A stretch of DNA of 64,000 nucleotides from the IMG/VR virus record IMGVR_UViG_3300025502_000013. The stretch is one strand, 5' to 3'. This document shows, piece after piece, positions 1-64,000 of the stretch; position 1 is the first letter of the stretch, and the number at the start of each line of letters is the position of its first letter. The translations under genes and the position numbers were made by a program. The DNA comes from an uncultured virus (IMG/VR IMGVR_UViG_3300025502_000013) (Duplodnaviria; Heunggongvirae; Uroviricota; Caudoviricetes). A model generated the notes under the pieces. The model made no database searches. It saw nothing but the letters and a program-made list of their open reading frames with translations, and had not been told where the DNA came from.

Positions 1-2
1 AG

Positions 3-371
3 ATGCAGCACGACAAGGAGAACGAGAAGCCACTCAGGGAGAAGTACGACAAGGAGTTGGAGGCTTGGACTCAGAAGGTCAAGAAGTACGCTCTCACCAT
101 GCCCAAGCCTAAGGACATGGACATGGTTGGGGTTGGGGGAGGCTACTACCACCGTACTGGCTCGGGCAACCCTGAGGATATTACTGTTCAAATAGTCCTT
201 GCGGTTCCGGCTAATAAGGTTCCAGAACGCCCCGAGGCTCCTGACGCTGTTGCGGCTTGGCAGTACCGTGATGCGGTGGAGAACATTGAGAACGCGCTCC
301 GGTTGCTCCGTATGACCGACCAAGAAGAAATCAGCACGGGTACTTACAGCAAAATTGCTCAGTACCTCTAA
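3..371 (+). CDS. Hypothetical protein, probably 5'-truncated by the window edge
   Basis: ORF ends just before the first terminator/promoter unit. Confidence 0.75.
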   Translation: MQHDKENEKPLREKYDKELEAWTQKVKKYALTMPKPKDMDMVGVGGGYYHRTGSGNPEDITVQIVLAVPANKVPERPEAPDAVAAWQYRDAVENIENALRLLRMTDQEEISTGTYSKIAQYL

Positions 372-494
372 CGGCTGGACAGCCCCTCACTACGGTGGGG
401 GTTGTTCGCGTAAAAAATATCGGGCACGGTCTATACAATAAAGACATACCGACACCGAGTAAAAGGCTGGGTGCGGTCTACTGAGGAGGTAGTA

Positions 495-824
495 ATGATT
501 ATCGAGAGTGCGGTCAGGGATAGTTCCCTGGAGTTGTACCTGGACAATGCTCACGGCATTGCCTTTGACACCTGCCACAAGATTTATGTCTTGATGGACA
601 GCGAGCAGATGGGTCTGATGCGGGAGTATGAGTATGACCCTTTGATTTCTTCAGACGAGATGACACCTGCCGAGATGTACGAAACGGTGGCTGGCTGGTA
701 CGAGGAGTCTTGCCAACTGCGGTTTATCCAAGCCGTCACCACAGCCCCAGATAACCCCAACGAGGGCTATGTAGATATAGTTCCCCAGTTCCTACTGTTC
801 AACGAGGACGAGGACGAGGACTGA
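495..824 (+). CDS. Acidic hypothetical protein
   Basis: GAGGAGG RBS before ATG 495; fills one cassette. Confidence 0.85.
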   Translation: MIIESAVRDSSLELYLDNAHGIAFDTCHKIYVLMDSEQMGLMREYEYDPLISSDEMTPAEMYETVAGWYEESCQLRFIQAVTTAPDNPNEGYVDIVPQFLLFNEDEDED

Positions 825-918
825 TAAGGAGAGTGCCCCTCTACGGAGGGGTACTTTCCGTAAAAAGTGGCGTGGTGCGCCGATACAATAAAGACACGGA
901 CAGCAAAGGAGGACAATT

Positions 919-1101
919 ATGTCTGAAAAAGTGACGGTGGCACACCTGCCTACCTGTAACTTCTGTACCAACCTGGCAGGATATGACGCTAGGACGGTGT
1001 TAGGCGCGTGGGCTTACCTATGCGAGGAACATTTCTACCCCATGACCGAGGGACGGCTTGGGACTGGCTACGGTCAGAAACTAATCCTGGAGGAGGCATG
1101 A
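919..1101 (+). CDS. Small Cys/His (zinc-finger-like) protein
   Basis: AGGAGG RBS; CNFC and CEEH motifs. Confidence 0.85.
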   Translation: MSEKVTVAHLPTCNFCTNLAGYDARTVLGAWAYLCEEHFYPMTEGRLGTGYGQKLILEEA

Positions 1102-1244
1102 TGGCAATAGTAGTTAGGCGCTACGGCGTTACACCAACACGCGCCGGTCTGGTATCGACCTGCGTGGAGTGTGGGAGAGTATTCGACCTCACCGATGAAA
1201 CTGACGCTAACGAGTTAGCCTACGGACACGACTGCGAGGTGTGA
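1098..1244 (+). CDS. Small zinc-binding hypothetical protein
   Basis: GGAGGAGG RBS, ATGA overlap with the previous gene; CVEC and HDC motifs. Confidence 0.8.
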   Translation: MMAIVVRRYGVTPTRAGLVSTCVECGRVFDLTDETDANELAYGHDCEV

Positions 1245-1342
1245 GTGACACGGCACGCCCCCTCTCCGGAGGGGGTGCTGTCGTTGTCCCGTAAAAAATT
1301 GGGAGTAGTGGGAATAAAATAAAGGTATCAACGGGAGGAGGA

Positions 1343-1519
1343 ATGATGATATGTCAATACTGTAATGAGAACCCTGTCCGGGAAGGCTGGGCTATCACCT
1401 GCGCCGTGTGTACTTTCATGTGTACACGGTGCAAGGAGGACACACCCTACGAATTAGGAGTGTCCTGGGATAGGTACTGTGACCCCTGCGGTGTTGCGGT
1501 GGCTTCTGTCCCATTCTAA
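1343..1519 (+). CDS. 58-aa protein with four CxxC motifs (not in ORF track)
   Basis: GGAGGAGG RBS; translates MMICQYC...CAVC..CTRC...CDPC...; fills one cassette. Confidence 0.8.
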   Translation: MMICQYCNENPVREGWAITCAVCTFMCTRCKEDTPYELGVSWDRYCDPCGVAVASVPF

Positions 1520-1638
1520 GCGACTCCCCCTCTCCGGAGGGGGTTTCGCCGTTCCGTAAAAAACATGGAGGGGGGCTTATACAATAAAGACATGACGGGG
1601 GGACACTAGGGCTTTCCGCATAACCTGAGGAGGACACC

Positions 1639-1977
1639 ATGGGTGACCGTTCGAATATCGCGATTGTCTACCACACCGGAGAAACTATCTACCTGTACGG
1701 GCATTGGCTCGGGCATGAAAGTCAGAGGATTGTCGCACGCGCAATTTCTGAGGGCAGGCGAATGGAAGACGAGTCTTATTTCGCTCGGATTCTTTTTAGC
1801 AAAATGATTGCTGAGGACATTGCCGGCGAAACCGGCTTCGGTATCGCACCGTATGAGGTAGACCAGGACTACGGCAATCCCACAGTTACCGTGGATTTTC
1901 GTGACCACACGGTGATGCACGACAACTGGGATAACGCTGTCCCGTTCGCTGACTACCCCCGGCTAGTACTGGTATAG
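1639..1977 (+). CDS. Phage hypothetical protein (MGDRSNI...YLYGHW type)
   Basis: Strong RBS; fills one cassette. Confidence 0.85.
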   Translation: MGDRSNIAIVYHTGETIYLYGHWLGHESQRIVARAISEGRRMEDESYFARILFSKMIAEDIAGETGFGIAPYEVDQDYGNPTVTVDFRDHTVMHDNWDNAVPFADYPRLVLV

Positions 1978-2091
1978 CCTGACGGGAGCCCCTCACTTCG
2001 GTGAGGGGCTACCCCGTTCCGTAAAAAATTGGCTACGGCATGGATACAATAAAGACAACAGCAGGGGAAATACCCCTACGGGAGGAGAGTC

Positions 2092-2427
2092 ATGGATACG
2101 GCTACGGTAGTAGGATTGGTGGCTACTACACCACGATATGTAGAAACTATTGACGGGAAGCGTGTTTTATCTTTTCGTCTGGCGTGCCCTCAGAAGGGTT
2201 ACGACAGGGACACCGGCGAGTGGGTGCCTAAAGACACAAACTGGTACACGGTGCTGTGCTTTGACGATGTAGCAAGCGACTGTGTCGACAGGGTTGGCAA
2301 GGGGAGTCGGATTGTTGTAGTTGGTAATCTGATGAAAGTCACAGATTGGTCTGCTGACAGCCCCTCGGGTACTTCGGTAGAAATACACGCCCACACCCTG
2401 GGTAACCTGGGGAAGAACATATCCTAA
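2092..2427 (+). CDS. ssb: Single-stranded DNA-binding protein-like OB fold lacking the acidic C-terminal tail
   Basis: TVVGLVATTPR, SFRLA, YDRDTGEW, TNWYTV and KGSRIVVVGNL match actinobacterial SSB motifs. Confidence 0.8.
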   Translation: MDTATVVGLVATTPRYVETIDGKRVLSFRLACPQKGYDRDTGEWVPKDTNWYTVLCFDDVASDCVDRVGKGSRIVVVGNLMKVTDWSADSPSGTSVEIHAHTLGNLGKNIS

Positions 2428-2519
2428 CGGTAACCCCCTCTCCGGAGGGGGATTACCCGTCTCCGTAAAAAATCACACGGTGCTTCGGTACAATAAAGAT
2501 ATGGAAAGGAGGTCAGCAA

Positions 2520-2723
2520 ATGTCTGACATAAAATACCCTGAGGTGGAAGTAGAACTGGTAGGACAGGACGGCAACGCGTTCGCTGTTATGGCAAGAGTG
2601 AGCAAGGCTCTCCGCCGGGCTAGTGTGGCTCAGCAGGAGATTGACGAGTACCTCAAGGAATCTACCTCTGGGGACTACGACCACCTAGTGGCAACCGCCA
2701 CCCGGTGGGTTACGGTTCACTAA
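2520..2723 (+). CDS. Conserved small phage protein (LVGQDGNAF...SGDYDHL family)
   Basis: AAGGAGG RBS; motif recognised from phage hypothetical proteins. Confidence 0.85.
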   Translation: MSDIKYPEVEVELVGQDGNAFAVMARVSKALRRASVAQQEIDEYLKESTSGDYDHLVATATRWVTVH

Positions 2724-2851
2724 CCCCACACGGCACTAGCCCCTCTTCGGAGGGGTTATTGTCGTCCGTAAAAAATGCGGTGAGGACACCATACAATAAA
2801 GACATAGACAAGGAGGCACTAGAACTCTTTGCTATAACCTGAGGAGGAACT

Positions 2852-3073
2852 ATGTACGAGGTCGAGACCAGAATGGTCATAACCACACCACGGTGTCCCG
2901 AGTGCGGAGAGGCTGGCATTCTCCAAATCCCGGCAGACGGCTACGACCGCTGGGCAGAGGGTGCGCTTATTCAAGAAGCCTTTCCCAACCTTTCCCTAGC
3001 CCTTAGGGAACAACTGAAGACCGGCTATCACGGCGCTTGCTGGGATACGGCTTTTGGACCCGTCCCTTTTTAG
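2852..3073 (+). CDS. Small Cys/His hypothetical protein
   Basis: RBS; CPEC, LIQEAFPNLS...RE.LKTGYH..CWD. Confidence 0.85.
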   Translation: MYEVETRMVITTPRCPECGEAGILQIPADGYDRWAEGALIQEAFPNLSLALREQLKTGYHGACWDTAFGPVPF

Positions 3074-3202
3074 CCCCACACGGCAATTCCCCGGCTTAGG
3101 CTGGGGTTTTGTCGTCCCGTAAAAAATGAGGGAACACGGGAATATAATAAAGACATAGACACCAAGCAAAAGGCTTAGTGTCACTACCCTGGAGGAGTAC
3201 CT

Positions 3203-3478
3203 ATGAGTACACGGGCAAAGGTAAGGGCAAAAGTCCTTGCAGATGGTGGGACCTTTGAGGAGGGCTACACCGGCTGGGCAAGCGACACCTACTGGGTCGA
3301 GGTAACACTCTCCGATTCAGAAACGGTGTGGGCTTGTGAGGCGACAGAGTACGACAGCCTCTGGACCCTGAGGGTCGAGCAAGAGGATAGCGAAACTCGC
3401 GCTCAGATGTGGAGCTATGTCTGGGACAAGGTACGCTTTCCCGTAGTTCGCCGTGATAGCTTCTCACAAGCTGTCTAA
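3203..3478 (+). CDS. Hypothetical protein
   Basis: GGAGGAG RBS; fills one cassette. Confidence 0.8.
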   Translation: MSTRAKVRAKVLADGGTFEEGYTGWASDTYWVEVTLSDSETVWACEATEYDSLWTLRVEQEDSETRAQMWSYVWDKVRFPVVRRDSFSQAV

Positions 3479-3603
3479 CCCCCAAGCCCCTGTCAGAAAT
3501 GGCAGGGGTTCCTGGGGTGCCGTAAAAAAATTCTATCGAAGGTCGTACAATAAAGACAACGGCACACGGGGTACGCCTGTGAGCCACTACCTGAGGAGGC
3601 ACT

Positions 3604-3717
3604 ATGAGTGACAACCCTTTCGACAACCTGGACATTATCAACCAGGACGCGATTGACGCGATGGATGACGAAACCGTCAAGACGGTTTGGGAAATCCTTA
3701 CCAAAGCCGGCTACTAG
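3604..3717 (+). CDS. 37-aa acidic peptide (not in ORF track)
   Basis: GAGGAGG RBS; MSDNPFDNLDIINQDAIDAMDDETVKTVWEILTKAGY. Confidence 0.75.
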   Translation: MSDNPFDNLDIINQDAIDAMDDETVKTVWEILTKAGY

Positions 3718-3774
3718 GCGAGAGAGGGCGGGGAAACCCGCTCTCTCCCCCTACCCCAACAGAAAGAGGAAAGA

Positions 3775-4002
3775 ATGTTAGAAAGAATTACACGGGTAAA
3801 TTACTACTGGAAAGACACGGTAATCCCTGGAGATACTGACGCACAAGTAGTTATCCTGAACGATAGCGACAAGTACGAACAAATGTCTAATGATGGAAGT
3901 TTCGATGAGCGTATCTGGTTCTACTTTCAGAATGAAGATGAGTTCCAACGAGCCTTTGACCCCGCTAACACGGAGTTCGAGTTCGTCCTCACCGGAGGAT
4001 AG
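3775..4002 (+). CDS. Acidic hypothetical protein
   Basis: GAGGA RBS; ends before a terminator. Confidence 0.8.
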   Translation: MLERITRVNYYWKDTVIPGDTDAQVVILNDSDKYEQMSNDGSFDERIWFYFQNEDEFQRAFDPANTEFEFVLTGG

Positions 4003-4143
4003 GTTTTCCTCCCAGGGAAAAAGCACAAGCCCCGCCATTTCTGGCGGGGTTTTGTGTGTCCGTAAAAAGTTAGGGGACACGGGGATACAATAAAAACATC
4101 AGCACGGAACAAGCGGTGTTCTGTGTCTAACCCTGGAGGAACT

Positions 4144-4299
4144 ATGTATTACTTTGTTACGGTTATAGAAAAAGCCTCACGAGAGATTGTGGCGACTTAT
4201 CTTGACGCCTTTGAGTCTGACGCTCACGAGAGGGCTCAGACCATTGGAACCATTGAAGGCTACGCGGTGTTCATTACTAGTGGTGACCCACTCTCATAG
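4144..4299 (+). CDS. 51-aa hypothetical protein (not in ORF track)
   Basis: GGAGGA RBS; MYYFVTVIEKASREIVAT...; fills one cassette. Confidence 0.75.
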   Translation: MYYFVTVIEKASREIVATYLDAFESDAHERAQTIGTIEGYAVFITSGDPLS

Positions 4300-4425
4300 C
4301 AACTAGGGGAGCCCCAGCTTAGGCTGGGGTTTCTGCTGTCCGTAAAATTCGATCGACACGGACGATACAATAAAAGCACAGACAGGGACACAAGGTTTCT
4401 GTCCTAACCCTGGAGGATAGCAATT

Positions 4426-4614
4426 ATGCGTTCACACGATGGATTGGCAGAATGGGCTTTGGAACAAGCCACCACACGGGAGCAAATTGCTCACCACATC
4501 GAGCGTTTGCGCGATGATGCCCTGATGATTCACGACTACCCCGAGCAGGCTATCGCCTTTATCGAGGACGAACTCCGTGAGATTCGGGTGCTACTGGCTA
4601 GGGATTCAGACTAG
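4426..4614 (+). CDS. Hypothetical protein
   Basis: GGAGGA RBS; fills one cassette. Confidence 0.8.
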   Translation: MRSHDGLAEWALEQATTREQIAHHIERLRDDALMIHDYPEQAIAFIEDELREIRVLLARDSD

Positions 4615-4731
4615 CCAGACACGGAACCCCTCTCCGGAGGGGTTTCGGTCGTCCGTAAAAATCGATCGAAGGACGGAATACAATAAAAACATCAGCACGG
4701 AAATACCGGGCGATTGCTGGGAGGAGTGGCT

Positions 4732-4938
4732 ATGCCCACTTTGGTTGTCACGGACACCAACAAGATTGGTGTCGATGGTTTGGTGGAAAGGCTTGCCGAC
4801 CACATCATTATGGTAGTCGATAGGCGCGGGTATGGTGAGCAGGACAATGTCCACACCATCACGCTTGCCGACACCATTCGCAACACGGAGGCGCACGGGC
4901 TTGCCTGTCGCCTAGGGTTTCTCGCCCACATCGAGTAG
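4732..4938 (+). CDS. Hypothetical protein
   Basis: GGAGGAG RBS before ATG 4732. Confidence 0.8.
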   Translation: MPTLVVTDTNKIGVDGLVERLADHIIMVVDRRGYGEQDNVHTITLADTIRNTEAHGLACRLGFLAHIE

Positions 4939-5068
4939 CCCTGCCCATACTGTCCCCTCTCCGGAGGGGATAGTGTGCGTTTGCTGTCCGTAAAATTCGA
5001 TCGAAGCACGGAATATAATAAAGACACAAGCACACGGGAACCCCTGTGGCTTACCTGAGGAGGAACTA

Positions 5069-5152
5069 ATGAGTGAAAATATGTGTTCAGGCTGTGGCGA
5101 TATCTGCCGGGCAAGTGAATCAAAGTGCGGTATCTGTAGAGGGGGGTGGTGA
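5069..5152 (+). CDS. 27-aa Cys-rich peptide (not in ORF track)
   Basis: GAGGAGG RBS; MSENMCSGCGDICRASESKCGICRGGW. Confidence 0.65.
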   Translation: MSENMCSGCGDICRASESKCGICRGGW

Positions 5153-5155
5153 GAG

Positions 5156-5332
5156 ATGGGCATCACGGAAATGTTCCAACTGATTCGCCAAGTCTGGTCA
5201 GACTCTATGTCAGACAATGGCGCTATCTGGGAACGCTCTAACGCGGAACTACAGAATGCTAAGGCTAACTACCCCGACCTGTACGAAGAAGCCCTGGCTA
5301 TGGCATACGAGGCGAGTGTGAATCAACGATGA
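5156..5332 (+). CDS. 58-aa hypothetical protein (not in ORF track)
   Basis: Bridges the previous peptide and the 5329 ORF with an ATGA overlap. Confidence 0.7.
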   Translation: MGITEMFQLIRQVWSDSMSDNGAIWERSNAELQNAKANYPDLYEEALAMAYEASVNQR

Positions 5333-5532
5333 GCCAGACACCAGACACGGCTTATGGGGTAACGCTCAGTTTCACATTCCACGAGCCACGGAACAAGACA
5401 CGGGAAGAAGCCGAGCGCTTTATCAACGAGTATGTGAGCAGACTCGCCGAGAATGACGAGAGTGACCTACCCGAAGTCCGATGGGACGATGTGGAGTGGA
5501 ACATCGTGGAACTACTGCCAGAAGCACAGTAA
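5329..5532 (+). CDS. Acidic hypothetical protein
   Basis: Translational coupling; ends before a terminator. Confidence 0.8.
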   Translation: MSQTPDTAYGVTLSFTFHEPRNKTREEAERFINEYVSRLAENDESDLPEVRWDDVEWNIVELLPEAQ

Positions 5533-5661
5533 GCCACAAGCAAGCCCCTGGCGAGAGCCGGGGGTTTTGCTGTCCCGTAAAATTCGATCGAAGCACGGAA
5601 TATAATAAAGACATAGCACAAGGGCACAAGGTCCTAGTGCTCTAACCCTGAGGAGAAAGAA

Positions 5662-5982
5662 ATGCTGAAAGAGAAACTGACCACACTGCCGGAGTTGTAC
5701 AGCACGGACGAGACGAAGGGCGACCTGCCTGCTGTTTATGTGTTCACACCAGACGCTGGAGCGACCTGGGTGCTTTGGGAGTACAGCCCCGAAGAAGGAC
5801 TGGCGTTCGGGCTGTGCGACCTGGGCTTGGGCTTTCCCGAGATGGGATATGTCTCAGTCCCCGAGTTGGAATCACTACGCGGTAAGTTTGGCTTGCCTGT
5901 CGAGGTAGACACCAGCGTCACCACACGGTTCCAGGGCTACGAGAAGGCTGGAGTGTCGACCCCTGAGTACCTGATGGCTTGA
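5662..5982 (+). CDS. DUF2958-family protein
   Basis: FTPDAGATW and AFGLCDLGLGFPEMGYVS..ELE..RG..GLPVE.D signature. Confidence 0.85.
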   Translation: MLKEKLTTLPELYSTDETKGDLPAVYVFTPDAGATWVLWEYSPEEGLAFGLCDLGLGFPEMGYVSVPELESLRGKFGLPVEVDTSVTTRFQGYEKAGVSTPEYLMA

Positions 5983-6091
5983 GAGCCGTACCCCCCAGCC
6001 CCCACTCCGGTGAGGGTTGGGGCAGTGTGCTCGTAAAATTCGATCGAAGCACGGGTTATACTAAAAACATCACAAGGGAAAGGAGACAATA

Positions 6092-6244
6092 ATGTCTTAC
6101 ACTTACAAAATAGTGTTTGTGATAATCACCCTGGGAGTGGTACTCTCTTTCCACGACACCTACTGGCCTTGGGCTATGGTTCCTCTGGTGCTTTCGGCAC
6201 TGGTTGGCGCTATTGGGCTCAGGCTCGGGGGTCGAGGAAAATAA
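6092..6244 (+). CDS. 50-aa protein with two predicted membrane segments (not in ORF track)
   Basis: AAGGAG RBS; two hydrophobic stretches and a basic C-terminus. Confidence 0.75.
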   Translation: MSYTYKIVFVIITLGVVLSFHDTYWPWAMVPLVLSALVGAIGLRLGGRGK

Positions 6245-6386
6245 GTTTTCCTCCCAGGGGAAAAGGCAGACCCCCTACTTCGGTAGGGGGTTCTGTCATT
6301 CCGTAAAAAAGACATAGCACGGAGAATATAATAAAGACATAGACAGGGAGACAAAAGGGCTTTCTGCTATAACCTGGGAGGTCATT

Positions 6387-6596
6387 ATGGCTAAGCAGTT
6401 TCGAGTCCTCGCAAGCAAGTCGGGCTTCAAGACGTTCGACTTCACTTATGACGCACACGAGGAGTCATACGCTCGCAAGGTCGCTAACACACTGAGCGAT
6501 GAAAATTGGTCAGTGTGGTTTGAGACCCTCGATGACAAGCACCAGAGTGCGGTCATCAACGACCTAGACTTTGTCTTCGGCAAGACACAGTTCTAA
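6387..6596 (+). CDS. Hypothetical protein
   Basis: GGGAGG RBS; fills one cassette. Confidence 0.8.
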   Translation: MAKQFRVLASKSGFKTFDFTYDAHEESYARKVANTLSDENWSVWFETLDDKHQSAVINDLDFVFGKTQF

Positions 6597-6729
6597 GGCG
6601 CACGGCAGACCCCTGGCTTCGGCTAGGGGTTTTGTCGTTCCCCGTAAAATTCGATCAACACGACTTGTAGAATAGAGATATCACAGAGAGACACTAGGGC
6701 TTTCTGGATATCTGGGAAGGAAACAAATT

Positions 6730-6921
6730 ATGTATCAGGTAAAAATCTTTACACACAGAGATGCCTCGCTCTTCGCCGAGTCTGAGACGTTCCAGACTAG
6801 GGAGGAAGCCGATGCCTACGCCACGTCTGTTGGCACGGGAGAGGGCTACTGGACCGAGATTCACCACTCGCAGGCGGTGTGGAGCAACTTCACATCACAC
6901 GAGAGGCTTGCCCACCAGTAA
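6730..6921 (+). CDS. Hypothetical protein
   Basis: RBS; fills one cassette. Confidence 0.8.
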   Translation: MYQVKIFTHRDASLFAESETFQTREEADAYATSVGTGEGYWTEIHHSQAVWSNFTSHERLAHQ

Positions 6922-7044
6922 GCCCTCACCCCAGGACCCCACTTCGGTGGGGCTTCTGGCATTCCGTAAAATTCGATCGACCCTAGGAATACAATAAAGA
7001 CATAGACAGCAGGGAAATGCCCTGTGTCTACCTGGGAGGCACTA

Positions 7045-7266
7045 ATGGCTCACAACTACAAGGTCAATGGCTGGTTCGGTTCTACCACGGCAGGGTGGCG
7101 TATCGCCCTGGAGCCTGCTTTCTTCGAGGACATCGAGGAGGCACGGCTCTATGCCCAGGGACTCCACCTAGCCAATCAGGAGGCTAACACGGAAGCCTAC
7201 GAGGTCGAGGTCTTCAGACTTCGGGAGCGAGGTCTTGCTCTCCGAGTCCTGGAGTACAGCGCCTAG
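7045..7266 (+). CDS. Hypothetical protein
   Basis: GGGAGG RBS before ATG 7045. Confidence 0.8.
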   Translation: MAHNYKVNGWFGSTTAGWRIALEPAFFEDIEEARLYAQGLHLANQEANTEAYEVEVFRLRERGLALRVLEYSA

Positions 7267-7349
7267 GACTACCCCAGGGACCCCACTTCGGTGGGGTTTC
7301 TGGAGTTCTTGCGCCGTAAAAATCCCGGAGTGAGATTGGTACAATGGAA

Positions 7350-7440
7350 CCACACCACAAGGGAGCACAGGGCTCCTCGCGGAGCTCTCCACGAGAGCAA
7401 GCTCTAGCTCATCACCAGGACCCCACTTCGGTGGGGTTTC
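7350..7440 (+). ncRNA. Candidate ~90-nt small RNA from an ORF-less cassette
   Basis: Intact promoter at 7315-7345, two hairpins and a terminator at 7418-7440; no start codon between them. Confidence 0.45.
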
Positions 7441-7516
7441 TGGCGTTTATAGGTTTTTACGATAAAGGTGTGTAGGGTAGTGGCAACTAACTAATATTTA
7501 TTTCTAGGGGGGAATA

Positions 7517-15868: not shown

Positions 15869-17698
15869 GTGGGCATATACACTCGAGGCGAGTCTGATGA
15901 CTCCACCCCGACTCCCCCAAAAGCTAAAAGCCAGGGCATCAGGACCTCCGGCAAAAACAGTTCCCGGTCTACTCAGTATGTAGTCAACAAAAAAGTTCCG
16001 CAGCCTTCGGCATTCTCTAATCTTTTCATTGCCAACTCTCCAGCGTCGTCTGTTCCCTATAACTACCCTCGCTCGATGACAGCGGCTGCTGCTCAAATGA
16101 AGGTCAACGACCGCGCTGAGTTTGAGCAGTTTAAGTCTCGCCGCTCCGCTTCTTCCAGCGCTTGGCAGTCTGAGGCCTGGGAATATTACGACGCAATCGG
16201 GGAAATTAAATACGCTTTTAATCTTGTTTCATCAGTAATCTCCAGAATCCGCATTTATTCAGCAACTGTTGACGACCCCAGCCAGGCTCCCATCTCAGTA
16301 CACGAGTCTGGAACAATTGAAGCCAACCTTGCTTCTGCTGCAGAGCGTGCTCTAGCCCGTCTTAGCTCTGCGTACGGCGGACAGGCTGGTCTTTTGAGAG
16401 ACGCCGCCTTGAACATCTCTGTCACAGGTGAGTGCTATCTCGTCCAGTTCCCAGCTCGCATTGGCTCCGGGGAACCAGAGTCCTGGGACGTAAGATCCGT
16501 TGATGAAGTCCTTCCTGACTCTAAAGGTAACTTTGCTGTAGCCGGACGCCGTGAGCAGCTTAGTGGCCAGGGGGCTTCTCAGGGAATGGGACTGTACCCA
16601 CTTCCTAAGTCAGCTTTTGTTGGGCGCATTTGGCGATCACACCCTCGCTTTTCCGATGAAGCAGACAGCTCCTTGCGCGGTCTTCTTGACCTGTGTGCTG
16701 AGCTTCTTTTGCTCAACCGCACATTCCGTGCAACAGCTCGTTCACGTCTTAACGCCGGTGCTCTCTACCTGCCAGACGGACTTTCCGTTGCCGCCCAGGC
16801 TGACCCTAACTACCCCTTTGATGATGAAGATGGCATGGGCGCTTCGTTTACACCTGAAGAGGCAGAAGACGAGTTCGAAGAGCAACTGATTGACGCAATG
16901 ACGACCCCCATCAGGGATGAAGAGTCTGCAAGCGCCGTTGTTCCTTTGATTATCCGTGGACCTGCCGAGCTTGGTGACGCAATCAAGCAGTTCAAGTTTG
17001 AGCGTTCCTTCGACCCAGCACTGGCTGAGCGTTCGGACCGCGTCCTTGAGCGCATCATGCAGGGCCTTGACGTTCCTAAGGACGTCGTTTCGGGAATGGC
17101 GAACGTTAAGTACTCCAACGCCCTACAAATCGACGAGAGCCTCTACAAGGCGCACATTGAGCCTTTGATGCTTCTTATTGTCGACGCGCTTACGGCTGTC
17201 TACCTTCGCCCCTACCTTATTGCTCAGGGGTACCCAGAAGTTGACGTAAACCGTCTTGTTGTTTGGTATGACCCCAGCGCTGTCTCTACTCGTAATGACC
17301 GAGCAACAGACGCAGACGCAGGGTTTGACCGGGGAGCAATCAGTTACGACACCTGGCGACGGGCTCATGGCTTCTCCGACCAAGACGCACCCAAGCCTAC
17401 CGAGGTAGCCCTCCGGATGCTCCAAGAGCGCGGAGTTATCACGCCTGAGCTTACCGAGGCACTTCTTGGTGTGGTTGCGCCTGATGTCATGGAAGCGGTC
17501 CGTGGTGCCTCTCAGGGCGCTTCCGCAGGCCCCATCCCCCCTGAGCTAGAGCAAATACTGCAACAGGCAGCTGGCGGAGCCCCCGCAGACCCGGCTGCTG
17601 AAGAGTCAGAAGCTCCGGCAGCTCCCCAGGAGGAATCACCCGGAGCGCAGGCCGGGCAAGAGCCTCCAGGCCTGGGTATTCCCGAGGTAGCCCCGTAA
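15869..17698 (+). CDS. Portal protein
   Basis: WQSEAWEYYDAIGEIKY, RIWRSHPR..EADS and SAVVPLII motifs of actinophage portals; position at the start of the head module. Confidence 0.85.
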   Translation: MGIYTRGESDDSTPTPPKAKSQGIRTSGKNSSRSTQYVVNKKVPQPSAFSNLFIANSPASSVPYNYPRSMTAAAAQMKVNDRAEFEQFKSRRSASSSAWQSEAWEYYDAIGEIKYAFNLVSSVISRIRIYSATVDDPSQAPISVHESGTIEANLASAAERALARLSSAYGGQAGLLRDAALNISVTGECYLVQFPARIGSGEPESWDVRSVDEVLPDSKGNFAVAGRREQLSGQGASQGMGLYPLPKSAFVGRIWRSHPRFSDEADSSLRGLLDLCAELLLLNRTFRATARSRLNAGALYLPDGLSVAAQADPNYPFDDEDGMGASFTPEEAEDEFEEQLIDAMTTPIRDEESASAVVPLIIRGPAELGDAIKQFKFERSFDPALAERSDRVLERIMQGLDVPKDVVSGMANVKYSNALQIDESLYKAHIEPLMLLIVDALTAVYLRPYLIAQGYPEVDVNRLVVWYDPSAVSTRNDRATDADAGFDRGAISYDTWRRAHGFSDQDAPKPTEVALRMLQERGVITPELTEALLGVVAPDVMEAVRGASQGASAGPIPPELEQILQQAAGGAPADPAAEESEAPAAPQEESPGAQAGQEPPGLGIPEVAP

Positions 17699-18750
17699 TG
17701 GCAGACCCAAAAGAGGTATACGCAGCTCTTCACAAGACTGAAGAGCTTCTTGCCGAGATGCGCAAAGAGGCCCGGGAGCTTTCTACTAAGAAAACGGGAG
17801 CAGGAACCCCGGCTCCTAAGAAAGATCGGGTCAAGGGGTCTAAGAAAAACCCCAAAGGTTCTGCATCCGGGGATAAAAAAATTACTTTTGACGCCAAAAC
17901 TGAGACAGCCATTAAAAACAAGGTTGAAGAGCACAACAAGACCGCTAAAAAGGGCCGTAAGGCCACCACAAGGATGCTCAAGGCAGTCTACCGCCGTGGA
18001 GCTGGTGCCTACAGTACCTCACACCGCCCCGGAAAGACTCGCAATCAGTGGGCAATGGCTCGAGTAAACGCTTTCCTCAAGCTTTTGCGCTCTGGAAAGC
18101 CCTCCAAGGCTGCTTACACTCAGGATAACGACCTTCTTCCCGCTGCACACCCTAAGTCTTCAAAGAAAAGCGCTTCTACCCTTACTGCATCGGGGCTGAT
18201 ACCCGAAGAGCAAGCCTTAGCAGATGCTTTGGCGGAGGTTGTAGCAGTCCACGGCAAGTTTGACCAAGACGGTGACGGCGTTTGGGCGGGCTACACTCCC
18301 GCAAACGAAAACGAAGACGCCGCAATTGGCGTTAAGTGTTCAAACTGCGTTTTTTACCAAGGCGGAGACCAGTGCGGAATCATCAGTCTCAGTGTTGAAC
18401 CAGAGGGCAAGTGCCGCTTTGCTGTTTTGCCCGAGGGGGCCGTCCAGGGAGACAAAGTCCCCCTTCGAGACCCCGAGTCTCTCGATCTTTTGCTTGCCTC
18501 TGCGGACGCTTCCGGCGAGTTGGCCATCTCACTAAAGGACTATTCAGAGTATAATTCTGTAGAAGAAACAGTCATCGCTTTAACAGAGGCTTCGGGTATG
18601 GGATACGACGCAGAATTTGCCATTAAGGCGGCTTGGATGCGTGCAGTTAGAAACGGAGAAGACCCGTTTGAGCGGGCAAAGCAGCTTGCGCTAAACCCCG
18701 CTGGTAGCCTTGATGTACACCTTCTTCCTGCAGACTGGGAGGACAGGTAG
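17698..18750 (+). CDS. Head-associated protein: basic domain (LKAVYRRGAGAY..SHRP..WAMARVN) plus a 4-Cys domain
   Basis: Motif recognition; CSNC...C...C cluster. Confidence 0.65.
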   Translation: MADPKEVYAALHKTEELLAEMRKEARELSTKKTGAGTPAPKKDRVKGSKKNPKGSASGDKKITFDAKTETAIKNKVEEHNKTAKKGRKATTRMLKAVYRRGAGAYSTSHRPGKTRNQWAMARVNAFLKLLRSGKPSKAAYTQDNDLLPAAHPKSSKKSASTLTASGLIPEEQALADALAEVVAVHGKFDQDGDGVWAGYTPANENEDAAIGVKCSNCVFYQGGDQCGIISLSVEPEGKCRFAVLPEGAVQGDKVPLRDPESLDLLLASADASGELAISLKDYSEYNSVEETVIALTEASGMGYDAEFAIKAAWMRAVRNGEDPFERAKQLALNPAGSLDVHLLPADWEDR

Positions 18751-21700
18751 TGTCTGATAATATTCCCGTCTCCCCCCTTAACTATCACGGTTCCTTCGAG
18801 GACGAGAATAATCAAATTATTGACGCGGCTCTGGAGTTTGCACATGATGCCAACCAGGGCTATACGGGCACCCGGGTTGCCACAGACGGAGTAGTTCTCG
18901 ACGTTGCCAGGCGGACTCTCCGGGAACTAGACAACCATCCTTTCTCTGTTCGTAAACATCTTACTTTGACAGATGTTTCTCACTTTATTGTTTTGCTTCA
19001 GAAAGACAAGGCTGTTACCGCCTCGGTCCAGCACACCGATCTTCTCCCCGTTGCCCACCCTCGGTCTTCCGCAGAGCACGAGCTGAGTAACCAAGATCTG
19101 TTCGCCGCCAAAGCCCGCTGGATTGCCGACGACCCGTCTATTAAAGACGAGGAAACTCGTGCCATGGTTGCCTCGATGCTTACGGCTCCTGAGGGCTCTG
19201 CTGAGCGCGAATATTACGCAACCAGGCTTGAGAACAGCCCCCAGGGGGCTATTCCTGTAAGAGCCTTGATTGCGGCGTTTACCGGCGGCCTAGGCGCTAA
19301 CAAGGGTTACTGGATGCGCCAGCGTCGTGACCGTAAGGGTCGCTTTGCTTTCGAGGGCGGTGGCCTTAGTGTATTGGTCAAGGGCAGCACAGGTGCTGTT
19401 CGCAGGCTGACTGGTCGTACTGTTGGTCCGGGTGTTGGTGAAAAAAATGACTATTTTGATATGGAAGTTTCTCCCGGAAGCCTTGTCCGTGTTCCAGCAT
19501 CTGCAACCGAGTCTTCTAAAGCGTACTTGCCTAGCCCAAACGCCCCGGACGGATACAGCCCTCAAAAGGCTCGGGTCCAAGCTGGCGACCCCGTCATCGA
19601 CGAAAAAGACTTAATTCGTCCTGATGCTCCCAGTGGCTTTAATAAAGTTGCCGACGGAGCTGATGTCGACTCTCCCGAGGAAAAAGAGTACTATGGCGAA
19701 GACGCCGACTTTGGTACAGTGTACGAAGACGAAAATTATACTGTCCGGCAGTTTGACTCAGGGTCTTCCCCCGTTGCCCGAGACAATTTTAACTTGGCTC
19801 AGGAAGCCGAGCAGTCTTGTGGGCTCACCGCAGCCGGTGAGGGCGATAACTGTCCGATTAAAACTAGTGGCGCTGGTGAAAACGGAAGCTTTGACCCAGA
19901 GAAGCCGGTTTTGTTTGTCAGCCGTACAGACGACGCGAGCAATCCTGACATCTTTGCGGCCTCCCAGAGCTGGGCGGACACCCTAGACTACATTCGTCAG
20001 GATGAGCCTCGGTACGAAGCCGAAGATAGACCAGCCCCTTACATCAAACTTGGTGACCCGAGTAGGCGGGATAACCTTGACCCCACTAGGCGCGAAGAGG
20101 GCCCACGCGGCCCCGATAATAGAAGAGTCGATCCACACGGCTTTATTATTCCGGATAAACCCGGCCTTATTGATGGCGGGGGAAGAGTAAGACCTGACGG
20201 AACAAGAGAGTTGCTCGAGGGGCGTCGGCCGGACAGCTATCCGATGCGCATCCCCCTCCCGGGCCCCTGGAACCCCCGCATTCCCGGCACTGGGCGAAGG
20301 CCCCGCCCCGGAGGAGGCCGCGCTCCTGGCGGAGGCGGACGCTCTCCCGGAACAGGACGCCGCTGGGGCTCCAACGGCCCTAACGAGGGCCACGCTCCCT
20401 ACCCAATCCCTGGGCGTCGTGTCTACCCCGGCGAAATTGCGGACATGCGCGTTGGATCAGAGATGGAGCAATATCTCGGAGGATTCCTTTCGACTCTCTT
20501 TGGAACAGCAAAAAAGCGACAGCTACGAAAAACTGGTGCTGACGAGTGGGTTGACCTGGAGACCGGAGAGACTTACACTAACGATCAAGTCTCAGAGATG
20601 GCCGCAACTAGTGGTAAAGATAGTTCTCCTTTTACGGGACTTGCGACAGGACCCGAGGTACGCCCCGGAACATTTACTAAAATGATGTCAGGCTCGCTTT
20701 TTAGCGAGCTTCCCACCGGCAGTGAGCTTAATGATCACCTAAGACTTTTTAACGTTATGACCCAGTTCCGCAAGGTTGGGTATAACCAGTGGCGTCGGTG
20801 GGACGGCAAAATCTTTACAGATGCTGAGGTGCAAAAAAAGAGCGGCACTATGCAGATTGACCGAGTTGGAGAATTTGGTCCTGGTAGACCCCCCGGTGGG
20901 GAAGTATCAGGAGAATCCTCTAAACCAAGACTCCCCAGAGGTCCACTGACCCCCGAAGAGCTGGCCGAGCTTCGCCCCGGATCCCTTATTTCTATACCTG
21001 GAGAAGACGATCAACCTCCTCGCTTCTTTGTAAAAGTAGGCGAAAACGACTGGCGCGAGATTGACCCAGAGAATTTTACGTCAGACCCTGCAGTTTCTTT
21101 CACTGATGAAGACATTCTCAACATGGGTAAGGACATTACTCTAGAGAAAGAGCCAGAGGCCTACGAACAGGGGCAACTAGGCATGCGTCCATCAGATCTT
21201 TCTCCTGAGGCCCTGGAAAACCTCCCCGAGGGCACAGTTGTAGGGACTTCAGATGAAGAAATTGATAACCTCAACATTCCCCGGCAGCCCTATGCGACTG
21301 AAGAGGCGTACCAAGCAGCCCTAGAAGAAGCCAAAGAGTTTTACCGCCGCAATAGGTGGCGTAAGCGTGGTCCCAACGAGTGGGTAAATGACTTTGGTGA
21401 GTTTGCTACAGACGCAGATATTGCAGACGGAAAGAAAACTCCTGGACTTATTATCTCTCTCGGCGATGAGGTTAGCACCCCCGAAGGCTACTACGATTTA
21501 AATCGAGAAGAGCTTTACACGCCTACAGGCGGCGCAGAAGGGCAAACCTCACCTGACTTCACCGATGACCCCGCAGAGCTGGCTCAACGTTTCTCAGAGG
21601 AAGAGCTGCAGGCAGCCCTTAAAGAAGCCCTCGAGAACCCCAACGGTTTTGGCTATCTAGAGTTTGCAGAAGGCGACGAGCCGGTGCCTGCAGAAGCACT

Positions 21701-24700
21701 GTACTATGCCTTGGTTCGTAAGCTCGGTGTCGATGTAGCAGATAAATTTGTCAGCGTCGTTTATGGTGAAGGGCGAGCCTTTGACGCAGAGACTGAGCTT
21801 GCCCGAGAATTCCCCGACATTCTTAGTGATGACCCAGGCAAGCGCCAGGCTGCTCTTATCGAGGCTTGGAACACCCAATGGGGGCGCTCCAAGTTTGCAC
21901 TAGATAGAGACGGAAACTTCACTGTTACCGGTAAAGACAATGACAGCATTGCCACTCAGTATCTGCTCGACAAAATCAGGGCAGAAGAGTGGGGGCAAGA
22001 GTTTCTTAACGACTTCCAAGAGGAGTATGGCGAGGTTCTTAATGACCGCACTAAGGCGGCAATTAAAGATCTTTTCAAGGCTTATCCAGGACTAGAGAGC
22101 TCCGACCCCAAAGAGCGTGAAGCCGCAGTACTCAGGGCTCTAGACGATTTAATTAGTGACGACGAATATGTTGCTGATGAAGACGGAAACATCGTTGAGG
22201 TGAGCCCCAAGACTGCGCTTACTAAACTTTTGTGGGACATGGCTCAAGAGTTTATTGGTGGAACATCCGCCCCTACTGGTAGAAAAGAAGAAGGAAATCT
22301 TCCTTCCGTGATCGAGGGGGCTTCCGAAGAGGAGAAAGCTGAGTTCGATAAAACAGGTGACCCCACTCCTTTCCTCCCTAAAGACAACCCCGAGTCCTTT
22401 GAAAACGTGTGGAACAACTACTACAACCCACTTCCCGAGCCTTATGACCCCAAAGACGGTCCTGACCAGATCAATCCGGTAAATCTTGCTCGTAAATTCA
22501 CCCCTGATCAGCTGAAAGAGCAGCTTCGCGAGGCCATTCTTGATGGGAGTGGTTACGGTGTCGTTGCTTTCGAGGGCCCCTCCGGCGAGCCCATTGAGTT
22601 CCGAGTCCCAGCCGAAGCGCTGAGGGATGCACTGCAGCTTCAGGGCGAGGATGCAAACGCCTTTATTCAAGATATTTTTAACGAAAACCTTTCACCAGCC
22701 AAGCAGGTTCAAAAACTTATTGACGAAATTGCTGACCTTAAAGCTAGGCGTGATGCGGAGACAAACTCCACGGAGAAGGGCAAACTTACTCGACAGATTA
22801 ACAAGAAGACCGCTGAGATCGGGATGCGCTATAAGGCTATTGTGGCTCTTAAAAAGCGCGAGGCCCAGCTAGACCGTCTATCCAAGCAGAGCAGCTTGTC
22901 TGACGAAGAGCGCCAGCAGGTTCTGGACAAACTTGAGCAGGTTCGAGCACGTCGGGAGCAAGAAGAAGGCATCTTCAATGGAGACCTAGAGCAGGGCGAA
23001 AGCATGACCCCGTTCGAGGAAAATGTAGATGCTGAGCTTGAGAAGTTTGACTTTGAGCAGGCCTCTACTCGTACGCCAGTCGAGCCCCCTGCAGCTGAAT
23101 CTCCTGAAACGGTAGAAAAGGATAAGCCTAAGCCCGTTGTCTCCTACAAGAGGGTAGGCAACAAAGTATTCATCAGACAGCGGACTGGTCGCGTTATCAC
23201 CAACAACCCTGAGTTTAAAGAGTTTATTAAGGAAAACGGTTTTGTCTACGACTCTAAAGTAGACAAGGTGTTTGAAATTTCTGAAATGGATGACACTGAA
23301 TTTAACGAATTTATGCGTACCGTTCGTGACCGGTTCGGTATTAGTCTTGAGCCCGAGAAGGGTCAAGAAGCCATTGACTTTGATGCCTCGCCTTCACCTA
23401 CTCCTCGCCCCGTGCCCAGCCCAGCTGAGTTTGGAAAGTCCCCCAATAGTGCGTCTATTATCGAGTCTCTTCAGCGCCGAATTGCGGATATTCAAGAATT
23501 TGTTAGAAAAAAAGTTGTCCCACTTCTGCGCTCCGATAAAAGTGACGAGAGCCGGCAGGGACAGCAGCTTAATCGCAGAGCAGAGAACATTACTCGTAAG
23601 CTTAAGAATCGGATTAGTCGTCATCAAGATGAGGCACCAGTCGGCAAGGATGCTCGTGACCCCCGTGTCCTCAACATCCGCCCTACGGACTACCAAGTAG
23701 GGGATGTCTTTGTAGACGATTTGTTCACTGTTGATCGAATTGAAGTATCAGAGCCCATCACAGACCGGCAAAGTCCCTACTTTGGTGAGCGCGAAATTGT
23801 CTACTTCGGGCACTACCCGGGTGGCGTGGAGCAAATGAAAAAGCGCCCGGAGAACTTCAGAACCGATGGAGTTTACCGAGGCTTAGGGTCACCTGCTGGG
23901 GGGGACCTGCCCGCCCTGAATTCTCCCAAGGGTGAGGAGTATCTCCCCGAGGCAGCTCGTAATCAGCCTAGAGGAAATCTGGAGCAGATTGAGCGAGAGC
24001 CTCTTGACGGCCGCGAGAGACGGAATCTTTATGGTCCTAAGCAAAGAGACTTCCCCGAAGAACACGACAAATTCCTTAGAGACTATGAAAAGTACGAAGC
24101 TGACCTAGCGGAAAGAAGGGCTAGCTGGTCTCCCCCGGCTCCTTCTGGTGAAACACGACCCACCACTACATCAGAAGGCCAAGGAGCTCCAACTCCTGGT
24201 CCTCGCCCCAAGATTGTAACCGGGTCTGACGAAGCTCAAAACTTGAAGCCCGGGGATATTACATACAGGGAAAACCCAGACGGCTCTCTTGAGTTTTTTG
24301 TTGTCCAAACTGTTGAAAACCGTAAGGTAAAGACCGGGACTAAGACTGTTACGCAGGAGGCCCCCGAAGCCCCTCAGGTCGTAGACACTGAGACGGCCCA
24401 ATCGGCTCTTGACGAGGCCGTCAGGCGCTACCCCGAGCTGGGGGAGGATGATCCGGCTAGACGGAAACGTGCGTACGCCAAACTTATCGGAGAGTTTTAC
24501 GCAGAGGCCCAGCAGGCTGGAGAAGCCCGTAAAGAAGGTAAAGACTATGTTCCACTGGAGGGCCCTTTAGGAGAGCGCTTTGGTTGGCTGCTTAGTCAGC
24601 GAGAACGAGTTGTCGCAGGTGAGCCCCTTAGTGTAGAAGAAGTGGTTCCAGGCGAGCCTCGAGAAATTGAAGAAGATGTTTTCGAAGAAAAAACATTTGT

Positions 24701-27700
24701 AACTGGTTACCACCCAGGGCACGAAATTCAAGAAAAGTCTTGGAGCCCCCAGACTACTATTAATTACGTCAGAGGTGAGACTGGTCTTCCCCCGGCTGGG
24801 GATAAGCCAGCTGTTCCCGGAAAAACAGATATCTACGCTTCTACTTCCAACAAAGCGGAGCGTGCGAGGCTCCTAGCAGAGAGAGAATCCACCCTTTCTG
24901 AGTCATCAAAGCTCTACGCTCTTGACTCTGCTGCTAAAGTCAACGCTGTCCCGAGTAAAGTTAAAAACCCCAATAGTTTTGTGATGATTGGAAAGTTTGT
25001 TCCGGCTTTCTTTGGGAAAAAGATTTTGGACCTTGTCCGTGGTAAGACTGGCAAGGAAATTAAAGAAGAGCTGAAGAGCAAGAGGGTTGTGTTCCTTGAC
25101 TTTGAAAGTGTTGGTAAGGGATTTGATAGACGAAACCCAGATGCCCCAATTCAGGTCGCGGCGGTTGTCTACGAAAACGGTCAAGAAACTGGTCGTAAGG
25201 TTCTCTTTATCAACCCCGGTGAGCGCCTTGGCGGGTATTACTACGAGGCCTACCCTAAGAAAGACCAAGATGCTGCTCCTGGTGATGTCACCCCCGGAAA
25301 ACTGCCAGACGGCTCACGTGTAGGACAAATTGTTGGCGATGAGCTTATTACCTACACAAGGCAGGGAGCGCGTTGGGTTAATGATGCCAACTCCGAGGAT
25401 GTTTTAAACACAACCCAGCTAAAAACCCGCTCTTCTGAAACTCTAAAGCTAAACGAAGAAGGACAGCCCACTCTAAGAGGTAATCGTCTTCGTGATTCTG
25501 ACGGTAATCCCATCACTGATGAGTTTTTGTCCTCGCAAAAGGGACTCGAGGAGTCCTTCCGCGAGCTGATTGACTTTATCGGGGAAGATGCATACCTCTC
25601 CGCTTTTAACGCCGATTTCGACATTAATTTATTGGATAGTTTTGCGGAGCGTTTAGGGCTTGACTTCCGCAGTGACGGGTTTATCGACCCTCTAGCCCTG
25701 GCCCGGGCCCTCAATCCAGATGACTCTGTCCCCAACAACCTTCCCTCGGTCGCAACCAGATACGGGATTATTAGGGACCCAGATGACTGGCACAACGCTG
25801 AGATTGACGTTGAGGTTCTTCCAGATCTTCTGGACAAAATGCTTGATGAAGTAACCCCCGACAACTCTGTTCTTGACGCAGACAAAAGAGCAGCCGAGTA
25901 TGAGAACGGGATTCGCAGATATTTTGAACAGCTAGACCAGTGGGAGGCCCAAGAGGGGATTACACCTAGGTCGCCCGCGCCGGTAGAAGCCCAAGAGGAG
26001 CCTACACCTACACCTACACCTACACCTGCTCCTGCTCCTGCGCCTCAGGGCGAAGACACCTCTTCAGATCAAGAAATTGATGCTATGGGGATCGGGGCCA
26101 ACCCTCGCTCTATATTTGGTGACACAATAAATGAAGAGTGGATTGCAGACGAAGAAAACACTATCGTTGTGGCCAATAGTGCTAGCAATGTCAGAGACCT
26201 GCGGATTGGTGACTTTTTCGGAGATCAAAACGGAGAGTACAACGAGCTTCTTGTAGTAGAGACAGATCCCATCACCGGCAGGGAGACATTTACTTACCGA
26301 AATGTCAACACAGGAGAGATTTTTAGGGCTTTTGGGGCTCCAGGGTCTCAGGCGCGGGTGGGTACAGATCAAATGCCTTTGCGCAGGCGATCCGAACTAG
26401 ACGGGCTGAGTAACGCTGAAATTCTAGGTCTTTTAAATAATCGCGCACGTAGAGACTCTCTAAATATGGCCGTCCCTGAGGTTCAATTTGAAGACGGGGC
26501 AAGTAGGGCTGTTTCTAAAGCTATTGACGACTTTATTAACGAAGGTCGTGGAGACGCCTCCGTCTCGGACGGCTTGCCTGCTCGCGAGACAAGTGCCATG
26601 CACACCGATAAAAACGGATTTGCTCTTGCCGTAGACGACCTTGTCTATAACCCTAAGACAGGTACTACACATAAAGTAACCCAAACTTACCCAACGTACT
26701 CTAAAAATGAATACGTTAACTACGTTCGAATAAGTTTTATTAATTCCAAAGGCCAGGCCGACTCTAAGCCTATGGCGTCCGACAAACTTGAACTGATCAA
26801 TCCCCCTGCTCAGGAAGAGGCCCTTTCGCCTCTGTCAGATGTTTTTGGCGAGCAGGTCGTTATCGGAGGTAAGAAAGAAAAGCCTAGAGATCCAATTTTA
26901 ATTGCTCGCACAATAGAGCGACTTATGGGCTACCTGAACCCCGGGCCAGGATATATTCGTCCGATTGGCAATGCCATTAAGGCGGCTATTAAAGCCTATA
27001 GAAATAATGATTTTGCATCTGCTGAACGCTTTGCGGGGGCGGCAGTAGACTACGCTGACTCCATAGAAGCCCCAAAAATCACTGTTGAAGACATCAAAAA
27101 CCAGGTTGCTGACAGAGCAAGAGGTCTTGCTGGCCTGATTCAGCTGCCTGAGACAGGTCCTGCACCCAGGGAGGCCTTTGCTGAAGCCGTTGGTCTGTAC
27201 AACACCGGGAAGTATGCCCAGGCTCGCAGGAAGCTTGACACGGTGGAAGATCTACTCTGGAACGAGGCAGAAGAAGCTCGTCAATCTGCAGGTCGCTCAC
27301 CGCAAACTGCTGTTAAAAAGTTTATTGATGGAGTTGGAGAACTAGAATCTGCGATTGATGCTCCCCTAACCAGAGAATATTTTGCTCGGCTACTCCGAGA
27401 TGCTCAACGCAAAGACTATGATTTTGAAAATAAAGAGGGGATTATTCAAGAGGCACTTCAAGCCATTAGAGACGGATTTATTATCCCCGGATATCAAGTT
27501 CTTGAAAGACTTGCTCGCACCAGAGAACGCCAGCTTGATCAAAAAAATCCAAAGCGGAGAAAGCTTGGAGAAGAAAGCTATACTCAGCGGCTCACAGCTG
27601 AGATTAACTCTGACGTTGCTGAGAAGCCGGGGTCCTCTGCAGATGAATTAGCGGAGACAGGGACACCCGAAGAGGCTGCTCAGGAGCAATTAGACCAAGT

Positions 27701-30700
27701 TGTCAACACGGAAGGTCGTCGTGGTCTTTTTTACACAGACGCTGCGAGTATTCAAGAAAAAGATATTGTCTTTACAGAAAGCGGTGTTGGGACTGTCATA
27801 AAGAGGCGGGACCTTGAAGACGGGTCCATTGAATTGACTGTTACGTCTTCGCGTGCTGTCCTTGATGCAGATGGTAACGAAGTAGATCTTCTTACCTCCT
27901 ACAATAAACTGTCCTCCCAGCCCGATGATGAAATACTTCTTCTTCAACGACCCGCCAAGGACAATGCCCCTCTCCCCCAGAAAGCTCGCAGTATTGGGTC
28001 CTCTGAGATTTCTGACTCTGATTATAACGAATTTGAAGGATTCACTGGGCCAGAAATTGTTGATGAAGAGGATAACGAAATTGAGCCTCCCCCCGTCCTT
28101 AACATGGCAGTCCCGGGAACTTCTCCAGCAGAGGACGTAAATGCTACCCCAGAGCAGGCAGCCATTATGGATGCTATCGCAGAGGGAGTTAAACGCGTTA
28201 AGGTTCTAGCATTTGCTGGAAGCGGTAAGACCACCAGTCTTAAGATGGCTGCTAAGTCAATTCTTAAAAAGAACCCTAAAGCCAAGATTCTTATGGTTAT
28301 GTTTAATGTCTCTTTGAAGGAAGAGACCTCTGCAAAAATGCCAAAAGGCGTCGAGGTTCGTACCTCTGGATCACTTGCTTTCCAGGCCTTAGACCCCCAG
28401 CTTAAAAACAAACTGAGTAACCAGGCAAATACAGCCAAGTTCCCCGACATGGCCGTTTCCCTCCGGCAGGAAACTAAAAAGCTCGGCATCCAGGGTCCTC
28501 GTAAGCTTACGGTTGATGGCTCAGAAGAAGAATTCAGTGCCACTAGAGTAGCTCGGGAAGTTAAGAGAGCTGCTATTAAATTTTCATACAGCTCAGATGA
28601 TAGAGTTACTGCTGAGCACTTTGGTGATAAATTTGATGAGGTTCCAGCCGAGCTGATTAATTTAGCGCAGAATTACTTTGACATGGCTGTATCGCCAAAT
28701 GGTGATATTAAGCTAGAGAATCACCACATTGTAAAGCTTTGGTCAATGTCCAACCCCGATCTGACAAAGTTTGGCTCTGGTGTCTGGAACACCGGAGCTC
28801 AGTATCTCTTTTTTGATGAGGCGCAAGACATCAACCCAGCCGTGGAAAAAGTTATCACCAACCAGAAAAACTTTGAGTCTATGGTCTGGGTCGGGGATAG
28901 CCGACAGGCTATTTATCAATTTATGGGTGCTGTAGATGCAATCAAGAGGTTCTCTGCCGACCGTGTGCTGGCACTCACACAGTCGTTCCGCTTCGGGGAA
29001 AAAATTGCTGGGATTGCGAATCGTGTGCTCAGTCTTATCGGTGAGCCAAGACGCATTAAAGGCTCCGGCCCGAGCGGTGAGATTATCGATGGCATGTCTG
29101 ATCCGACCATTGTTATCAGTCGAACTAACCCTGGTGGCTTGGCCAAGTTGGCTCAGTTTATTGAAGAAGGAAAAGCTGTCGCCATAGACGAAGACGCACT
29201 CATGGAGTACACATCTCTGCTCGACGGTATTGCTTTCCTCAGAGCACGCACTAACAATCCGGGACTAGAGCGCCCCGCCACACTGCACCCGCAACTTGTT
29301 GCATATGACGACTATAGCCAACTCCTTGAGGAGAAAAAAGAGGGAATGCTTGGCGGAGGTGCTTCTGCAATGCTCAACATTTTGCAGAAGTTCCAAGAGT
29401 CTCCTAACGACATCGGAGCTGTGCGTGATCTCATAAATCAGTTCTCCGTGGTTCGAGACATCCCCACTGCAAAGCGTAGTGAAGACTATAAAGCTCTTGA
29501 TTACGACGACATTGAGCCCGGAAGTATTGTCCAGGTCAACGCGGAGTCCGAGCAGGCTCGCAGGGGGAACTCCGCAGCTTACGCCTGGGTGGGAGACGAC
29601 GGCACAGTTTTTGCCCGAGCTTTTGGATTCAACCGAGGTCAAGGAGCTGCTCAAGAGCGCAAAGCTATGCATGCTTACTTTAAGTCTCTAGGGTTTAAAT
29701 GGGACCCAGAGGCAAGCATCCCCGACTCCTTGCGCCAGATAAAAAACTCTAACGGTAAGTCTATGCAGACTCCGCCCGAGGGGCAGGGTGGAGCATATGT
29801 TATGCCCGCCGGGTCTCCCACAAATCTGGACGAAAACGGTCGCTGGATGCTCGCCAATCAAATTAAAAAATACGCTAATAACTACTTCCAAACTCCAGAA
29901 ACTCCCATCTCGTTTACCACTGCCCACAGGGCAAAAGGCCGTGAGTGGGATCAAGTTCTAATTGCCGGGGACTTCCCAAAGCCAGATATGGACGAAGAAA
30001 GCCTTGAATGGAAGCTTCCCGATGAGGAGGAGCTAAACCTTATTTACGTAGCAGTCACTCGAGCAATTAAAGGCTTAGATCTTGGCTCCCTGAGTTGGGT
30101 GCTGGAGGAGACCACGGACGACGACGCCGCGTATCGTCAGCCAAGTGCTGAAGAGAGCGTCTTGAACATGGCTATTCCTACTAAAAAAGTCAGCAAAGTT
30201 GAATTTGTTGAAATGGTAGATGAAGCCGATCAAGCCTTGGCTGCCCAAACCCAGCGGGTTCTGGATGAGATTAAAACAGCAATTGCGGACGGGGAAACCC
30301 CCCCGTGGGTCGCCCCATGGCAGGCAACAACCAGAAATCAAAATACTACTCCGGGTCGTCTTCCTATAAGTGTTACTACCGGTAACGCCTACTCGGGAAG
30401 CAATCTTCTTTATCTGCAGGCAGTAGCTAAGAACAACGGTTGGTCAGATAACCGCTGGGCCACCCAGGGCGAAATAGATAAGCGCGGGGGCAAAGTAAAA
30501 GCAGGTGAGCTCCCCACTAGGATGACTGCTTGGTTGCCCAACTACACCACAATTTTAGATGACGAAGGCAACGAACTTGAGACCATTTATTCGGTAAGCC
30601 CTCAAGATCACTTTGTATATAACGTTGAGCAAGTAGACGGTCTAAGCAACCTTGGAAATACCCCTAGTGCCGCATCTCTTACCCCTTCAGAAGCAGAAAA

Positions 30701-32333
30701 TGCTATGTTGGCTTCCTACGTAGACGCACCCTCTATTGTTAACCAAGAATCCAGCCCCGAAGACGTCGAAAGCGGCCGGGCTGCCGCTAACTACCAGCTA
30801 ACCACGGACACCATCTCTCTGCCTCTCAGGGAAAACTTTCCTTCTAATGAGAAATATTTTGAAGCACTCGCCCATGAACTTATTCACTCAACAGGCGCGA
30901 CTCAGCGACTCAATAGGGAAAGTGTTGCCTTCCCCGGAGGGGTGAGTGCCTACTCCGCTGAGCAGTATGACGAAATGAGAGTCGAGGAAGAGTTTATTGC
31001 TCAGATTGGTACAGCTATTCTGGCCTCCCGGTTAGGGGTTAGCCTAGATATTCCAAACTTGGCTTCTTACATGAAAGCCTGGCAAGATGTGTACAGTGAC
31101 GACCCAGACCGCCTTGTGCGAGCAGCCAGAAAAGCTCAGGATGCTGCTGATTACATTCTTCGAGGCGGTGGCGGAGGCTCCGCGTCAGCCCCTGAGGCCG
31201 CCCCGCTAGATGATTTTCTTGTCTCCTCTACTGGCTGGCAGCTAGCCGTTCCCACAGAGCGTTTTAACATGGCTATCCCGTCGGAAGACACAACTCCGGA
31301 AAAACTAAAGAGTGAAGTTTCCGAAACTAAGACTAAAGCTCAAGAAATTTCTGAAAAAGTGACCAACATGGTTGTACAGGCCATTGAAGATGGAAAGGAG
31401 CTTCCATGGAACAAGCCGTGGACAAGCGACAACATTTTCTCGATGCCCTACAGCGTGACCTCAAATAAGCCCTACCGAGGATCTAACATTGTTTCCTTGT
31501 GGGTAGCGGCGGCAGTAAACGACTGGGAAGATAATCGCTGGATTACTTTCAACGAAGCCAAAAAGCGTGGTGGGTCCGTCAAAAAGGGCTCCAAAGGCAC
31601 TCAAATTGTTAACTGGAGCCCAGTCAAGAAGAACGTAGAACAGCCAGACGGAAGCATGAAAGAGGAAGTAGCCTTTATGCGGCCCTCAGTCTACACTGTG
31701 TTCAACGTGGAGCAGACAGAGGGTGTGCAAGACCTCCCCGAGCCCGAGTTGATGGAGCCAGTGCCGATTCTAGAGGCAGAAACTGCTGTCCTCGATCGGT
31801 ACAAAGATGCGCCTCCTATTAGCAATAAGCTTCAAGATGCCGCCTTCTGGCGTCCCTCAACAGACGAAATTGTTATGCCGCTTCGGGAACAATTTAGTGA
31901 TGTAGGAGAGTACATCGCTACCCTATTTCACGAACTTACCCACAGTACCGGGCACAAGAATCGGCTAGACCGTAGTGACCTTGGCGATAAGTATTCAACA
32001 CACCTTGATGCTCGAGGAGAGGAGGAGCTTGTTGCCGAAATAGGCTCTGCTATTCTTGCCGCCCGCATGGGAATAGAGCTAGACCTCACTCGAACAGCTG
32101 GTTACGCACAGTCCTGGTTGCGCCCTTTGAAGAATGATCCCGACATGATAACCAAGGCAGCTCAGAAGGCGCAGGCTGCAGTAGACTACATTCTCGGAGA
32201 CTCCCCCTACCGGGGAGAATCCGGTCGGACTGGTGAGGAGCGTGCAGCGGACCTAGAGGCCCCTGAAGCAAATGCCGAGCCCACTGCCCCAAACCTAGGA
32301 GAGCAGGGAGTACCTGGAGATAGCAATGATTGA
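18750..32333 (+). CDS. 4527-aa polyvalent, probably virion-internal protein: DEDDh exonuclease (~25080-25850), UvrD-like SF1 helicase (~28140-30100), two ArdC + zincin units (~30250-31165, ~31340-32200)
   Basis: FLDFES / AFNADFD / WHNAEID; AFAGSGKT / FDEAQD / VGDSRQAIY / HRAKGREW / YVAVTRA; PW..PW, Y.GSN, NRW, FNVEQ, HELIH and HELTH. Confidence 0.9.
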   Translation: MSDNIPVSPLNYHGSFEDENNQIIDAALEFAHDANQGYTGTRVATDGVVLDVARRTLRELDNHPFSVRKHLTLTDVSHFIVLLQKDKAVTASVQHTDLLPVAHPRSSAEHELSNQDLFAAKARWIADDPSIKDEETRAMVASMLTAPEGSAEREYYATRLENSPQGAIPVRALIAAFTGGLGANKGYWMRQRRDRKGRFAFEGGGLSVLVKGSTGAVRRLTGRTVGPGVGEKNDYFDMEVSPGSLVRVPASATESSKAYLPSPNAPDGYSPQKARVQAGDPVIDEKDLIRPDAPSGFNKVADGADVDSPEEKEYYGEDADFGTVYEDENYTVRQFDSGSSPVARDNFNLAQEAEQSCGLTAAGEGDNCPIKTSGAGENGSFDPEKPVLFVSRTDDASNPDIFAASQSWADTLDYIRQDEPRYEAEDRPAPYIKLGDPSRRDNLDPTRREEGPRGPDNRRVDPHGFIIPDKPGLIDGGGRVRPDGTRELLEGRRPDSYPMRIPLPGPWNPRIPGTGRRPRPGGGRAPGGGGRSPGTGRRWGSNGPNEGHAPYPIPGRRVYPGEIADMRVGSEMEQYLGGFLSTLFGTAKKRQLRKTGADEWVDLETGETYTNDQVSEMAATSGKDSSPFTGLATGPEVRPGTFTKMMSGSLFSELPTGSELNDHLRLFNVMTQFRKVGYNQWRRWDGKIFTDAEVQKKSGTMQIDRVGEFGPGRPPGGEVSGESSKPRLPRGPLTPEELAELRPGSLISIPGEDDQPPRFFVKVGENDWREIDPENFTSDPAVSFTDEDILNMGKDITLEKEPEAYEQGQLGMRPSDLSPEALENLPEGTVVGTSDEEIDNLNIPRQPYATEEAYQAALEEAKEFYRRNRWRKRGPNEWVNDFGEFATDADIADGKKTPGLIISLGDEVSTPEGYYDLNREELYTPTGGAEGQTSPDFTDDPAELAQRFSEEELQAALKEALENPNGFGYLEFAEGDEPVPAEALYYALVRKLGVDVADKFVSVVYGEGRAFDAETELAREFPDILSDDPGKRQAALIEAWNTQWGRSKFALDRDGNFTVTGKDNDSIATQYLLDKIRAEEWGQEFLNDFQEEYGEVLNDRTKAAIKDLFKAYPGLESSDPKEREAAVLRALDDLISDDEYVADEDGNIVEVSPKTALTKLLWDMAQEFIGGTSAPTGRKEEGNLPSVIEGASEEEKAEFDKTGDPTPFLPKDNPESFENVWNNYYNPLPEPYDPKDGPDQINPVNLARKFTPDQLKEQLREAILDGSGYGVVAFEGPSGEPIEFRVPAEALRDALQLQGEDANAFIQDIFNENLSPAKQVQKLIDEIADLKARRDAETNSTEKGKLTRQINKKTAEIGMRYKAIVALKKREAQLDRLSKQSSLSDEERQQVLDKLEQVRARREQEEGIFNGDLEQGESMTPFEENVDAELEKFDFEQASTRTPVEPPAAESPETVEKDKPKPVVSYKRVGNKVFIRQRTGRVITNNPEFKEFIKENGFVYDSKVDKVFEISEMDDTEFNEFMRTVRDRFGISLEPEKGQEAIDFDASPSPTPRPVPSPAEFGKSPNSASIIESLQRRIADIQEFVRKKVVPLLRSDKSDESRQGQQLNRRAENITRKLKNRISRHQDEAPVGKDARDPRVLNIRPTDYQVGDVFVDDLFTVDRIEVSEPITDRQSPYFGEREIVYFGHYPGGVEQMKKRPENFRTDGVYRGLGSPAGGDLPALNSPKGEEYLPEAARNQPRGNLEQIEREPLDGRERRNLYGPKQRDFPEEHDKFLRDYEKYEADLAERRASWSPPAPSGETRPTTTSEGQGAPTPGPRPKIVTGSDEAQNLKPGDITYRENPDGSLEFFVVQTVENRKVKTGTKTVTQEAPEAPQVVDTETAQSALDEAVRRYPELGEDDPARRKRAYAKLIGEFYAEAQQAGEARKEGKDYVPLEGPLGERFGWLLSQRERVVAGEPLSVEEVVPGEPREIEEDVFEEKTFVTGYHPGHEIQEKSWSPQTTINYVRGETGLPPAGDKPAVPGKTDIYASTSNKAERARLLAERESTLSESSKLYALDSAAKVNAVPSKVKNPNSFVMIGKFVPAFFGKKILDLVRGKTGKEIKEELKSKRVVFLDFESVGKGFDRRNPDAPIQVAAVVYENGQETGRKVLFINPGERLGGYYYEAYPKKDQDAAPGDVTPGKLPDGSRVGQIVGDELITYTRQGARWVNDANSEDVLNTTQLKTRSSETLKLNEEGQPTLRGNRLRDSDGNPITDEFLSSQKGLEESFRELIDFIGEDAYLSAFNADFDINLLDSFAERLGLDFRSDGFIDPLALARALNPDDSVPNNLPSVATRYGIIRDPDDWHNAEIDVEVLPDLLDKMLDEVTPDNSVLDADKRAAEYENGIRRYFEQLDQWEAQEGITPRSPAPVEAQEEPTPTPTPTPAPAPAPQGEDTSSDQEIDAMGIGANPRSIFGDTINEEWIADEENTIVVANSASNVRDLRIGDFFGDQNGEYNELLVVETDPITGRETFTYRNVNTGEIFRAFGAPGSQARVGTDQMPLRRRSELDGLSNAEILGLLNNRARRDSLNMAVPEVQFEDGASRAVSKAIDDFINEGRGDASVSDGLPARETSAMHTDKNGFALAVDDLVYNPKTGTTHKVTQTYPTYSKNEYVNYVRISFINSKGQADSKPMASDKLELINPPAQEEALSPLSDVFGEQVVIGGKKEKPRDPILIARTIERLMGYLNPGPGYIRPIGNAIKAAIKAYRNNDFASAERFAGAAVDYADSIEAPKITVEDIKNQVADRARGLAGLIQLPETGPAPREAFAEAVGLYNTGKYAQARRKLDTVEDLLWNEAEEARQSAGRSPQTAVKKFIDGVGELESAIDAPLTREYFARLLRDAQRKDYDFENKEGIIQEALQAIRDGFIIPGYQVLERLARTRERQLDQKNPKRRKLGEESYTQRLTAEINSDVAEKPGSSADELAETGTPEEAAQEQLDQVVNTEGRRGLFYTDAASIQEKDIVFTESGVGTVIKRRDLEDGSIELTVTSSRAVLDADGNEVDLLTSYNKLSSQPDDEILLLQRPAKDNAPLPQKARSIGSSEISDSDYNEFEGFTGPEIVDEEDNEIEPPPVLNMAVPGTSPAEDVNATPEQAAIMDAIAEGVKRVKVLAFAGSGKTTSLKMAAKSILKKNPKAKILMVMFNVSLKEETSAKMPKGVEVRTSGSLAFQALDPQLKNKLSNQANTAKFPDMAVSLRQETKKLGIQGPRKLTVDGSEEEFSATRVAREVKRAAIKFSYSSDDRVTAEHFGDKFDEVPAELINLAQNYFDMAVSPNGDIKLENHHIVKLWSMSNPDLTKFGSGVWNTGAQYLFFDEAQDINPAVEKVITNQKNFESMVWVGDSRQAIYQFMGAVDAIKRFSADRVLALTQSFRFGEKIAGIANRVLSLIGEPRRIKGSGPSGEIIDGMSDPTIVISRTNPGGLAKLAQFIEEGKAVAIDEDALMEYTSLLDGIAFLRARTNNPGLERPATLHPQLVAYDDYSQLLEEKKEGMLGGGASAMLNILQKFQESPNDIGAVRDLINQFSVVRDIPTAKRSEDYKALDYDDIEPGSIVQVNAESEQARRGNSAAYAWVGDDGTVFARAFGFNRGQGAAQERKAMHAYFKSLGFKWDPEASIPDSLRQIKNSNGKSMQTPPEGQGGAYVMPAGSPTNLDENGRWMLANQIKKYANNYFQTPETPISFTTAHRAKGREWDQVLIAGDFPKPDMDEESLEWKLPDEEELNLIYVAVTRAIKGLDLGSLSWVLEETTDDDAAYRQPSAEESVLNMAIPTKKVSKVEFVEMVDEADQALAAQTQRVLDEIKTAIADGETPPWVAPWQATTRNQNTTPGRLPISVTTGNAYSGSNLLYLQAVAKNNGWSDNRWATQGEIDKRGGKVKAGELPTRMTAWLPNYTTILDDEGNELETIYSVSPQDHFVYNVEQVDGLSNLGNTPSAASLTPSEAENAMLASYVDAPSIVNQESSPEDVESGRAAANYQLTTDTISLPLRENFPSNEKYFEALAHELIHSTGATQRLNRESVAFPGGVSAYSAEQYDEMRVEEEFIAQIGTAILASRLGVSLDIPNLASYMKAWQDVYSDDPDRLVRAARKAQDAADYILRGGGGGSASAPEAAPLDDFLVSSTGWQLAVPTERFNMAIPSEDTTPEKLKSEVSETKTKAQEISEKVTNMVVQAIEDGKELPWNKPWTSDNIFSMPYSVTSNKPYRGSNIVSLWVAAAVNDWEDNRWITFNEAKKRGGSVKKGSKGTQIVNWSPVKKNVEQPDGSMKEEVAFMRPSVYTVFNVEQTEGVQDLPEPELMEPVPILEAETAVLDRYKDAPPISNKLQDAAFWRPSTDEIVMPLREQFSDVGEYIATLFHELTHSTGHKNRLDRSDLGDKYSTHLDARGEEELVAEIGSAILAARMGIELDLTRTAGYAQSWLRPLKNDPDMITKAAQKAQAAVDYILGDSPYRGESGRTGEERAADLEAPEANAEPTAPNLGEQGVPGDSND

Positions 32334-32472
32334 AAACTTTCTAGACAAAAAATCGGTTGAAGACTACTATTATATTGTGGACAGTGCTTTCTATGACGGA
32401 ACTGCTGCAGAAGACGTAGAGTCCGATAAAAAGTACGCTGAAGAGAATCCCGAAAAGGCGGAGGATTTATAA
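32326..32472 (+). CDS. 48-aa acidic protein (not in ORF track)
   Basis: GGAG RBS; overlaps the end of the giant gene. Confidence 0.55.
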   Translation: MIENFLDKKSVEDYYYIVDSAFYDGTAAEDVESDKKYAEENPEKAEDL

Positions 32473-32630
32473 TGGATAAAGATAAAACACCCACAATGTG
32501 GACTGAAGAGATCCTTGAAAAGTATCTCCGAGTAATCGAGCTAGCCGAAGTAGACCCAAATGTTCTTCAAGAAAGAGCAGATGCTGTTGTACCCATAGAG
32601 TTGCCAGAAGGAGAGAAGCCCCGTGAGTGA
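32472..32630 (+). CDS. 52-aa protein (not in ORF track)
   Basis: GGAGG RBS; TAATG coupling. Confidence 0.6.
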   Translation: MDKDKTPTMWTEEILEKYLRVIELAEVDPNVLQERADAVVPIELPEGEKPRE

Positions 32631-32907
32631 TTCTCCTGAAGAAAAATTAACAGATCATATGTACATTATTTATGACGCTCCCACGGGTCAAGTCACCCAG
32701 GTTAAGTACGAAACAGCTGCGCACGGGCTGTGGACCAGAATTCAAGGGGAGTGGCGGGAATTAGCTTTAGAAGATGAGAGCGAAGATTTTATGGAGCGCA
32801 GAGAAATTGCTGGAAAAAACTACCTAGAAACTCGTGACTATTTTGACGACCAAACCGAGCAAAAGATACTTACCTACGAGCCAGAGTACAGGATGTGGTT
32901 TGCTTAA
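32623..32907 (+). CDS. Hypothetical protein
   Basis: AAGGAG RBS; operon packing. Confidence 0.7.
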   Translation: MSDSPEEKLTDHMYIIYDAPTGQVTQVKYETAAHGLWTRIQGEWRELALEDESEDFMERREIAGKNYLETRDYFDDQTEQKILTYEPEYRMWFA

Positions 32908-35900
32908 TGATTGAGCTCTTAGGGCATAGAGGCAATAGAGTCTTATTCGACGATGACGGATATGGCGTCATTATCGACGCCCAAGAAAACACTGTAGTCG
33001 AGTACGGAGAGACCGACTCTTTGGTTGCCTCGGCAGACTGGAGCTCCTCTACGGAGTCAGGGAATTATGCACTTGCAGAAGAGCTGGCTTCTGCCGCGCT
33101 TACTGATTTAGATATAAATGTACTCTCAGCCAATGACCGTATGTACACCATCCCCGCCGGTGTGAAAGAAGAGGCAAAAAGAGGACTTAAGTGGCGCAAA
33201 GAGGAAAGCCGTGGAGGCACTAGCGTTGGCCTGAATACCGCCCGGACTTTGGCAAAAGGTGGCCAAATTGGGATTAAAAAAGTTAGGCACATTGCTAAAT
33301 ATTTTCCACGGCATGAGGTTGATAAAAAAGGTAAAGGCTACAAGCCCAAAGAAGACGGGTACCCCAGCAATGGTCGTATTGCATGGGCACTTTGGGGAGG
33401 CGACTCCGGTAAGAGCTGGGCCTCAAGGATTGTAGAAAGCGAAGACAAAAAAAATAAAAAAGGTGTCTCCGCCGGGGGGTATGACCAGAGCCCTAGGGTA
33501 GATTTCTCTGCTTTTACAGAAAAAACAGATTTTTATGTACGAATTAGATTAGATGGAACCGGCATTGACAGGCTTTATCGCGTTCTGACAGACGGCATGT
33601 GCCAAGTTTGGGACGACGGCTGCTGGGACGATATGGGCGATATTTCGTTTGACTTTATCACCTATGACAAAGCCCTGGACGACCCCTACGACTCCTGTAA
33701 AAAAATTCATGTTCCCGTAGACCTTAAAACAGCTGTAGCCGTTTCTGCTTTGTTTGACAGTGACCCCTACAGAGCTGTGAAAATAGTAGAAATTGAGCCA
33801 GAGGAAACAACCCTATTTGAAAAATCCATGGCTGAGCTTGACTGGGATGTTTTTGACCAGCTAAGTGATGACCAGCTTGAGGTAGACGACTACTGGGACG
33901 ACGGTCTTACAGCTTCAGGAACAGCTACTTTTGCAGAAGAAGCTGACAGTACCCCGGGTGTCTACACCGACGAGGAGCGCTCCGAGAACGCCTCGACTCA
34001 GGTTAGAGACCGTCTTGGTCGCTTTGCCGAGGTGGGCCAGCGAGTTGTTATTGGTGGGAACTACAACTACCAGGGAAACATTACAGCACTAGACGGAGCC
34101 ACAAAGCAGATTAGTGTCGAACTAGACAACGGCACGTCTGTTGATGTGCCGGGGGACTCTGTGCAGGATGTCTCCACTTTTGAACCAATCCCAGTGTCTA
34201 GTCCTACTGCCACTCCTTTGGATTACACAGGAATCCTCGGAGAGCCCAGAGTTCCCATCGACCAGCCCAATGCCATGCTGCCTGGACGCCTCCCCCCTCT
34301 CACCGCAACTGACACAAATCTTCTGGTAAACGACTGGGATTCCTGGGTTGCGGGGCAGCGGCTAGCCCCTGAATACTCAGGCGACCCCCTCCCTCCTTTT
34401 GTTCCCAAAGAGGTTCCTGATATTAATACGGCTATGGGGCGCTACTACGAGGGAGCATTTAATCCTGACGGATCCACCAAACCTGGTTGGAACCCCGCAG
34501 TGGCGCAGAACGTATTTAACGAACCGCTTCTACGCGACTGGCTAGATGAGCGGTACGCCAACAATTCTGGGGAAATCGGGTACCACAACCGTGGTTGGTA
34601 TACGCCTCCTGTAACGCCAAGGTCCACGCCTGTTGAGCAAAAAAAGACTCGTAGTGAGGTATACGACCCCACCAACGTGGCCTACTGGAATGATAGATTT
34701 AATCCAGTTAACTTCTCTATTACCGCTGCTGCTGACGATAAGCCCCTAACTCCCGAAACAAGTGATGTTCCGGTCATGTACCTGGCTATTGTAGCTGACG
34801 ACGACCCCCAGGCGGTTATGGAGCTTGTAGCGTTGGTGCCTGCGTCAAAAACAAGCAACGCTCCTTTCGCGTACAAGCGTGAGCCCGGCAAGTGGGTTGC
34901 TGATAACCAGATTATCTCTGATCTTAGAAGTGCAACACCACCCCCCGTAATTGTCCTTGACAACGAAATGCTTTCAGAAGTCACTGAGCAGATTGATAGT
35001 ATACAAGCCTCTGTGAAGCTTCCCTACTTTATTGCCCACACAGACAACAAGATTATTCGGGCATTAGTAGCCGCCGGTGGAGCTGACCGCAACCGTGGCA
35101 ACGCTGAAAAGCTTCGCAGGTACTGGACTGTTGGCAAAGGCGGATTGAAAATTCGCTGGAACACTCCTGGTGATTGGACTCGGTGTAACCGCCAACTTAA
35201 GAAGTACATGGGTCCCCGTGCAAAAGGCTACTGCGCTCTCCGCCACAAAGAGATGACAGGTGTCTGGCCTGGAGATAAGAAAAATATTGGTAAGAAAACC
35301 AAGAAAGCACTGAAAGCATCTGCTGAACTAGAAACACTTAAATCTGAAGACCAGATTATTTCTGAATTTACTTTAAGAGCTAAGGCCGAGTCCGCCAGGT
35401 CACGAGTTGCTGGGAGGCACGGAGTTTCTCCAACTCTGCACGGCCTTGAGTTTGTAATCCCCCTCGTCATCCCTGAAAACGTAGAAACGGGGGATGGACG
35501 TATATTTAAAAAAGGATCGATCACCCTAAGAAGTCTTCCTCTGCCTCTTCTATGGCAGATTAAAACAGGGGACGGCCATGACGGGTCCGTTGTGGTTGGT
35601 CAAATTATTTATATGGAAAGAACTAATGAAGGCATAGGAAATGCCTATGGAGTTTTTGATACAGGACCCTTCGCTAAAGAAGCAGAGCGTTTAGTTCGTC
35701 ATGGGTTTATTCGTGGGGTTTCTGCGGACATGGATAAATTTGAAACTGTAGACGAAATTCTCCCTGAAGACGAAGCCGGAGAGAAGTCAGATGATGACAA
35801 CGCCGGTAAAATAAATATAAAGAGCGCCCGTGTGATGGCTGTAACTATTGTCCCTAAACCAGCTTTCCAAGAGTGCTACATTCAAATTGTTGATAACTCC

Positions 35901-37697
35901 AAATCGAGTTATCAGGAGGAAGATATGATCCCCGACGGCATTTACATTGATGAAGTGGACCCCCTGGGTGCGTCTGCTCTTGTAGCTAGTGGCCTCATAG
36001 CCGGAGCAGTCCCTCTAGAGCCCCCCACAGAGTGGTTCAATGACCCACGGCTGCGGCAGGCTACCCCTCTTACAATTGATGACGATGGAAGAGTTTTTGG
36101 GCACGTTGCCGCTTGGAATGTTGACCACATTGGAATGACGTCTGGGACTCGTCCTCCCCGTAGCCGCTCCAAGTACGCTTATTTCCACACGGGAGCCCTC
36201 AGGACAGCCGAAGGAGCAAACGTCCCCGTGGGGCAGCTTACCCTGGCTGGTGGACATGCGGGTCTAGAAGCTTCGGCGCAGGAAGCTGTTCGTCATTATG
36301 ATGACACCGCTTCCGCGTTTGCAGACGTTCACGCTGGCGAAGATTCTTTCGGCATCTGGGTCGCCGGCTCTTTGCGACCCGGCATTACCCCAGAACAGGT
36401 TCGTGCAGCCCGTGCGTCAGCTCCCTCTGGTGACTGGCGTCCGATTAACGGTCGCCTAGAGCTGGTAGCAGTGTGTCAAGTAAATGTCCCCGGATTTCCC
36501 ATTGCGCGGGCTCGTGTTGCCTCCGGTCAGGTTATGGCTTTAGTCGCAGCAGGTGCGAACGTTCTTGCTCACATGAAGCACGACCCACTCGCAGAGTTGA
36601 ATCAAAAAGTTGATGAGGTTCTCCGGCAACAAAATCAGCCCTACTTTGAAAAAGCAGAGGAGCTAAAATCTCGCTTTAGCTCACTGACTTCTGATATTTA
36701 CACGGAAAAAGCATCTGAGCTTTCCGCCCGTGTGAGTAAGGCTAAGAAGGAAGACGAAGAAAGCTCTGACTACATGATCCAGATGATGGATGATGATCCC
36801 GAATCAGAAATGGCCGTTGTCCCTCGTAGAGTCCGCCAGCGTCTTGCAAAAGAGGGTAAGGCAATGCCAGATGGCTCCTTCCCCATCCGCAACCCCCAGG
36901 ACTTGAAAAATGCCATTCGCGCTTATGGCCGGGCAAAGCCAGGAAGTAAGGGTGCGGTTCGTAAGCACATTATGCGACGAGCTAAGGGCTTAAAGCTGAC
37001 AGACCTGATTCCACCCAAATGGAGTACCGCGTATTCAGAGGACGGAGAAGAGCTGTCGCTAAGGCAGAGAGCCGAGGCCGCCGCCTCTTTTTTAAAAAGT
37101 GAGGCAGTTTTTGCACAAGCCGTAGAGCTGGACCCGGACGAAATCAATGTCATTAAGCAGCTTCCGGGGCGGGATGAAGATGGCAGGATTAAGTACACAC
37201 CTGAGACACAGCCTCGTGATGCCGAGGGGAAGTTTCGCAGGGTCTTGGCTCGTCTAAAGAATGATCTGGGCACTTCAGGTCTTCAAGATGTTGTCGAAAA
37301 GGTCGAAGAGGCAGAGGGTATGGCATTTGCCGGAAACTACGCTCAAGCCGCTGAGTCCGCCGCTGCTCTTATCGATATTTTAGAGCGCCTAGACACTAAC
37401 GCCCTTAATTCGGATGCGCTGGAGAATATTAAATCCAGTACTGCAGAGCTAGGCAAGGTAATTGCCAATCTTCCTCTTGCCTTCGGTGAAGATGCAGAGA
37501 AAATTCGCTTCAGTGATGTCCCTCCGGCGCTGCAAAGATTGATGGAAGAAATGATTGAGCGAGTCGAGGAAAAGATTGGTCAAGAAGACGCCGACATCGC
37601 TACGCAGGGGCTGAAGTCCTTTATGTCCGGGTCAGACCTGTACAGCCAGTCAGAGATATCCAGCGAAATGTCTACGCTTTTGAGGCTCCTCACCTAA
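32907..37697 (+). CDS. Multidomain capsid maturation protease fusion protein
   Basis: ETGDGRIF..LPLPLLWQ protease-like region; GRVFGHVAAW...AGED..GIWVAG...SGDWR...VNVPGF domain typical of actinophage protease fusions; lies upstream of the capsid gene. Confidence 0.8.
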   Translation: MIELLGHRGNRVLFDDDGYGVIIDAQENTVVEYGETDSLVASADWSSSTESGNYALAEELASAALTDLDINVLSANDRMYTIPAGVKEEAKRGLKWRKEESRGGTSVGLNTARTLAKGGQIGIKKVRHIAKYFPRHEVDKKGKGYKPKEDGYPSNGRIAWALWGGDSGKSWASRIVESEDKKNKKGVSAGGYDQSPRVDFSAFTEKTDFYVRIRLDGTGIDRLYRVLTDGMCQVWDDGCWDDMGDISFDFITYDKALDDPYDSCKKIHVPVDLKTAVAVSALFDSDPYRAVKIVEIEPEETTLFEKSMAELDWDVFDQLSDDQLEVDDYWDDGLTASGTATFAEEADSTPGVYTDEERSENASTQVRDRLGRFAEVGQRVVIGGNYNYQGNITALDGATKQISVELDNGTSVDVPGDSVQDVSTFEPIPVSSPTATPLDYTGILGEPRVPIDQPNAMLPGRLPPLTATDTNLLVNDWDSWVAGQRLAPEYSGDPLPPFVPKEVPDINTAMGRYYEGAFNPDGSTKPGWNPAVAQNVFNEPLLRDWLDERYANNSGEIGYHNRGWYTPPVTPRSTPVEQKKTRSEVYDPTNVAYWNDRFNPVNFSITAAADDKPLTPETSDVPVMYLAIVADDDPQAVMELVALVPASKTSNAPFAYKREPGKWVADNQIISDLRSATPPPVIVLDNEMLSEVTEQIDSIQASVKLPYFIAHTDNKIIRALVAAGGADRNRGNAEKLRRYWTVGKGGLKIRWNTPGDWTRCNRQLKKYMGPRAKGYCALRHKEMTGVWPGDKKNIGKKTKKALKASAELETLKSEDQIISEFTLRAKAESARSRVAGRHGVSPTLHGLEFVIPLVIPENVETGDGRIFKKGSITLRSLPLPLLWQIKTGDGHDGSVVVGQIIYMERTNEGIGNAYGVFDTGPFAKEAERLVRHGFIRGVSADMDKFETVDEILPEDEAGEKSDDDNAGKINIKSARVMAVTIVPKPAFQECYIQIVDNSKSSYQEEDMIPDGIYIDEVDPLGASALVASGLIAGAVPLEPPTEWFNDPRLRQATPLTIDDDGRVFGHVAAWNVDHIGMTSGTRPPRSRSKYAYFHTGALRTAEGANVPVGQLTLAGGHAGLEASAQEAVRHYDDTASAFADVHAGEDSFGIWVAGSLRPGITPEQVRAARASAPSGDWRPINGRLELVAVCQVNVPGFPIARARVASGQVMALVAAGANVLAHMKHDPLAELNQKVDEVLRQQNQPYFEKAEELKSRFSSLTSDIYTEKASELSARVSKAKKEDEESSDYMIQMMDDDPESEMAVVPRRVRQRLAKEGKAMPDGSFPIRNPQDLKNAIRAYGRAKPGSKGAVRKHIMRRAKGLKLTDLIPPKWSTAYSEDGEELSLRQRAEAAASFLKSEAVFAQAVELDPDEINVIKQLPGRDEDGRIKYTPETQPRDAEGKFRRVLARLKNDLGTSGLQDVVEKVEEAEGMAFAGNYAQAAESAAALIDILERLDTNALNSDALENIKSSTAELGKVIANLPLAFGEDAEKIRFSDVPPALQRLMEEMIERVEEKIGQEDADIATQGLKSFMSGSDLYSQSEISSEMSTLLRLLT

Positions 37698-37860
37698 GTG
37701 ACCGAAAAGGGTTAAAAATCGTCCAATCACCTTTTTTAAACCCTAGTAACATTATTACTAGGTGGAGTGCCTCTACACGCACTGCGGTTGGAAGTCCCTC
37801 GGCCTCGACTAACAAGCAATAGAACAACCCCGTTCTATCTGACTGCCCTAAGGAGGGACA

Positions 37861-39906
37861 GTGGACCAAATCAAAGAAATGCTGAATCAGCTTTCTGAGT
37901 TGGCCGACGATCAAGTCGGCGAACTTCAAAGCCAGATTGTCGGCGAATTTGAAGCGGTCGAGAAAGAAGACCCTTCTCCGCAGACAGTTGACGCTATGAC
38001 GTCTCTTGCCGATATGCTCGACTCGGTTCGCACCGAGATGAAGCAGCGCGAGGCCGCAGCCCAGGAGCTTGCCCAGCGAGCCGCCGAGGCCGCTTCTCGT
38101 GTATATGGCGAAGGCGACTCAGCCGAAGAAGAAATGATGGCCGACTCAGAGACCCCGATGGAAGAGGGTACTGAAGAGGCTGGCATGGACCCTGAGGCTG
38201 AAGAAATGGATAAAGAAATGGCTATGGAAAAAGAAGGAATCGTGGACACCGAGGACGGCCCTATGGAGGTCGAAATTGAGCCCGCAGATTCTGACGACAT
38301 TGCTGAGGCTGAAGGCGAAATGCCTGATGACGAAGAAGAAAAAGCCATGATGTCCGAAGCGTCAATTGACGAAGAGAAGACTACCGAACTCTCGACCGAA
38401 GAAACAACTACTTCTGAAGCACCTGCTGAAGAAGCACCTGAGGATGAAGAGACCGACTCTTCTGAATCTGACGAATCAGCCGATGAAGATGCTGAAGGAA
38501 CCGACGAAGCCGAGGCTTCCGTTGAGTCCGATGCAACTACAGAAGCTTCCGTCGAAACTCAAGAAACCCCAACTGAGCTTTCCGCTCAAGAAACTATGGA
38601 GGCACCCGTGACCGCCGCTGCACAAAACGCAGAAAACCTCGAGATTGAGGTACCAGCGGACCGCCGCCCTGTTGCTCAGGTATCAGCAGCTCCCGTGGCT
38701 ATCACGGCAGGTGCTGACATCCCAGGCTACACAGCTGGTAGTACGCTAGAAAGCATGGACACCGTCGCAGAGGCGATGTCCAAACGAATTCACTCGCTTC
38801 GCCGCGTGAATGGTGGAGATGGAGAGCAGCACATTGTTGCTTCTGTTACCACCTCCTTCCCCGAAGAGCGTACGCTCTCAACCGATGCAGAAGCGAACTG
38901 GAACAAAATTCAGGACGTCGTTGGCCCCGAGGCCCTCGTCGCTGCTGGTGGACACCAGGCTCCCTTTGAAGTTCGTTATGACATCTTTGGATTCGGTTCA
39001 ACAAACCGTCCCGTCCGAGAGGCCCTTCCGAGCTTTCAAGCAGATCGTGGTGGAATTCGCTTCATTACTCCGCCAATTCTCTCTGACTACCCCGACGCAA
39101 TAGGCGTGTGGACAGCTGCTAATGACGCAGCTGAAACCCCCAGCCCTAGCACCAAGAACAGTCTGACTGTTGCTGCCGCTCAGGAGAACACCGTTGCTAC
39201 TGACGCTGTGACCCTTCAGCTGCAGTTCGGCAACCTGGCAACTCGCGCGTACCCTGAACTGATTGCTCGTCACAACGAGCTCGGTCTTGTTCAGCACGCA
39301 CGCGAGGCAGAGCAGAACCTGCTCAGCAAGATTGCTGCTGGTTCGACAGCCGTAACCTCCACCAGCCTCATTGGTGTTGGTCGCGACTTCCTCGTCCAGC
39401 TTGGTCGCGCTGCTACAGGCTACCGTGCCCGGCACCGTCTTGAGCCAGATGCTCCATTGCGCATTATCCTCCCCGTGTGGGTTAAGGATGCAATGGTAGC
39501 TGACCTGGCTCTGTCGATGCCTGGTGACAGCCTGCTCAACGCATACAGCGAGATTGACGGCCTGATGGCCTCTCGTGGCATCAACGCTAGCTACACCCTG
39601 GACAGTGGCATGGCCACCGCTCAAGGCGCTAACGCGCTGAACGAGTTCGCTGATACCTTCGTTTGGTACATCTTCGCTGAAGGAACATTCTTGTTCCTTG
39701 ATGGCGGAACACTGGACCTGGGTATCATCCGAGACAGCTCGCTCGCTGGAACCAACGACTACAAGATGTTCGTTGAAACCTTCGAAGGTGTTGCAAAGGT
39801 CGGTGTCGAGAGCCTTGCGGTTACTTCCACTATCCAGGTGAATGGTGCGGCTGCTGCCCTCCGTGACACCCTTGGTGGGGTTGCCTCAGCGGTAATCGAG
39901 TACTAA
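37861..39906 (+). CDS. Major capsid protein with long acidic N-terminal scaffold-like region
   Basis: AAGGAGG RBS; LVAAGG..AP....YD and GTFLFLDGGTLDLGIIRDS....NDY..F.ETFEG motifs. Confidence 0.88.
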   Translation: MDQIKEMLNQLSELADDQVGELQSQIVGEFEAVEKEDPSPQTVDAMTSLADMLDSVRTEMKQREAAAQELAQRAAEAASRVYGEGDSAEEEMMADSETPMEEGTEEAGMDPEAEEMDKEMAMEKEGIVDTEDGPMEVEIEPADSDDIAEAEGEMPDDEEEKAMMSEASIDEEKTTELSTEETTTSEAPAEEAPEDEETDSSESDESADEDAEGTDEAEASVESDATTEASVETQETPTELSAQETMEAPVTAAAQNAENLEIEVPADRRPVAQVSAAPVAITAGADIPGYTAGSTLESMDTVAEAMSKRIHSLRRVNGGDGEQHIVASVTTSFPEERTLSTDAEANWNKIQDVVGPEALVAAGGHQAPFEVRYDIFGFGSTNRPVREALPSFQADRGGIRFITPPILSDYPDAIGVWTAANDAAETPSPSTKNSLTVAAAQENTVATDAVTLQLQFGNLATRAYPELIARHNELGLVQHAREAEQNLLSKIAAGSTAVTSTSLIGVGRDFLVQLGRAATGYRARHRLEPDAPLRIILPVWVKDAMVADLALSMPGDSLLNAYSEIDGLMASRGINASYTLDSGMATAQGANALNEFADTFVWYIFAEGTFLFLDGGTLDLGIIRDSSLAGTNDYKMFVETFEGVAKVGVESLAVTSTIQVNGAAAALRDTLGGVASAVIEY

Positions 39907-39953
39907 TCCCCTAATCATCTACACGAGCAACGCTTACAGTCTAAGGAGTAAAA

Positions 39954-40841
39954 ATGGCAACATTTCAAGGAGTATTTGAAGCTCACAAGCTTACTCCCGC
40001 TCCCGCCGGACTGCTAAGCGTTGCTCGTGTGATGACACACACCGCTCGTGCCTATGACGAGCGCTGGGTTAGAGAGTTCTCTCAGGAGTATGACTCACTT
40101 CCCACATCAGTTCAACTATTAACAGTTAATGATGCGACCGTCGCAGACGGTGTTATTTCGACTGATTCTGGATCTAGTTACCTAGACTATGTTCCTTTTT
40201 ACATTGATGTTGAGGATTTCGCCTCAACTTTTGGTCTTCTCGGAGAAGATCGGTTTAAGCGTGTTATCACAGAACTTGAGTCAGTTACTCAAAAGGTGAT
40301 AGAGCGTGAGTTCTGGGAGGGTAAAGCCGCTCAGGCAGAGACTACTGCCAATTCAAACATGTATTTGACCAAGTCTGGCTTAGCCACTATTCCCGTTGCG
40401 GGGGCCTTTAAGCCCGAAAACGCTTTGATGCACCTGGAACAGGCTATCTCTTCCTCCCCCGTAGGTGAGACCGGTGTTATTCACGTGACGCGCGACGTCG
40501 CCTCCATCCTGGGATCCCGGTTGGTTTACCTTAAAGCAAAAGACGACAACCCCGCTCAGGTGATGACTCGCCTTGGAACCCCCGTAGTCATCGGCTCGGG
40601 GTACACAGGGAAGGGCCCCATCGGGGACACAAACGCAGCGGCTTCGGCCACAAACAAATGGATTTTTGCCACAGGGAGCGTAGACGTTCACCTAGGCAAG
40701 ATAGAGGTTGTAAACGACACCTTGGCTCAAGGTGCCGATGTTACAATTAATAATATGAGAATCAAAGCGTATCGCCCAGCGGCGGTGCTCTCTGACCCAG
40801 CAATGCATTTTGCAATGCGAGTGACACTTCCCAGCGATTAA
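39954..40841 (+). CDS. Virion structural protein (putative minor capsid/decoration)
   Basis: Between capsid and major tail genes; T..GTPVVIGSGY motif. Confidence 0.6.
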   Translation: MATFQGVFEAHKLTPAPAGLLSVARVMTHTARAYDERWVREFSQEYDSLPTSVQLLTVNDATVADGVISTDSGSSYLDYVPFYIDVEDFASTFGLLGEDRFKRVITELESVTQKVIEREFWEGKAAQAETTANSNMYLTKSGLATIPVAGAFKPENALMHLEQAISSSPVGETGVIHVTRDVASILGSRLVYLKAKDDNPAQVMTRLGTPVVIGSGYTGKGPIGDTNAAASATNKWIFATGSVDVHLGKIEVVNDTLAQGADVTINNMRIKAYRPAAVLSDPAMHFAMRVTLPSD

Positions 40842-40875
40842 CCCACAAACAAGAAAGAAATAGGAGCACACTGGT

Positions 40876-41925
40876 ATGGCTACACAGGACTACGCGGCCA
40901 GCGTCCAAGGTGTGGCGATCCGAGTCACTCGACTGGACGCCGCAGGCAATCTGCTTAATGGACCCGGAGATTCCTACGCCACTTCGGCGTTTCTCCGAGC
41001 ATCATTTACACCCGAATACGAAGAAGGCGACGAAATCACCGAGAAGGCTGCTGACGGCACAATTTGTGTTTCGTACAAAGCACCTGACACCCTCAAGCGA
41101 ATCACCATGGAAATTGCGATCTGTGAGCCCGACCCCGAGCTTACAGCGTTGATGTCCGGTGGATTGCTTCTTCGCAAGAACTACGGAAGCTTTGCTTCAC
41201 CTGACAACAAGAGCATTGGTTGGGCCGCACCTGGTGTGGGCGACGACCCCGCTGGAAACGGTGTTTCCATCGAGGTTTGGTCCTTTGCTATTAAAGACGG
41301 CAAGCGTGACGCTGCTCTTCCCTACTTCTACTGGGTTTTCCCCTACGCCAAGTTGCGTCAGAGTGGTGACCGCGTTATCGAGAACGGCCTTCTCGCTAAC
41401 ACTTTTGAAGGACACGGACTGGGTAATGCGCTCTTCTCGACAGGTCTTGACGACCGCTGGGAGTTCCCCATCGCCACAGAGCGTCCCTACAGCTACGCAC
41501 GTGGCACATGGGCACCTGAAGGCCTTAAGGGCTTCTACCGTTGGTTTGGTCTTAGCGCAAACACAGCTACGAACAAGTCCATCACCTCTGAGGTTGGGAC
41601 CATCACAACTGGTACCGCCCACGGCTTTGAGGTTGGGCAGTCAGTAACCATTGCTGGCGTTGATTCTAGCTTCAATGGTACCCACCTTATTACGGCAGCT
41701 CCGACTACCACAACCTTTAGGGTTTTGCTGACAGGTGCTTCAGATGTTGCAAGCACCCCGGTATCTCCCGCTGGTGAGGTTGTCCGCAATCGTGGCTACC
41801 TCGCAGTAACTGACTTTGCCAGCCAGGGCTCTACTTCAGAGTACAACGTACCTGGTGGTGAGGACTTCAACCCAGACCTCCCGATCGACTTCATTATCGC
41901 ATCGAGCGAGGACCCCACCCCTTAA
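40876..41925 (+). CDS. Major tail protein with a C-terminal beta-repeat domain
   Basis: IRVTRLD, EEGDEITEK.ADG..C and YFYWVFP motifs; followed by a terminator. Confidence 0.85.
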   Translation: MATQDYAASVQGVAIRVTRLDAAGNLLNGPGDSYATSAFLRASFTPEYEEGDEITEKAADGTICVSYKAPDTLKRITMEIAICEPDPELTALMSGGLLLRKNYGSFASPDNKSIGWAAPGVGDDPAGNGVSIEVWSFAIKDGKRDAALPYFYWVFPYAKLRQSGDRVIENGLLANTFEGHGLGNALFSTGLDDRWEFPIATERPYSYARGTWAPEGLKGFYRWFGLSANTATNKSITSEVGTITTGTAHGFEVGQSVTIAGVDSSFNGTHLITAAPTTTTFRVLLTGASDVASTPVSPAGEVVRNRGYLAVTDFASQGSTSEYNVPGGEDFNPDLPIDFIIASSEDPTP

Positions 41926-41936
41926 GAGATTAGTCA

Positions 41937-41979
41937 GAGCGGGCAGTTAGCGATGGGAGTCCCGTCGGCTGCCCGCTTT
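41937..41979 (+). terminator. Hairpin terminator after the major tail gene
   Basis: GAGCGGGCAG...CTGCCCGCTTT. Confidence 0.75.
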
Positions 41980-41996
41980 ACTAATAAGGAGACAAA

Positions 41997-43136
41997 ATGA
42001 GCAACCTCTGGGTAGATGTCGAAGAGCTAGGACAATACGCTAATTCAGACTATGCTTATGAAGCAGTTAAAAATGCTTCGTATCTCTTGTGGGGAATGTC
42101 CGGAAGAAAGTTTTCCGGAGTTACCACTGTAACCGAAAGATATGTCTCAGCCTATGACCCGTATCTTAGGTCCGGAGGCTCGAGATTTAATTTTTATCCT
42201 ATTCTTATCGGGGGTCAAGTCGAGAATATTCCTGTTGGTTCTGTCGACCGAAACTCTCACCACGACTTTAATGGCGACGGGACATCTTCTTATTCAAGAC
42301 TTAGGCTGAGAGGCCGTAAGGTTGTTAAGATACACAATCTTAGGGATCAAAAAGGGGAGATAATTGATTCCAGCACCTACTATCTTTCAGACCACTCCAC
42401 TATTTATGGGACTCCTAATGCCAAGTGGAGCCCTTCAAACGTAGAGGTCACCTACACTTACGGGTCACCTCCCCCGCAGGCGGGTAAGACAGCGGCAAGA
42501 CTTCTGGCGACCGAGTTGGTTAAACTTTATGAGGGTGACGACACATGTGCGCTTCCTCAAAGAGTTTCTACTGCCTCACGGCAGGGTGTTAGCTACACCA
42601 TCCTAGACAACCAATCCTTTATTGATGAGCTTAAAACGGGCGTCTACGCTGTAGACCTTTTTCTTAAGACCGCTAATCCTGATAAGGCCAGGGCTCGTTC
42701 TAGAGTGTTTTCTCCTGATGTCCCGAGGGCTCGTAGAATAACCGGGGAGTCTCCCGCTTTTGAGCTTAGTGCGTATGACCTTTATTTCAACGCAGAGGGC
42801 GGAAGCAACATTTACTACCTTAACGAGTTCGGAGGAGACTTCCTCACTGACGACAGCTCGTGGACAACGTACGCTGTGGTTTCAAACAACAAAAACACAA
42901 TTAACGAAACTTTGAGTAGCTCTGCTACCCTCGACCCAATTGAGGGAACTATTCGACTTAGTGCCAGTTACTCCGAACTTCTTGCTATACTTGGCCCAAG
43001 AGATCCGGGAACTCTGGACCTCTATGCCAGCAGACCAAGCCTAGGAAACCCTGAGGTAGATGAGGTTATTAATTTGCTAACCTCTAATGTAATCTATCAA
43101 CTGGGTGATCGAGCTAGGCCTATTTTAATACCCTAA
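41997..43136 (+). CDS. Head-to-tail adaptor
   Basis: AS..LW.MSGRKFSG and CALPQRV...SRQGVSY motifs; synteny. Confidence 0.75.
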   Translation: MSNLWVDVEELGQYANSDYAYEAVKNASYLLWGMSGRKFSGVTTVTERYVSAYDPYLRSGGSRFNFYPILIGGQVENIPVGSVDRNSHHDFNGDGTSSYSRLRLRGRKVVKIHNLRDQKGEIIDSSTYYLSDHSTIYGTPNAKWSPSNVEVTYTYGSPPPQAGKTAARLLATELVKLYEGDDTCALPQRVSTASRQGVSYTILDNQSFIDELKTGVYAVDLFLKTANPDKARARSRVFSPDVPRARRITGESPAFELSAYDLYFNAEGGSNIYYLNEFGGDFLTDDSSWTTYAVVSNNKNTINETLSSSATLDPIEGTIRLSASYSELLAILGPRDPGTLDLYASRPSLGNPEVDEVINLLTSNVIYQLGDRARPILIP

Positions 43137-43144
43137 GGACACCT

Positions 43145-43648
43145 ATGCCAGTCAACGTCACTGATGTATCAGATGATGCAAAAAATATTGACACTTTTAT
43201 GAACGAAGTTCTTACTCGTCTAGAAGCCGTCTATGAAAGTTTTAGTATGCCTCTACCGACAAGACGGTACTACACCTTTGGATCCCCTGTAGTTGACTGT
43301 GAGCAAGCAGTTGTTTCTCTAGCTCAGATTTATCTAGGAGCGCCAGGAGACGAGGTCTCGGAGCCCCGTCGTTGCAATGACCCGAGGACAGCTACTTTAA
43401 ATATCTCTATTTCCAGGGAAGTACCCATTGCTCAGCCAAACGGGAATCCTCCAACCCCGGAAGCAATGACGGCGGCCAACAGGGTTGCTGCATATGACTC
43501 TTGGGTTCTTATGGAGAGTATTAATGAGCTTGATGCCTGGGCCAGCCCCGGGGGTTTTGGCCTGGGGGTAATTGCAACTTTAGACTACGAACCACCTCAG
43601 GGCGGTTTTCATACTACAGTTTTGACTCTTACAATGGCTGTCCCATAA
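43145..43648 (+). CDS. Tail completion/terminator-like protein
   Basis: Synteny; DCEQ and PQGG motifs. Confidence 0.55.
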   Translation: MPVNVTDVSDDAKNIDTFMNEVLTRLEAVYESFSMPLPTRRYYTFGSPVVDCEQAVVSLAQIYLGAPGDEVSEPRRCNDPRTATLNISISREVPIAQPNGNPPTPEAMTAANRVAAYDSWVLMESINELDAWASPGGFGLGVIATLDYEPPQGGFHTTVLTLTMAVP

Positions 43649-44040
43649 TGTTGAATGATATTAGATGGAGAGAGACAAGCGTGGAGAGAGTTCTAAACTC
43701 TGAGGGTGGCTTAGTCGGGAGACACTTGTCCGCGCAGGGGAGGGAAATAGTTTCCCTGGCTAAGGCTCAGGCGGGTAAAAAAACCGGCGCGTTACGGGCC
43801 TCTATTCACGCTACAAAAAGGGGGCGCAATCTTGGAGGGCAGTATGTCCAAGTAGGCTCTTACCTTCCTTATGCTCTCATGCACCACCAGGGCACCCGTC
43901 CTCGAGTCATTGTTCCTCGAAAAAGAAGAGTTTTAAGATTTTATGTTAAAGGTACTCTTGTTTTTACCAAAATAGTTCTGCACCCGGGGACACGGCCGAA
44001 TCGTTACCTCACTGACTCCATGCGTAAGGTGATAAACTAG
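43648..44040 (+). CDS. Neck protein, HK97 gp10-like
   Basis: KTGALRASI, YALMHHQGTRP, HPGTRPNRYL. Confidence 0.7.
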   Translation: MLNDIRWRETSVERVLNSEGGLVGRHLSAQGREIVSLAKAQAGKKTGALRASIHATKRGRNLGGQYVQVGSYLPYALMHHQGTRPRVIVPRKRRVLRFYVKGTLVFTKIVLHPGTRPNRYLTDSMRKVIN

Positions 44041-44077
44041 AATCTCCAACGACACAGAATAAAAGGAAAAATAGACA

Positions 44078-44416
44078 ATGGCAACAAAATTTAAAGACTT
44101 TGGGTCTACAAAAACTGAAGAGTTTGACGAAATTAAATTTAAACTGTACGGAGAAGAATTTAATTGCTTCAGAGCAATTCAAGGAAAAGTTCTCCTTGAA
44201 GTTGCAGGAAGTTTTGATGACAACCGCGCGTCTAACGCAAACGACGTCATCGAAAAGTTTTTTAAAGCTGTTCTAGAACCAGAAAGCTATGAAAGATTTG
44301 ACGCTCTTATCCATGATCCAGATAAAATTGTTCCCGTCGAAGACCTCGGCGAAATTACAGGTTGGTTGGTAGAACAGTACAGCGCCCGCCCTACTCAGGA
44401 GTCTTCGGGCTCCTAG
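44078..44416 (+). CDS. Tail assembly chaperone (G)
   Basis: Upstream of the tape measure gene; ends ...YSARPT. Confidence 0.8.
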   Translation: MATKFKDFGSTKTEEFDEIKFKLYGEEFNCFRAIQGKVLLEVAGSFDDNRASNANDVIEKFFKAVLEPESYERFDALIHDPDKIVPVEDLGEITGWLVEQYSARPTQESSGS

Positions 44417-44796
44417 ACTGGGCGGCTGATAACTGGCCTTATGTGAACGGAAAAGTTATACTTTCCGGGATTATGCTACTAGAGCTGGACGCTTCAGACA
44501 TGCTTGATGTAATTCACTACCTTTTTGAGGAAGACTTAAGAGTTTCTTCAGCTGAAGAGTCAGAAGCTGTTTCTAAAATACGAGAAACCATGTACCCACT
44601 GCTCTACGGAAGACCGTACAAATCCGTATTCACCAGCTCAGATACAAAGTATAATATGAGTACGGCTAGCAGTGGTCCTACTCCGGCAAATAGTACTCCT
44701 CCTGGCTCAGAAAGAAAGCCCTACATTCCGCCAACTCAATTTGACCCAGATAGTGTAGTTCCTTTTGGCGAAAAACTAGACTCCCCTTTGAAATAG
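44389..44796 (+). CDS. Tail assembly chaperone extension (T), -1 frame
   Basis: Overlapping -1 frame ORF with no evident RBS, directly before the tape measure gene. Confidence 0.7.
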   Translation, partial: PYSGVFGLLDWAADNWPYVNGKVILSGIMLLELDASDMLDVIHYLFEEDLRVSSAEESEAVSKIRETMYPLLYGRPYKSVFTSSDTKYNMSTASSGPTPANSTPPGSERKPYIPPTQFDPDSVVPFGEKLDSPLK

Positions 44797-44809
44797 CGAC
44801 AGGTAAACC

Positions 44810-47800
44810 ATGGCAGTACTCGGCTCAGCTGAAATCATTGTTCGGGCTGTAACTAAAGACTTTAAAAGACAAGTAGAAGAAGGCTTTAAGAGCGCCGCAC
44901 CTACTGCAGAAAAAGAAGGCGAAAAAACTTCTAAAGCTTTTGGGCGAGGGTTTTCCCGAGGAGCTGGTGATGGGCGGAGTGGTATAGATCGGTTTATTCC
45001 GAGAGATTTTGCGGATAGAGCCGAACGTGCTCGGATTGCATTTAGAAATCTTAACCGAGTATTCACCCTGGCTTTTCCCGCCATTGTGGGGGTGGGTGGA
45101 GCTATCGGAGCCTTGGGAGGTGGACTAGTAGCCCTTGTAGGCCTTGCAGGCAACGCTGCCAGATCTGTTGGAATTGTCCTTGTAGCCGCCTTGGGGGCTC
45201 TAGGGCAGGCGGGACTTGCAGCGGTAATCGCTCTTAAAGGCGTAAGTGAGGCCATTAACGCGCAAAGCGGTGGAGGCAACACAGCGGCAGAGGAAGCCGC
45301 CCTAAAAAGACTGCGTGACGCTAGGATTGCACTTCGTAACATAATTGAAAAAGAAAAACCAGAAGAGCTGGAACAAGCGCGTCAAAGGGCGGCAGAAGCC
45401 GCCGATTCGGCTGCAGATGCCGTGCTCAATGCGGAGCGAGCTGAAAGAGGCTATTTTCAGGCCCAGAAGGACACACTAAACGCTCTGGAGGACCTCAACG
45501 ACGCCCGAGAAGAGGCCAAAGAACGGCTGCAACAGCTGCGTTTTGAGGTCGAGGGTGGTGCTATCTCTGAAAAGAGAGCAAGAATTGAATTTGAAAAGGC
45601 TCGAGAAAGCCTACAAAGGGTCCAGGACCTCCCCCCCAACTCGAGGGCCCGTCAAGAAGCCGAGCTTGCCTTTGCTCAAGCCGACTTAAACCTTCGTAAA
45701 GCTATTGACCGCAATGCTGACCTTAAAAAGGAAGAGAACGCAGCTACAAGAGCCGGAGTCGAGGGCTCTGATCTTGTTATTAACGCAAAAGAGCGGCTTT
45801 CTAATGCTCAACAGGCCGAAACAGATGCCGCAATCGAGGCCGCTAGAGCCGTTAGGGATGCCTCAAGGGCTCAGGCGGCTGCTGCTCAGGCGGCTGCCGA
45901 CGCCCAAGCGGGGGGACGAGTCGAGCAAGAGCTAGACGCCCGCATTGCCCGAGCTCGAGAAGCCCTCGAGGAGGCCGAAAAAGCCGCAAAGGATGCAGCG
46001 GGTGGTGGTATAGATAGGTTCGCTGAGGCACTAGCCAAACTTTCTCCTGCGGCCCAAAGATTTGTTTTAACCGTTAGAGACAATAAAAAAGAGTTTAACG
46101 ACTTTAAAAAGACAGTTCAAGAACCGTTTTTCCAAGAATTTAACCGATCTTTGTTCCTTCTTTTAGATCGCTTGCCCGCTCTAGGGGACCTTTTTGCAAG
46201 TACGTCTGGAATTGTTGGCCGACTTGCGTCGGGGTTCGTGGATCTTTTCCTGGGCGCCGAGAACTTTGGCAGGACCGGGCGTATTTTTAAAACCAATGAT
46301 CGTCTTGTTGAAAAATTAGGACAAACCTTCCTCAACCTAGTGGACGGACTTTTGCTCCTTTTAGACGCTGCAGAGCCCGTAATTGATGCTTTTGGAGAGT
46401 GGGCTCTCCTGAGCAGCTCAGGGTGGTTAAAAAACCTGCAGGGTGACTTTGACGGTGTGCGGGAACGTTTAGAGCAGTCGGCAGAAAAAGCAGCTCGGCT
46501 TGGCGGTATATTCGGTGGTATTCGGACAATATTTAAGATTCTCGGTGGGGAGATTAACGAAGCTGGTGGAGCCGCTGATATACTCCTCGGGTGGCTGGAA
46601 AAAATAACCACCGAAGGTATTGCAAACCTCGAGGAACAGGCAGCTAGCGGCGATCTGAAACAATTCTTCATTGACGTAACAGAAAACGCTATTGTAGTCC
46701 TTGAAATTATTGGAAATATTATTACAGGACTTCTCACTCTGGGTGCGCAGCCGGGGACAAAGCAATTCCTGGCCTCATTGAACAGCAGCACCGACGGGCT
46801 AAAAGGATTTTCGAAAGAATTTGGCGCAGAAAACGGGCCTCTTGCTTCTATTGGTTCATTTATTGAAAGTTTTTTTGCAAACTTCTCTGCTTTGCTTCAA
46901 AATGAGTCTTTTACGGTGTTTATTGACACTCTTGCAGAAGCACTTGACTGGGTAACCGAATTTTTAAATGAAAATGAAGATTTTTTGAAGGCTATTGCTC
47001 CTATTCTTGCATACGTCCTGGCCCTTGGCGCAATTGGTTCGGTTATTAGAGGCTTATTTAATGTTTTTTCCGGATTTGGATTGTTTGTTACTAGAATATT
47101 CCAAGGCGCTGGTGGAATTGTTGGAAAATTTGCCACCGGGTTTAAAACAGGGTTTGCCGGACTTACGACGGGGCCAGCCGTAGGAATGTTGAGACTCCTA
47201 GGAATAGTAGGAATTGTCATCACAGCTATTATGCTGATGTGGCAAAATAGCGAAACTTTTAGGACTGCAATTGCCGGCCTTTTCAGCGCTATCGGAGAAG
47301 CTTTTAGCGGGGTAATGTCAGACTTAAAAACTGTTTTTGGAGAGGGCACCAAGGGAGGAGAGGCAATTGCGCAGGTCTTCGGGTTCCTTGGTGATGTTAT
47401 AGGCATAGCTTTGAGTGGGGTGGCTACGGCTATCGGATTTATTATCGGCATTGTCGGCGGAGCTCTTCAGTTTGTTGGAAGTATTTTTGTTGCTATAGGG
47501 AACCTTTTTCAGGGTATTCAAGATGTTTTTATGGGTGTCTGGGCACTAATCACTGGAGACACCGAAAAAGCCGGAGAATATTTTAATTCAGCTATTGGCA
47601 ACTTTAGGAAAATTTTCTTGAACTTAGGTATAGGAATTGGAAACTTCTTTATTTCTGTAATTAACGGAATTATTGATGGCTGGAATGGGTTTGTCTCTAA
47701 AATTAAACTCCCAGATTGGCCTATTTTTGGAAACATGGCCGGAAAAAGTGCTGAGTTCCTAAGAATAAATCGTATACCTCCTCTGCAGTTGTTGGCGCAG

Positions 47801-48043
47801 GGTGGCATTGTTAACCCATCAGCGGGTGGAACAATGGCACTTATTGGTGAGGCGGGCCAGGCAGAGCGTGTAGAGCCGCTAGACTCCAGCGGGCTCTCCA
47901 AACGGGACAGAGCAATGATTGCTATGCTTGCGGGTAATGGGCCAGCCATCAATGTCTACCCAGCACCAGGAATGAACGAAACCGAGTTGGCCAGAAAAAT
48001 CTCCAGGGAGATGGCGTCTCAAATGCGTAGAGGGAGTCTTTAA
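44810..48043 (+). CDS. Tape measure protein
   Basis: 1077 aa; Ala/Gly-rich, coiled-coil and hydrophobic repeats; C-terminal LAQGGIV...ALIGEAG..E.V.PL. Confidence 0.9.
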   Translation: MAVLGSAEIIVRAVTKDFKRQVEEGFKSAAPTAEKEGEKTSKAFGRGFSRGAGDGRSGIDRFIPRDFADRAERARIAFRNLNRVFTLAFPAIVGVGGAIGALGGGLVALVGLAGNAARSVGIVLVAALGALGQAGLAAVIALKGVSEAINAQSGGGNTAAEEAALKRLRDARIALRNIIEKEKPEELEQARQRAAEAADSAADAVLNAERAERGYFQAQKDTLNALEDLNDAREEAKERLQQLRFEVEGGAISEKRARIEFEKARESLQRVQDLPPNSRARQEAELAFAQADLNLRKAIDRNADLKKEENAATRAGVEGSDLVINAKERLSNAQQAETDAAIEAARAVRDASRAQAAAAQAAADAQAGGRVEQELDARIARAREALEEAEKAAKDAAGGGIDRFAEALAKLSPAAQRFVLTVRDNKKEFNDFKKTVQEPFFQEFNRSLFLLLDRLPALGDLFASTSGIVGRLASGFVDLFLGAENFGRTGRIFKTNDRLVEKLGQTFLNLVDGLLLLLDAAEPVIDAFGEWALLSSSGWLKNLQGDFDGVRERLEQSAEKAARLGGIFGGIRTIFKILGGEINEAGGAADILLGWLEKITTEGIANLEEQAASGDLKQFFIDVTENAIVVLEIIGNIITGLLTLGAQPGTKQFLASLNSSTDGLKGFSKEFGAENGPLASIGSFIESFFANFSALLQNESFTVFIDTLAEALDWVTEFLNENEDFLKAIAPILAYVLALGAIGSVIRGLFNVFSGFGLFVTRIFQGAGGIVGKFATGFKTGFAGLTTGPAVGMLRLLGIVGIVITAIMLMWQNSETFRTAIAGLFSAIGEAFSGVMSDLKTVFGEGTKGGEAIAQVFGFLGDVIGIALSGVATAIGFIIGIVGGALQFVGSIFVAIGNLFQGIQDVFMGVWALITGDTEKAGEYFNSAIGNFRKIFLNLGIGIGNFFISVINGIIDGWNGFVSKIKLPDWPIFGNMAGKSAEFLRINRIPPLQLLAQGGIVNPSAGGTMALIGEAGQAERVEPLDSSGLSKRDRAMIAMLAGNGPAINVYPAPGMNETELARKISREMASQMRRGSL

Positions 48044-50595
48044 TGTCTAATACTTTTACCCAAGCCGAGGAAAACTATTACGTTAATACCGGCCTCTCCG
48101 AGCTTTTCCCTGATGAGATTAAAAAGCTTAAGCTTGAGGGAAACATTGTTCTGGGAGATTTTATTTTTAACACCATCGATGAGGACGGCGTCGTCTGGGT
48201 AATTTCAGAGATTAATGGCTGGTGGCAATCGCCTTCGGCAGACGTCCCAGAAATTGACAGAAGCGCTGGAGACGGTGGCTACGACGTGCCTGGACGGTAC
48301 ATGTCTCGATCTATCGAGATTGAAGGATCTTTTCTTGTAACAGACCCCTCGAAAGTAGAAGCAGCCCGAGACAAGCTGATTGAAGCATGTAACTTGGTCT
48401 ATCAAGGGGCGTGGTTAAAAACGGGGTCTAGCCCAATACGTGCGTCTTACGTGTACATGGTAGACCAGATTGAGACCCAAGTAGTCAATGCGCGTGGTAG
48501 GACAGAGTTTACAATTCCCCTTCGGGCTTCCGACCCCATCAAGTACTTGTGGAACGACGAAGATCCTGATGGCTACGAAGTATTTGAAATTCCAGTAAAA
48601 AACTCTGCTACAGGGGCAACAGGGGCCAGGACACTAACTAATGTGGGCAATTACTCGGTTCCTTGCTTCTTAGAGATTGTGGGTCCATACGCGGCTCCTG
48701 GCACGATTTTTAACCAAACTACCGAAGGGCTAGTTATTATCACCCAGCCGCTCCGGGGCATAAGCGCCAGGTCCGTGGTAAATAAAGAACTGACATTTAA
48801 CGTAGACACTCTTATCGACACCGCTACGCTAACAACAACAAGCGAACACTCCTTTAGGGTGGGGGACACGGTCCTCATCAGCAACGTTGGCGCTGAGTTT
48901 GACGGCGAGCAGGTCATCACATCTACCCCCACTAGTACAACTTTTACTTACAACACTGTTGCCGCATCGATTGCTCCCGTAACTTTTAAAACCCTTCAGA
49001 GCGATGAGGCTCAGCTAGAAACCACTGTTGCCCATGGTTACTCCGTAGGGGATTCCGTAGTTGTCCGAGGAGTAGACGCTACGTTCGACGGCACTTACAC
49101 AATAACAGCCACTCCAAGCAGCAGACTGATTAAGTACGCACGTAAAAGAACTCCAACAAAAAACATTGTTTCTACCTCTTTGGCTTCCAATATTGCAACA
49201 ATATCTACTAGTGATCCACATGAATTTATTGTGGGCGAAGATGTCACTATTTCTGGCACCGGAATTAACTATGACGGAGAGTATGAAATTCTCTCCACAC
49301 CCACTGAGAATTCTTTTACCTGTGCCATTACCCGCACCAACTCCCGAGCTGTCACCAATAAAGCAATGTCTGGCGACACAGTCACCCTAACCACAAGCAG
49401 TCCTCATGGGTTTGTTGTAGATGAACCAATCAATGTTACTGACGTAGATCTTTCACTTAACGGAGGATACTTCCTTAGCGGAGTGACCTCGAATACTTTT
49501 AGCTACCGCCGAGCCCGGTCCACACAGAGGGAAGTCACTATCACGGCTCGTGGAGCCAACCAAGCCACCCTCACTACCTCTACTCCTCATGGGTTTGCCG
49601 AGGGGGAGAAAATTAAAATTGAAGGTGTAGATGAGACGTACAACGGGACCTACACTATCATCAATCTGCCCAGCATAACTACTTTTACATTTAGCAGCAC
49701 CGGGGGGGATCTCGTGTCAACCTCTGTAGTCGATGGTCGAGTTAGGGCTTTTAGTCGCAAAATAGATACCATTGCTCGAATTGGAAATTTAGTTACCGTC
49801 ACAACAGACAACATCCACGGTGTGATTTTTGGTGAGCAAGTGACCATTACCGGGTATCCTGCGTTTAACGGTACATATACAGTGAGTGATATCCCTTTTC
49901 TTAATACCTTTGAATTTGAAAGTGTCGGAGCCAACATAGAGGCTTTTACGCCGCTGATTGTCACACAGCGTAAACGCTCCGCGACCACAGCTACTTTGAC
50001 TACGGAGCTTAACCATGGGCTGACAACCGGAGATAAAATTAGAGTCTTTGGGGTTGGGTTTAATTTTGATGGGCTGCACACCATTACAGCCACTCCAAGC
50101 GTTAAACAAATCAGATTTACGCAAGAAGCTGGTCTAGAGGAAATACCCGAAGAAGACTCGGATGGGTTTGTCGGGCTTGACTATGGCTATGTAGAGCTGC
50201 CCGGGAGCATAACTAGTGCAGTCGTCTCCCCGGCGGGGCTTGTAAGAGCTTCCGGTAGCTTGCCTTTCACATCGACCACTGGAGTCTCTACCGTGTCAGA
50301 TGCGATAACTCGTCGTCAGGCTGCCGGAAACGCTATTAAAGAAAATAATGTTAAATTCACACCCGGCCTGTCAAGCGCCTCTGCCATCGTAGATGCCGAT
50401 ATCCTAGAAATTGACACAAAAAATAAAGAAGTTGCTTTCAATGGAGAAATTAGCGGTGCGCGGGGGAGGGTAGACGTGCTGGCTGATTTTATCCAGCTTG
50501 CGCCAGGAGAAAATATTATTGAGTTTGAAGACACAGGAAACCCGGAGGGGACAGCCACCCTTAAAATTTTTTACAGGTCTGGGTGGTTGTCCTAG
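48043..50595 (+). CDS. Distal tail (Dit-like) protein with seven inserted beta-repeat domains
   Basis: Follows the tape measure gene; LRASDPIKY and LAPGEN.I.F Dit motifs; T..HG...GD.V.I.GV repeats. Confidence 0.8.
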   Translation: MSNTFTQAEENYYVNTGLSELFPDEIKKLKLEGNIVLGDFIFNTIDEDGVVWVISEINGWWQSPSADVPEIDRSAGDGGYDVPGRYMSRSIEIEGSFLVTDPSKVEAARDKLIEACNLVYQGAWLKTGSSPIRASYVYMVDQIETQVVNARGRTEFTIPLRASDPIKYLWNDEDPDGYEVFEIPVKNSATGATGARTLTNVGNYSVPCFLEIVGPYAAPGTIFNQTTEGLVIITQPLRGISARSVVNKELTFNVDTLIDTATLTTTSEHSFRVGDTVLISNVGAEFDGEQVITSTPTSTTFTYNTVAASIAPVTFKTLQSDEAQLETTVAHGYSVGDSVVVRGVDATFDGTYTITATPSSRLIKYARKRTPTKNIVSTSLASNIATISTSDPHEFIVGEDVTISGTGINYDGEYEILSTPTENSFTCAITRTNSRAVTNKAMSGDTVTLTTSSPHGFVVDEPINVTDVDLSLNGGYFLSGVTSNTFSYRRARSTQREVTITARGANQATLTTSTPHGFAEGEKIKIEGVDETYNGTYTIINLPSITTFTFSSTGGDLVSTSVVDGRVRAFSRKIDTIARIGNLVTVTTDNIHGVIFGEQVTITGYPAFNGTYTVSDIPFLNTFEFESVGANIEAFTPLIVTQRKRSATTATLTTELNHGLTTGDKIRVFGVGFNFDGLHTITATPSVKQIRFTQEAGLEEIPEEDSDGFVGLDYGYVELPGSITSAVVSPAGLVRASGSLPFTSTTGVSTVSDAITRRQAAGNAIKENNVKFTPGLSSASAIVDADILEIDTKNKEVAFNGEISGARGRVDVLADFIQLAPGENIIEFEDTGNPEGTATLKIFYRSGWLS

Positions 50596-52583
50596 TGAGT
50601 AACCCTATTTATCGATACTTTCTCACAGACCTCCTGAGTAACGAAGTCATTAGTGAAGTTCCCTTCAACGGAGTGTCCTTTGAACGGGCCAACCGGAGAG
50701 CAGGCAGCTTTAGTGGGACAATCCCATTTATTGAGGCAACCAAAGGACTAGATTTATACGAAGCCACCATGCCCGGGCGCACAGGGGTATACGTTCTTCG
50801 CGACAGTGTCTGCGTGTGGGGGGGAATTATCTGGTCAAGGAGCTACAGCGTTTCTGAAAAAGAGCTCTCTGTGTCCGGAGGAGAATTTCTTAGCTACTTC
50901 TACCATCGAAATATCTGGCAAACAATACAGTATGGGTCTGATTTTGTTGGGGTATCTTCGTATGAAGTTTCTGGAGGAGTCGGCACTGTCACCACTGAAA
51001 TTGCGCATGGGTTCCGTGTGGGGGATCAGATTCGAATAACATTCACCAGTCCTTTGGTAGATGGGGTCCAAGAGATACTTCAAGTCCCGTCTGCCAACAG
51101 CTTTCAATTTTCCACGACATCGGCAAACGGCGCTGGCTTTAGTACCAGTGGGGCATGTCGCAGCCTTGTGGATACCTATGATTTTGCACGTAATATTGTG
51201 TTCCAAGTTTCAAATGACCTAGGCGGGGTTAATTTTGCTAGTGAAATAATCAAGCCAGCTAGAGAGTTCCAAGAATCTGTTATCGCCAAAGAGCGCTCTG
51301 CGGGCCGAGTAACTATTAGGACCGCCAACGATCACGAAATTATTCCGGGTCAAGAGATAGAGCTTATTGAGGTGGATCCAGAGCTGGACGGTATTCATAT
51401 TGCAACACAGATACCTGATGCGCAGAGTGTGACTTTTGAACTGCAGGGAGGTGACATCCCCCGCACAACGCTACCCGGACTGAGAAATTTAAATGTTGTC
51501 AGTAAGCAGCTTACGGACAACCTCGCCACTCTTACCGTTGACCGTCCGCACAATGCCCAGCCGGGGGATACAGTTATTGTCGAGGGCGTGGATGCCTTCT
51601 TCACTGGCCTTATTGATACCACATTTAATGGAAGATTTATTGTCATATCTACACCCACTACCACCAGTTTTACCTTTAGCAGTGGCGGTATTCTTAATGT
51701 TCTGGAGGAGCCCGTTGCAGGAGGTCTAGCGACATTTGGTTCTAAAGTAGTTTATGGGGATTTTGGAAGCTTTACGTCTAATGGTGATATTGGAATAAAC
51801 TTTGAAAACAACGCCAAGAGTGGGTTTTACCAGGACAAGCAAGTGTACCGAGGTTTTGAGCAACGAACTGCTGGTGAAATTCTTGAGGAGTATTCGAACA
51901 CCACCGACGGCGGTTTTGAGTACCGCATTGACTGCGACTATGACTTTGACACCGCCAGTTTTTCTAGAACTTTTAAAGTGTTCCCTATTGACCTGGCAGA
52001 GCCTCCCCCACCCGGGGATGTTTACCCTGTCACTGCTTTTGGGGCCGACAAGGTTGTTTTTGAGTACCCAGGCAATATCTCTACTTTTGAAATCGAAGAA
52101 GATGCCGAAGACGCTGCTACTAGATTTTTTGTGGTCGGGAGTATTGAAGACCTAGGAGATGAGGCAAGTCAGCCATACGCGGGTGCTTCTGACCAAGAGC
52201 TTTTAGATAATAAATTTGGAAGAAGCTGGCCCCTACTCGATCTTAGCGAAAAATTAGACGAGGTTGCGGACGAATTAAGCCTCCATCAGTACGCTCAAGA
52301 CTATCTCTACGAGTCACGCCCACCGGTAGGAACATACACAGTGACTGTCAATGGATCTCTTGATCCTTTAGTGGGTTCTTATTTTCCTGGGGACTGGTGT
52401 TCTTTGATTGTCGACGACGAGTTTGTCCGTCAGCGCCTAGCAAATGACCAAGAGCCTAGGTCGGATATTCTTATTAGAAAAATTGATTCCTACTCGGTTG
52501 CTGTGCCCGATACTGCAAAGTTCCCCGAAGAGGTCACACTAACGCTAGTGACAGATTGGAAGGTTGATCAACGTGGCAACTAG
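50595..52583 (+). CDS. Minor tail / baseplate hub protein with three beta-repeat domains
   Basis: YRYFLTDL, VWGGIIW.R, GFEYRID and FEYPGNI motifs. Confidence 0.78.
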   Translation: MSNPIYRYFLTDLLSNEVISEVPFNGVSFERANRRAGSFSGTIPFIEATKGLDLYEATMPGRTGVYVLRDSVCVWGGIIWSRSYSVSEKELSVSGGEFLSYFYHRNIWQTIQYGSDFVGVSSYEVSGGVGTVTTEIAHGFRVGDQIRITFTSPLVDGVQEILQVPSANSFQFSTTSANGAGFSTSGACRSLVDTYDFARNIVFQVSNDLGGVNFASEIIKPAREFQESVIAKERSAGRVTIRTANDHEIIPGQEIELIEVDPELDGIHIATQIPDAQSVTFELQGGDIPRTTLPGLRNLNVVSKQLTDNLATLTVDRPHNAQPGDTVIVEGVDAFFTGLIDTTFNGRFIVISTPTTTSFTFSSGGILNVLEEPVAGGLATFGSKVVYGDFGSFTSNGDIGINFENNAKSGFYQDKQVYRGFEQRTAGEILEEYSNTTDGGFEYRIDCDYDFDTASFSRTFKVFPIDLAEPPPPGDVYPVTAFGADKVVFEYPGNISTFEIEEDAEDAATRFFVVGSIEDLGDEASQPYAGASDQELLDNKFGRSWPLLDLSEKLDEVADELSLHQYAQDYLYESRPPVGTYTVTVNGSLDPLVGSYFPGDWCSLIVDDEFVRQRLANDQEPRSDILIRKIDSYSVAVPDTAKFPEEVTLTLVTDWKVDQRGN

Positions 52584-53823
52584 AAGACGCGCGGCCAGTA
52601 AAACTATGACAGGAGCTGTGTCTGACCTGCAGAGACGAGTTAGGTACCTTCAAGCCTCCACCCCACCCTCCCGGCTAGCTACACAGGTGGTGGCGAGAAC
52701 AAACGTCCGGCCTCGGGCAATTAACTCAGATCAGATTGAGCTGGCTGCTGTGACAAATGACCAGATCGCAGCAGATGCTGTAAAACTGTCAAACATGGGC
52801 ACCAACTCGGTAGGGGAGGGTCAAATTGTAGATGGCTCTGTCAGCAATGGAAAGCTAGCAGAGGACTCTGTGAGCGGCGATAAAATTCAAATTGACGCCA
52901 TTACTACAAGCAAAGTCAACAACTCAGCAATTACTACTGCAAAATTGGCTAACTCTTCTGTTAATGATTCTAAAATAACAAGCAATGCTGTTACAGAAGA
53001 AAAAATTAGAAACGGAGCGGTAGGAAGAAGTAAGCTACAAAATAATTCAGTAGGAAGAGATCAAATTGATAGCCGCGCCGTGGGTACAGCTCAAATTGCT
53101 GACAATGCCGTGGGCTCGGGGCAAATTGCGGGGAGCGCTGTGGGCTCGGGGCAGCTCGGTAATGGGTCTGTTACCAGCTCAAAGATTGGTTCTGGGCAGG
53201 TTGGCAGGGCCCAAATTGCAAACGGGTCTGTTACGGAGGATAAGATTGGCAATAACCAGGTTACTAGTGCTAAAATTAGCAATGATACGAAAAGACTTAT
53301 TGTAAGCGTCGGTCTTTCTGCTGGCGCGGGTATAACTAAAAGCGGCTATACCGTCGGGGTTAACTTTGGTGGCGGGAGCACACAGGTGGCACGAGGCAAC
53401 CACACGCACGGCTACACCAACAGCTTTTACACTAGAGACTATGCGGGCAGGGGGCTGACAAATATTGTTAATTATAGTACGAGAACAAGTGCACCGTCGA
53501 CAAGGCGTGTGAAGAAAAATATTGAGACGCACACACCTAGTAATATTAAAAACTTATTAGACTTAGAACCAAAAAAGTACAAGTACAAAAGGTCAGAAAG
53601 AGCCTCTCACGAATCTTTAAATAAAGAGTGGATGCATGGCTACATTGCAGAAGAACTTATCGATTTGGGGTTCCCTGAGCCAGTAGGCTACGACGCAGAG
53701 GGGCGACCAGCAAGTTTAGACTACGGTCTTATGTCCATGCTGGTACTTGAGCTAGTAAAAGTACAGCAGGATGAGATAAACTTGCTCAGAGAAGAAGTTT
53801 TAATACTTAAGGACAAAAAATGA
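52573..53823 (+). CDS. Tail fibre/spike with 10-residue repeats and a C-terminal peptidase S74-like chaperone
   Basis: (A/S)V...(K/Q)I repeats; STRRVKKNI, GYIAEEL, SLDY and terminal coiled coil. Confidence 0.8.
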   Translation: MATRRRAASKTMTGAVSDLQRRVRYLQASTPPSRLATQVVARTNVRPRAINSDQIELAAVTNDQIAADAVKLSNMGTNSVGEGQIVDGSVSNGKLAEDSVSGDKIQIDAITTSKVNNSAITTAKLANSSVNDSKITSNAVTEEKIRNGAVGRSKLQNNSVGRDQIDSRAVGTAQIADNAVGSGQIAGSAVGSGQLGNGSVTSSKIGSGQVGRAQIANGSVTEDKIGNNQVTSAKISNDTKRLIVSVGLSAGAGITKSGYTVGVNFGGGSTQVARGNHTHGYTNSFYTRDYAGRGLTNIVNYSTRTSAPSTRRVKKNIETHTPSNIKNLLDLEPKKYKYKRSERASHESLNKEWMHGYIAEELIDLGFPEPVGYDAEGRPASLDYGLMSMLVLELVKVQQDEINLLREEVLILKDKK

Positions 53824-54191
53824 ACTATTTATTTGAATACGATACTCCTGAAGCAGTAAACGAAAGTGTTTCTGCTTTTAGACCCCGCTGGGTGAAGTCT
53901 GTTGTTGACTCTGATGGCGTGGAGCAACGGATTATTTTGGACTTTGCTAACACCCAAGAGCGGGAGTTTTTAACGACAGAGCAGGTCTACGTTCACCTTG
54001 ACAATCTTGTTCTTTATATTAAGGATGTCTCTCAACTTATCACCCCTATTCGTCTCGACGACAGTGTTCCTACTGATGGTTGGCATTTAAATGGCGGTTG
54101 GGGCGAAATAGAGTGGGCCAAAGAAGAAACTCTTCGTTGGTGGGAGTCTGTGTACTATAAAGACGAAGAGGCCGAAGAGGAAATAGCATAG
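53820..54191 (+). CDS. Hypothetical protein
   Basis: ATGA overlap. Confidence 0.7.
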   Translation: MNYLFEYDTPEAVNESVSAFRPRWVKSVVDSDGVEQRIILDFANTQEREFLTTEQVYVHLDNLVLYIKDVSQLITPIRLDDSVPTDGWHLNGGWGEIEWAKEETLRWWESVYYKDEEAEEEIA

Positions 54192-54661
54192 TGTATGAAG
54201 TCAAGGATGGCTCTCGAACTCTGCAGTTCAGCGGAAAGCTTTTAGGTGCATCTTCTTCATGGAGGCCCAACGCGGTTCGGTGGATCGAGTTTAAGCTGTA
54301 CAAAACCGAAAGTGGTTCATATATAGTATCTAGGGTCGGAGTTTCTAATGTATATCACGGGGCCGCGTGTAATTTTGTTAGTAAGTATAGGTTAAACGAG
54401 GCTTCTCCAAGCTCTTTAAGACCTGACGCCACCCCTTGCGAGGAGTGCGTTCCTTCAAAAGCCCTGCCCTTTATTTTTCCGGAGAAAGACAGGACTCGTG
54501 CCCACGTAGTCGACACGCCCGAAGATGTTATCGACATTCTGCATAAAAAATCCCCGAGTGGTAGTTTTTATCTCACTAAAGTAGCCAGGAAACTTTTAGA
54601 AGCAGCAACCAATTATGATGAACAACTAGATATGGTGTATCGTATAGAGATTATTCCCTGA
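54191..54661 (+). CDS. Hypothetical protein
   Basis: Coupled ORF; RWIEFKLYKT..G.YIVSRVG.S..YH. Confidence 0.7.
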   Translation: MYEVKDGSRTLQFSGKLLGASSSWRPNAVRWIEFKLYKTESGSYIVSRVGVSNVYHGAACNFVSKYRLNEASPSSLRPDATPCEECVPSKALPFIFPEKDRTRAHVVDTPEDVIDILHKKSPSGSFYLTKVARKLLEAATNYDEQLDMVYRIEIIP

Positions 54662-54678
54662 CACAGCTTTAGGAAAAA

Positions 54679-56514
54679 ATGACACAAAAGACAACTGGGC
54701 CACTATCCCAGACTGAGGCAGAGCTTATTGAGAGCACTGAAGATGCTCAAAGCTTCATTGAGTGGATTCGCAACAAGAACCCCAACAGCCCTCTCGCTAT
54801 TGATATTGAAACCGGGCAACTTCCCGGTCGGATGAAGAAAGATGCTCTGTCCCCCTGGCGTGGTCAGATCAGGCTTGTTCAGGTAGGAGACTCCCACAAA
54901 GCGTGGGCTATGGCCTGGCCTCACTGGTCTGGTGTGTTCTACGAGGCCATGAATTTATTTCCTGGTCCACTTGTTTTTCACAACATCTCTTTTGAAAATA
55001 AGTGGTTTAGGCTTCAAAGCGACTGGGAGATTCCCTGGCACAGGGCTCATGACACCATGATCCTTGCTTCGGTCCTTTTTCCCAGTGAGCCCAGCGTTGG
55101 TCTTAAAAAGCTTGCCGAAAAGTATATCGACCCTGCGGCTGGTAGTGGTGAAGATATTTTGCAGAGTGAGATGCGTAAGCACGGATTTGACTGGGGGACT
55201 GTTCCGCAAAACTTTCTTCCCTACTGGTCGTATGGGGCTCTTGACACCATCATTACGGCTCGGATGTGGGAGCTTCTTTACCCTCAGTGCGGGGAAGGCG
55301 GACTCTACGCCAAAGCTTACGAGCTAGAAATGAATGTCCGTCGCATTGCCGACGAAATGGAATTAAACGGTGCACGCATTGATCTAGGGTACGTCGAGGT
55401 CCGGAACAGAGAGATGCGAGGCGAGGCAGAGCGGGTCAAGCACCAGGTGCAGGAAGAATACGGGGTGCTGATTTCTAGCCCAAGCCAGGTAGGTAAAAAG
55501 CTTATGTCACTAGGAGCAGAGCTGGCGCTGACGGCCAAGAAGAATGTGTCTGTAGACAAACACCAATTAGATGTGGTTTTGCGCTCCGGAATACCTGAGG
55601 CAGAGAATCTTGCAAGGCTTGTGATTAAACACAGAGACTTAGAAAAAATGTGCGCTGCGTACCTTGAAAATTTTATGGAGCAAAACATTGATGAAGTTTT
55701 GCACCCCTCTATTCGGACCATAGGTGCTCGCACTTCTCGCATGTCTATCCGTGACCCGGCTCTGCAGACACTACCAAGTAATGATGCAGACATACGTAGA
55801 GCATTTATTCCCCGGAAGCCTGGTTGGAAAATTATTACTTCTGACCTGGACCAAGTCGAGTTTAGGATGTTTGCCTCGTACTCCAAAGATCCAGGGCTTA
55901 TTGAGATGTTTCGCCTTGCGGATGAGACGGGCTCGGATGCATTTACCCAGATTGGTAGGCAGGTGTATCAAGATGAGAATATGCAAAAATCAGATTCTCG
56001 CAGGGGTTTGATTAAGGGAGTCATCTACGGACGCCTCTACGGAGCGGGTGTGGCTAAACAAGCAGCAACTGCAGGAGTCCCCATAGAGCAGATGCAGGCT
56101 GTTTCCGACTCTCTAGACATGAATTACCCCGAGATGGCGGCCTTTCAAAGAACAGTGACTAACATGGGAGAAAAACTAATCAGGGAAGAGGGCGAAGGCT
56201 ACATTAAGACTTGGACGGGGAGGCGCATAACGTGCGACAACGATCGGCCATATACCTTAATCAATTATCTCATTCAGGGCGGGGCTGCAGAGGTTTTTAA
56301 AAACAACCTTGTTAAACTAGACCAGGCTAACCTGACGGATTATCTCATTGTCCCGGTGCATGACGAAATTGTCATGAATGTTCCTCCCGAGGATGTGGAG
56401 GATATCAAACACGAAGTTCAAGGATGTATGACATCGTCGGAATGGGGTGTTCCCCTAACAGCCGGGGTAGACGGTCCATATGATAATTGGGGGCAAAAGT
56501 ATGCTGGAAAATAG
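54679..56514 (+). CDS. polA: Family A DNA polymerase (3'-5' exonuclease + polymerase)
   Basis: AIDIETG, YGALD, RTSRMS...PALQTLP, DLDQVEFR, K...YGRLYG, VHDEI. Confidence 0.95.
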   Translation: MTQKTTGPLSQTEAELIESTEDAQSFIEWIRNKNPNSPLAIDIETGQLPGRMKKDALSPWRGQIRLVQVGDSHKAWAMAWPHWSGVFYEAMNLFPGPLVFHNISFENKWFRLQSDWEIPWHRAHDTMILASVLFPSEPSVGLKKLAEKYIDPAAGSGEDILQSEMRKHGFDWGTVPQNFLPYWSYGALDTIITARMWELLYPQCGEGGLYAKAYELEMNVRRIADEMELNGARIDLGYVEVRNREMRGEAERVKHQVQEEYGVLISSPSQVGKKLMSLGAELALTAKKNVSVDKHQLDVVLRSGIPEAENLARLVIKHRDLEKMCAAYLENFMEQNIDEVLHPSIRTIGARTSRMSIRDPALQTLPSNDADIRRAFIPRKPGWKIITSDLDQVEFRMFASYSKDPGLIEMFRLADETGSDAFTQIGRQVYQDENMQKSDSRRGLIKGVIYGRLYGAGVAKQAATAGVPIEQMQAVSDSLDMNYPEMAAFQRTVTNMGEKLIREEGEGYIKTWTGRRITCDNDRPYTLINYLIQGGAAEVFKNNLVKLDQANLTDYLIVPVHDEIVMNVPPEDVEDIKHEVQGCMTSSEWGVPLTAGVDGPYDNWGQKYAGK

Positions 56515-56977
56515 TGTAGGAATCCTTGCGGTGGATCCAGGTAAGATGACGGGAATTGCTTTTCTAGTCTGGTCTGGTGTGCCACGGGAGTCTCCTGAAG
56601 CGGTATTGACCACTGAAGCAGACGAGGTCGAATTTCCAGGGGTTATCAAAAGTGTTTTAGCGCAAAAAAACAACTTTACCGAATTTAAAGTGGTGTGCGA
56701 GCAATTTACTATAAATTTACAGACTGCAAAAAAATCGCAGGCTCCTTTTAGCCTAGAGCAAATTGGTGTTCTGAAGTATTTATGTCGCGAGGCAGGGATT
56801 GACACAATTGCGATGCAGTCGCCCGCAGATGCAAAAAATATGTTTCCTAACCCAAAGCTAAAAAAACTTGAAATCTGGCACAAGGGGGGAGAAGGACATG
56901 CACTAGATGCTTTACGTCATGGACTTTTGCTGCTTGTTAAGTCAAGATGGATACCTGCAGCCTTATTTGAAGAATAG
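56501..56977 (+). CDS. RuvC-like Holliday junction resolvase
   Basis: ILAVDPGKMTG, VVCEQF, HALDALRH. Confidence 0.8.
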   Translation: MLENSVGILAVDPGKMTGIAFLVWSGVPRESPEAVLTTEADEVEFPGVIKSVLAQKNNFTEFKVVCEQFTINLQTAKKSQAPFSLEQIGVLKYLCREAGIDTIAMQSPADAKNMFPNPKLKKLEIWHKGGEGHALDALRHGLLLLVKSRWIPAALFEE

Positions 56978-57018
56978 AAAAAAATTTGCTATGCTTGGCT
57001 TAGCATGAAAGGACACTA

Positions 57019-58812
57019 ATGACAGTCTTGGCGGAAAAAACTCCAGACGATAAACATATTATTATTTACTCTGAGTGGCGCTACAAAGAGCTGTGTAAAA
57101 GCCTACCTGGATCTTCGTGGTCTGCCAGTGATTCCGTTTGGAGGGTGCCTCTAAGCTGGACAAGCTGCCTGGCTTTGCGGTCTACCTTCCGGGATACTCT
57201 GGAAATCGGCCCCGAGCTAACAGACTGGGCCTCTAAAGAGCGCCAGACCAGGATTGACCCCGCCATGGCCCTGAGGGACCTGGAAGAAGCAGAGGGGGAT
57301 GAAGATTTATTCCCTCACCAGCGTGCTGGTGTTGCGTACCTTGCAACAGTCAAGCGTGCCCTGCTTGCTGACGAGCCAGGGCTTGGAAAAACTGCTCAAG
57401 CGATCCGAGCTTTAAAGAAGATTCAAGAAAAGGGAGAAGAGGTTTTTCCTGCGCTGATTGTCTGCCCCAACACACTCAAGGGCACGTGGGAGCGTGAGTT
57501 TAAGCTGTGGTGGCCTGAGGTAAATGTAAAAGTTGTCCGTGGCACTGCCACGCAGCGGAGGAAGCAGCTAGAAGAGGAAGCCGACGTGTACGTCATCAAC
57601 TGGGAGTCGCTACGCGGACACTCTAGGCTCGCTCCATACGGCTCCGTGGCGCTTGCTCGGTGTACTTCATGTGGCGGGCAAAACTCAAAAGTCTCCGAAA
57701 ATCGTTGTGAGGTCCATCTACGCGAACTAAACAAAATGGACTTTAAAGCTGTGGTTGCCGACGAAATCCACAGGTCTAAAGAACCTAAGAGTAAGCAAAC
57801 ACGAGCACTGTGGTCTGCCACGGGCGATGCCGAGATTAGGTTTGCCCTCACCGGAACTCCTATTGCTAATAATGTTTTAGACCTGTGGCCTATTTTGCAC
57901 TGGCTGAGCCCACGTGATTGGCCTAGTAAGACGAAGTGGATTGATCGAATGGTCGACACTATGCTCAATGCTTTTGGTCAGCTTATGATTATCGGAATTA
58001 AGCCGACTATGTACGAAGAATTTTATGCAACGGTAAATCCCTATATGAGGCGGATGCTGAAAGCTCGAGTTTTGCCGTGGCTTCCCGAAGTTATCAAAGA
58101 ACGCCGAGATGTTGAAATGTCGCCTAAGCAGAAAAAAGCATACGACGAGATGAAAAATCTAATGATCGCACAGCTTGAGGACGGGGAGATTCTGACAGCA
58201 CCCAGCGTGCTCACCCAAACTCTTCGTTTAGTCCAGTTCGCTAACTCGTACGCGTCACTCGAAATGCACCCAACTACGGGAGAGCCCAGGGCTATCCTGG
58301 CTGAGCCCTCCTGCAAGGTTGATTCCCTGATGAGTGACATTAAGAACGGTGACTTTGAGGGCGAGTCTGTTGCCGTGTGTGCGGTGTCTCGCCAGCTTAT
58401 TTACCTTCTGAGCGCCGAGCTAGACAAGGCAAAAATTCCGCATGGGCTGATCACCGGGGCTCAAGACGATATGGAGCGACAAGAAGCTATTGATAACTTC
58501 CAGGCCGGGAGGATTAAGTGGATTCTTTTCACAGCTCAAGCGGGGGGTGTGGGTGTTACGCTTACTGCGGCCCGCAGGCTCATTATGCTGCAGCGTCCGT
58601 GGTCTTTAGTAGACTACAAACAAGCTCTTGACAGAGTACACAGGATTGGCTCAGAAATACATGATTCAATCATAGTCACGGATTACATCACAGAGAAAAG
58701 TATAGAATCCCGTATTATCAAAGTTCTTGCTAAAAAAGCAGATAATTTTGAAGAAGTAGTTCGAGACAAAGAAAAACTTATTAGCCTACTAGAGGACGAG
58801 AAAGCATCATGA
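57019..58812 (+). CDS. SNF2-family helicase
   Basis: LADEPGLGKT, DEIH, LTGTP, QALDRVHRIG. Confidence 0.92.
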   Translation: MTVLAEKTPDDKHIIIYSEWRYKELCKSLPGSSWSASDSVWRVPLSWTSCLALRSTFRDTLEIGPELTDWASKERQTRIDPAMALRDLEEAEGDEDLFPHQRAGVAYLATVKRALLADEPGLGKTAQAIRALKKIQEKGEEVFPALIVCPNTLKGTWEREFKLWWPEVNVKVVRGTATQRRKQLEEEADVYVINWESLRGHSRLAPYGSVALARCTSCGGQNSKVSENRCEVHLRELNKMDFKAVVADEIHRSKEPKSKQTRALWSATGDAEIRFALTGTPIANNVLDLWPILHWLSPRDWPSKTKWIDRMVDTMLNAFGQLMIIGIKPTMYEEFYATVNPYMRRMLKARVLPWLPEVIKERRDVEMSPKQKKAYDEMKNLMIAQLEDGEILTAPSVLTQTLRLVQFANSYASLEMHPTTGEPRAILAEPSCKVDSLMSDIKNGDFEGESVAVCAVSRQLIYLLSAELDKAKIPHGLITGAQDDMERQEAIDNFQAGRIKWILFTAQAGGVGVTLTAARRLIMLQRPWSLVDYKQALDRVHRIGSEIHDSIIVTDYITEKSIESRIIKVLAKKADNFEEVVRDKEKLISLLEDEKAS

Positions 58813-59738
58813 CCCAGCCAGTAAGACTTTCAAACTCTGAGATTCAAACTTTTAAGGATTGTCGCCGACGTTGGTGGTTTACCTACTACCGCAGGCTCCA
58901 GCCTAAAGAGAAGCAGCGCACTGGCGCACTGGCTCTTGGATCACGCATTCATGAGGCCCTGGATCAGCATTACTCTACGGGTAAGTCTCTTCTTGAGGCC
59001 CACAGCGCATTGGTCGAGGAAGAGAAGAAATCTTTGCTATCGGAGTTTAAGGATGTTGCTTCTCTTGAAAATGAGGCCGAGCTGGGCCACATTATGCTTG
59101 AGGGCTACCTGCAGTGGGTAGAGGAAAACGGCATTGACGTCGAACTAGATATTATCTCCACTGAAGAAATTATCACTGTGCCCTTGTTTAACGGTGAGGT
59201 CGAGCTCACAGGTAAACTAGATATGCGGGTCCGTCGCAAGATTGACGGTGTCCGGATGTTCAGAGATTTTAAGACCGTAGGGGGCTCTCTCAGCGACTTT
59301 GCAAACCTTGCTCCGATGAATGAGCAGGTTCTCACCTACATGACCTTGGAAATCCTTAAAGAGGGGGAAGAGAACCGCTCTGAGGGTGGCCTCTTTACGC
59401 TACTTAAAAAGGTTAAAAGGACCGCTGCAGCTAAGCCTCCGTTCTACGATCAGATCGAGGTCCGGCACAACGTCTTTACTTTAAGGTCGTTCTGGGATAG
59501 ACTTCACGGAACAATTGCTGATTTGATGAGAGTCCGCAAAGCCCTCGATGAAGGAGAAAGTCATGCATACAACGCATACCCAAGTCCTACTCGAGATTGT
59601 AAGTGGAAATGCCAGTTCTACAATGTGTGTACTTTAGTAGACGACGGAAGCGCCTCAGAAAGCGCAATAGAACAAATGTATGATGTAGCCGACCCCTATG
59701 CCTACTATGGCGAGGGTGATAAGAAAGGAAGCGATTAA
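58809..59738 (+). CDS. Cas4/RecB-like PD-(D/E)XK exonuclease
   Basis: LSNSEIQTFKDCRRRW, GKLD, DFKT, C..C..C at the C-terminus. Confidence 0.85.
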   Translation: MTQPVRLSNSEIQTFKDCRRRWWFTYYRRLQPKEKQRTGALALGSRIHEALDQHYSTGKSLLEAHSALVEEEKKSLLSEFKDVASLENEAELGHIMLEGYLQWVEENGIDVELDIISTEEIITVPLFNGEVELTGKLDMRVRRKIDGVRMFRDFKTVGGSLSDFANLAPMNEQVLTYMTLEILKEGEENRSEGGLFTLLKKVKRTAAAKPPFYDQIEVRHNVFTLRSFWDRLHGTIADLMRVRKALDEGESHAYNAYPSPTRDCKWKCQFYNVCTLVDDGSASESAIEQMYDVADPYAYYGEGDKKGSD

Positions 59739-60499
59739 TGTCCCAAGTACAACGTTCACTGACCGTAATGGTCTACGGAGATTCAAAAGTTGGCAAGTCT
59801 ACTTTTGCAGTCACTGCCCCGTACCCACGTCTGATGCTAGACGTAGAAGGCGGCCACCGCTTTCTTCCTATTGTTGCTAAATACTGGGACCCTATGCGTG
59901 AAGAGCCTCCAATGGCTGACGGCACGTGGGACACAGTAGTGGTGACAGTCCGAGACTACGACACGGTGCTGAAGGCCTACCAGTGGCTTCAAGCGGGTAA
60001 GCACCACTTTAAGAGCTTGATTATTGACTCTATCTCGGAGCTTCAGGTGAAGGCAATGGACAGCATTGCCGGAACCGAGCAGATGAAGATGCAGCAGTGG
60101 GGCGAGCTTTTGCGCCACATGGGCTCTCTCTTGCGGGATCTTCGTGACCTGACGATGCACCCTACAAACCCACTAGAGGCAGTTGTCTTGACAGCTATGT
60201 CTAGGGTTGGGCAGGACGGGTCACACCGTCCTTACTTGCAGGGCCAGCTTGCTATTCAAGCTCCATATTTTTACGATATTCTGGGAGCCCTCACCATTGA
60301 GGAGTTCCAGAACCCGGACCCCATGCAGCCTCCATACAAACTGCGTCGCATGTACGTTGAGCGAACAAAGGAGTATGAGGCCGGGGAACGAGTGCAGGGC
60401 CGACTAGGCGCAATCGTGGAACAGGATAAGCTCTCTATTGAGGTTATGCTGGACACCATTTTTGGGCCAAGGCAAGCTACTGCACAGACAACTGAATAA
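59738..60499 (+). CDS. Sak4-like AAA ATPase (recombinase)
   Basis: YGDSKVGKST, LDVEGG, IIDSISE; between the exonuclease and SSB genes. Confidence 0.8.
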   Translation: MSQVQRSLTVMVYGDSKVGKSTFAVTAPYPRLMLDVEGGHRFLPIVAKYWDPMREEPPMADGTWDTVVVTVRDYDTVLKAYQWLQAGKHHFKSLIIDSISELQVKAMDSIAGTEQMKMQQWGELLRHMGSLLRDLRDLTMHPTNPLEAVVLTAMSRVGQDGSHRPYLQGQLAIQAPYFYDILGALTIEEFQNPDPMQPPYKLRRMYVERTKEYEAGERVQGRLGAIVEQDKLSIEVMLDTIFGPRQATAQTTE

Positions 60500-60536
60500 T
60501 CCATCAACAATACAGATCGAAGCTAAGGAAAAAATA

Positions 60537-61064
60537 ATGGGTACTAATGTTAATTTCGGGCACATTCTGGAAAATGTTTCAGATGCACCTGATTACTCTC
60601 CGTTGCCAGATGGTGACTACGACCTGGCGGTGTTGAGCTGCGACGTCGCTACCACGCAAACTGGTAAGTACATGCTCAAGCTGAAGACGCAGGTGGCCTC
60701 TGGGTCGCACGAGCGTCGGCTTCTGTGGGACAACCTTGTGTTCTCCACAGACAACCCTAAGGCTATGGGCATCATTCAGGGAAAGTTGAACGCTCTTGGG
60801 CTCACCCCTGACTACCTGAAGCAGAACAACCCCGACCTGGAGACGATTGCCAACACTCTTGTCAATCGCACCTTCCGGGCCAAGGTTGGTCAGAGCGAGT
60901 ACCAGGGGAAGATGCGTAACGAGATGAAGGCCTACTACCCGGCCACTTCAGCGGCTACGGCACCGGCTCCTGCCCCAGCAGCACCCCCCGCCCCACCCGT
61001 AGCAGCCGGAGCGGCAGTACCACCGCCACCTCCAATTGCCACGCCAGGGCAGCCTCCGTTCTAA
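60537..61064 (+). CDS. DUF669-type ssDNA-binding protein
   Basis: PLPDGDY, GKYMLKL, R.LWDNL, EYQG..RNE; Pro-rich tail ending PPF. Confidence 0.8.
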   Translation: MGTNVNFGHILENVSDAPDYSPLPDGDYDLAVLSCDVATTQTGKYMLKLKTQVASGSHERRLLWDNLVFSTDNPKAMGIIQGKLNALGLTPDYLKQNNPDLETIANTLVNRTFRAKVGQSEYQGKMRNEMKAYYPATSAATAPAPAPAAPPAPPVAAGAAVPPPPPIATPGQPPF

Positions 61065-61075
61065 ACACTGTGGCA

Positions 61076-61108
61076 GAGGGGCATCATCCTACCGGGATGG
61101 TGCCCCTC
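61076..61108 (+). terminator. Hairpin after the DUF669 gene
   Basis: GAGGGGCATCATCC...GGATGGTGCCCCTC. Confidence 0.7.
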
Positions 61109-61131
61109 ACTATAAGGAAAGTAAAAACATA

Positions 61132-61560
61132 ATGAGTAGCAATCTTGACATGGAGTGGGTAAAGTCCCAGCTCCAGGAAGCTAAAGTTCGAAAAATAATT
61201 GGTGACTCTGTTATTAATTTAATTGAACACCTTGAAACTTTTGACAAACTCAGTGACGAGCATAGGGTGACTGTTGTCGACCTTTTCTCTAAACTAGCCG
61301 TTGGACACGCACATATCAAAGTTAATGAGGACGAGATGTGGATCCAAGTTACCCCCGGTCAAATTAAAGTAGCTGACCAAATTAGGGTCAGGTCTGACGC
61401 CTTCACAGGGCCCCTAGGAGCCGCCCACAACGGCAGGCGGGGTGTAGTTGTGGCTGTTCGCTACGGGGATGTAATTATTAAATCTAGTGACGGAAGGGAG
61501 CCGGTACTAGACGGAGCGCACTACGCACCACAAAAGCTAGAAAAATTAATTATTACGTAA
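61132..61560 (+). CDS. Hypothetical protein (C-terminal SH3/KOW-like region)
   Basis: AAGGA RBS; HNGRRGVVVAVRYGDVII. Confidence 0.7.
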   Translation: MSSNLDMEWVKSQLQEAKVRKIIGDSVINLIEHLETFDKLSDEHRVTVVDLFSKLAVGHAHIKVNEDEMWIQVTPGQIKVADQIRVRSDAFTGPLGAAHNGRRGVVVAVRYGDVIIKSSDGREPVLDGAHYAPQKLEKLIIT

Positions 61561-61588
61561 TTACATAACAACAGAATAGGGAGCTACA

Positions 61589-61870
61589 GTGCGTAAACCG
61601 TGGGATTTTGAAGAACCCCTTTGTGCTGAGGTAGGCGTAGAGCTATTTTTTGCTAGGGACTCTGATGACAAAGAACAGTTGCTCCGTACCACCTCGTATC
61701 AAGAAGCAAAAAGTCTTTGCAACAAATGTGTGCACCAAATGGAGTGTGCCGAGTGGGGTATTAAAAATGAAGAGCACGGAGTGTGGGGCGGTCTCAGCCC
61801 CACCGAAAGAACCGCAATAAGAAGAGTTAATCGCATCCCTATCACACCCAGGCAAAACATAATACGCTAA
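61589..61870 (+). CDS. whiB: WhiB-family transcription factor
   Basis: Four Cys, LFF, AK.LC..C, GVWGGLS..ER. Confidence 0.92.
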   Translation: MRKPWDFEEPLCAEVGVELFFARDSDDKEQLLRTTSYQEAKSLCNKCVHQMECAEWGIKNEEHGVWGGLSPTERTAIRRVNRIPITPRQNIIR

Positions 61871-61879
61871 AATTATATT

Positions 61880-62170
61880 ATGAATGCAGAACCTGTTAAG
61901 TCTCCAGTTCCCGTATGCGAAACATGTTGGATTGCAAAAAACTCCACATGGGAGCCCCACAGCATGGATGACAATGGGAGTATCATGATGCGCCTTAAGG
62001 ACGTTGAGATCCCGATGAAGTACAACACAGGGACGGTAGAGATATGTGACTACTGCGGAAAAGTAACTATTGCTGGGATTTATCATTTAATTAGTAGAGA
62101 CTCTCATTTTGGATTTGGCCTTGCTGAGCTGGAGTCGGCTTTTTCTGAGACAGATGATGAGGATGAATGA
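61880..62170 (+). CDS. Hypothetical protein with two CxxC motifs
   Basis: CETC and CDYC. Confidence 0.7.
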   Translation: MNAEPVKSPVPVCETCWIAKNSTWEPHSMDDNGSIMMRLKDVEIPMKYNTGTVEICDYCGKVTIAGIYHLISRDSHFGFGLAELESAFSETDDEDE

Positions 62171-62484
62171 TCGACAAAAGACTGGGCGACTACCTCTGGG
62201 TTGAGTGGCCCGAGGAAGAACATCTTTACTACACCCCGGAGCATGTTGATATTGACCAGGAGATTGTGAGAAGAGCTCTTGCATCGGCTCTGCAGAGAGA
62301 CGGCCTTGTGGATAGTCTTTTTGCGGGCTTTGAAGCTATTGCAGAGGCAACAGTAGAGCAGGGCTGGATGGGAAGTCTGACCGATGATATTGAAATGCTG
62401 ATATGTGACGAAGAAGGGGAAACATTTTACGGAGAAATAGTAGAAAAAGCACTTCCCTGCACCTGGGTAAAAGTCTATATTTAA
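62167..62484 (+). CDS. Acidic hypothetical protein
   Basis: ATGA overlap. Confidence 0.7.
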   Translation: MIDKRLGDYLWVEWPEEEHLYYTPEHVDIDQEIVRRALASALQRDGLVDSLFAGFEAIAEATVEQGWMGSLTDDIEMLICDEEGETFYGEIVEKALPCTWVKVYI

Positions 62485-62543
62485 GAAACGCCCATATCCT
62501 TTTTGCAAGGCTTTTTTGGGTGTTTGTAGTGTAAAATAGTATT

Positions 62544-63059
62544 GTGTGGAACCCAGCGGATAACTTAAAATGGCAAAAAGATGCCGAATGTGCTAAACCA
62601 GCCAACAAAAAATATGTTGACTGGTTTTTTTCTAAAAAGCCTGAAGAAAAATATGCTGCCAAAAATCTTTGCTACAGTTGTCCCGTGAGATCTGAGTGCC
62701 TTCAGTGGTCACTTGAAAATAAACAAATTTGGGGTGTGTGGGGCGGTAAGGATGAGGTGGAGATCCGCAGAACGCTTTCTGTCTCCTATAAAGGAGAGGA
62801 AGCGCGTAGACGTAGGTACCCAAACTGTCCCTACTGCAACGCAAGGCCTTTTCAGTTAGAGACTCGAATAGAAAACGTTCCCGGCGGGGGTAGGTGGAAA
62901 ACTGCCAAGGTTGTTGTATGCTCCGAGTGCAATTTTAGCTGGAGAAGTAGAACAAGCGTTAACGCCATTGAGGCCTACAAGCAGATGCGCTCAGACCGAA
63001 TTGCCCGTCGTGAAAGAGATAAGACTAAAAGACGTCGTACTCGAAAAAAGGCTACTTAG
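62544..63059 (+). CDS. whiB: WhiB-family factor fused to a zinc ribbon and basic tail
   Basis: W...AEC, AKNLCYSCPVRSECL, GVWGG; then CPYC...CSEC. Confidence 0.88.
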   Translation: MWNPADNLKWQKDAECAKPANKKYVDWFFSKKPEEKYAAKNLCYSCPVRSECLQWSLENKQIWGVWGGKDEVEIRRTLSVSYKGEEARRRRYPNCPYCNARPFQLETRIENVPGGGRWKTAKVVVCSECNFSWRSRTSVNAIEAYKQMRSDRIARRERDKTKRRRTRKKAT

Positions 63060-63378
63060 ACCCCGCTCCGTCAGGGTCGTCTTCGAATTCTAACGCCTCG
63101 GAGGGGCTGCTATCGCCCCGGTAGTGGAAACGATCGTCCATTGTGGCAAACGCTGTGTACGCAGTCAAAATAATGCTAATAAGGCTCACGCCCCCGATGA
63201 TCATCTGAGAAGCGACCTGAGTATCGGTAGAATACACAAAAGCCCCGAAAATAACCATCCCCGCGCCTAGACCATAAGACATATAAATTAGTCTACGACG
63301 GTGCTTCCAGGATGGTAGTTTCATCCCATTACTAGGAGCTGGATCGGACTCTCGAGGCTGCAGAAGTTTAAAGCGCAT
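63052..63378 (-). CDS. Small two-TM membrane protein (holin-like; start uncertain)
   Basis: W..RRR followed by two hydrophobic segments. Confidence 0.6.
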   Translation of the reverse strand: MRFKLLQPRESDPAPSNGMKLPSWKHRRRLIYMSYGLGAGMVIFGAFVYSTDTQVASQMIIGGVSLISIILTAYTAFATMDDRFHYRGDSSPSEALEFEDDPDGAGSK

Positions 63379-63382
63379 ACCT

Positions 63383-64000
63383 CTATTTTACCTCATTTAC
63401 CAACTTTGCTTTGCAAAGAGCCGCGTTATTTTTTAGCCGCTCATCGTCTGGACTAAGCTCGTAGGCCTTATCGGCATACTCAGATGCTCTTACATACTGC
63501 CCTAAATTATACGCAGCCACCGCAGCGTAGTCCCAAGGAGAAAATCCCCACGACTCTGCCTCACAAAGGTACTCTAAGGGCTTCTCTACAATGGCCAGGG
63601 CCTCTTGTGCGTGCTTTAAGCAGTTGATCCAGTCTTGGCGGTCATAGTAAAGTTTTACGAGGTCTACGAAGGGCTCACGGCGTCCTGGGGCCTGTGCAAT
63701 GGCCTTCTGGAACCAGTGCTCCGCCTCCGCCGGGAGGGATTTACCGATAAAGCGCATGGACGCCGCCCTCTCGGGTGCCCAGTGGGCCGTAGGCAGCTCC
63801 AAATGGCGCTTTAGCTCTTCTGCAGCCTCCATGTACCTGCCATAAAAGTAGAGCTCCCGCCCGTAGTAGAAAGCGTTACGGTCGTTGTGCGGGTCCTCCT
63901 GAACAGAAAGAGCCAGGAGTGGGAGGTACTGCGAGCGACTTTTTGTTGAGTCAGGGCGGTGGTGTGTCTCAATCCCCTCTAGCCATTCTTGCTTCTCCTC
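63383..64000 (-). CDS. C-terminal part of a glycosyltransferase (GT2-type)/TPR protein; continues beyond the window
   Basis: Frame is open to the window end: HHRPDSTKSRSQYLPLL...EDPHNDRNAFYYGREL then TPR-like helices. Confidence 0.7.
   Translation of the reverse strand, partial: EEKQEWLEGIETHHRPDSTKSRSQYLPLLALSVQEDPHNDRNAFYYGRELYFYGRYMEAAEELKRHLELPTAHWAPERAASMRFIGKSLPAEAEHWFQKAIAQAPGRREPFVDLVKLYYDRQDWINCLKHAQEALAIVEKPLEYLCEAESWGFSPWDYAAVAAYNLGQYVRASEYADKAYELSPDDERLKNNAALCKAKLVNEVK

What the first reader, a model, noticed from the sequence alone, without database searches (positions are those of the whole stretch)
443..7376. Covarying 5'-UTR hairpin with a conserved A(A/C)AAG-type pentaloop
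Seen: leaders fold into stems of different sequence closed by similar loops: GACACCAAGC-AAAAG-GCTTAGTGTC (3158-3182), GACAGGGAC-ACAAG-GTTTCTGTC (4381-4403), AGCACAAGGGC-ACAAG-GTCCTAGTGCT (5615-5641), GGAGC-ACAGG-GCTCC (7362-7376), and on the minus strand GGC-ACAAG-GCC (13335-13345). Most are followed by (A)CCTG(A/G)GGAGG into the RBS. Inference: an RNA motif under structural selection, either a 5' stabiliser or a protein-binding site (boxB-like) that co-regulates the cassettes.
Basis: partly seen in the sequence, partly recalled or inferred. Interest (0 to 1): 0.7.

Follow-up and report, generated by a model that had tools for sequence, protein, structure and literature searches.

The report
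Hairpins at phage early mRNA starts
An uncultured salt-lake phage drives about twenty tiny early genes from copies of one promoter, and most of these messages probably begin with a small RNA hairpin that likely shields the 5' end from decay; this is a familiar device with no special conserved loop.

Summary
They are more widespread than reported, but the "conserved pentaloop" is not a general feature.

**Setting.** Window 410-7349 holds 19 tandem plus-strand mini-cassettes in an actinophage-like siphovirus. Each has a GC hairpin, a promoter-like block (GTAAAA-N18-TAcAAT-AAAGACA), a leader, a GGAGG ribosome site and a small ORF.

**Hairpins.**
- 14 of 18 coding cassettes carry a hairpin starting at +1 to +7 of the predicted transcript start.
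- Every leader of 35 nt or more has one; every leader of 28 nt or less has none.
- The first 34 nt of the leaders fold far better than random windows of the same phage (mean z -2.6 against -0.14, p about 2e-9).

**Loops and covariation.**
- A(A/C)AAG occurs in only 4 of 14 loops, apparently two pairs of likely paralogues. The other loops differ.
- A sequence alignment of all 14 gives no consensus structure.
- A subgroup of four shows 3 compensatory pairs out of 11.
- One covariance model does not unite the set.

**Other tests.**
- Removing the hairpin in silico does not change predicted ribosome-site accessibility.
- Related phages have analogous promoter cassettes but no excess of such hairpins.

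**Reading.** These are most likely generic 5'-terminal protective stem-loops spread with a shuffled leader module. A boxB-like site is not supported. The earlier scan noted similar cassettes on other DNA.

The parts
410..7349 (+). Array of 19 promoter-like blocks, each spanning exactly 34 nt: GTAAAA, 18 nt, TA(C/T)AAT, AAAG. Starts: 410, 860, 1291, 1556, 2021, 2465, 2768, 3119, 3522, 4062, 4342, 4655, 4990, 5577, 6033, 6303, 6644, 6966, 7316. Predicted transcript start is the A 7 nt after the -10 hexamer.
   Evidence: Regex scans: 19 hits on the plus strand within 410-7349 and 1 stray hit on the minus strand in all 64 kb. Transcript starts are predicted, not mapped.
448..477 (+). Leader hairpin c410. 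11 pairs, loop AAAAG, 2 unpaired 5' nt.
   Evidence: -16.0 kcal/mol, z -3.78.
1592..1621 (+). Leader hairpin c1556. 11 pairs, 9-nt loop ACACTAGGG, pairing from +1. Subgroup A.
   Evidence: -8.9 kcal/mol, z -0.98 (weak on its own); compensatory changes within the subgroup.
2063..2077 (+). Leader hairpin c2021. 5 pairs, loop AAATA, 6 unpaired 5' nt. In front of an SSB-like gene.
   Evidence: -7.7 kcal/mol, z -3.08. SSB family.
2804..2835 (+). Leader hairpin c2768. 11 pairs, bulged A, loop GCACTAGAA, pairing from +1. Subgroup A.
3158..3182 (+). Leader hairpin c3119. 9 pairs, loop AAAAG.
   Evidence: -11.3 kcal/mol, z -3.9 for the part before the ribosome site.
3561..3585 (+). Leader hairpin c3522. 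9 pairs, loop GTACG.
   Evidence: -14.9 kcal/mol, z -2.62.
4102..4126 (+). Leader hairpin c4062. 10 pairs, loop AGCGG.
   Evidence: -12.7 kcal/mol, z -2.90.
4381..4403 (+). Leader hairpin c4342. 9 pairs, loop ACAAG.
4693..4719 (+). Leader hairpin c4655. 8 pairs with a large internal loop, inner loop AAATA. The weakest of the set.
   Evidence: -6.0 kcal/mol, z -0.98.
5028..5052 (+). Leader hairpin c4990. 10 pairs, bulged A, loop AACC.
   Evidence: -13.2 kcal/mol, z -3.50.
5615..5641 (+). Leader hairpin c5577. 10 pairs, loop ACAAG. In front of a DUF2958 gene.
6339..6370 (+). Leader hairpin c6303. 12 pairs, bulged A, loop ACAAAAGGG, pairing from +1. Subgroup A.
6680..6709 (+). Leader hairpin c6644. 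11 pairs, loop ACACTAGGG, pairing from +1. Subgroup A.
7003..7030 (+). Leader hairpin c6966. 11 pairs, loop AAATG.
   Evidence: -15.0 kcal/mol, z -4.11.
478..7044 (+). Conserved block between hairpin and start codon in the long leaders: A-Y-C(C)-T-G followed by the purine run (G/A)GGAGG, 6-12 nt before ATG. The four short leaders instead have AAAGGAG-type sites 5-10 nt from the predicted start.
   Evidence: The block is present in 12 of 14 long leaders by eye. CCTGRGGAGG exact matches occur 4 times, all in this array.
7352..7452 (+). Last cassette: same promoter type, then about 100 nt with no ribosome site or ORF, ending in a terminator-like hairpin at about 7415-7443. Either a small RNA or the terminator-bearing leader of the operon that starts at 7517.
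   Evidence: -42.7 kcal/mol, z -4.72, 0 of 200 shuffles as stable. No Rfam match.
13330..13350 (-). Minus-strand leader hairpin (3+3 pairs, 2x2 internal loop, loop ACAAG), followed by ACCTGGGAAAGG and the ATG at 13310.
12726..12748 (-). Sister minus-strand leader hairpin of the same shape, loop ACGAA, in front of a duplicate copy of the same gene (ATG at 12705).
   Evidence: Duplication of 12274-12573 as 12879-13178 at 100% identity.

Best explanation
The hairpins are the 5'-terminal stem-loops of short, mostly monocistronic early phage mRNAs.

**Architecture.** Each cassette is a self-contained unit: a GC-rich hairpin ending the previous unit, a sigma-70/SigA-like promoter, a leader, a strong GGAGG ribosome site and a small ORF.

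**Two leader types.** One is 16-28 nt long and puts the ribosome site right at the 5' end. The other is 35-55 nt long and begins with a hairpin of 5-12 pairs.

**Proposed function.** The hairpin most likely base-pairs the first nucleotides of the transcript. 5'-end-dependent decay (pyrophosphate removal, then RNase E or RNase J entry) would then be slowed, so the message lasts longer and yields more protein. In the short leaders a ribosome bound at the 5' end would do the same job.

**What is selected.** Pairing and position, not the loop. The shared A(A/C)AAG loops reflect common descent of a few copies and the A-rich, T-poor make-up of the leaders.

**Origin.** The hairpin leader spread through the array together with the promoter by duplication and recombination of regulatory modules.

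**Status of each step.**
- Shown: the repeats, the hairpins, their excess stability, their fixed place relative to the -10 element, their independence from the ribosome site, and a few compensatory changes.
- Inferred: the transcript start, use of the host polymerase, and the stabilising effect.
For: 1. 19 promoter-like blocks have identical geometry on one strand. The -10 hexamers are TACAAT, TATAAT or close variants.
2. The split by leader length is complete over 25 coding cassettes of this phage: 17 of 17 leaders of 35 nt or more have a hairpin, 0 of 8 leaders of 28 nt or less do.
3. The hairpin opens at +1 to +8 of the predicted start, with 0-4 unpaired nt in 15 of 17. In the three long upstream leaders it stays at the 5' end while the distance to the ribosome site grows to 14-21 nt.
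4. Excess stability: mean z -2.58 for all 18 window leaders against -0.14 for 300 random windows, p 1.9e-9. 10 of 18 pass a strict test against 97 of 1000.
5. Stems differ in sequence yet all pair. In the alignable subgroup 42 of 42 cells pair and 3 of 11 pairs changed on both sides.
6. Predicted accessibility of the ribosome site is 0.57 with the hairpin and 0.59 with it removed (p 0.46), so it is not a translational occluder.
7. No T-run follows the hairpin on the plus strand, so it is not a terminator of its own transcript.
8. [quoted passage not shown] The B. subtilis pyrophosphohydrolase needs at least two unpaired 5' nt, and RNase E is slowed by a base-paired 5' end. These are passages read in PMC3997798, whose reference list names the ompA, papA, aprE and SP82 cases.
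Against: - No transcript start, RNA level or half-life is known. No RNA run holds this DNA, and if the true start lies a few nt upstream the 5' end would be less tightly paired.
- Two hairpins (c1556, c4655) are no more stable than shuffles (z about -1). Two leave 6-7 nt unpaired.
- Related phages with the same kind of early cassette array show no excess of such hairpins: 22 of 237 leaders against 144 of 1185 random windows (p 0.22). The device is therefore not generally needed in this phage group.
- The sequence flanking the hairpin is better conserved than a pure structural role requires (AUAGACA at the start, AYC(C)UG before the ribosome site). This leaves room for a specific factor.
- 13 of 16 window loops begin with A-(A/C)-(A/G), which may be composition and descent but has not been separated from selection.
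Confidence: 0.5

Rival explanations
1. The hairpin is a specific protein-binding operator. Together with the conserved AYC(C)UG-GGAGG block it would be bound by a phage or host RNA-binding protein that switches the whole early class on or off. Analogues would be a translational repressor of early messages or a boxB-type site.
For: - The pre-ribosome-site block is shared by 12 of 14 long leaders, and its conservation extends several nt upstream of the GGAGG ribosome-site core.
- Many stems carry a bulged A followed by CA, and loops are A-rich at their 5' side.
- CACAAGG recurs in 5 leaders.
- Cluster K mycobacteriophages have an unexplained, similarly placed conserved block at start codons (PMC3203893, section read).
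Against: - The loop motif is present in only 4 of 14. Loop length runs from 4 to 9 nt, and stem length, bulge position and stem sequence all vary.
- A covariance model built from one subgroup fails to find 5 of 14 hairpins at any threshold.
- None of the 23 small proteins of the array has a recognisable RNA-binding domain. 2 have any Pfam hit: SSB and DUF2958.
- No Rfam match.
Confidence: 0.12
2. The hairpin has no function of its own. It would be a by-product of how the leaders arose (duplicated pieces of translation-start regions and inverted repeats made by recombination or replication slippage), carried along as the promoter module spread.
For: - Relatives do without it.
- The array evolves by module shuffling. 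One gene is present twice at 100% identity behind two different promoter-leader modules.
- Eight promoters share a nearly identical spacer.
- The 5' arms look like degenerate ribosome sites. For example, the arm and loop of c2768 resemble the ribosome site and spacer of c3522 and c6966; this was seen by eye and not tested.
Against: - Stems have diverged strongly while pairing is kept in all 17 long leaders.
- Double compensatory changes are present in the subgroup.
- The all-or-none link between leader length and hairpin, and the fixed 5' position, are not expected from neutral debris.
Confidence: 0.12
3. The inverted repeat acts at the DNA level. It would be either an operator or roadblock site for a repressor just downstream of the start, or a recombination hot spot that mediates cassette shuffling.
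For: - It lies at +1 to +32, a common operator location.
- The lower arms share GACA(C/G)...(C/G)TGTC in 3 cassettes.
- PeSL stem-loops of T4-type phages promote modular shuffling (PMC2839356, abstract and section 13 read).
- In Adephagia the extended start-associated repeat is now read as part of a promoter (PMC11373665, passages).
Against: - Half-site spacing varies (18, 20 and 22 bp between the shared arms), and most arms differ in sequence. One DNA-binding dimer could not read them.
- G-U pairs and compensatory changes point to RNA pairing.
- A far better operator candidate exists elsewhere: the palindrome TTCGATCGAA in the promoter spacer.
Confidence: 0.08
4. The hairpin acts during transcription or translation set-up rather than in decay. 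A nascent-RNA hairpin could aid promoter escape, or it could insulate the ribosome site from variable upstream and coding sequence so that each cassette expresses predictably.
For: - The hairpin locks up the pyrimidine-rich 3' arm. Without the 5' arm, predicted ribosome-site accessibility falls from 0.57 to 0.43 (p 0.058).
- It forms an independent domain.
Against: - Removing the whole hairpin leaves accessibility unchanged, so there is nothing to insulate against unless the hairpin is already there.
- The effect on accessibility is marginal.
Confidence: 0.08
5. The hairpins work on the opposite strand as intrinsic terminators. Read on the minus strand, each is followed by the T-rich complement of the promoter's AATAAAGACAT, which could stop antisense transcription through the early region.
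For: The consensus scan of the 14 leader hairpins terminator-like on the minus strand: 3182-3158, 2079-2061 and 3577-3561.
Against: - There are no minus-strand genes and no copy of the phage promoter motif on the minus strand in 400-7400.
- Generic promoter-like hits there are at chance level: 6 against 4.8 +/- 2.3.
- The T-run is interrupted and is explained by the promoter itself.
- 11 of 14 are not called.
Confidence: 0.04

Closest known systems
5'-terminal stabilising stem-loops of bacterial and phage mRNAs (ompA, papA, aprE leaders; SP82 and ribosome-site stabilisers), as reviewed in PMC3997798 (passages and reference list read)
   Same: - The hairpin sits at or within a few nt of the predicted 5' end.
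- No sequence requirement is evident.
- It is separate from the ribosome site.
- The alternative design in the same array (ribosome site right at the 5' end) matches the second known class of 5' stabiliser.
   Different: - Here the device is repeated in front of at least 17 genes of one phage as part of a shuffled module.
- The host is presumably an actinobacterium, for which such elements are little studied.
- Function is untested.
PeSL (promoter-early stem-loop) cassettes of T4-type phages (PMC2839356: abstract and section 13 read; PMC4122927: search listing only)
   Same: - Dense repeats of a strong sigma-70-like promoter plus a GC-rich stem-loop lie between small genes of unknown function in a plastic early region.
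- There are signs of module shuffling, including a gene duplicated behind two different modules.
   Different: - A PeSL has one stem-loop, read as a terminator, placed around or upstream of the promoter.
- Here there is a terminator hairpin upstream and a second, different hairpin inside the transcript.
- The phage is an actinophage-like siphovirus, not a T4-type myovirus.
Start-associated and extended start-associated sequences (SAS/ESAS) of Cluster K mycobacteriophages (PMC3203893: section 15 read; PMC11373665 and PMC12699233: passages read)
   Same: - Both are in actinophages.
- A conserved block containing the ribosome site lies 3-9 nt before ATG starts.
- It is restricted to non-structural genes with long intergenic gaps.
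- About half of the sites have an imperfect inverted repeat with a variable spacer just upstream.
- The role is still called unclear in 2024-2025.
   Different: - The SAS consensus is absent here: 2 chance-level matches in the window, neither at a start.
- ESAS arms are 15-17 bp, conserved in sequence, and now read as overlapping a SigA-like promoter. Here the repeat lies downstream of the -10 element and varies in sequence.
Lambda-type boxB/N antitermination sites (features recalled, not from a call)
   Same: A small hairpin with a purine-rich pentaloop in an early phage leader.
   Different: - Loops start with A rather than G and are not uniform.
- Stems have 5-12 pairs rather than about 5.
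- There is one element per gene instead of one per operon.
- No boxA-like partner or N-like protein was identified.

Membership tests
5'-terminal mRNA-stabilising stem-loop (functional class) | Stem-loop begins at or within about 4 nt of the transcript's 5' end | tested here: inconclusive
   With the start predicted 7 nt after the -10 hexamer, 15 of 17 hairpins leave 0-4 nt unpaired. The start itself is not mapped, and no RNA run was listed.
5'-terminal mRNA-stabilising stem-loop (functional class) | Acts through pairing, not through a particular sequence | tested here: met
   Stems and loops differ between cassettes while pairing is kept. 3 of 11 pairs in the alignable subgroup are compensated.
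5'-terminal mRNA-stabilising stem-loop (functional class) | Lengthens mRNA half-life | not testable with these tools
   Needs half-life measurements on stem mutants.
boxB / N-utilisation hairpin | Uniform short stem with a GNRA-like pentaloop (recalled definition), once per early operon, with a cognate arginine-rich antiterminator | tested here: not met
   - Loops of 4-9 nt, 14 of 17 starting with A, only 4 of 14 sharing A(A/C)AAG.
- One element per gene.
- No such protein among 23 small ORFs.
Cluster K SAS/ESAS | 13-bp SAS consensus (at most 2 mismatches) 3-9 bp before start codons | tested here: not met
   2 matches in 64 kb against an expected 1.9, neither at a start codon.
Cluster K SAS/ESAS | Imperfect 15-17 bp inverted repeat with a per-genome consensus, upstream of the SAS and overlapping a SigA-like promoter | tested here: not met
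   The repeat here has 5-12 pairs, lies downstream of the -10 element and has only a loose arm consensus.
PeSL-type promoter-terminator cassette | Repeated sigma-70-like promoter joined to a GC-rich stem-loop between small early ORFs of unknown function | tested here: met
   - 19 promoter blocks, each preceded by a GC hairpin.
- 21 of 23 small ORFs have no Pfam family.
- Promoter and terminator activity are not tested. This describes the cassette, not the leader hairpin.
Any curated RNA family (Rfam 15) | Score at or above a family's gathering threshold | tested here: not met
   0 matches in the whole window. At E up to 5 in 1-8000 there are 7 weak hits, none on a leader hairpin and all far below threshold.
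N4-type hairpin promoter read by a virion RNA polymerase | DNA hairpin with a short stem and 3-nt loop upstream of the start, plus a giant virion RNA polymerase (recalled definition) | tested here: not met
   - The 4527-aa protein carries ArdC, metallopeptidase, UvrD-helicase and exonuclease domains, with no polymerase hit.
- The hairpins lie downstream of a sigma-70-like -10.
- The genome outside the window was not seen.

The most novel reading that the evidence does not exclude
The hairpin plus the conserved AYC(C)UG-GGAGG block would be a two-part RNA operator private to this phage lineage. A phage-encoded factor, possibly one of the unknown small early proteins or the neighbouring 100-nt non-coding RNA, would read it to time or shut off the whole early class. 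It would be a working counterpart of the still unexplained start-associated sequences of Cluster K mycobacteriophages.
Probability: 0.1. Interest if true: 0.55.

Novelty: new member of a known kind. Interest (0 to 1): 0.3.

Why it matters
- If the reading is right, this is a natural, highly repeated example of insulated expression cassettes: terminator, promoter, protective 5' hairpin, strong ribosome site. It comes from a phage of an uncultured salt-lake actinobacterium.
- The 17 natural stem variants behind one promoter type make a ready-made series for testing how 5' structure sets mRNA life-time in actinobacteria, where this is poorly known.
- It also offers parts for gene expression in such hosts.
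- It does not reveal a new principle.

Tried and rejected
- **Close relatives by DNA.** Megablast of window 1-12000 against phage records found no match.
- **Whole genome.** None is held for this window, and the record behind L106 is not held for searching. The upstream cassettes are therefore known only from five 1.2-1.7 kb loci.
- **Promoter pattern in IMG/VR.** 28 loci, each with a single match and no arrays, so chance hits.
- **Promoter pattern in metagenome contigs.** 80 loci are listed in the call's table (of 119 matching stretches). The loci with clustered or same-contig matches that I opened turned out to be this same phage (3 cassettes letter-identical to the window). No independent relative with this promoter was found, so no orthologous covariation test was possible.
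- **Relatives through the DUF2958 gene.** 3 distant loci at 53% identity over part of the protein, of no use for leader comparison.
- **RNA evidence.** No RNA holder was listed. All 20 holders are DNA runs labelled salt lake metagenome and may include the source.
- **Population variation.** Laying contigs of 4 runs gave 7 variant places, none in a leader hairpin and no informative variation.
- **One covariance model for all hairpins.** Model R1, built from 4 sequences, finds 3 more at E 0.02-0.19 in the whole window. In the 7-kb search it finds 2 more at E about 2.6, mixed with 7 non-leader hits. 5 of 14 are never found.
- **RNAalifold on the MAFFT alignment of 14 leaders.** 0 pairs. I read this as misalignment of stems of unequal length, not as absence of structure.
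- **Hairpin as a general feature of the phage group.** Rejected. 39 of 237 leaders pass a loose criterion. With a strict criterion 22 of 237 pass against 144 of 1185 random windows. Only locus L075 stands out, with 7 of 9 on the loose criterion.
- **CACAAGG as a genome-wide motif.** 15 matches against 9.5 expected, and 4 of 100 shuffles reach 15. It is concentrated in leaders but occurs in three different structural contexts.
- **Integron attC-like reading.** Considered only. The cassettes carry their own promoters and no integrase was seen. Not tested further.

Full report
**What the window is.**
- The 64-kb window belongs to a tailed phage. It encodes a portal (15869-17698), a major head protein (37861-39906), a major tail protein, a tape measure (44810-48043), a family A DNA polymerase (54679-56514), an SNF2 helicase and a PD-(D/E)XK nuclease.
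- It also encodes a 4527-aa protein with ArdC, metallopeptidase, UvrD-helicase and exonuclease domains.
- By tblastn the nearest named relative is the metagenome-assembled Actinomycetia phage DSL-LC01 (head protein 71%, polymerase 56%). Large Microbacterium, Arthrobacter and Gordonia phages follow.
- There is no nucleotide-level match among phage records, no tRNA and no Rfam family.
- The same DNA stands in contigs of 20 DNA runs labelled salt lake metagenome. The host is unknown, presumably an actinobacterium.

**The array.**
- From 410 to 7349 the plus strand carries 19 copies of a block of fixed length: GTAAAA, 18 nt, TA(C/T)AAT, AAAG. There is only one stray match on the other strand in the whole window.
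- Each block is preceded by a GC-rich hairpin with a tetraloop and a short, broken T-run.
- In 18 cases it is followed by a leader, a GGAGG-type ribosome site and a small ORF starting with ATG.
- Of the 23 small proteins, 21 have no Pfam family. One is SSB-like and one is DUF2958. The genes are unrelated to each other, so what is repeated is the control region.
- The hexamer and its spacing fit a sigma-70/SigA-type -10 element. The start is predicted at the A 7 nt downstream. This is inference; nothing maps it.
- Metagenome loci that are letter-identical to the window over three cassettes show that the array continues upstream of the window, with at least 7 more cassettes of the same promoter type.

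**The hairpins.**
- I folded each leader from the predicted start to the ribosome site. Of 25 coding cassettes, 17 have a hairpin: 14 of 18 in the window and 3 of 7 upstream.
- The split by leader length is complete. All 17 leaders of 35-55 nt have one, and none of the 8 leaders of 16-28 nt does.
- The hairpin opens at +1 to +8, leaving 0-4 unpaired nt in 15 of 17. It has 5-12 pairs and folds at -6 to -16 kcal/mol.
- In the window it ends 0-8 nt before the ribosome site. In the three long upstream leaders it stays at the 5' end and an A-rich spacer of 14-21 nt follows.
The 7362-7376 hairpin is possible, but in the best fold of that 101-nt transcript those bases pair elsewhere.
- The minus-strand example is the inner part of a 3+3-pair hairpin in a leader of the same type.

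**Is it more than chance?** Yes.
- For a fixed 34-nt window from the predicted start, all 18 leaders (short ones included) have mean z -2.58 against dinucleotide shuffles (Stouffer -10.9).
- The comparison sets are 300 random windows of the same phage (-0.14) and 36 windows inside the cassettes' own ORFs (-0.36). Mann-Whitney p is 1.9e-9 and 1.3e-6 respectively.
- With a strict test (-8 kcal/mol or better, opening within 6 nt), 10 of 18 leaders pass against 97 of 1000 random windows.

**Is the loop conserved?** Only in part.
- A(A/C)AAG closes 4 of the 14 plus-strand hairpins. The two AAAAG copies (c410, c3119) share most of their stems, and the two ACAAG copies (c4342, c5577) share their flanks. 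This looks like two descent groups rather than four independent cases.
- The other ten loops are of 4-9 nt and differ.
- The duplicated minus-strand gene carries ACAAG in one copy's leader and ACGAA in the other, on otherwise equal stems.
- CACAAGG is concentrated in leaders but stands in a loop, in a 5' arm and in a leader without any hairpin.
- Loops do tend to start with A. The leaders are 32% A and 17% T, and hairpins in related phages also have A-rich loops. Composition is therefore a sufficient explanation, though I did not test this formally.

**Covariation.**
- A plain alignment of the 14 leaders gives no consensus structure, because stems of unequal length are misaligned.
- Four leaders that are clearly homologous (c1556, c2768, c6303, c6644) align without trouble. 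Their 11 pairs are formed in 42 of 42 cells, and 3 pairs changed on both sides. 9 of 500 shuffles do as well, and sliding the partner drops pairing to 40-60%.
- A covariance model from these four finds c5577, c4342 and c4990 at E 0.02-0.19. It finds c410 and c3119 only among noise and never finds the other five.
- The set is therefore not one tight RNA family. It is a collection of related and unrelated stems that share position and pairing.
- No orthologous leaders from other phages could be found, so a proper phylogenetic test remains undone.

**What it does not do.**
- It does not cover the ribosome site. The predicted unpaired probability of the site is 0.57 with the hairpin and 0.59 with it removed.
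- It is not followed by a T-run, so it is not a terminator of its own transcript.
- On the minus strand 3 of 14 look terminator-like, because the promoter's complement is T-rich. Nothing is transcribed that way.
- Its arms are too variable in sequence and spacing for one DNA-binding protein.

**Relatives.**
- DSL-LC01 and 58 IMG/VR loci found through the neighbouring AAA ATPase each have their own repeated promoter motif in front of small genes. It is mostly an extended -10 type.
- Their leaders are usually short and unstructured, ending in AACGACGAAAGGA. Single cases of strong 5' hairpins exist.
- Overall they are no more frequent than in random sequence: 22 of 237 against 144 of 1185. By a looser rule the figure is 39 of 237, with locus L075 at 7 of 9.
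- The upstream cassettes of the window's own phage also use the AAAGGAG-type site. The hairpin-plus-AYC(C)UG-GGAGG leader is thus a local expansion in this phage, not an old conserved element.

**Mechanism.**
[quoted passage not shown] It also matches the finding that the enzymes which open decay from the 5' end need unpaired nucleotides there (PMC3997798, passages read).
- The array shows both designs, hairpin or 5'-proximal ribosome site, and no leader with neither.
- I therefore read the hairpins as 5' protective stem-loops, with confidence about 0.5.
- The remainder is spread over a specific RNA-binding factor, a neutral by-product of module shuffling, a DNA-level role, and effects on transcription or translation set-up.

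**Comparison with known systems.**
- The cassette as a whole resembles the PeSL promoter-terminator cassettes of T4-type phages (PMC2839356), but PeSLs have no transcript-internal second hairpin.
- The pairing of a conserved start-codon block with an upstream imperfect inverted repeat recalls SAS/ESAS of Cluster K mycobacteriophages (PMC3203893). However, the SAS consensus is absent, and ESAS repeats are now placed within a promoter (PMC11373665).
- The boxB comparison fails on loop, stem and distribution.
- The earlier scan noted similar 'promoter plus leader hairpin' arrays on other DNA. I did not test those notes.

Noticed in passing
window 4348-4357, 4661-4670, 4996-5005, 5583-5592, 6039-6048, 6650-6658, 6972-6981 (and a variant at 3531-3540): Eight promoters in the right half of the array carry the palindrome TTCGATCGA(A), or a one-mismatch variant, directly after GTAAAA, between the -35-like and -10 elements. 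There are 21 matches on both strands against 10 expected, and 0 of 100 shuffles reach 21. This is a classic operator position, and the motif also contains GATC. It may mark a co-regulated sub-class of the cassettes.
   Followed up: partly
window 7316-7516: The last promoter of the array is followed by about 100 nt with no ribosome site or ORF. It is strongly structured (z -4.7) and ends in a terminator-like hairpin about 70 nt before the GTG start at 7517 of the operon with the AAA ATPase and VWA protein. It is either a small RNA or a terminator-bearing leader that gates the next gene class. No Rfam match.
   Followed up: partly
window 12274-12573 and 12879-13178 (minus-strand genes 12481-12705 and 13086-13310): This is a tandem duplication at 100% identity, 605 nt apart, of a small minus-strand gene and its downstream terminator. 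Identity stops about 4 nt upstream of the start codon, so the two copies sit behind different promoter-leader modules. It is a direct sign of module shuffling.
   Followed up: partly
window 13400-14200: This non-coding stretch has long runs of CCCC/ACCCC words, short direct repeats (for example repeated 'tgtct..agt' words near 13890-13960) and A/T runs. It lies between the leftward and rightward gene blocks and may be the genome end, the packaging region or the replication origin.
   Followed up: no
window 18750-32333: A single 4527-aa ORF combines exonuclease, UvrD-type helicase, ArdC N-terminal and zincin metallopeptidase domains. It sits between the portal region and the head genes and is likely an injected anti-restriction or DNA-protection giant protein.
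   Followed up: no
loci L032, L047, L060, L073 (IMG/VR relatives): In these relatives the word GGTAAAAA recurs 10-18 times per locus in two settings. One is directly before ATG as ribosome site plus spacer. The other is after terminators, about 100 nt upstream of TTGACA-type promoters. Its relation to the window's CCGTAAAA -35-like word is unexplained.
   Followed up: no
window 2804-2824 against 3593-3606 and 7035-7047; 1596-1612 against 1627-1643: The 5' arm plus loop of some hairpins resembles a ribosome site plus spacer from other cassettes. For example, AAGGAGGCACTAG in c2768 resembles GAGGAGGCACTATG in c3522. This hints that the hairpin leader arose from a duplicated translation-start region. 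It was seen by eye and not tested statistically.
   Followed up: no
L029 (DSL-LC01) 23587-37370: About 30 promoters of this relative share GATTCTAAAG-N-GTTATAAT-AGAATC. In other words, the -10 element is bracketed by a 6-bp inverted repeat, which is another operator-like arrangement.
   Followed up: no

Follow-up and report, generated by a model that had tools for sequence, protein, structure and literature searches.

A contiguous array of promoter- and hairpin-bounded cassettes carrying small unrelated genes in an uncultured DSL-LC01-like actinophage

We identified 28 contiguous units, all facing in one direction, in the genome of an uncultured salt-lake phage, a DSL-LC01-like siphovirus of Actinomycetia, each unit pairing a conserved promoter and hairpin scaffold with small cargo genes that differ from unit to unit. 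Accessory genes are thus packed in a row of self-contained units that resembles the shuffling regulatory cassettes of T4-like phages. On balance, we favor reading the row as an early accessory-gene array transcribed by the host RNA polymerase, similar to the PeSL cassettes of T4-type phages and the SPO1 host-takeover module and carrying a noncanonical -35 box.

Under this interpretation, the 28 units would be autonomous transcription units, each starting just past the intrinsic-terminator hairpin of the preceding unit and each bearing a rigid 2-box promoter of the sigma-70 family, and host RNA polymerase, guided by its principal sigma factor, would transcribe all of them upon DNA entry. The products would be short mono- to tricistronic mRNAs with a hairpin at both ends, which would slow decay dependent on the 5' and 3' ends, and the terminators would insulate units from their neighbors. 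The cargo would consist of dispensable accessory proteins, with putative roles in host takeover, anti-defense, and DNA handling.

Extent, promoters, and hairpins of the array

The initial annotation described an array of 19 promoter/terminator units at 381..7440 of the window (the whole analyzed stretch of 64,000 nucleotides), and these units were confirmed, with 19 copies of the motif and a hairpin before each. The array extends further, however, as it is cut by the window start: in record G001 (99.9% identical to the window) it spans 28 units over 12.6 kb, of which the window holds the last two thirds, that is, units 10 to 28 and the end of unit 9. All 28 units are contiguous and in the same direction (+ strand in the window), with 28 promoters for 34 genes and start-to-start distances of 265 to 587 nt in the window. 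The ORF at 3-371, earlier counted as 122 aa, holds only the last 122 codons of a longer, 146-aa ORF that belongs to unit 9 (1..407). The predicted terminator hairpin of this unit lies at ~381-404, and its whole ORF and promoter are present in G001. Tape measure, Dit, and portal proteins, along with Microbacterium and Gordonia phage relatives, identify the source as a siphovirus-type actinophage and not a T4-type myovirus. Word depth in contigs (X1, X5, X8), a weak measure, was ~1.8x left of ~12.3 kb compared with right of 13.3-13.6 kb, as a long terminal redundancy might produce; a strain mix would look the same.

From 409 to 7345, the + strand carries 19 copies of the motif CGTAAAA-N18-TANAAT, 18 of them exact and 1 (6032) with 1 mismatch. 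Allowing up to 2 mismatches, 23 matches were identified window-wide, 4 of them outside the array, whereas shuffled sequences had a mean of 3.56 and 0 of 100 shuffles reached 23; the 2-box promoter motif noted earlier in each unit as CGTAAA-N19-TANNNT is upheld in this refined form. The upstream box, CCGTAAAA, stands at a fixed spacing from the -10 box in 19/19 window units and 28/28 units of G001, and the -10 hexamer is TANAAT in 18 of the 19 window units (TATACT in the other) and exact in 27/28 of the full array. The box lies at about -38 to -31 and is followed by an 18-nt spacer, TAYAAT, and then AAAGACA, with a conserved CA 6-7 nt past the -10 box; the last A of AAAGACA is the predicted start site. 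The box is unlike TTGACA, and none of the 19 promoters was picked up by a scan with the sigma-70 consensus (TTGACA, 16-18 nt, TATAAT). The conserved boxes begin 53-87 nt before the start codons, and 5' of them lies a G+C-rich hairpin with a short T-rich tail and no AT-rich tract. The promoters of units 22 and 23 are identical across the 31-nt motif, and contigs break at these identical repeats. Outside the array, we read by eye a weaker CCGTA...TACAAT pair at 14150-14220 with an ATG 7 nt past the -10 box. Leaderless start geometry is typical of actinobacteria, and this ATG is thus a clue both to the start site and to an actinobacterial host.

The claim of a terminator hairpin per unit was borne out by folding: the 50 nt before the box formed a predicted hairpin in 19/19 window units (dG -18.7 to -28.5 kcal/mol), and in the full array, the same 50 nt folded to dG <=-12 in 24/28 units (median z -4.0). 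The T-tracts are weak: a terminator consensus scan recovered only 6 terminator-like sites on the + strand, whereas shuffled sequences averaged 7 over the two strands together. The terminators at ~6938-6960 and 7276-7305 and that of unit 28 have the common core CCCCACTTCGGTGGGG. A 5' hairpin, also assigned to every unit, was present in 14 of the 18 coding window units (dG -7.7 to -19.6), beginning a few nucleotides from the predicted start site, but the leaders of the 4 units at 859, 1290, 2464, and 6032 are short (16-23 nt) and unstructured; in the full array, a leader hairpin of dG <=-8 was found in 17/27 coding units (median z -2.1). Leader stems vary in sequence among units with pairing retained. 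Ribosome sites hold for most cargo ORFs, with SD sequences of the GGAG/GAGG/AGGA type reported by an SD-requiring caller, and GGAGG precedes the ORF starts placed by eye at 495, 4732, and 7045. The exceptions are the by-eye starts 5156 and 5329, which are preceded by GAGAG and GAAT and have no SD in that caller.

Cargo genes along the array

The window cargo comprises 22 ORFs of 27-112 aa, out of 34 proteins in the full array, with 1 ORF in about 16 units, 2 ORFs in 2 units, 3 in 1 unit, and none in the unit at 7315. All-against-all blastp of the 34 proteins returned 1 weak 19-residue match, and the proteins are otherwise unrelated; with the boxes fixed in 28/28 units, this bears out the description of a conserved scaffold with nonconserved cargo. 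Many of these small, unrelated ORFs had been described as acidic or Zn-finger-like; a pI <=5.5 was found in 20/22 window ORFs (29/34 acidic in the full array) and CxxC pairs in 5/22. Pfam named 5 of the 34 proteins (GP88, DUF1281_C, DUF3846, SSB, and DUF2958), including 2 of the 22 in the window, and PHROGs gave 1 functional label among the window ORFs, for the SSB ORF.

Unit 10 (408..856) carries CCGTAAAA at 408-415, TACAAT at 434-439, a leader hairpin, an ORF at 495-824 (109 aa, pI 4.1), and a terminator. Unit 11 (858..1287; promoter 859, short leader) encodes a Cys-rich 60-aa protein (919-1101, phrog_23287) and a 48-aa protein (1098-1244) before its terminator, and unit 12 (1289..1552; promoter 1290 with a TAAAAT -10, short leader) has an ORF at 1343-1519 (58 aa, 8 Cys) and a terminator. 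Unit 13 (1554..2017; promoter 1555) and unit 14 (2019..2461; promoter 2020) both have a leader hairpin and a terminator, enclosing ORFs at 1639-1977 (112 aa, phrog_31860) and 2092-2427 (111 aa, with an SSB-like OB fold; PF00436, E 1.2e-11), respectively. Unit 15 (2463..2764; promoter 2464, short leader, terminator) encodes a 67-aa protein (2520-2723, phrog_1933) with an orthologue in the related contig L083. Units 16 and 17 (2766..3518; promoters 2767 and 3118) carry ORFs at 2852-3073 (73 aa) and 3203-3478 (91 aa).

In unit 18 (3520..4058; promoter 3521, leader hairpin, terminator), the ORFs at 3604-3717 (37 aa) and 3775-4002 (75 aa) are separated by an internal hairpin and followed by a second repeated hairpin element (4003-4022). 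Unit 19 (4060..4338; promoter 4061, leader hairpin, terminator) has an ORF at 4144-4299 (51 aa). Units 20 and 21 (4340..4986; promoters 4341 and 4654, of the subclass whose spacer contains a TCGATCGA palindrome) carry ORFs at 4426-4614 (62 aa) and 4732-4938 (68 aa). The 3 ORFs of unit 22 (4988..5573; promoter 4989, leader hairpin, terminator) lie at 5069-5152 (27 aa, 5 Cys), 5156-5332 (58 aa), and 5329-5532 (67 aa). Unit 23 (5575..6029; promoter 5576, terminator) encodes a 106-aa DUF2958 protein (5662-5982; PF11171, E 1.8e-21), and unit 24 (6031..6299; promoter 6032 with the TATACT -10, short leader, terminator) encodes a hydrophobic 50-aa protein of pI 9.8 (6092-6244), followed by a repeated hairpin element (6245-6264). 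Units 25 to 27 (6301..7312; promoters 6302, 6643, and 6965) carry ORFs at 6387-6596 (69 aa), 6730-6921 (63 aa), and 7045-7266 (73 aa).

Mini-genes had been assigned to every unit; 18 of the window units are coding, but the 19th, unit 28 (7314..7447; promoter 7315), the last of the array, has ~95 nt without an ORF and a terminator at its end. Its predicted transcript region (7352-7447) folds to dG -42.7 (z -3.85), with 0/200 shuffles as stable, and matched no Rfam family. It may be a candidate small RNA or a cassette whose gene was lost.

Cassette turnover among relatives

The related loci that were sampled share this architecture and have other promoter words: the homologous array of L015 has TTGACA-N17-TATAAT-like promoters, and those of DSL-LC01, L028, and L029 have extended -10 promoters (TGnTATAAT). 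In the cultured relative Pumpernickel, tightly packed genes lie beside the AAA-ATPase gene, with no such layout there. On 2 contigs ~75-80% identical to our genome, 5 complete promoters keep the CGTAAA box, the spacing, and TANNNT while their spacers diverge; a sixth is truncated by a contig end. Cassette order and content were also compared, and both differ among relatives. Units 16 and 17 (window 2805-3545) are missing from L083 (~80% identical), where unit 15 is joined to unit 18, and a second contig, L080, is colinear across 3 units. Further, across 59 related loci, no homologue was found for 14 of the 34 cargo proteins, and homologues of the others occur at varying positions on either side of the AAA-ATPase anchor.

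The intergenic repeats had been proposed as recombination points, and the ~130-nt repeated scaffold could indeed double as recombination homology by which cassettes would be deleted, inserted, or converted. The L083 junction falls inside the -10 box, with a 13-nt alignment overlap (TACAATAAAGACA). Among 29 clean indels in related lineages, 4 run promoter to promoter with 11-19-nt direct repeats at their ends, where 0.1 would be expected under random placement in what is a small sample. Moreover, the likeness of neighboring units in spacer, leader, and terminator goes further than the consensus, and spacer likeness declines with distance along the array (Spearman -0.39; 0/2000 permutations as low).

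An ordinary early region would account for part of this picture, with repeats kept alike by selection for promoter strength, turnover by illegitimate recombination plus selection, and promoter junctions that are incidental, since selection keeps genes whole and breakpoints would fall between genes anyway. In agreement with it, 25 of the 29 clean indels have a promoter word at 1 end at most (15 with neither end near such a word and 10 with 1 end only), the second L083 indel is a 160-nt ORF indel away from any promoter, so that 1 of the 2 was joined in a -10 box, and no cassette-skipping form was seen in the contigs. We nevertheless consider this explanation unlikely, because the L083 overlap coincides exactly with the 13-nt -10 box, promoter-to-promoter indels are ~40 times the random-placement expectation, and selection for promoter strength does not explain why neighbors share sequence beyond the consensus. 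Of the modular, shufflable gene library described initially, the conserved scaffold, the variable cargo, and the L083 promoter join stand, but most indels lie elsewhere, and the repeats are thus at best 1 of several turnover routes. In the phage's own lineage, 1 event points to recombination at the repeats.

Nature of the conserved box and comparison with known systems

The box CCGTAAAA is unlike TTGACA and, at 28/28, more invariant than a typical -35 box, which leaves room for a dedicated factor. Instead of being read by host sigma region 4 alone, it might dock a phage-supplied specificity factor, for example a WhiB-like protein that acts as an adaptor for sigma-A or one that enters together with the DNA. 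In that case, the units would form a delayed-early or middle regulon comparable to the factor-dependent T4 middle promoters of MotA/AsiA. Fixed spacing and retention in diverged relatives fit this proposal, and co-evolution of box and factor would lead one to expect the quite different upstream boxes that related phages have in homologous arrays. Also encoded by the phage are a WhiB-like protein (62544-63059) and a 4527-aa polyvalent protein, of a kind that may travel with phage DNA. Against it, L015 combines this architecture with promoters of perfect host type, and nothing in the appearance of the -10 box or start region departs from a host promoter. In addition, the ORFs scanned, which cover 86 kb and leave ~45 kb of the genome outside, yielded no sigma factor, no RNA polymerase domain, and no family like MotA or AsiA. 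We regard such a dedicated factor as doubtful and retain the host-read early array as the preferred reading. It is very improbable that the box is chiefly an operator, like the stoperators bound by the phage repressor in Cluster A mycobacteriophages, since, although it is asymmetric, intergenic, and in a single orientation and a TCGATCGA-like palindrome that could bind a dimer occupies the spacer in 7 of the last 9 units (TCGATCAA in 1 of them), it always lies exactly 18 nt from the TANAAT hexamer and downstream of a terminator, and no integrase or repressor was recognised among the ORFs scanned.

The analogies drawn initially to PeSLs and to the SPO1 module are apt when set against the accessible parts of the published descriptions. 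PeSLs (promoter-early stem-loops) of T4-type myoviruses combine a host-consensus -35, an AT-rich upstream tract, and a stem-loop, and have ORFan neighbors, repeat-bounded indels, and excised mini-circles (Arbiol et al. 2010, PMC2839356; Comeau et al. 2014, PMC4122927). Like the array, they are composite terminator and promoter repeats that precede small and mostly uncharacterized genes in plastic regions and include a sigma-70-like -10 hexamer and a stable predicted stem-loop (19/19 window units here); units bring their own start and stop signals, and indels among relatives are joined inside the repeat. In contrast, the array belongs to an actinobacterial siphovirus, its hairpin is always upstream of the promoter and never inside it, it has no AT-rich upstream tract, its -35 box CCGTAAAA is off the host consensus, and it has an extra 5' leader hairpin and 28 units in 1 contiguous one-directional row.

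The SPO1 host-takeover module (PMC6873191, citing Stewart et al. 1998) likewise packs small genes into many short operons over ~12 kb, provided with strong promoters and strong ribosome sites, and counts 26 genes compared with 34 here. It lies in the long terminal redundancy, and its early timing and host shut-off are established, whereas the array is known from sequence; promoter density is higher in the array (28 promoters for 34 genes), and PHROGs recognised no homology to the module.

The motif was said to have no known description in actinophages, and our literature search agrees, returning only other, shorter intergenic motifs; the DSL-LC01 paper mentions neither "promoter" nor "intergenic." The SAS/ESAS elements of Cluster K mycobacteriophages (PMC3203893) also form a repeated one-orientation motif before unrelated nonstructural genes, in about half of cases with an inverted repeat upstream of the ribosome site. 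However, their 13-bp motif, which contains the SD, lies 3-7 bp upstream of the start codon, whereas the array boxes are promoter-like and begin much further upstream, and the ESAS arms show no co-variation at the RNA level, whereas the array leader stems differ yet pair. Microbacterium phages of clusters EC, EG, and EI, actinophages of a related host group, have short conserved one-orientation motifs of unassigned function in small intergenic gaps (PMC7302621). Each motif measures 18-30 bp, occurs in 5-12 copies, and lies 14-30 bp from start codons; in the accessible part of that paper, these are described without terminators or self-contained units, and their sequences are unrelated to CCGTAAAA-N18-TAYAAT.

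Extent and anatomy of the cassette array

The array is a real, well-defined and non-random feature of this phage genome. The promoter motif CGTAAAA-N18-TANAAT was identified in 19 plus-strand copies between 409 and 7345, 18 of them exact and 1 with a single mismatch, with only four loose matches in the remaining 56 kb of the window; 100 dinucleotide-preserving shuffles gave a mean of 3.6 matches, and none reached the observed 23. Folding of the 50 nt 5' of the box yielded an upstream hairpin of -18.7 to -28.5 kcal/mol in all 19 window units. Because the motif counts, the hairpins and the unrelated cargo were all confirmed, the array is not a chance assembly, and the 19 units with a recurring promoter reported in the initial annotation are upheld. 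Its bounds needed revision: all 19 units are present in the window, but G001, an IMG/VR record 99.9% identical to window positions 1-8000 (7 mismatches), carries 28 same-strand promoter copies spanning 12.6 kb (17164-29793), with 1 loose match on the other strand and no match to a backwards control pattern, so the window truncates the array and holds units 10-28. The 122-aa ORF at the window start, which had set the upper end of the proposed cargo range of 27-122 aa, corresponds to the 3' end of a unit-9 ORF of 146 aa; the accompanying claim that the cargo genes are unrelated to one another was borne out by all-against-all comparison.

Alignment of the 28 promoters gave the consensus ttCCGTAAAAaa, followed by 15 variable positions and aTAyAATAAAgAcA, with a constant box-to-hexamer distance. 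The first three units of the full array, in G001, lack the upstream hairpin. A hairpin between the predicted start site and the start codon, previously attributed to each unit, was found in 14 of the 18 coding units of the window; in the remaining four, the leader is 16-23 nt long and unstructured. These leader hairpins vary in sequence between units and keep their pairing, and in the unit-18 leader of L083, a metagenome contig from a relative, changes on both stem arms preserve the pairing, in one case judged by eye. An SD-requiring ORF caller recovered a GGAG/GAGG-type SD for most cargo ORFs; the starts at 5156 and 5329 (ORFs 2 and 3 of the three-gene unit) were assigned by eye, and neither follows a clear SD.

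Units 20-24, 26 and 27 (7 of the last nine; 4341-7000) form a subclass with near-identical spacers, which contain a TCGATCGA-like palindrome (TCGATCAA in unit 26) that includes GATC and a PvuI-type site; this palindrome could be an operator or could reflect a recent duplication of promoters. Two promoters of this subclass are identical across the full 31-nt motif, and public assemblies break exactly there. The last unit (7315) consists of a promoter, an ORF-free stretch of approximately 95 nt and a terminator, so that the description of 1-3 small ORFs per unit applies to the coding units but not to this one. Its predicted RNA of approximately 95 nt folds at -42.7 kcal/mol (z -3.85), and a search of positions 1-16000 against Rfam at E<=1 returned four sub-threshold chance matches, none of them for this unit. 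In two units, a second repeated element, GTTTTCCTCCCAGGGRAAAA, with a 6-bp stem, separates the stop codon from the terminator (4003-4022 and 6245-6264); it is kept in the approximately 80% identical relative (L083, 1110-1130); shuffles predict 0 copies. Integron, MITE and CRISPR-like readings were dropped, as we found no integrase, terminal inverted repeats or target duplications, and unrelated coding cargo lies between repeats that resemble promoters.

Cargo genes and genomic setting

The window cargo comprises 22 ORFs of 27-112 aa, with one ORF in 16 units, two in 2, three in 1 and none in 1. When the 34 proteins encoded across the full array were compared all against all by blastp, a single 19-residue match (E 0.001) emerged. 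Pfam domains above threshold were identified in 5 of the 34, namely GP88, DUF1281_C, DUF3846, an SSB-like OB fold (2092-2427) and DUF2958 (5662-5982), and PHROGs matched 10, including 8 families without stated function, 1 SSB and 1 weak RecE-like family. The isoelectric point is at or below 5.5 in 29 of 34 proteins, and several contain paired CxxC motifs. Since orthologues on the approximately 80% identical contigs share 50-95% protein identity (77-95% in units 15 and 18), the sequence comparison fits real, constrained genes, and the functions assigned to their products are putative. DUF2958, DUF3846 and DUF1281 may be associated with anti-restriction, an association to which we give no weight as evidence; among the papers listed for this link, none named DUF2958 or DUF3846 and one named DUF1281. 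A search for closer relatives by means of one cargo protein, U03a, returned 307 loci with a top identity of 44% and at most 1 motif copy per locus, and the structure atlas held a poor model for the ORF at 495-824 that gave no usable lead. The array marks 34 small genes as prime host-takeover or anti-defence candidates; few examples of such functions are known for this host group. As a separate observation, a 60-nt piece (3904-3963) of the ORF at 3775-4002 was found in all four runs on short contigs that have approximately 3 times the depth and dissimilar flanks; a more abundant relative in the lake shares this piece.

Elsewhere, the window encodes a portal protein (15869-17698), major head protein, tape measure protein (44810-48043), Dit and tail proteins, a family-A DNA polymerase, an SNF2 helicase and a WhiB-like protein (62544-63059); the tRNA scan found none. 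A polyvalent protein of 4527 aa (18750-32333) with ArdC-N, zincin (MPTase-PolyVal), UvrD helicase and weak RNase_T domains is encoded inside the head-gene block and adjoins a 1600-aa protein with both MuF-like and portal-associated PHROG matches. The array is preceded in G001 by M23 peptidases and a holin and followed by a 152-aa ORF and an AAA+/VWA pair. Among named phages, the closest is DSL-LC01, an Actinomycetia phage assembled from a lake metagenome, with 56% identity in the polymerase and 62% in the AAA-ATPase; large phages of Microbacterium, Gordonia and Arthrobacter come next. The stretch was present in 20 DNA runs labelled salt lake metagenome, and no RNA run was among the 23 runs listed as holding it.

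Related arrays, possible cassette movement and known systems

No cultured or deposited phage matched 381-7440 by megablast. The exact promoter had 3 single matches in IMG/VR, in records holding 1-2 matches, which we attribute to chance because two of these records match the backwards control equally often, and single matches were found in 13 further loci among metagenome contigs. Outside G001 and the parent contig, only L080 and L083, short contigs from another metagenome with approximately 75-80% DNA identity, carry multiple exact copies; their 5 complete promoters keep box, spacing and hexamer while the spacers diverge, and a sixth is interrupted by the contig end. A looser pattern run against 185,579 species genomes gave, among the matches listed, single matches only and no actinobacterium-titled record, which has no bearing on the host.

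The adjacent AAA-ATPase was found at 58-75% identity in 58 IMG/VR loci, none of which has a CCGTAAAA promoter array (at most 1 match each). We examined the layout in DSL-LC01 and 14 of the 58 loci, and most had the same layout, in which a hairpin is followed by a repeated promoter-like word, a ribosome site and a small gene; across nearly all 58, the commonest 10-mers include a promoter-like or ribosome-site word. The promoter word is TTCTAAAGnTGTTATAAT in DSL-LC01, CCTGATATAAT in about ten loci, TTCCAGAGTTTATATAAT in L029 and L030 and the textbook type TTGACAT-N17-TATAAT in L015, with further words in other related loci. In the cultured Microbacterium phage Pumpernickel, the genes beside the AAA-ATPase gene are tightly packed, with no such layout. 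In DSL-LC01 (L014, OQ999401.1; locus 16340-33333), an inverted repeat, GATTCT...AGAATC, surrounds the extended -10 box of the promoters and goes unmentioned in the paper describing that genome. Homologous arrays with different promoter words offer a natural system for studying promoter turnover and uniformity in phages.

Cassette content differs at one point between relatives, which partly bears out the shufflable library proposed in the initial annotation: L080 is colinear with units 2-4, but in L083 unit 15 lies directly before unit 18, and the 741 bp with the cargo of units 16 and 17 in the window phage are absent at that position. The L083 alignments to window positions 2434-2804 and 3546-3990 overlap by 13 nt, and because this overlap is the TACAATAAAGACA box, the indel was joined inside the promoter. 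Unit 18 of L083 also has one extra Cys-rich ORF, an indel not at a promoter. Chained alignments of 12 pairs of related loci (78-95% identity) gave 29 clean indels, of which 4 had both ends within 30 nt of the lineage's promoter word and 11-19-nt direct repeats at the ends, against 0.1 expected from random placement of the same intervals; 10 had one end near a promoter word and 15 neither. The repeats probably acted as recombination points in the L083 join and in these 4 indels, but the other 25 of 29 were not so bounded, and our reading is that repeat-mediated events occur and are a minority of gene turnover. Spacer identity drops with inter-unit distance (Spearman -0.39, 0 of 2000 permutations as low), a pattern suggesting that promoter modules have been duplicated or converted locally. 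Cassette-skipping joints were absent from Logan contigs of 4 DNA runs, an assembly type that drops rare variants; the runs also contain relatives at 90-95% identity.

The array is a known kind of system in a new variant form, not a new kind. According to two reports, T4-type phages carry approximately 50 PeSLs per genome, composite promoter/stem-loop repeats that precede ORFans, with indels joined in the repeats and mini-circles excised (PMC2839356, PMC4122927). The PeSL is the closest system by mechanism, and the array shares its logic; however, the array lacks three PeSL-defining features, a consensus -35, an AT-rich upstream tract and T4-type lineage, and adds the 5' leader hairpin. The SPO1 host-takeover module resembles the array in size and density (PMC6873191), and both analogues named at the outset were apt. 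Repeated actinophage motifs include the Cluster K SAS/ESAS (PMC3203893) and the intergenic motifs of Microbacterium phage clusters EC, EG and EI (PMC7302621), but these adjoin start codons and are not self-contained units. In its main text, the paper describing DSL-LC01 mentions no promoters or intergenic repeats, and the literature searched yielded no such array in actinophages, in agreement with the suggestion that the motif was undescribed there. The PeSL idea, that regulatory repeats drive and shuffle accessory genes, is thereby extended to unrelated large aquatic actinobacterial phages.

Promoter recognition and the 12-14 kb region

With a transcription start at the conserved A, 7 nt past the hexamer, the CCGTAAAA box would lie at about -38 to -31, the -35 position. 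The box is unlike TTGACA and, to our knowledge, unlike any known -35 consensus, and a sigma-70 and terminator consensus scan flagged 0 of 19 promoters. Reading by the host RNA polymerase with its principal sigma factor is favored by the canonical hexamer and start region and by the canonical or extended -10 host-type promoters of homologous arrays in relatives, as well as by a weaker CCGTA...TACAAT pair with leaderless geometry at 14150-14211; likewise, no sigma factor or polymerase family was identified in ORFs scanned over 86 kb. A dedicated factor is favored by the unusual sequence and the invariance of the box and by the presence of other boxes in its place in sister lineages. We consider it improbable, though worth stating, that these words are private promoter codes, the CCGTAAAA box being one "dialect": each DSL-LC01-like lineage would keep a homogenised array of 10-30 identical promoters, an adaptor that the phage supplies to host sigma-A (a WhiB-like or DNA-accompanying protein) would recognise their box, box and adaptor would co-evolve, and repeat recombination would keep the array uniform and shuffle the cargo. 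The reader of the box and the lineage-specific promoter words are the main remaining interest of the array, which also offers insulated expression parts for actinobacteria (promoter, 5' stabiliser, ribosome site and terminator). Outside the array, 14150-14220 contains two CCGTA words and TACAAT, and the ATG of the ORF at 14218-14715 lies exactly 7 nt past this hexamer; it looks like a leaderless gene, an arrangement common in actinobacteria, under a weaker version of the array promoter.

Contigs over the array, up to 12306, had word depths of 72-76, 77-80 and 98-103 in three DNA runs (X1, X5 and X8), and the long contigs starting at 13285-13589 had depths of 41, 43 and 56, respectively. This approximately 1.8-fold step could, as a lead only, be the edge of a long terminal repeat holding the whole array or reflect a strain mix; the high-depth part spans at least 23 kb, depth taken from contigs is crude, and a pair of strains with the left part alone in common would give the same step. 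With a long terminal repeat, the array would sit where SPO1 keeps its host-takeover module. The two copies of a direct repeat (12274-12573 and 12879-13178; region to 13314) lie 605 nt apart and match at 100% for at least 300 nt, or approximately 433 nt judging by contigs; public assemblies break there, and each copy contains one small minus-strand ORF (12481-12705 and 13086-13370). Just upstream of the genes preceding the portal gene, 13400-14200 is an approximately 800-nt non-coding stretch in which long C-runs and T-runs occur together with iterated AATGTCTTAGT-like words; it may be a packaging site, genome end or origin. AT skew is strongly negative at 12-14 kb, and the interval from 12 to 20 kb has a negative GC skew.

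Follow-up and report, generated by a model that had tools for sequence, protein, structure and literature searches.

A conserved six-residue peptide precedes enzyme modules in a giant phage head protein and is a candidate polyprotein cleavage site

The window analysed here is a stretch of 64,000 nucleotides from an uncultured Caudoviricetes virus (IMG/VR IMGVR_UViG_3300025502_000013), and the phage is represented by metagenome contigs only. The gene order in the window was found to be portal, giant ORF, protease/scaffold and capsid, followed downstream by tail and tape-measure genes (Table 1). The giant ORF, which encodes 4,527 residues and sits between the portal gene and the protease/scaffold and capsid genes, revealed Pfam matches to RNase_T, the UvrD helicase, ArdcN (two copies) and MPTase-PolyVal (two copies). 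Its product showed two features of a phage-type polyvalent protein: it combines disparate activities in one chain (a DEDD exonuclease, a UvrD helicase, two ArdcN domains and two zincin MPTase domains), and it is encoded among virion and late genes for packaging and the head. Judged from gene position alone, the product would be packaged in the virion and delivered with the DNA. The exonuclease module was assigned from a Pfam RNase_T match at aa 2254-2356, which lay below the cut-off, a PHROG 192 match at aa 2255-2373 and NCBIfam epsilon-subunit-like matches. Module A, which follows, had no match in Pfam, PHROG or NCBIfam and no usable match in the Atlas. In both C-terminal units, an ArdcN domain was followed by an HExxH zincin, as in the ArdC family, with matches above the Pfam cut-off; in unit 2, the E-values were 5.6e-45 for ArdcN and 1.2e-52 for MPTase-PolyVal.

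The protein encoded next to the giant ORF matched the PHROG 18402 'head maturation protease' at 4.8e-58, and its match to Pfam Peptidase_S78 (E 0.007) was below the cut-off. In an alignment of 29 sequences, the stretch at about aa 848-1000 formed an S78-like domain in which H895 and S943 were invariant; a further conserved domain spans aa 1045-1225, and the C-terminus is helical. The profile of this alignment matched no solved structure. Together, the PHROG 18402 match and the S78-like domain indicated that the phage encodes a prohead protease.

Table 1. Features of the giant ORF and neighbouring head genes in the 64,000-nucleotide window.
Feature	Position	Strand	Basis or remark
Portal gene	15869-17698		PHROG 776
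Giant ORF, candidate polyprotein, phage-type polyvalent head protein, 4,527 aa	18750..32333	+	ORF list, translation
DnaQ-like 3'-5' exonuclease module, about aa 2110-2376	25077..25877	+	Pfam RNase_T, PHROG 192, NCBIfam
Junction motif 1, LNMAVP, aa 2571-2576	26460..26477	+	Just before module A
Module A, 540 aa, between motifs 1 and 2	26478..28097	+	Conserved in homologues
Junction motif 2, LNMAVP, aa 3117-3122	28098..28115	+	10 aa before helicase profile start (aa 3128)
UvrD/PcrA-type superfamily 1 helicase module, aa 3128-3791	28131..30122	+	Pfam UvrD-helicase, AAA_19, UvrD_C; PHROG 1967, E 1e-76
Junction motif 3, LNMAIP, aa 3805-3810	30162..30179	+	29 aa before ArdcN of unit 1 (starts aa 3834)
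ArdC unit 1: ArdcN aa 3834-3959, zincin MPTase aa 3980-4137, HELIH at 4042	30252..31169	+	Pfam, PHROG 7245, own profiles, HExxH check
WQLAVP, weaker second motif-like copy, 8 aa upstream of motif 4	31239..31256	+	Translation and alignment
Junction motif 4, FNMAIP, aa 4172-4177	31263..31280	+	27 aa before ArdcN of unit 2 (starts aa 4199)
ArdC unit 2: ArdcN aa 4199-4320, zincin MPTase aa 4340-4484, HELTH at 4394	31344..32204	+	Pfam, own profiles, HExxH check
GESGRTGEE conserved C-terminal element, after last ArdC unit	32214..32240	+	In 6/8 family members
Protease/scaffold protein, 1,600 aa, candidate trans-acting prohead protease	32895..37697	+	PHROG 18402, S78-like domain
Major capsid protein, N-terminal extension about 250 aa	37861..39906	+	NCBIfam MCP_Sipho 1e-102, PHROG 777

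The initial annotation had reported four copies of an [LF]NMA[VI]P peptide, and translation of 18750-32333 confirmed all four coordinates. It had also placed the last three copies just before the helicase and the two ArdC units, and the Pfam and profile starts of these modules (aa 3128, 3834 and 4199) agreed with this placement; overall, the four sites precede modules by about 10-30 residues. Six-frame translation of the 64-kb window yielded four copies of [LF]NMA[VI]P, all of which were within the giant ORF, and no NMA[VI]P beyond these four sites in any of the six frames. When a position matrix derived from the family sites was applied, the four sites scored 21.2-22.1, and the next best site in any frame of the window scored 14.8. 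The looser pattern [LIFMV]x[ML][AS][VILMR]P was present four times in the 4,527-residue protein compared with an expectation of 0.25, and none of 500 residue shuffles reached four. The motif was restricted to the cargo half of the giant ORF product, as the matrix scan revealed no site upstream of aa 2571. The same scan found no junction motif in the capsid protein or the protease/scaffold protein of the window, and some borders, namely that of the exonuclease module and those of the ADP-ribosyltransferase modules of two homologues (P0006 and P0009), also lacked it. Stand-alone helicase homologues start 4-8 residues before a conserved PT.EQ sequence, and the Met of motif 2 lies 12 residues before PT.EQ; this comparison suggests that motif 2 is at about the position of the N-terminus of the stand-alone homologues.

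At the nucleotide level, synonymous codon positions varied between the motif copies, with about 11 of the 18 nucleotides common to all four. No Shine-Dalgarno-like sequence was present upstream of any of the four motif ATGs in the window, whereas AAGGAG precedes several true gene starts. These results are as the initial annotation had described, with codon differences that point to protein-level conservation and no consistent ribosome-binding site before the Met. Since the copies use different codons and the Met is not preceded by a Shine-Dalgarno sequence, selection appears to act on the peptide.

To describe conservation, we used eight proteins, namely the window protein and seven metagenomic homologues at 33-78% identity (the family below). 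Uncoupling of motif and boundary in homologues had been named as an outcome that would count against the proposal, and the motif survived this comparison, being kept at 26 of 31 equivalent junctions. Motif 1 was kept at the aligned position in five of the eight members, with an LGLQLP variant in a sixth; motif 3 was kept in all eight, and variants of it were seen in P0151, P0164, L012, L014 and L017; motif 4 was kept in six of the seven members that have a second ArdC unit, with FNLDVP in the seventh. The second ArdC unit was absent from P0010, and P0006 had an extra copy of the motif (FNLAVP) ahead of an extra C-terminal module. In P0151 and P0164, the motif lay 28-44 residues ahead of the helicase or ArdcN, and in L008/L012, L014 and L017, Met-centred variants with an invariant Met were found at the helicase and ArdC junctions. 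The nearest record (G001) showed no additional motif copies except a C-terminal LTMAVP. Across 28 family sites, the central residue was Met at 23 and Leu at the other five, and the flanking positions were also conserved, with a hydrophobic residue and then N, G or A before the Met and with Ala, a hydrophobic residue and Pro after it. Asn was present at only 14 of the 28 sites, which led us to reject self-cleavage by Asn cyclisation. The mean column identity was 0.60-0.73 within the motif and 0.36-0.64 in the flanks, which is only a moderate contrast. The HExxH sequence of the zincin was intact in all 22 domains of 14 motif-bearing proteins.

More distant comparisons were also made. No DNA-level relatives of the window were found in the phage collection, and a protein search of this collection with the helicase-ArdC part returned only stand-alone ArdC or helicase genes at below 60% identity. 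Scans of IMG/VR and metagenomes revealed relatives at about 30-36% identity that did not have the strict motif, although variants were visible at the projected junctions. Judged by its capsid protein, the closest named phage is DSL-LC01, which was assembled from a metagenome and has an ORF of 3,289 aa at the equivalent place; this ORF has only N-terminal pieces in common with the giant ORF and contains no helicase, ArdC or motif, and it therefore gives no test of the junctions. The head genes of DSL-LC01, including that of its capsid protein, contained no motif. Among 120 homologues of the protease/scaffold protein, only four had any motif match, never at a conserved place.

Taken together, these sequence comparisons indicate that [LF]NMA[VI]P is a selected, peptide-level junction signal. 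A protease site is the most economical reading of this signal, as a six-residue peptide that stands before four modules and is conserved in related phages probably marks where the protein is cut. We consider it probable that the motif marks where a packaged polyprotein is processed by proteolysis, whatever the enzyme. The protease-site proposal of the initial annotation held in part: the conserved peptide-level junction signal supported it, and the absence of the motif from the capsid protein, the protease/scaffold protein and some domain borders spoke against it. Like a processed polyprotein, the chain contains intact protease active sites, in its two HExxH zincin domains, and a recurrent border site that is kept in relatives, though not at every border. 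The sequence hydrophobic-x-Met-Ala-hydrophobic-Pro in the linkers would then be an endoprotease recognition site. The giant ORF product would be synthesised late, loaded into the head and injected together with the DNA, which the exonuclease, the helicase and the two ArdC anti-restriction units would then protect and process. The whole chain may be packaged through its 2,570-residue N-terminal body, and subsequent cuts at the four sites would yield module A with 546 residues, the helicase with 688 and two ArdC enzymes with about 360 each, if a cut just before the Met is assumed. Packaging, cutting at the motif, and the timing and enzyme of that cutting are all steps that we infer.

Related proteins use other junction peptides. 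Among giant head proteins whose chain includes an S78 prohead protease, 24 of 24 had a hydrophobic-[SA]SG motif in 5-18 copies, compared with one of 133 that lack this protease, and four of the 25 proteins bearing this motif had no zincin. In P0019 and P0020, PSPKEE was present in six copies. Such different recurring junction motifs in each lineage form the pattern that would be expected of lineage-specific cleavage codes. In the lineage of the window, the motif was present at a helicase or ArdC junction in 12 proteins, each of which contained a zincin and lacked an in-chain S78 domain, and none of 111 zincin-less giant helicase proteins had the motif before the helicase. These co-occurrence tables each draw on a single clade, do not count as independent tests and carry little weight.

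Three explanations do not involve cleavage. The motif might be an uncut short linear docking sequence that brings each module into place to be packaged, ejected or active through a partner such as a head-interior, portal or chaperone surface or a host factor. The conservation data fit any peptide-level recognition, and N4-type and plasmid polyvalent proteins, including the N4 virion RNA polymerase and plasmid ArdC/TraC1, are described as travelling uncut (PMC5512222). We nevertheless regard docking as unlikely, as a tag need not sit exactly at module N-termini or close to the starts of stand-alone homologues, no other head protein of the phage carries the motif, and unrelated lineages with different motifs have only the junction position in common. 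Nested in-frame starts are known in phages, and the Met, which is conserved more strongly than any other motif residue and is invariant in the deep variants, could be an internal translation start from which the modules are also made as nested proteins. This is highly improbable and was rejected on the ribosome-binding site, which was found neither at the four window ATGs, in contrast to the AAGGAG of true starts, nor at four related loci (none before eight ATGs in L008, L012, L014 and L017, six of them distinct because L008 and L012 are the same there); furthermore, Leu replaces the Met at some family sites, and the residues on both sides of it are conserved as well. A recombination joint, that is, a conserved cassette border for module swapping, has an analogy in the demarcation motifs VENN and DPxGL of polymorphic toxins, and modules do vary at the junctions, as seen in the additional module of P0006 after its additional motif and in the missing ArdC unit of P0010. 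However, the codon comparison of the four copies led us to reject a joint at the DNA level: synonymous codons differ, conservation is at the amino-acid level, and the common nucleotides are too few for homologous recombination. We give this explanation, too, very little credence.

If the motif is cut, two enzymes of the phage are candidates. A tentative possibility is that the ArdC zincin (MPTase) domains of the chain cut it. The intact HExxH sequences, the co-occurrence of motif and zincin, and the confinement of the motif to the cargo half of the giant protein, away from other head proteins, are consistent with this, and the P1' preference of many zincins would fit a conserved hydrophobic Met or Leu that follows a small residue. 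The cargo would be lost if cutting preceded packaging, and a hypothetical switch would therefore be needed; cutting by the ArdC zincin might be delayed until the protein encounters DNA, either inside the filled head or in the new host, in the manner of DNA-activated relatives such as Spartan. An autoprocessing hypothesis of this kind is in print (PMC5512222). However, the co-occurrence comes from one clade, relatives with the same zincin have quite different junction motifs, and the hydrophobic-[SA]SG proteins that keep their junction motif without a zincin indicate that zincins are not the general junction enzyme. In the published work on ArdC, the E229A mutant is given with no phenotype and no substrate was found (PMC7213743). 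It is possible, if rather doubtful, that the enzyme is instead the S78-like protease (32895-37697), which would act on the motif within the prohead; its gene adjoins the giant ORF within the head module, and post-packaging timing would come free. The proteases of T4, phiKZ and SPN3US cut internal and ejection proteins inside the prohead, and the order hydrophobic, variable, Met and small is similar to the P3-P1' layout of assemblin-fold proteases. Additionally, the sister-lineage motif accompanies an in-chain S78 protease independently of the zincin. A precedent comes from SPN3US, in which a motif marks the sites where prohead proteases process many head and ejection proteins (PMC10052503). 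In contrast, the canonical substrates of a prohead protease (capsid, scaffold and protease) did not contain the motif: it was missing from the capsid and protease/scaffold proteins of the window and of DSL-LC01 and from 116 of 120 protease homologues, which argues against the prohead protease or requires a second specificity. Moreover, conservation of the protease family at 60-80% extends over more than 1,000 phage proteins, whereas a near-length search returned only eight motif-bearing giant proteins, which makes it probable that this protease mainly recognises something else. That a protease other than these two cuts the motif seems very improbable.

We compared the locus with known systems. 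Eukaryotic RNA virus polyproteins also have recurrent short sites at module borders and a protease in the same chain; here, the host of the motif is a DNA phage, the chain is putative delivered cargo rather than replication machinery, and cleavage is a proposal. The polyvalent proteins of Iyer, Burroughs, Anand, de Souza and Aravind (2017, PMC5512222) resemble the giant ORF product in being very long late products with unrelated enzymatic domains, in having a hub of ArdC-N and zincin MPTase and in being encoded among head genes, and they are predicted to be injected with the DNA. The authors propose that the MPTase sets domains free by autoproteolysis; we found no cleavage site named in that paper, and the word 'linker' has zero occurrences in its main text, whereas a specific junction peptide is defined here. 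Its polyvalent proteins are described with assemblin-like peptidases at their C-termini (PMC5512222), while the S78 domain is at the N-terminus in the hydrophobic-[SA]SG sister lineage. The maturation motifs of T4, phiKZ and SPN3US are similar in that a short consensus recurs in head-carried proteins and is cut by a phage protease (PMC10052503). As described there, the capsid and portal proteins, the protease and the ejection proteins all carry these motifs, which for the most part serve to remove N-terminal propeptides (PMC10052503); in contrast, the present motif is found in one protein only and would separate whole enzymes, cutting being a proposal here. ArdC of plasmid R388 has an ssDNA-binding ArdcN domain and an HExxH metalloprotease domain, as do both C-terminal units, but it is a stand-alone protein of 297 residues, whereas the two units are embedded in a 4,527-residue chain, each after a motif (PMC7213743). 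In the account of its structure, the ArdC protease has had no known substrate since that structure was solved and was dispensable in the one system tested (PMC7213743).

No description of the junction motif was found in the limited collection of literature on the subject that we searched. What the present analysis adds is the defined, conserved junction peptide; the idea of autoprocessing of polyvalent proteins, without a site, had already been put forward in PMC5512222. A broader and rather speculative reading is that giant phage head proteins are true polyproteins with lineage-specific cleavage codes matched to an in-chain protease, and that in the lineage of the window a DNA-switched ArdC zincin acts after packaging or on entry, with the motif linkers as its natural substrate. 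If true, the ArdC/MPTase protease family would gain its first known substrate in these linkers, and the phage would deliver its anti-restriction and DNA-processing enzymes as a kit ready to be cut. Many phages and plasmids encode polyvalent proteins, and the motif bears on how, or whether, they are taken apart; a six-residue signal before four modules makes both questions, that of disassembly and that of the ArdC substrate, experimentally tractable. The unrelated motifs of sister lineages, one of which is strictly associated with an in-chain prohead protease, suggest a general rule of loading as one chain followed by cutting, which would matter for how phages defeat restriction at entry and for the design of cargo-carrying phages.

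Some minor features were also observed. An SEMAVVP stretch in the protease/scaffold protein was considered as a motif-like lead and dropped, as its conservation was only loose. The GESGRTGEE element lies 10 residues upstream of the FNLAVP site in P0006. At the position equivalent to the WQLAVP copy near motif 4, P0004 has WQLALP.

The window covered the structural region of an uncultured tailed phage (G+C 50.8%), and its features are collected in the table below. The closest sequence record, which was 75.6 kb long and rated 57% complete, covered 92% of the window's sampled words, and, judged by its capsid protein (72% identity), the closest named phage was DSL-LC01, a metagenome-assembled Actinomycetia phage of 129 kb. 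The giant ORF encodes what Iyer et al. 2017 (PMC5512222) describe as a phage-type polyvalent protein; this kind of protein and the idea of its processing are already in print in the available text of that article, where autoprocessing by zincins was proposed. Domain-family searches revealed no family match for the first 2,100 residues or for a 540-aa stretch ahead of the helicase. Upstream of the head genes, a MoxR/CobS-like AAA ATPase (PHROG 16448) preceded a protein of 593 aa that matched VWA (CoxE-like) weakly.

Features of the structural region, with positions in the window (nt) and within the encoded protein (aa)
Feature	Window (nt)	Protein (aa)
ATPase-VWA pair	7968-10770	
Portal	15869-17698	
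DUF5824 protein, 350 aa	between portal and giant ORF	
Giant ORF (+), 4,527 aa	18750-32333	
DEDD exonuclease		about 2110-2376
Motif 1, LNMAVP	26460-26477	
540-aa stretch		2577-3116
Motif 2, LNMAVP	28098-28115	
UvrD-type helicase		3128-3791
Motif 3, LNMAIP	30162-30179	
ArdC unit 1: ArdcN ssDNA-binding domain + HExxH zincin (MPTase-PolyVal)		3834-4137
Motif 4, FNMAIP	31263-31280	
ArdC unit 2: ArdcN ssDNA-binding domain + HExxH zincin (MPTase-PolyVal)		4199-4484
GESGRTGEE-type element	32214-32240	
Protease/scaffold protein, 1,600 aa	32895-37697	
S78-like domain		848-1000
Second domain		1045-1225
Major capsid protein	37861-39906	
N-terminal extension, ~250 aa	37861-38600	
Tail genes, tape measure among them	downstream of major capsid protein	
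Head-tail region protein, 167 aa	43145-43648	
LTMAVP	43628-43645	

Translation placed all four motif copies where the initial annotation had located them, and NMA[VI]P had no other occurrence in the six-frame translation of the window. The looser pattern [LIFMV]x[ML][AS][VILMR]P was observed 4 times against 0.25 expected, a count reached in 0/500 shuffles, and in a position-matrix scan of all frames the four sites scored 21-22, with the next best match at 14.8. The annotated positions just before enzymatic domains also held: motif 2 was located 10 aa ahead of the helicase profile, and motifs 3 and 4 were 29 and 27 aa ahead of the ArdcN domains. Motif 1 was upstream-adjacent to the 540-aa module, and the flanks of the motifs were linker-like, being acidic or proline-rich. 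The match at 14.8, the sole other motif-like match in the window, was LTMAVP followed by the stop codon at the C-terminus of the head-tail region protein; it may mean nothing, as chance alone would produce roughly one match this loose in the coding sequence.

A length-restricted protein search identified seven metagenomic homologues (4,168-5,432 aa, 33-78% identity) that aligned with the giant protein over most of their length. The coupling of motif and domain boundary extended to this family of eight, in which the motif (loose pattern) was present at the same four junctions and kept in 26 of the 31 existing junctions: in 5/8 members at site 1, 7/8 at site 2 (including a P0010 copy displaced by alignment), 8/8 at site 3 and 6/7 of those having the junction at site 4. 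The unkept junctions contained near-variants (LGLQLP, LAMARR and FNLDVP) or no motif. The 28 pattern matches in the eight proteins gave the consensus [LFI]-[NGA..]-[M>L]-[A>S]-[VIL]-P, with Met in 23/28, Ala in 26/28 and Pro, which was fixed by the pattern, in 28/28. Additional copies were found in P0005, 33 aa upstream of site 2, and in P0006, where FNLAVP stood immediately before a C-terminal module not present in the window's protein. By matrix scan, the motif was found in 0/8 members within the N-terminal 2,500 residues, and it was not found ahead of the exonuclease. An ADP-ribosyltransferase (PF03496) module was added beside an ArdC unit in P0006, P0009 and the related protein P0164 with no junction motif in between; in P0006 and P0009 it comes after the unit. 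At the sequence level, the main argument is recurrence at paralogous and orthologous junctions rather than column conservation, which was moderately above that of the flanks (0.60-0.73 versus 0.36-0.64).

When aa 2540-3739 were used as a query against the full protein library, 5,728 matches were obtained. Among the best 150 of the 5,728, which were inspected, P0151 contained MGMALP 44 aa ahead of the helicase and LGMALP 28 aa ahead of ArdcN, and P0164 contained MDMAVP 28 aa ahead of ArdcN. The strict motif was not found in IMG/VR relatives at 30-36% identity; their projected junctions contained Met-centred variants, namely QAMAVMP, SAMAIMP and SAMIVVQ ahead of the helicase and LLGMKVG, IIGMSVIP and LLGMTVNP ahead of ArdC. 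Stand-alone helicase homologues start 4-8 residues ahead of the conserved PT.EQ and the motif Met lies 12 ahead, so that cleavage at the motif would leave the helicase with an N-terminus close to the natural one. Matrix scanning found no junction motif in the window's capsid and protease/scaffold proteins; matches of at least 10 occurred in 4/120 protease/scaffold homologues at non-homologous positions, and no motif was found in the giant ORF and head genes of DSL-LC01.

Scanning de novo for short recurring words showed that giant helicase-bearing phage proteins of other lineages had their own junction motifs. [KR]-hydrophobic-S-S-G or its variant GLASG was present in 5-18 copies per protein versus about 0.3 expected, a count that 0/300 shuffles equalled for each of the 16 giant ORFs examined, and G-P-S-P-K-E-E occurred six times in P0019 and P0020, also directly ahead of the helicase and ArdcN. 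The latter two proteins form a third lineage with exonuclease, helicase and ArdC and without an in-chain S78 domain. Because each rests on one clade, the following associations are descriptions and not independent tests: among 157 giant proteins, at least five hydrophobic-[SA]SG copies were present in 24/24 starting with Peptidase_S78 versus 1/133 others, and the 12 proteins with the Met motif at the helicase or ArdC junction had a zincin in 12/12 and an in-chain S78 in 0/12, with the Met motif before the helicase in 0/111 zincin-less proteins. The zincin was absent from 4/25 proteins with at least five hydrophobic-[SA]SG copies. S78-starting giant proteins included P0011-P0018, P0021-P0023, P0167, P0178, P0209, P0222, P0245, P0256, P0281, P0285 and P0287, and those of loci L018, L020, L021, L023 and L031; their 5-18 [KR]-hydrophobic-[SA]-S-G copies lay between modules (sigma-70 region 4, pentapeptide repeats, ArdC and helicase), with 2-3 further copies in the next large ORF of L018 and L020 and one in the L018 portal. 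This lineage looks like a cleaner protease-plus-cargo polyprotein candidate than the window itself.

We consider it probable that the junction motif is a protease cleavage site, as initially proposed. A short, strongly constrained linker peptide at the N-terminal edge of modules, kept as amino acids and swapped for unrelated peptides in sister lineages, has the appearance of a recognition site at which a protease would cut a polyprotein. A precedent is SPN3US, in which cleavage of head and ejection proteins by phage proteases takes place at a motif, according to the available text (PMC10052503). An uncut docking signal is an unlikely alternative reading of the same peptide. It is highly improbable that the motif Met residues are internal translation starts, since a Shine-Dalgarno sequence preceded 0/4 copies, in agreement with the initial annotation, and was not found before the variant-motif ATGs of the IMG/VR relatives; AAGGAG is seen at true starts in the window. 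A recombination joint at the DNA level is equally hard to sustain, as the copies do differ in their synonymous codons and have only AAY ATG GCN in common. In the literature searched, of limited coverage and including the available text of PMC5512222, we found no description of this junction peptide; the same search gave none of those of the sister lineages, one of which is tied to an in-chain prohead protease.

Two candidate enzymes appeared about equally plausible. The chain's own ArdC zincins may tentatively be proposed, as a zincin was always present alongside the motif, the active sites were intact in 22/22 domains and the motif was limited to the giant protein. A conserved hydrophobic residue after a small one also fits a zincin P1' pocket. 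However, junction motifs persist in sister proteins that lack a zincin, cutting would have to be held off by a switch until packaging is done, and the ArdC protease of R388 is dispensable and without a known substrate in the available text of PMC7213743. The prohead protease of the adjoining gene is likewise a possible but doubtful choice; gene context, the sister lineage's association with S78 and a hydrophobic/variable/specific/small layout resembling assemblin-fold sites argue for it, and timing after packaging would come naturally, but the motif is absent from its canonical substrates.

The protease/scaffold protein contained two conserved tandem domains, an S78-like domain in which His895 and Ser943 were invariant in 29 sequences and a second domain with many invariant His, Ser and Asp residues that PHROGs labels 'head maturation protease'; a sequence-based search with this protein matched no solved structure. 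The N-terminal extension of the major capsid protein, common to DSL-LC01, had a conserved 85-aa helical start and then low-complexity sequence that was very acidic, and probably represents a scaffold-like segment that is lost during maturation. We also observed a second conserved element, Y-[RL]-G-E-S-G-R-T-G-E-E-R-A-A-E, after the last ArdC unit. Elements of this type were present in P0006 (aa 4825, 10 aa upstream of its extra junction motif), P0010 (aa 3773, 3800 and 4040), P0014-P0018 and P0021, and the sister lineage's KLSSGRTGAES ties them to the LSSG junction motif of that lineage.
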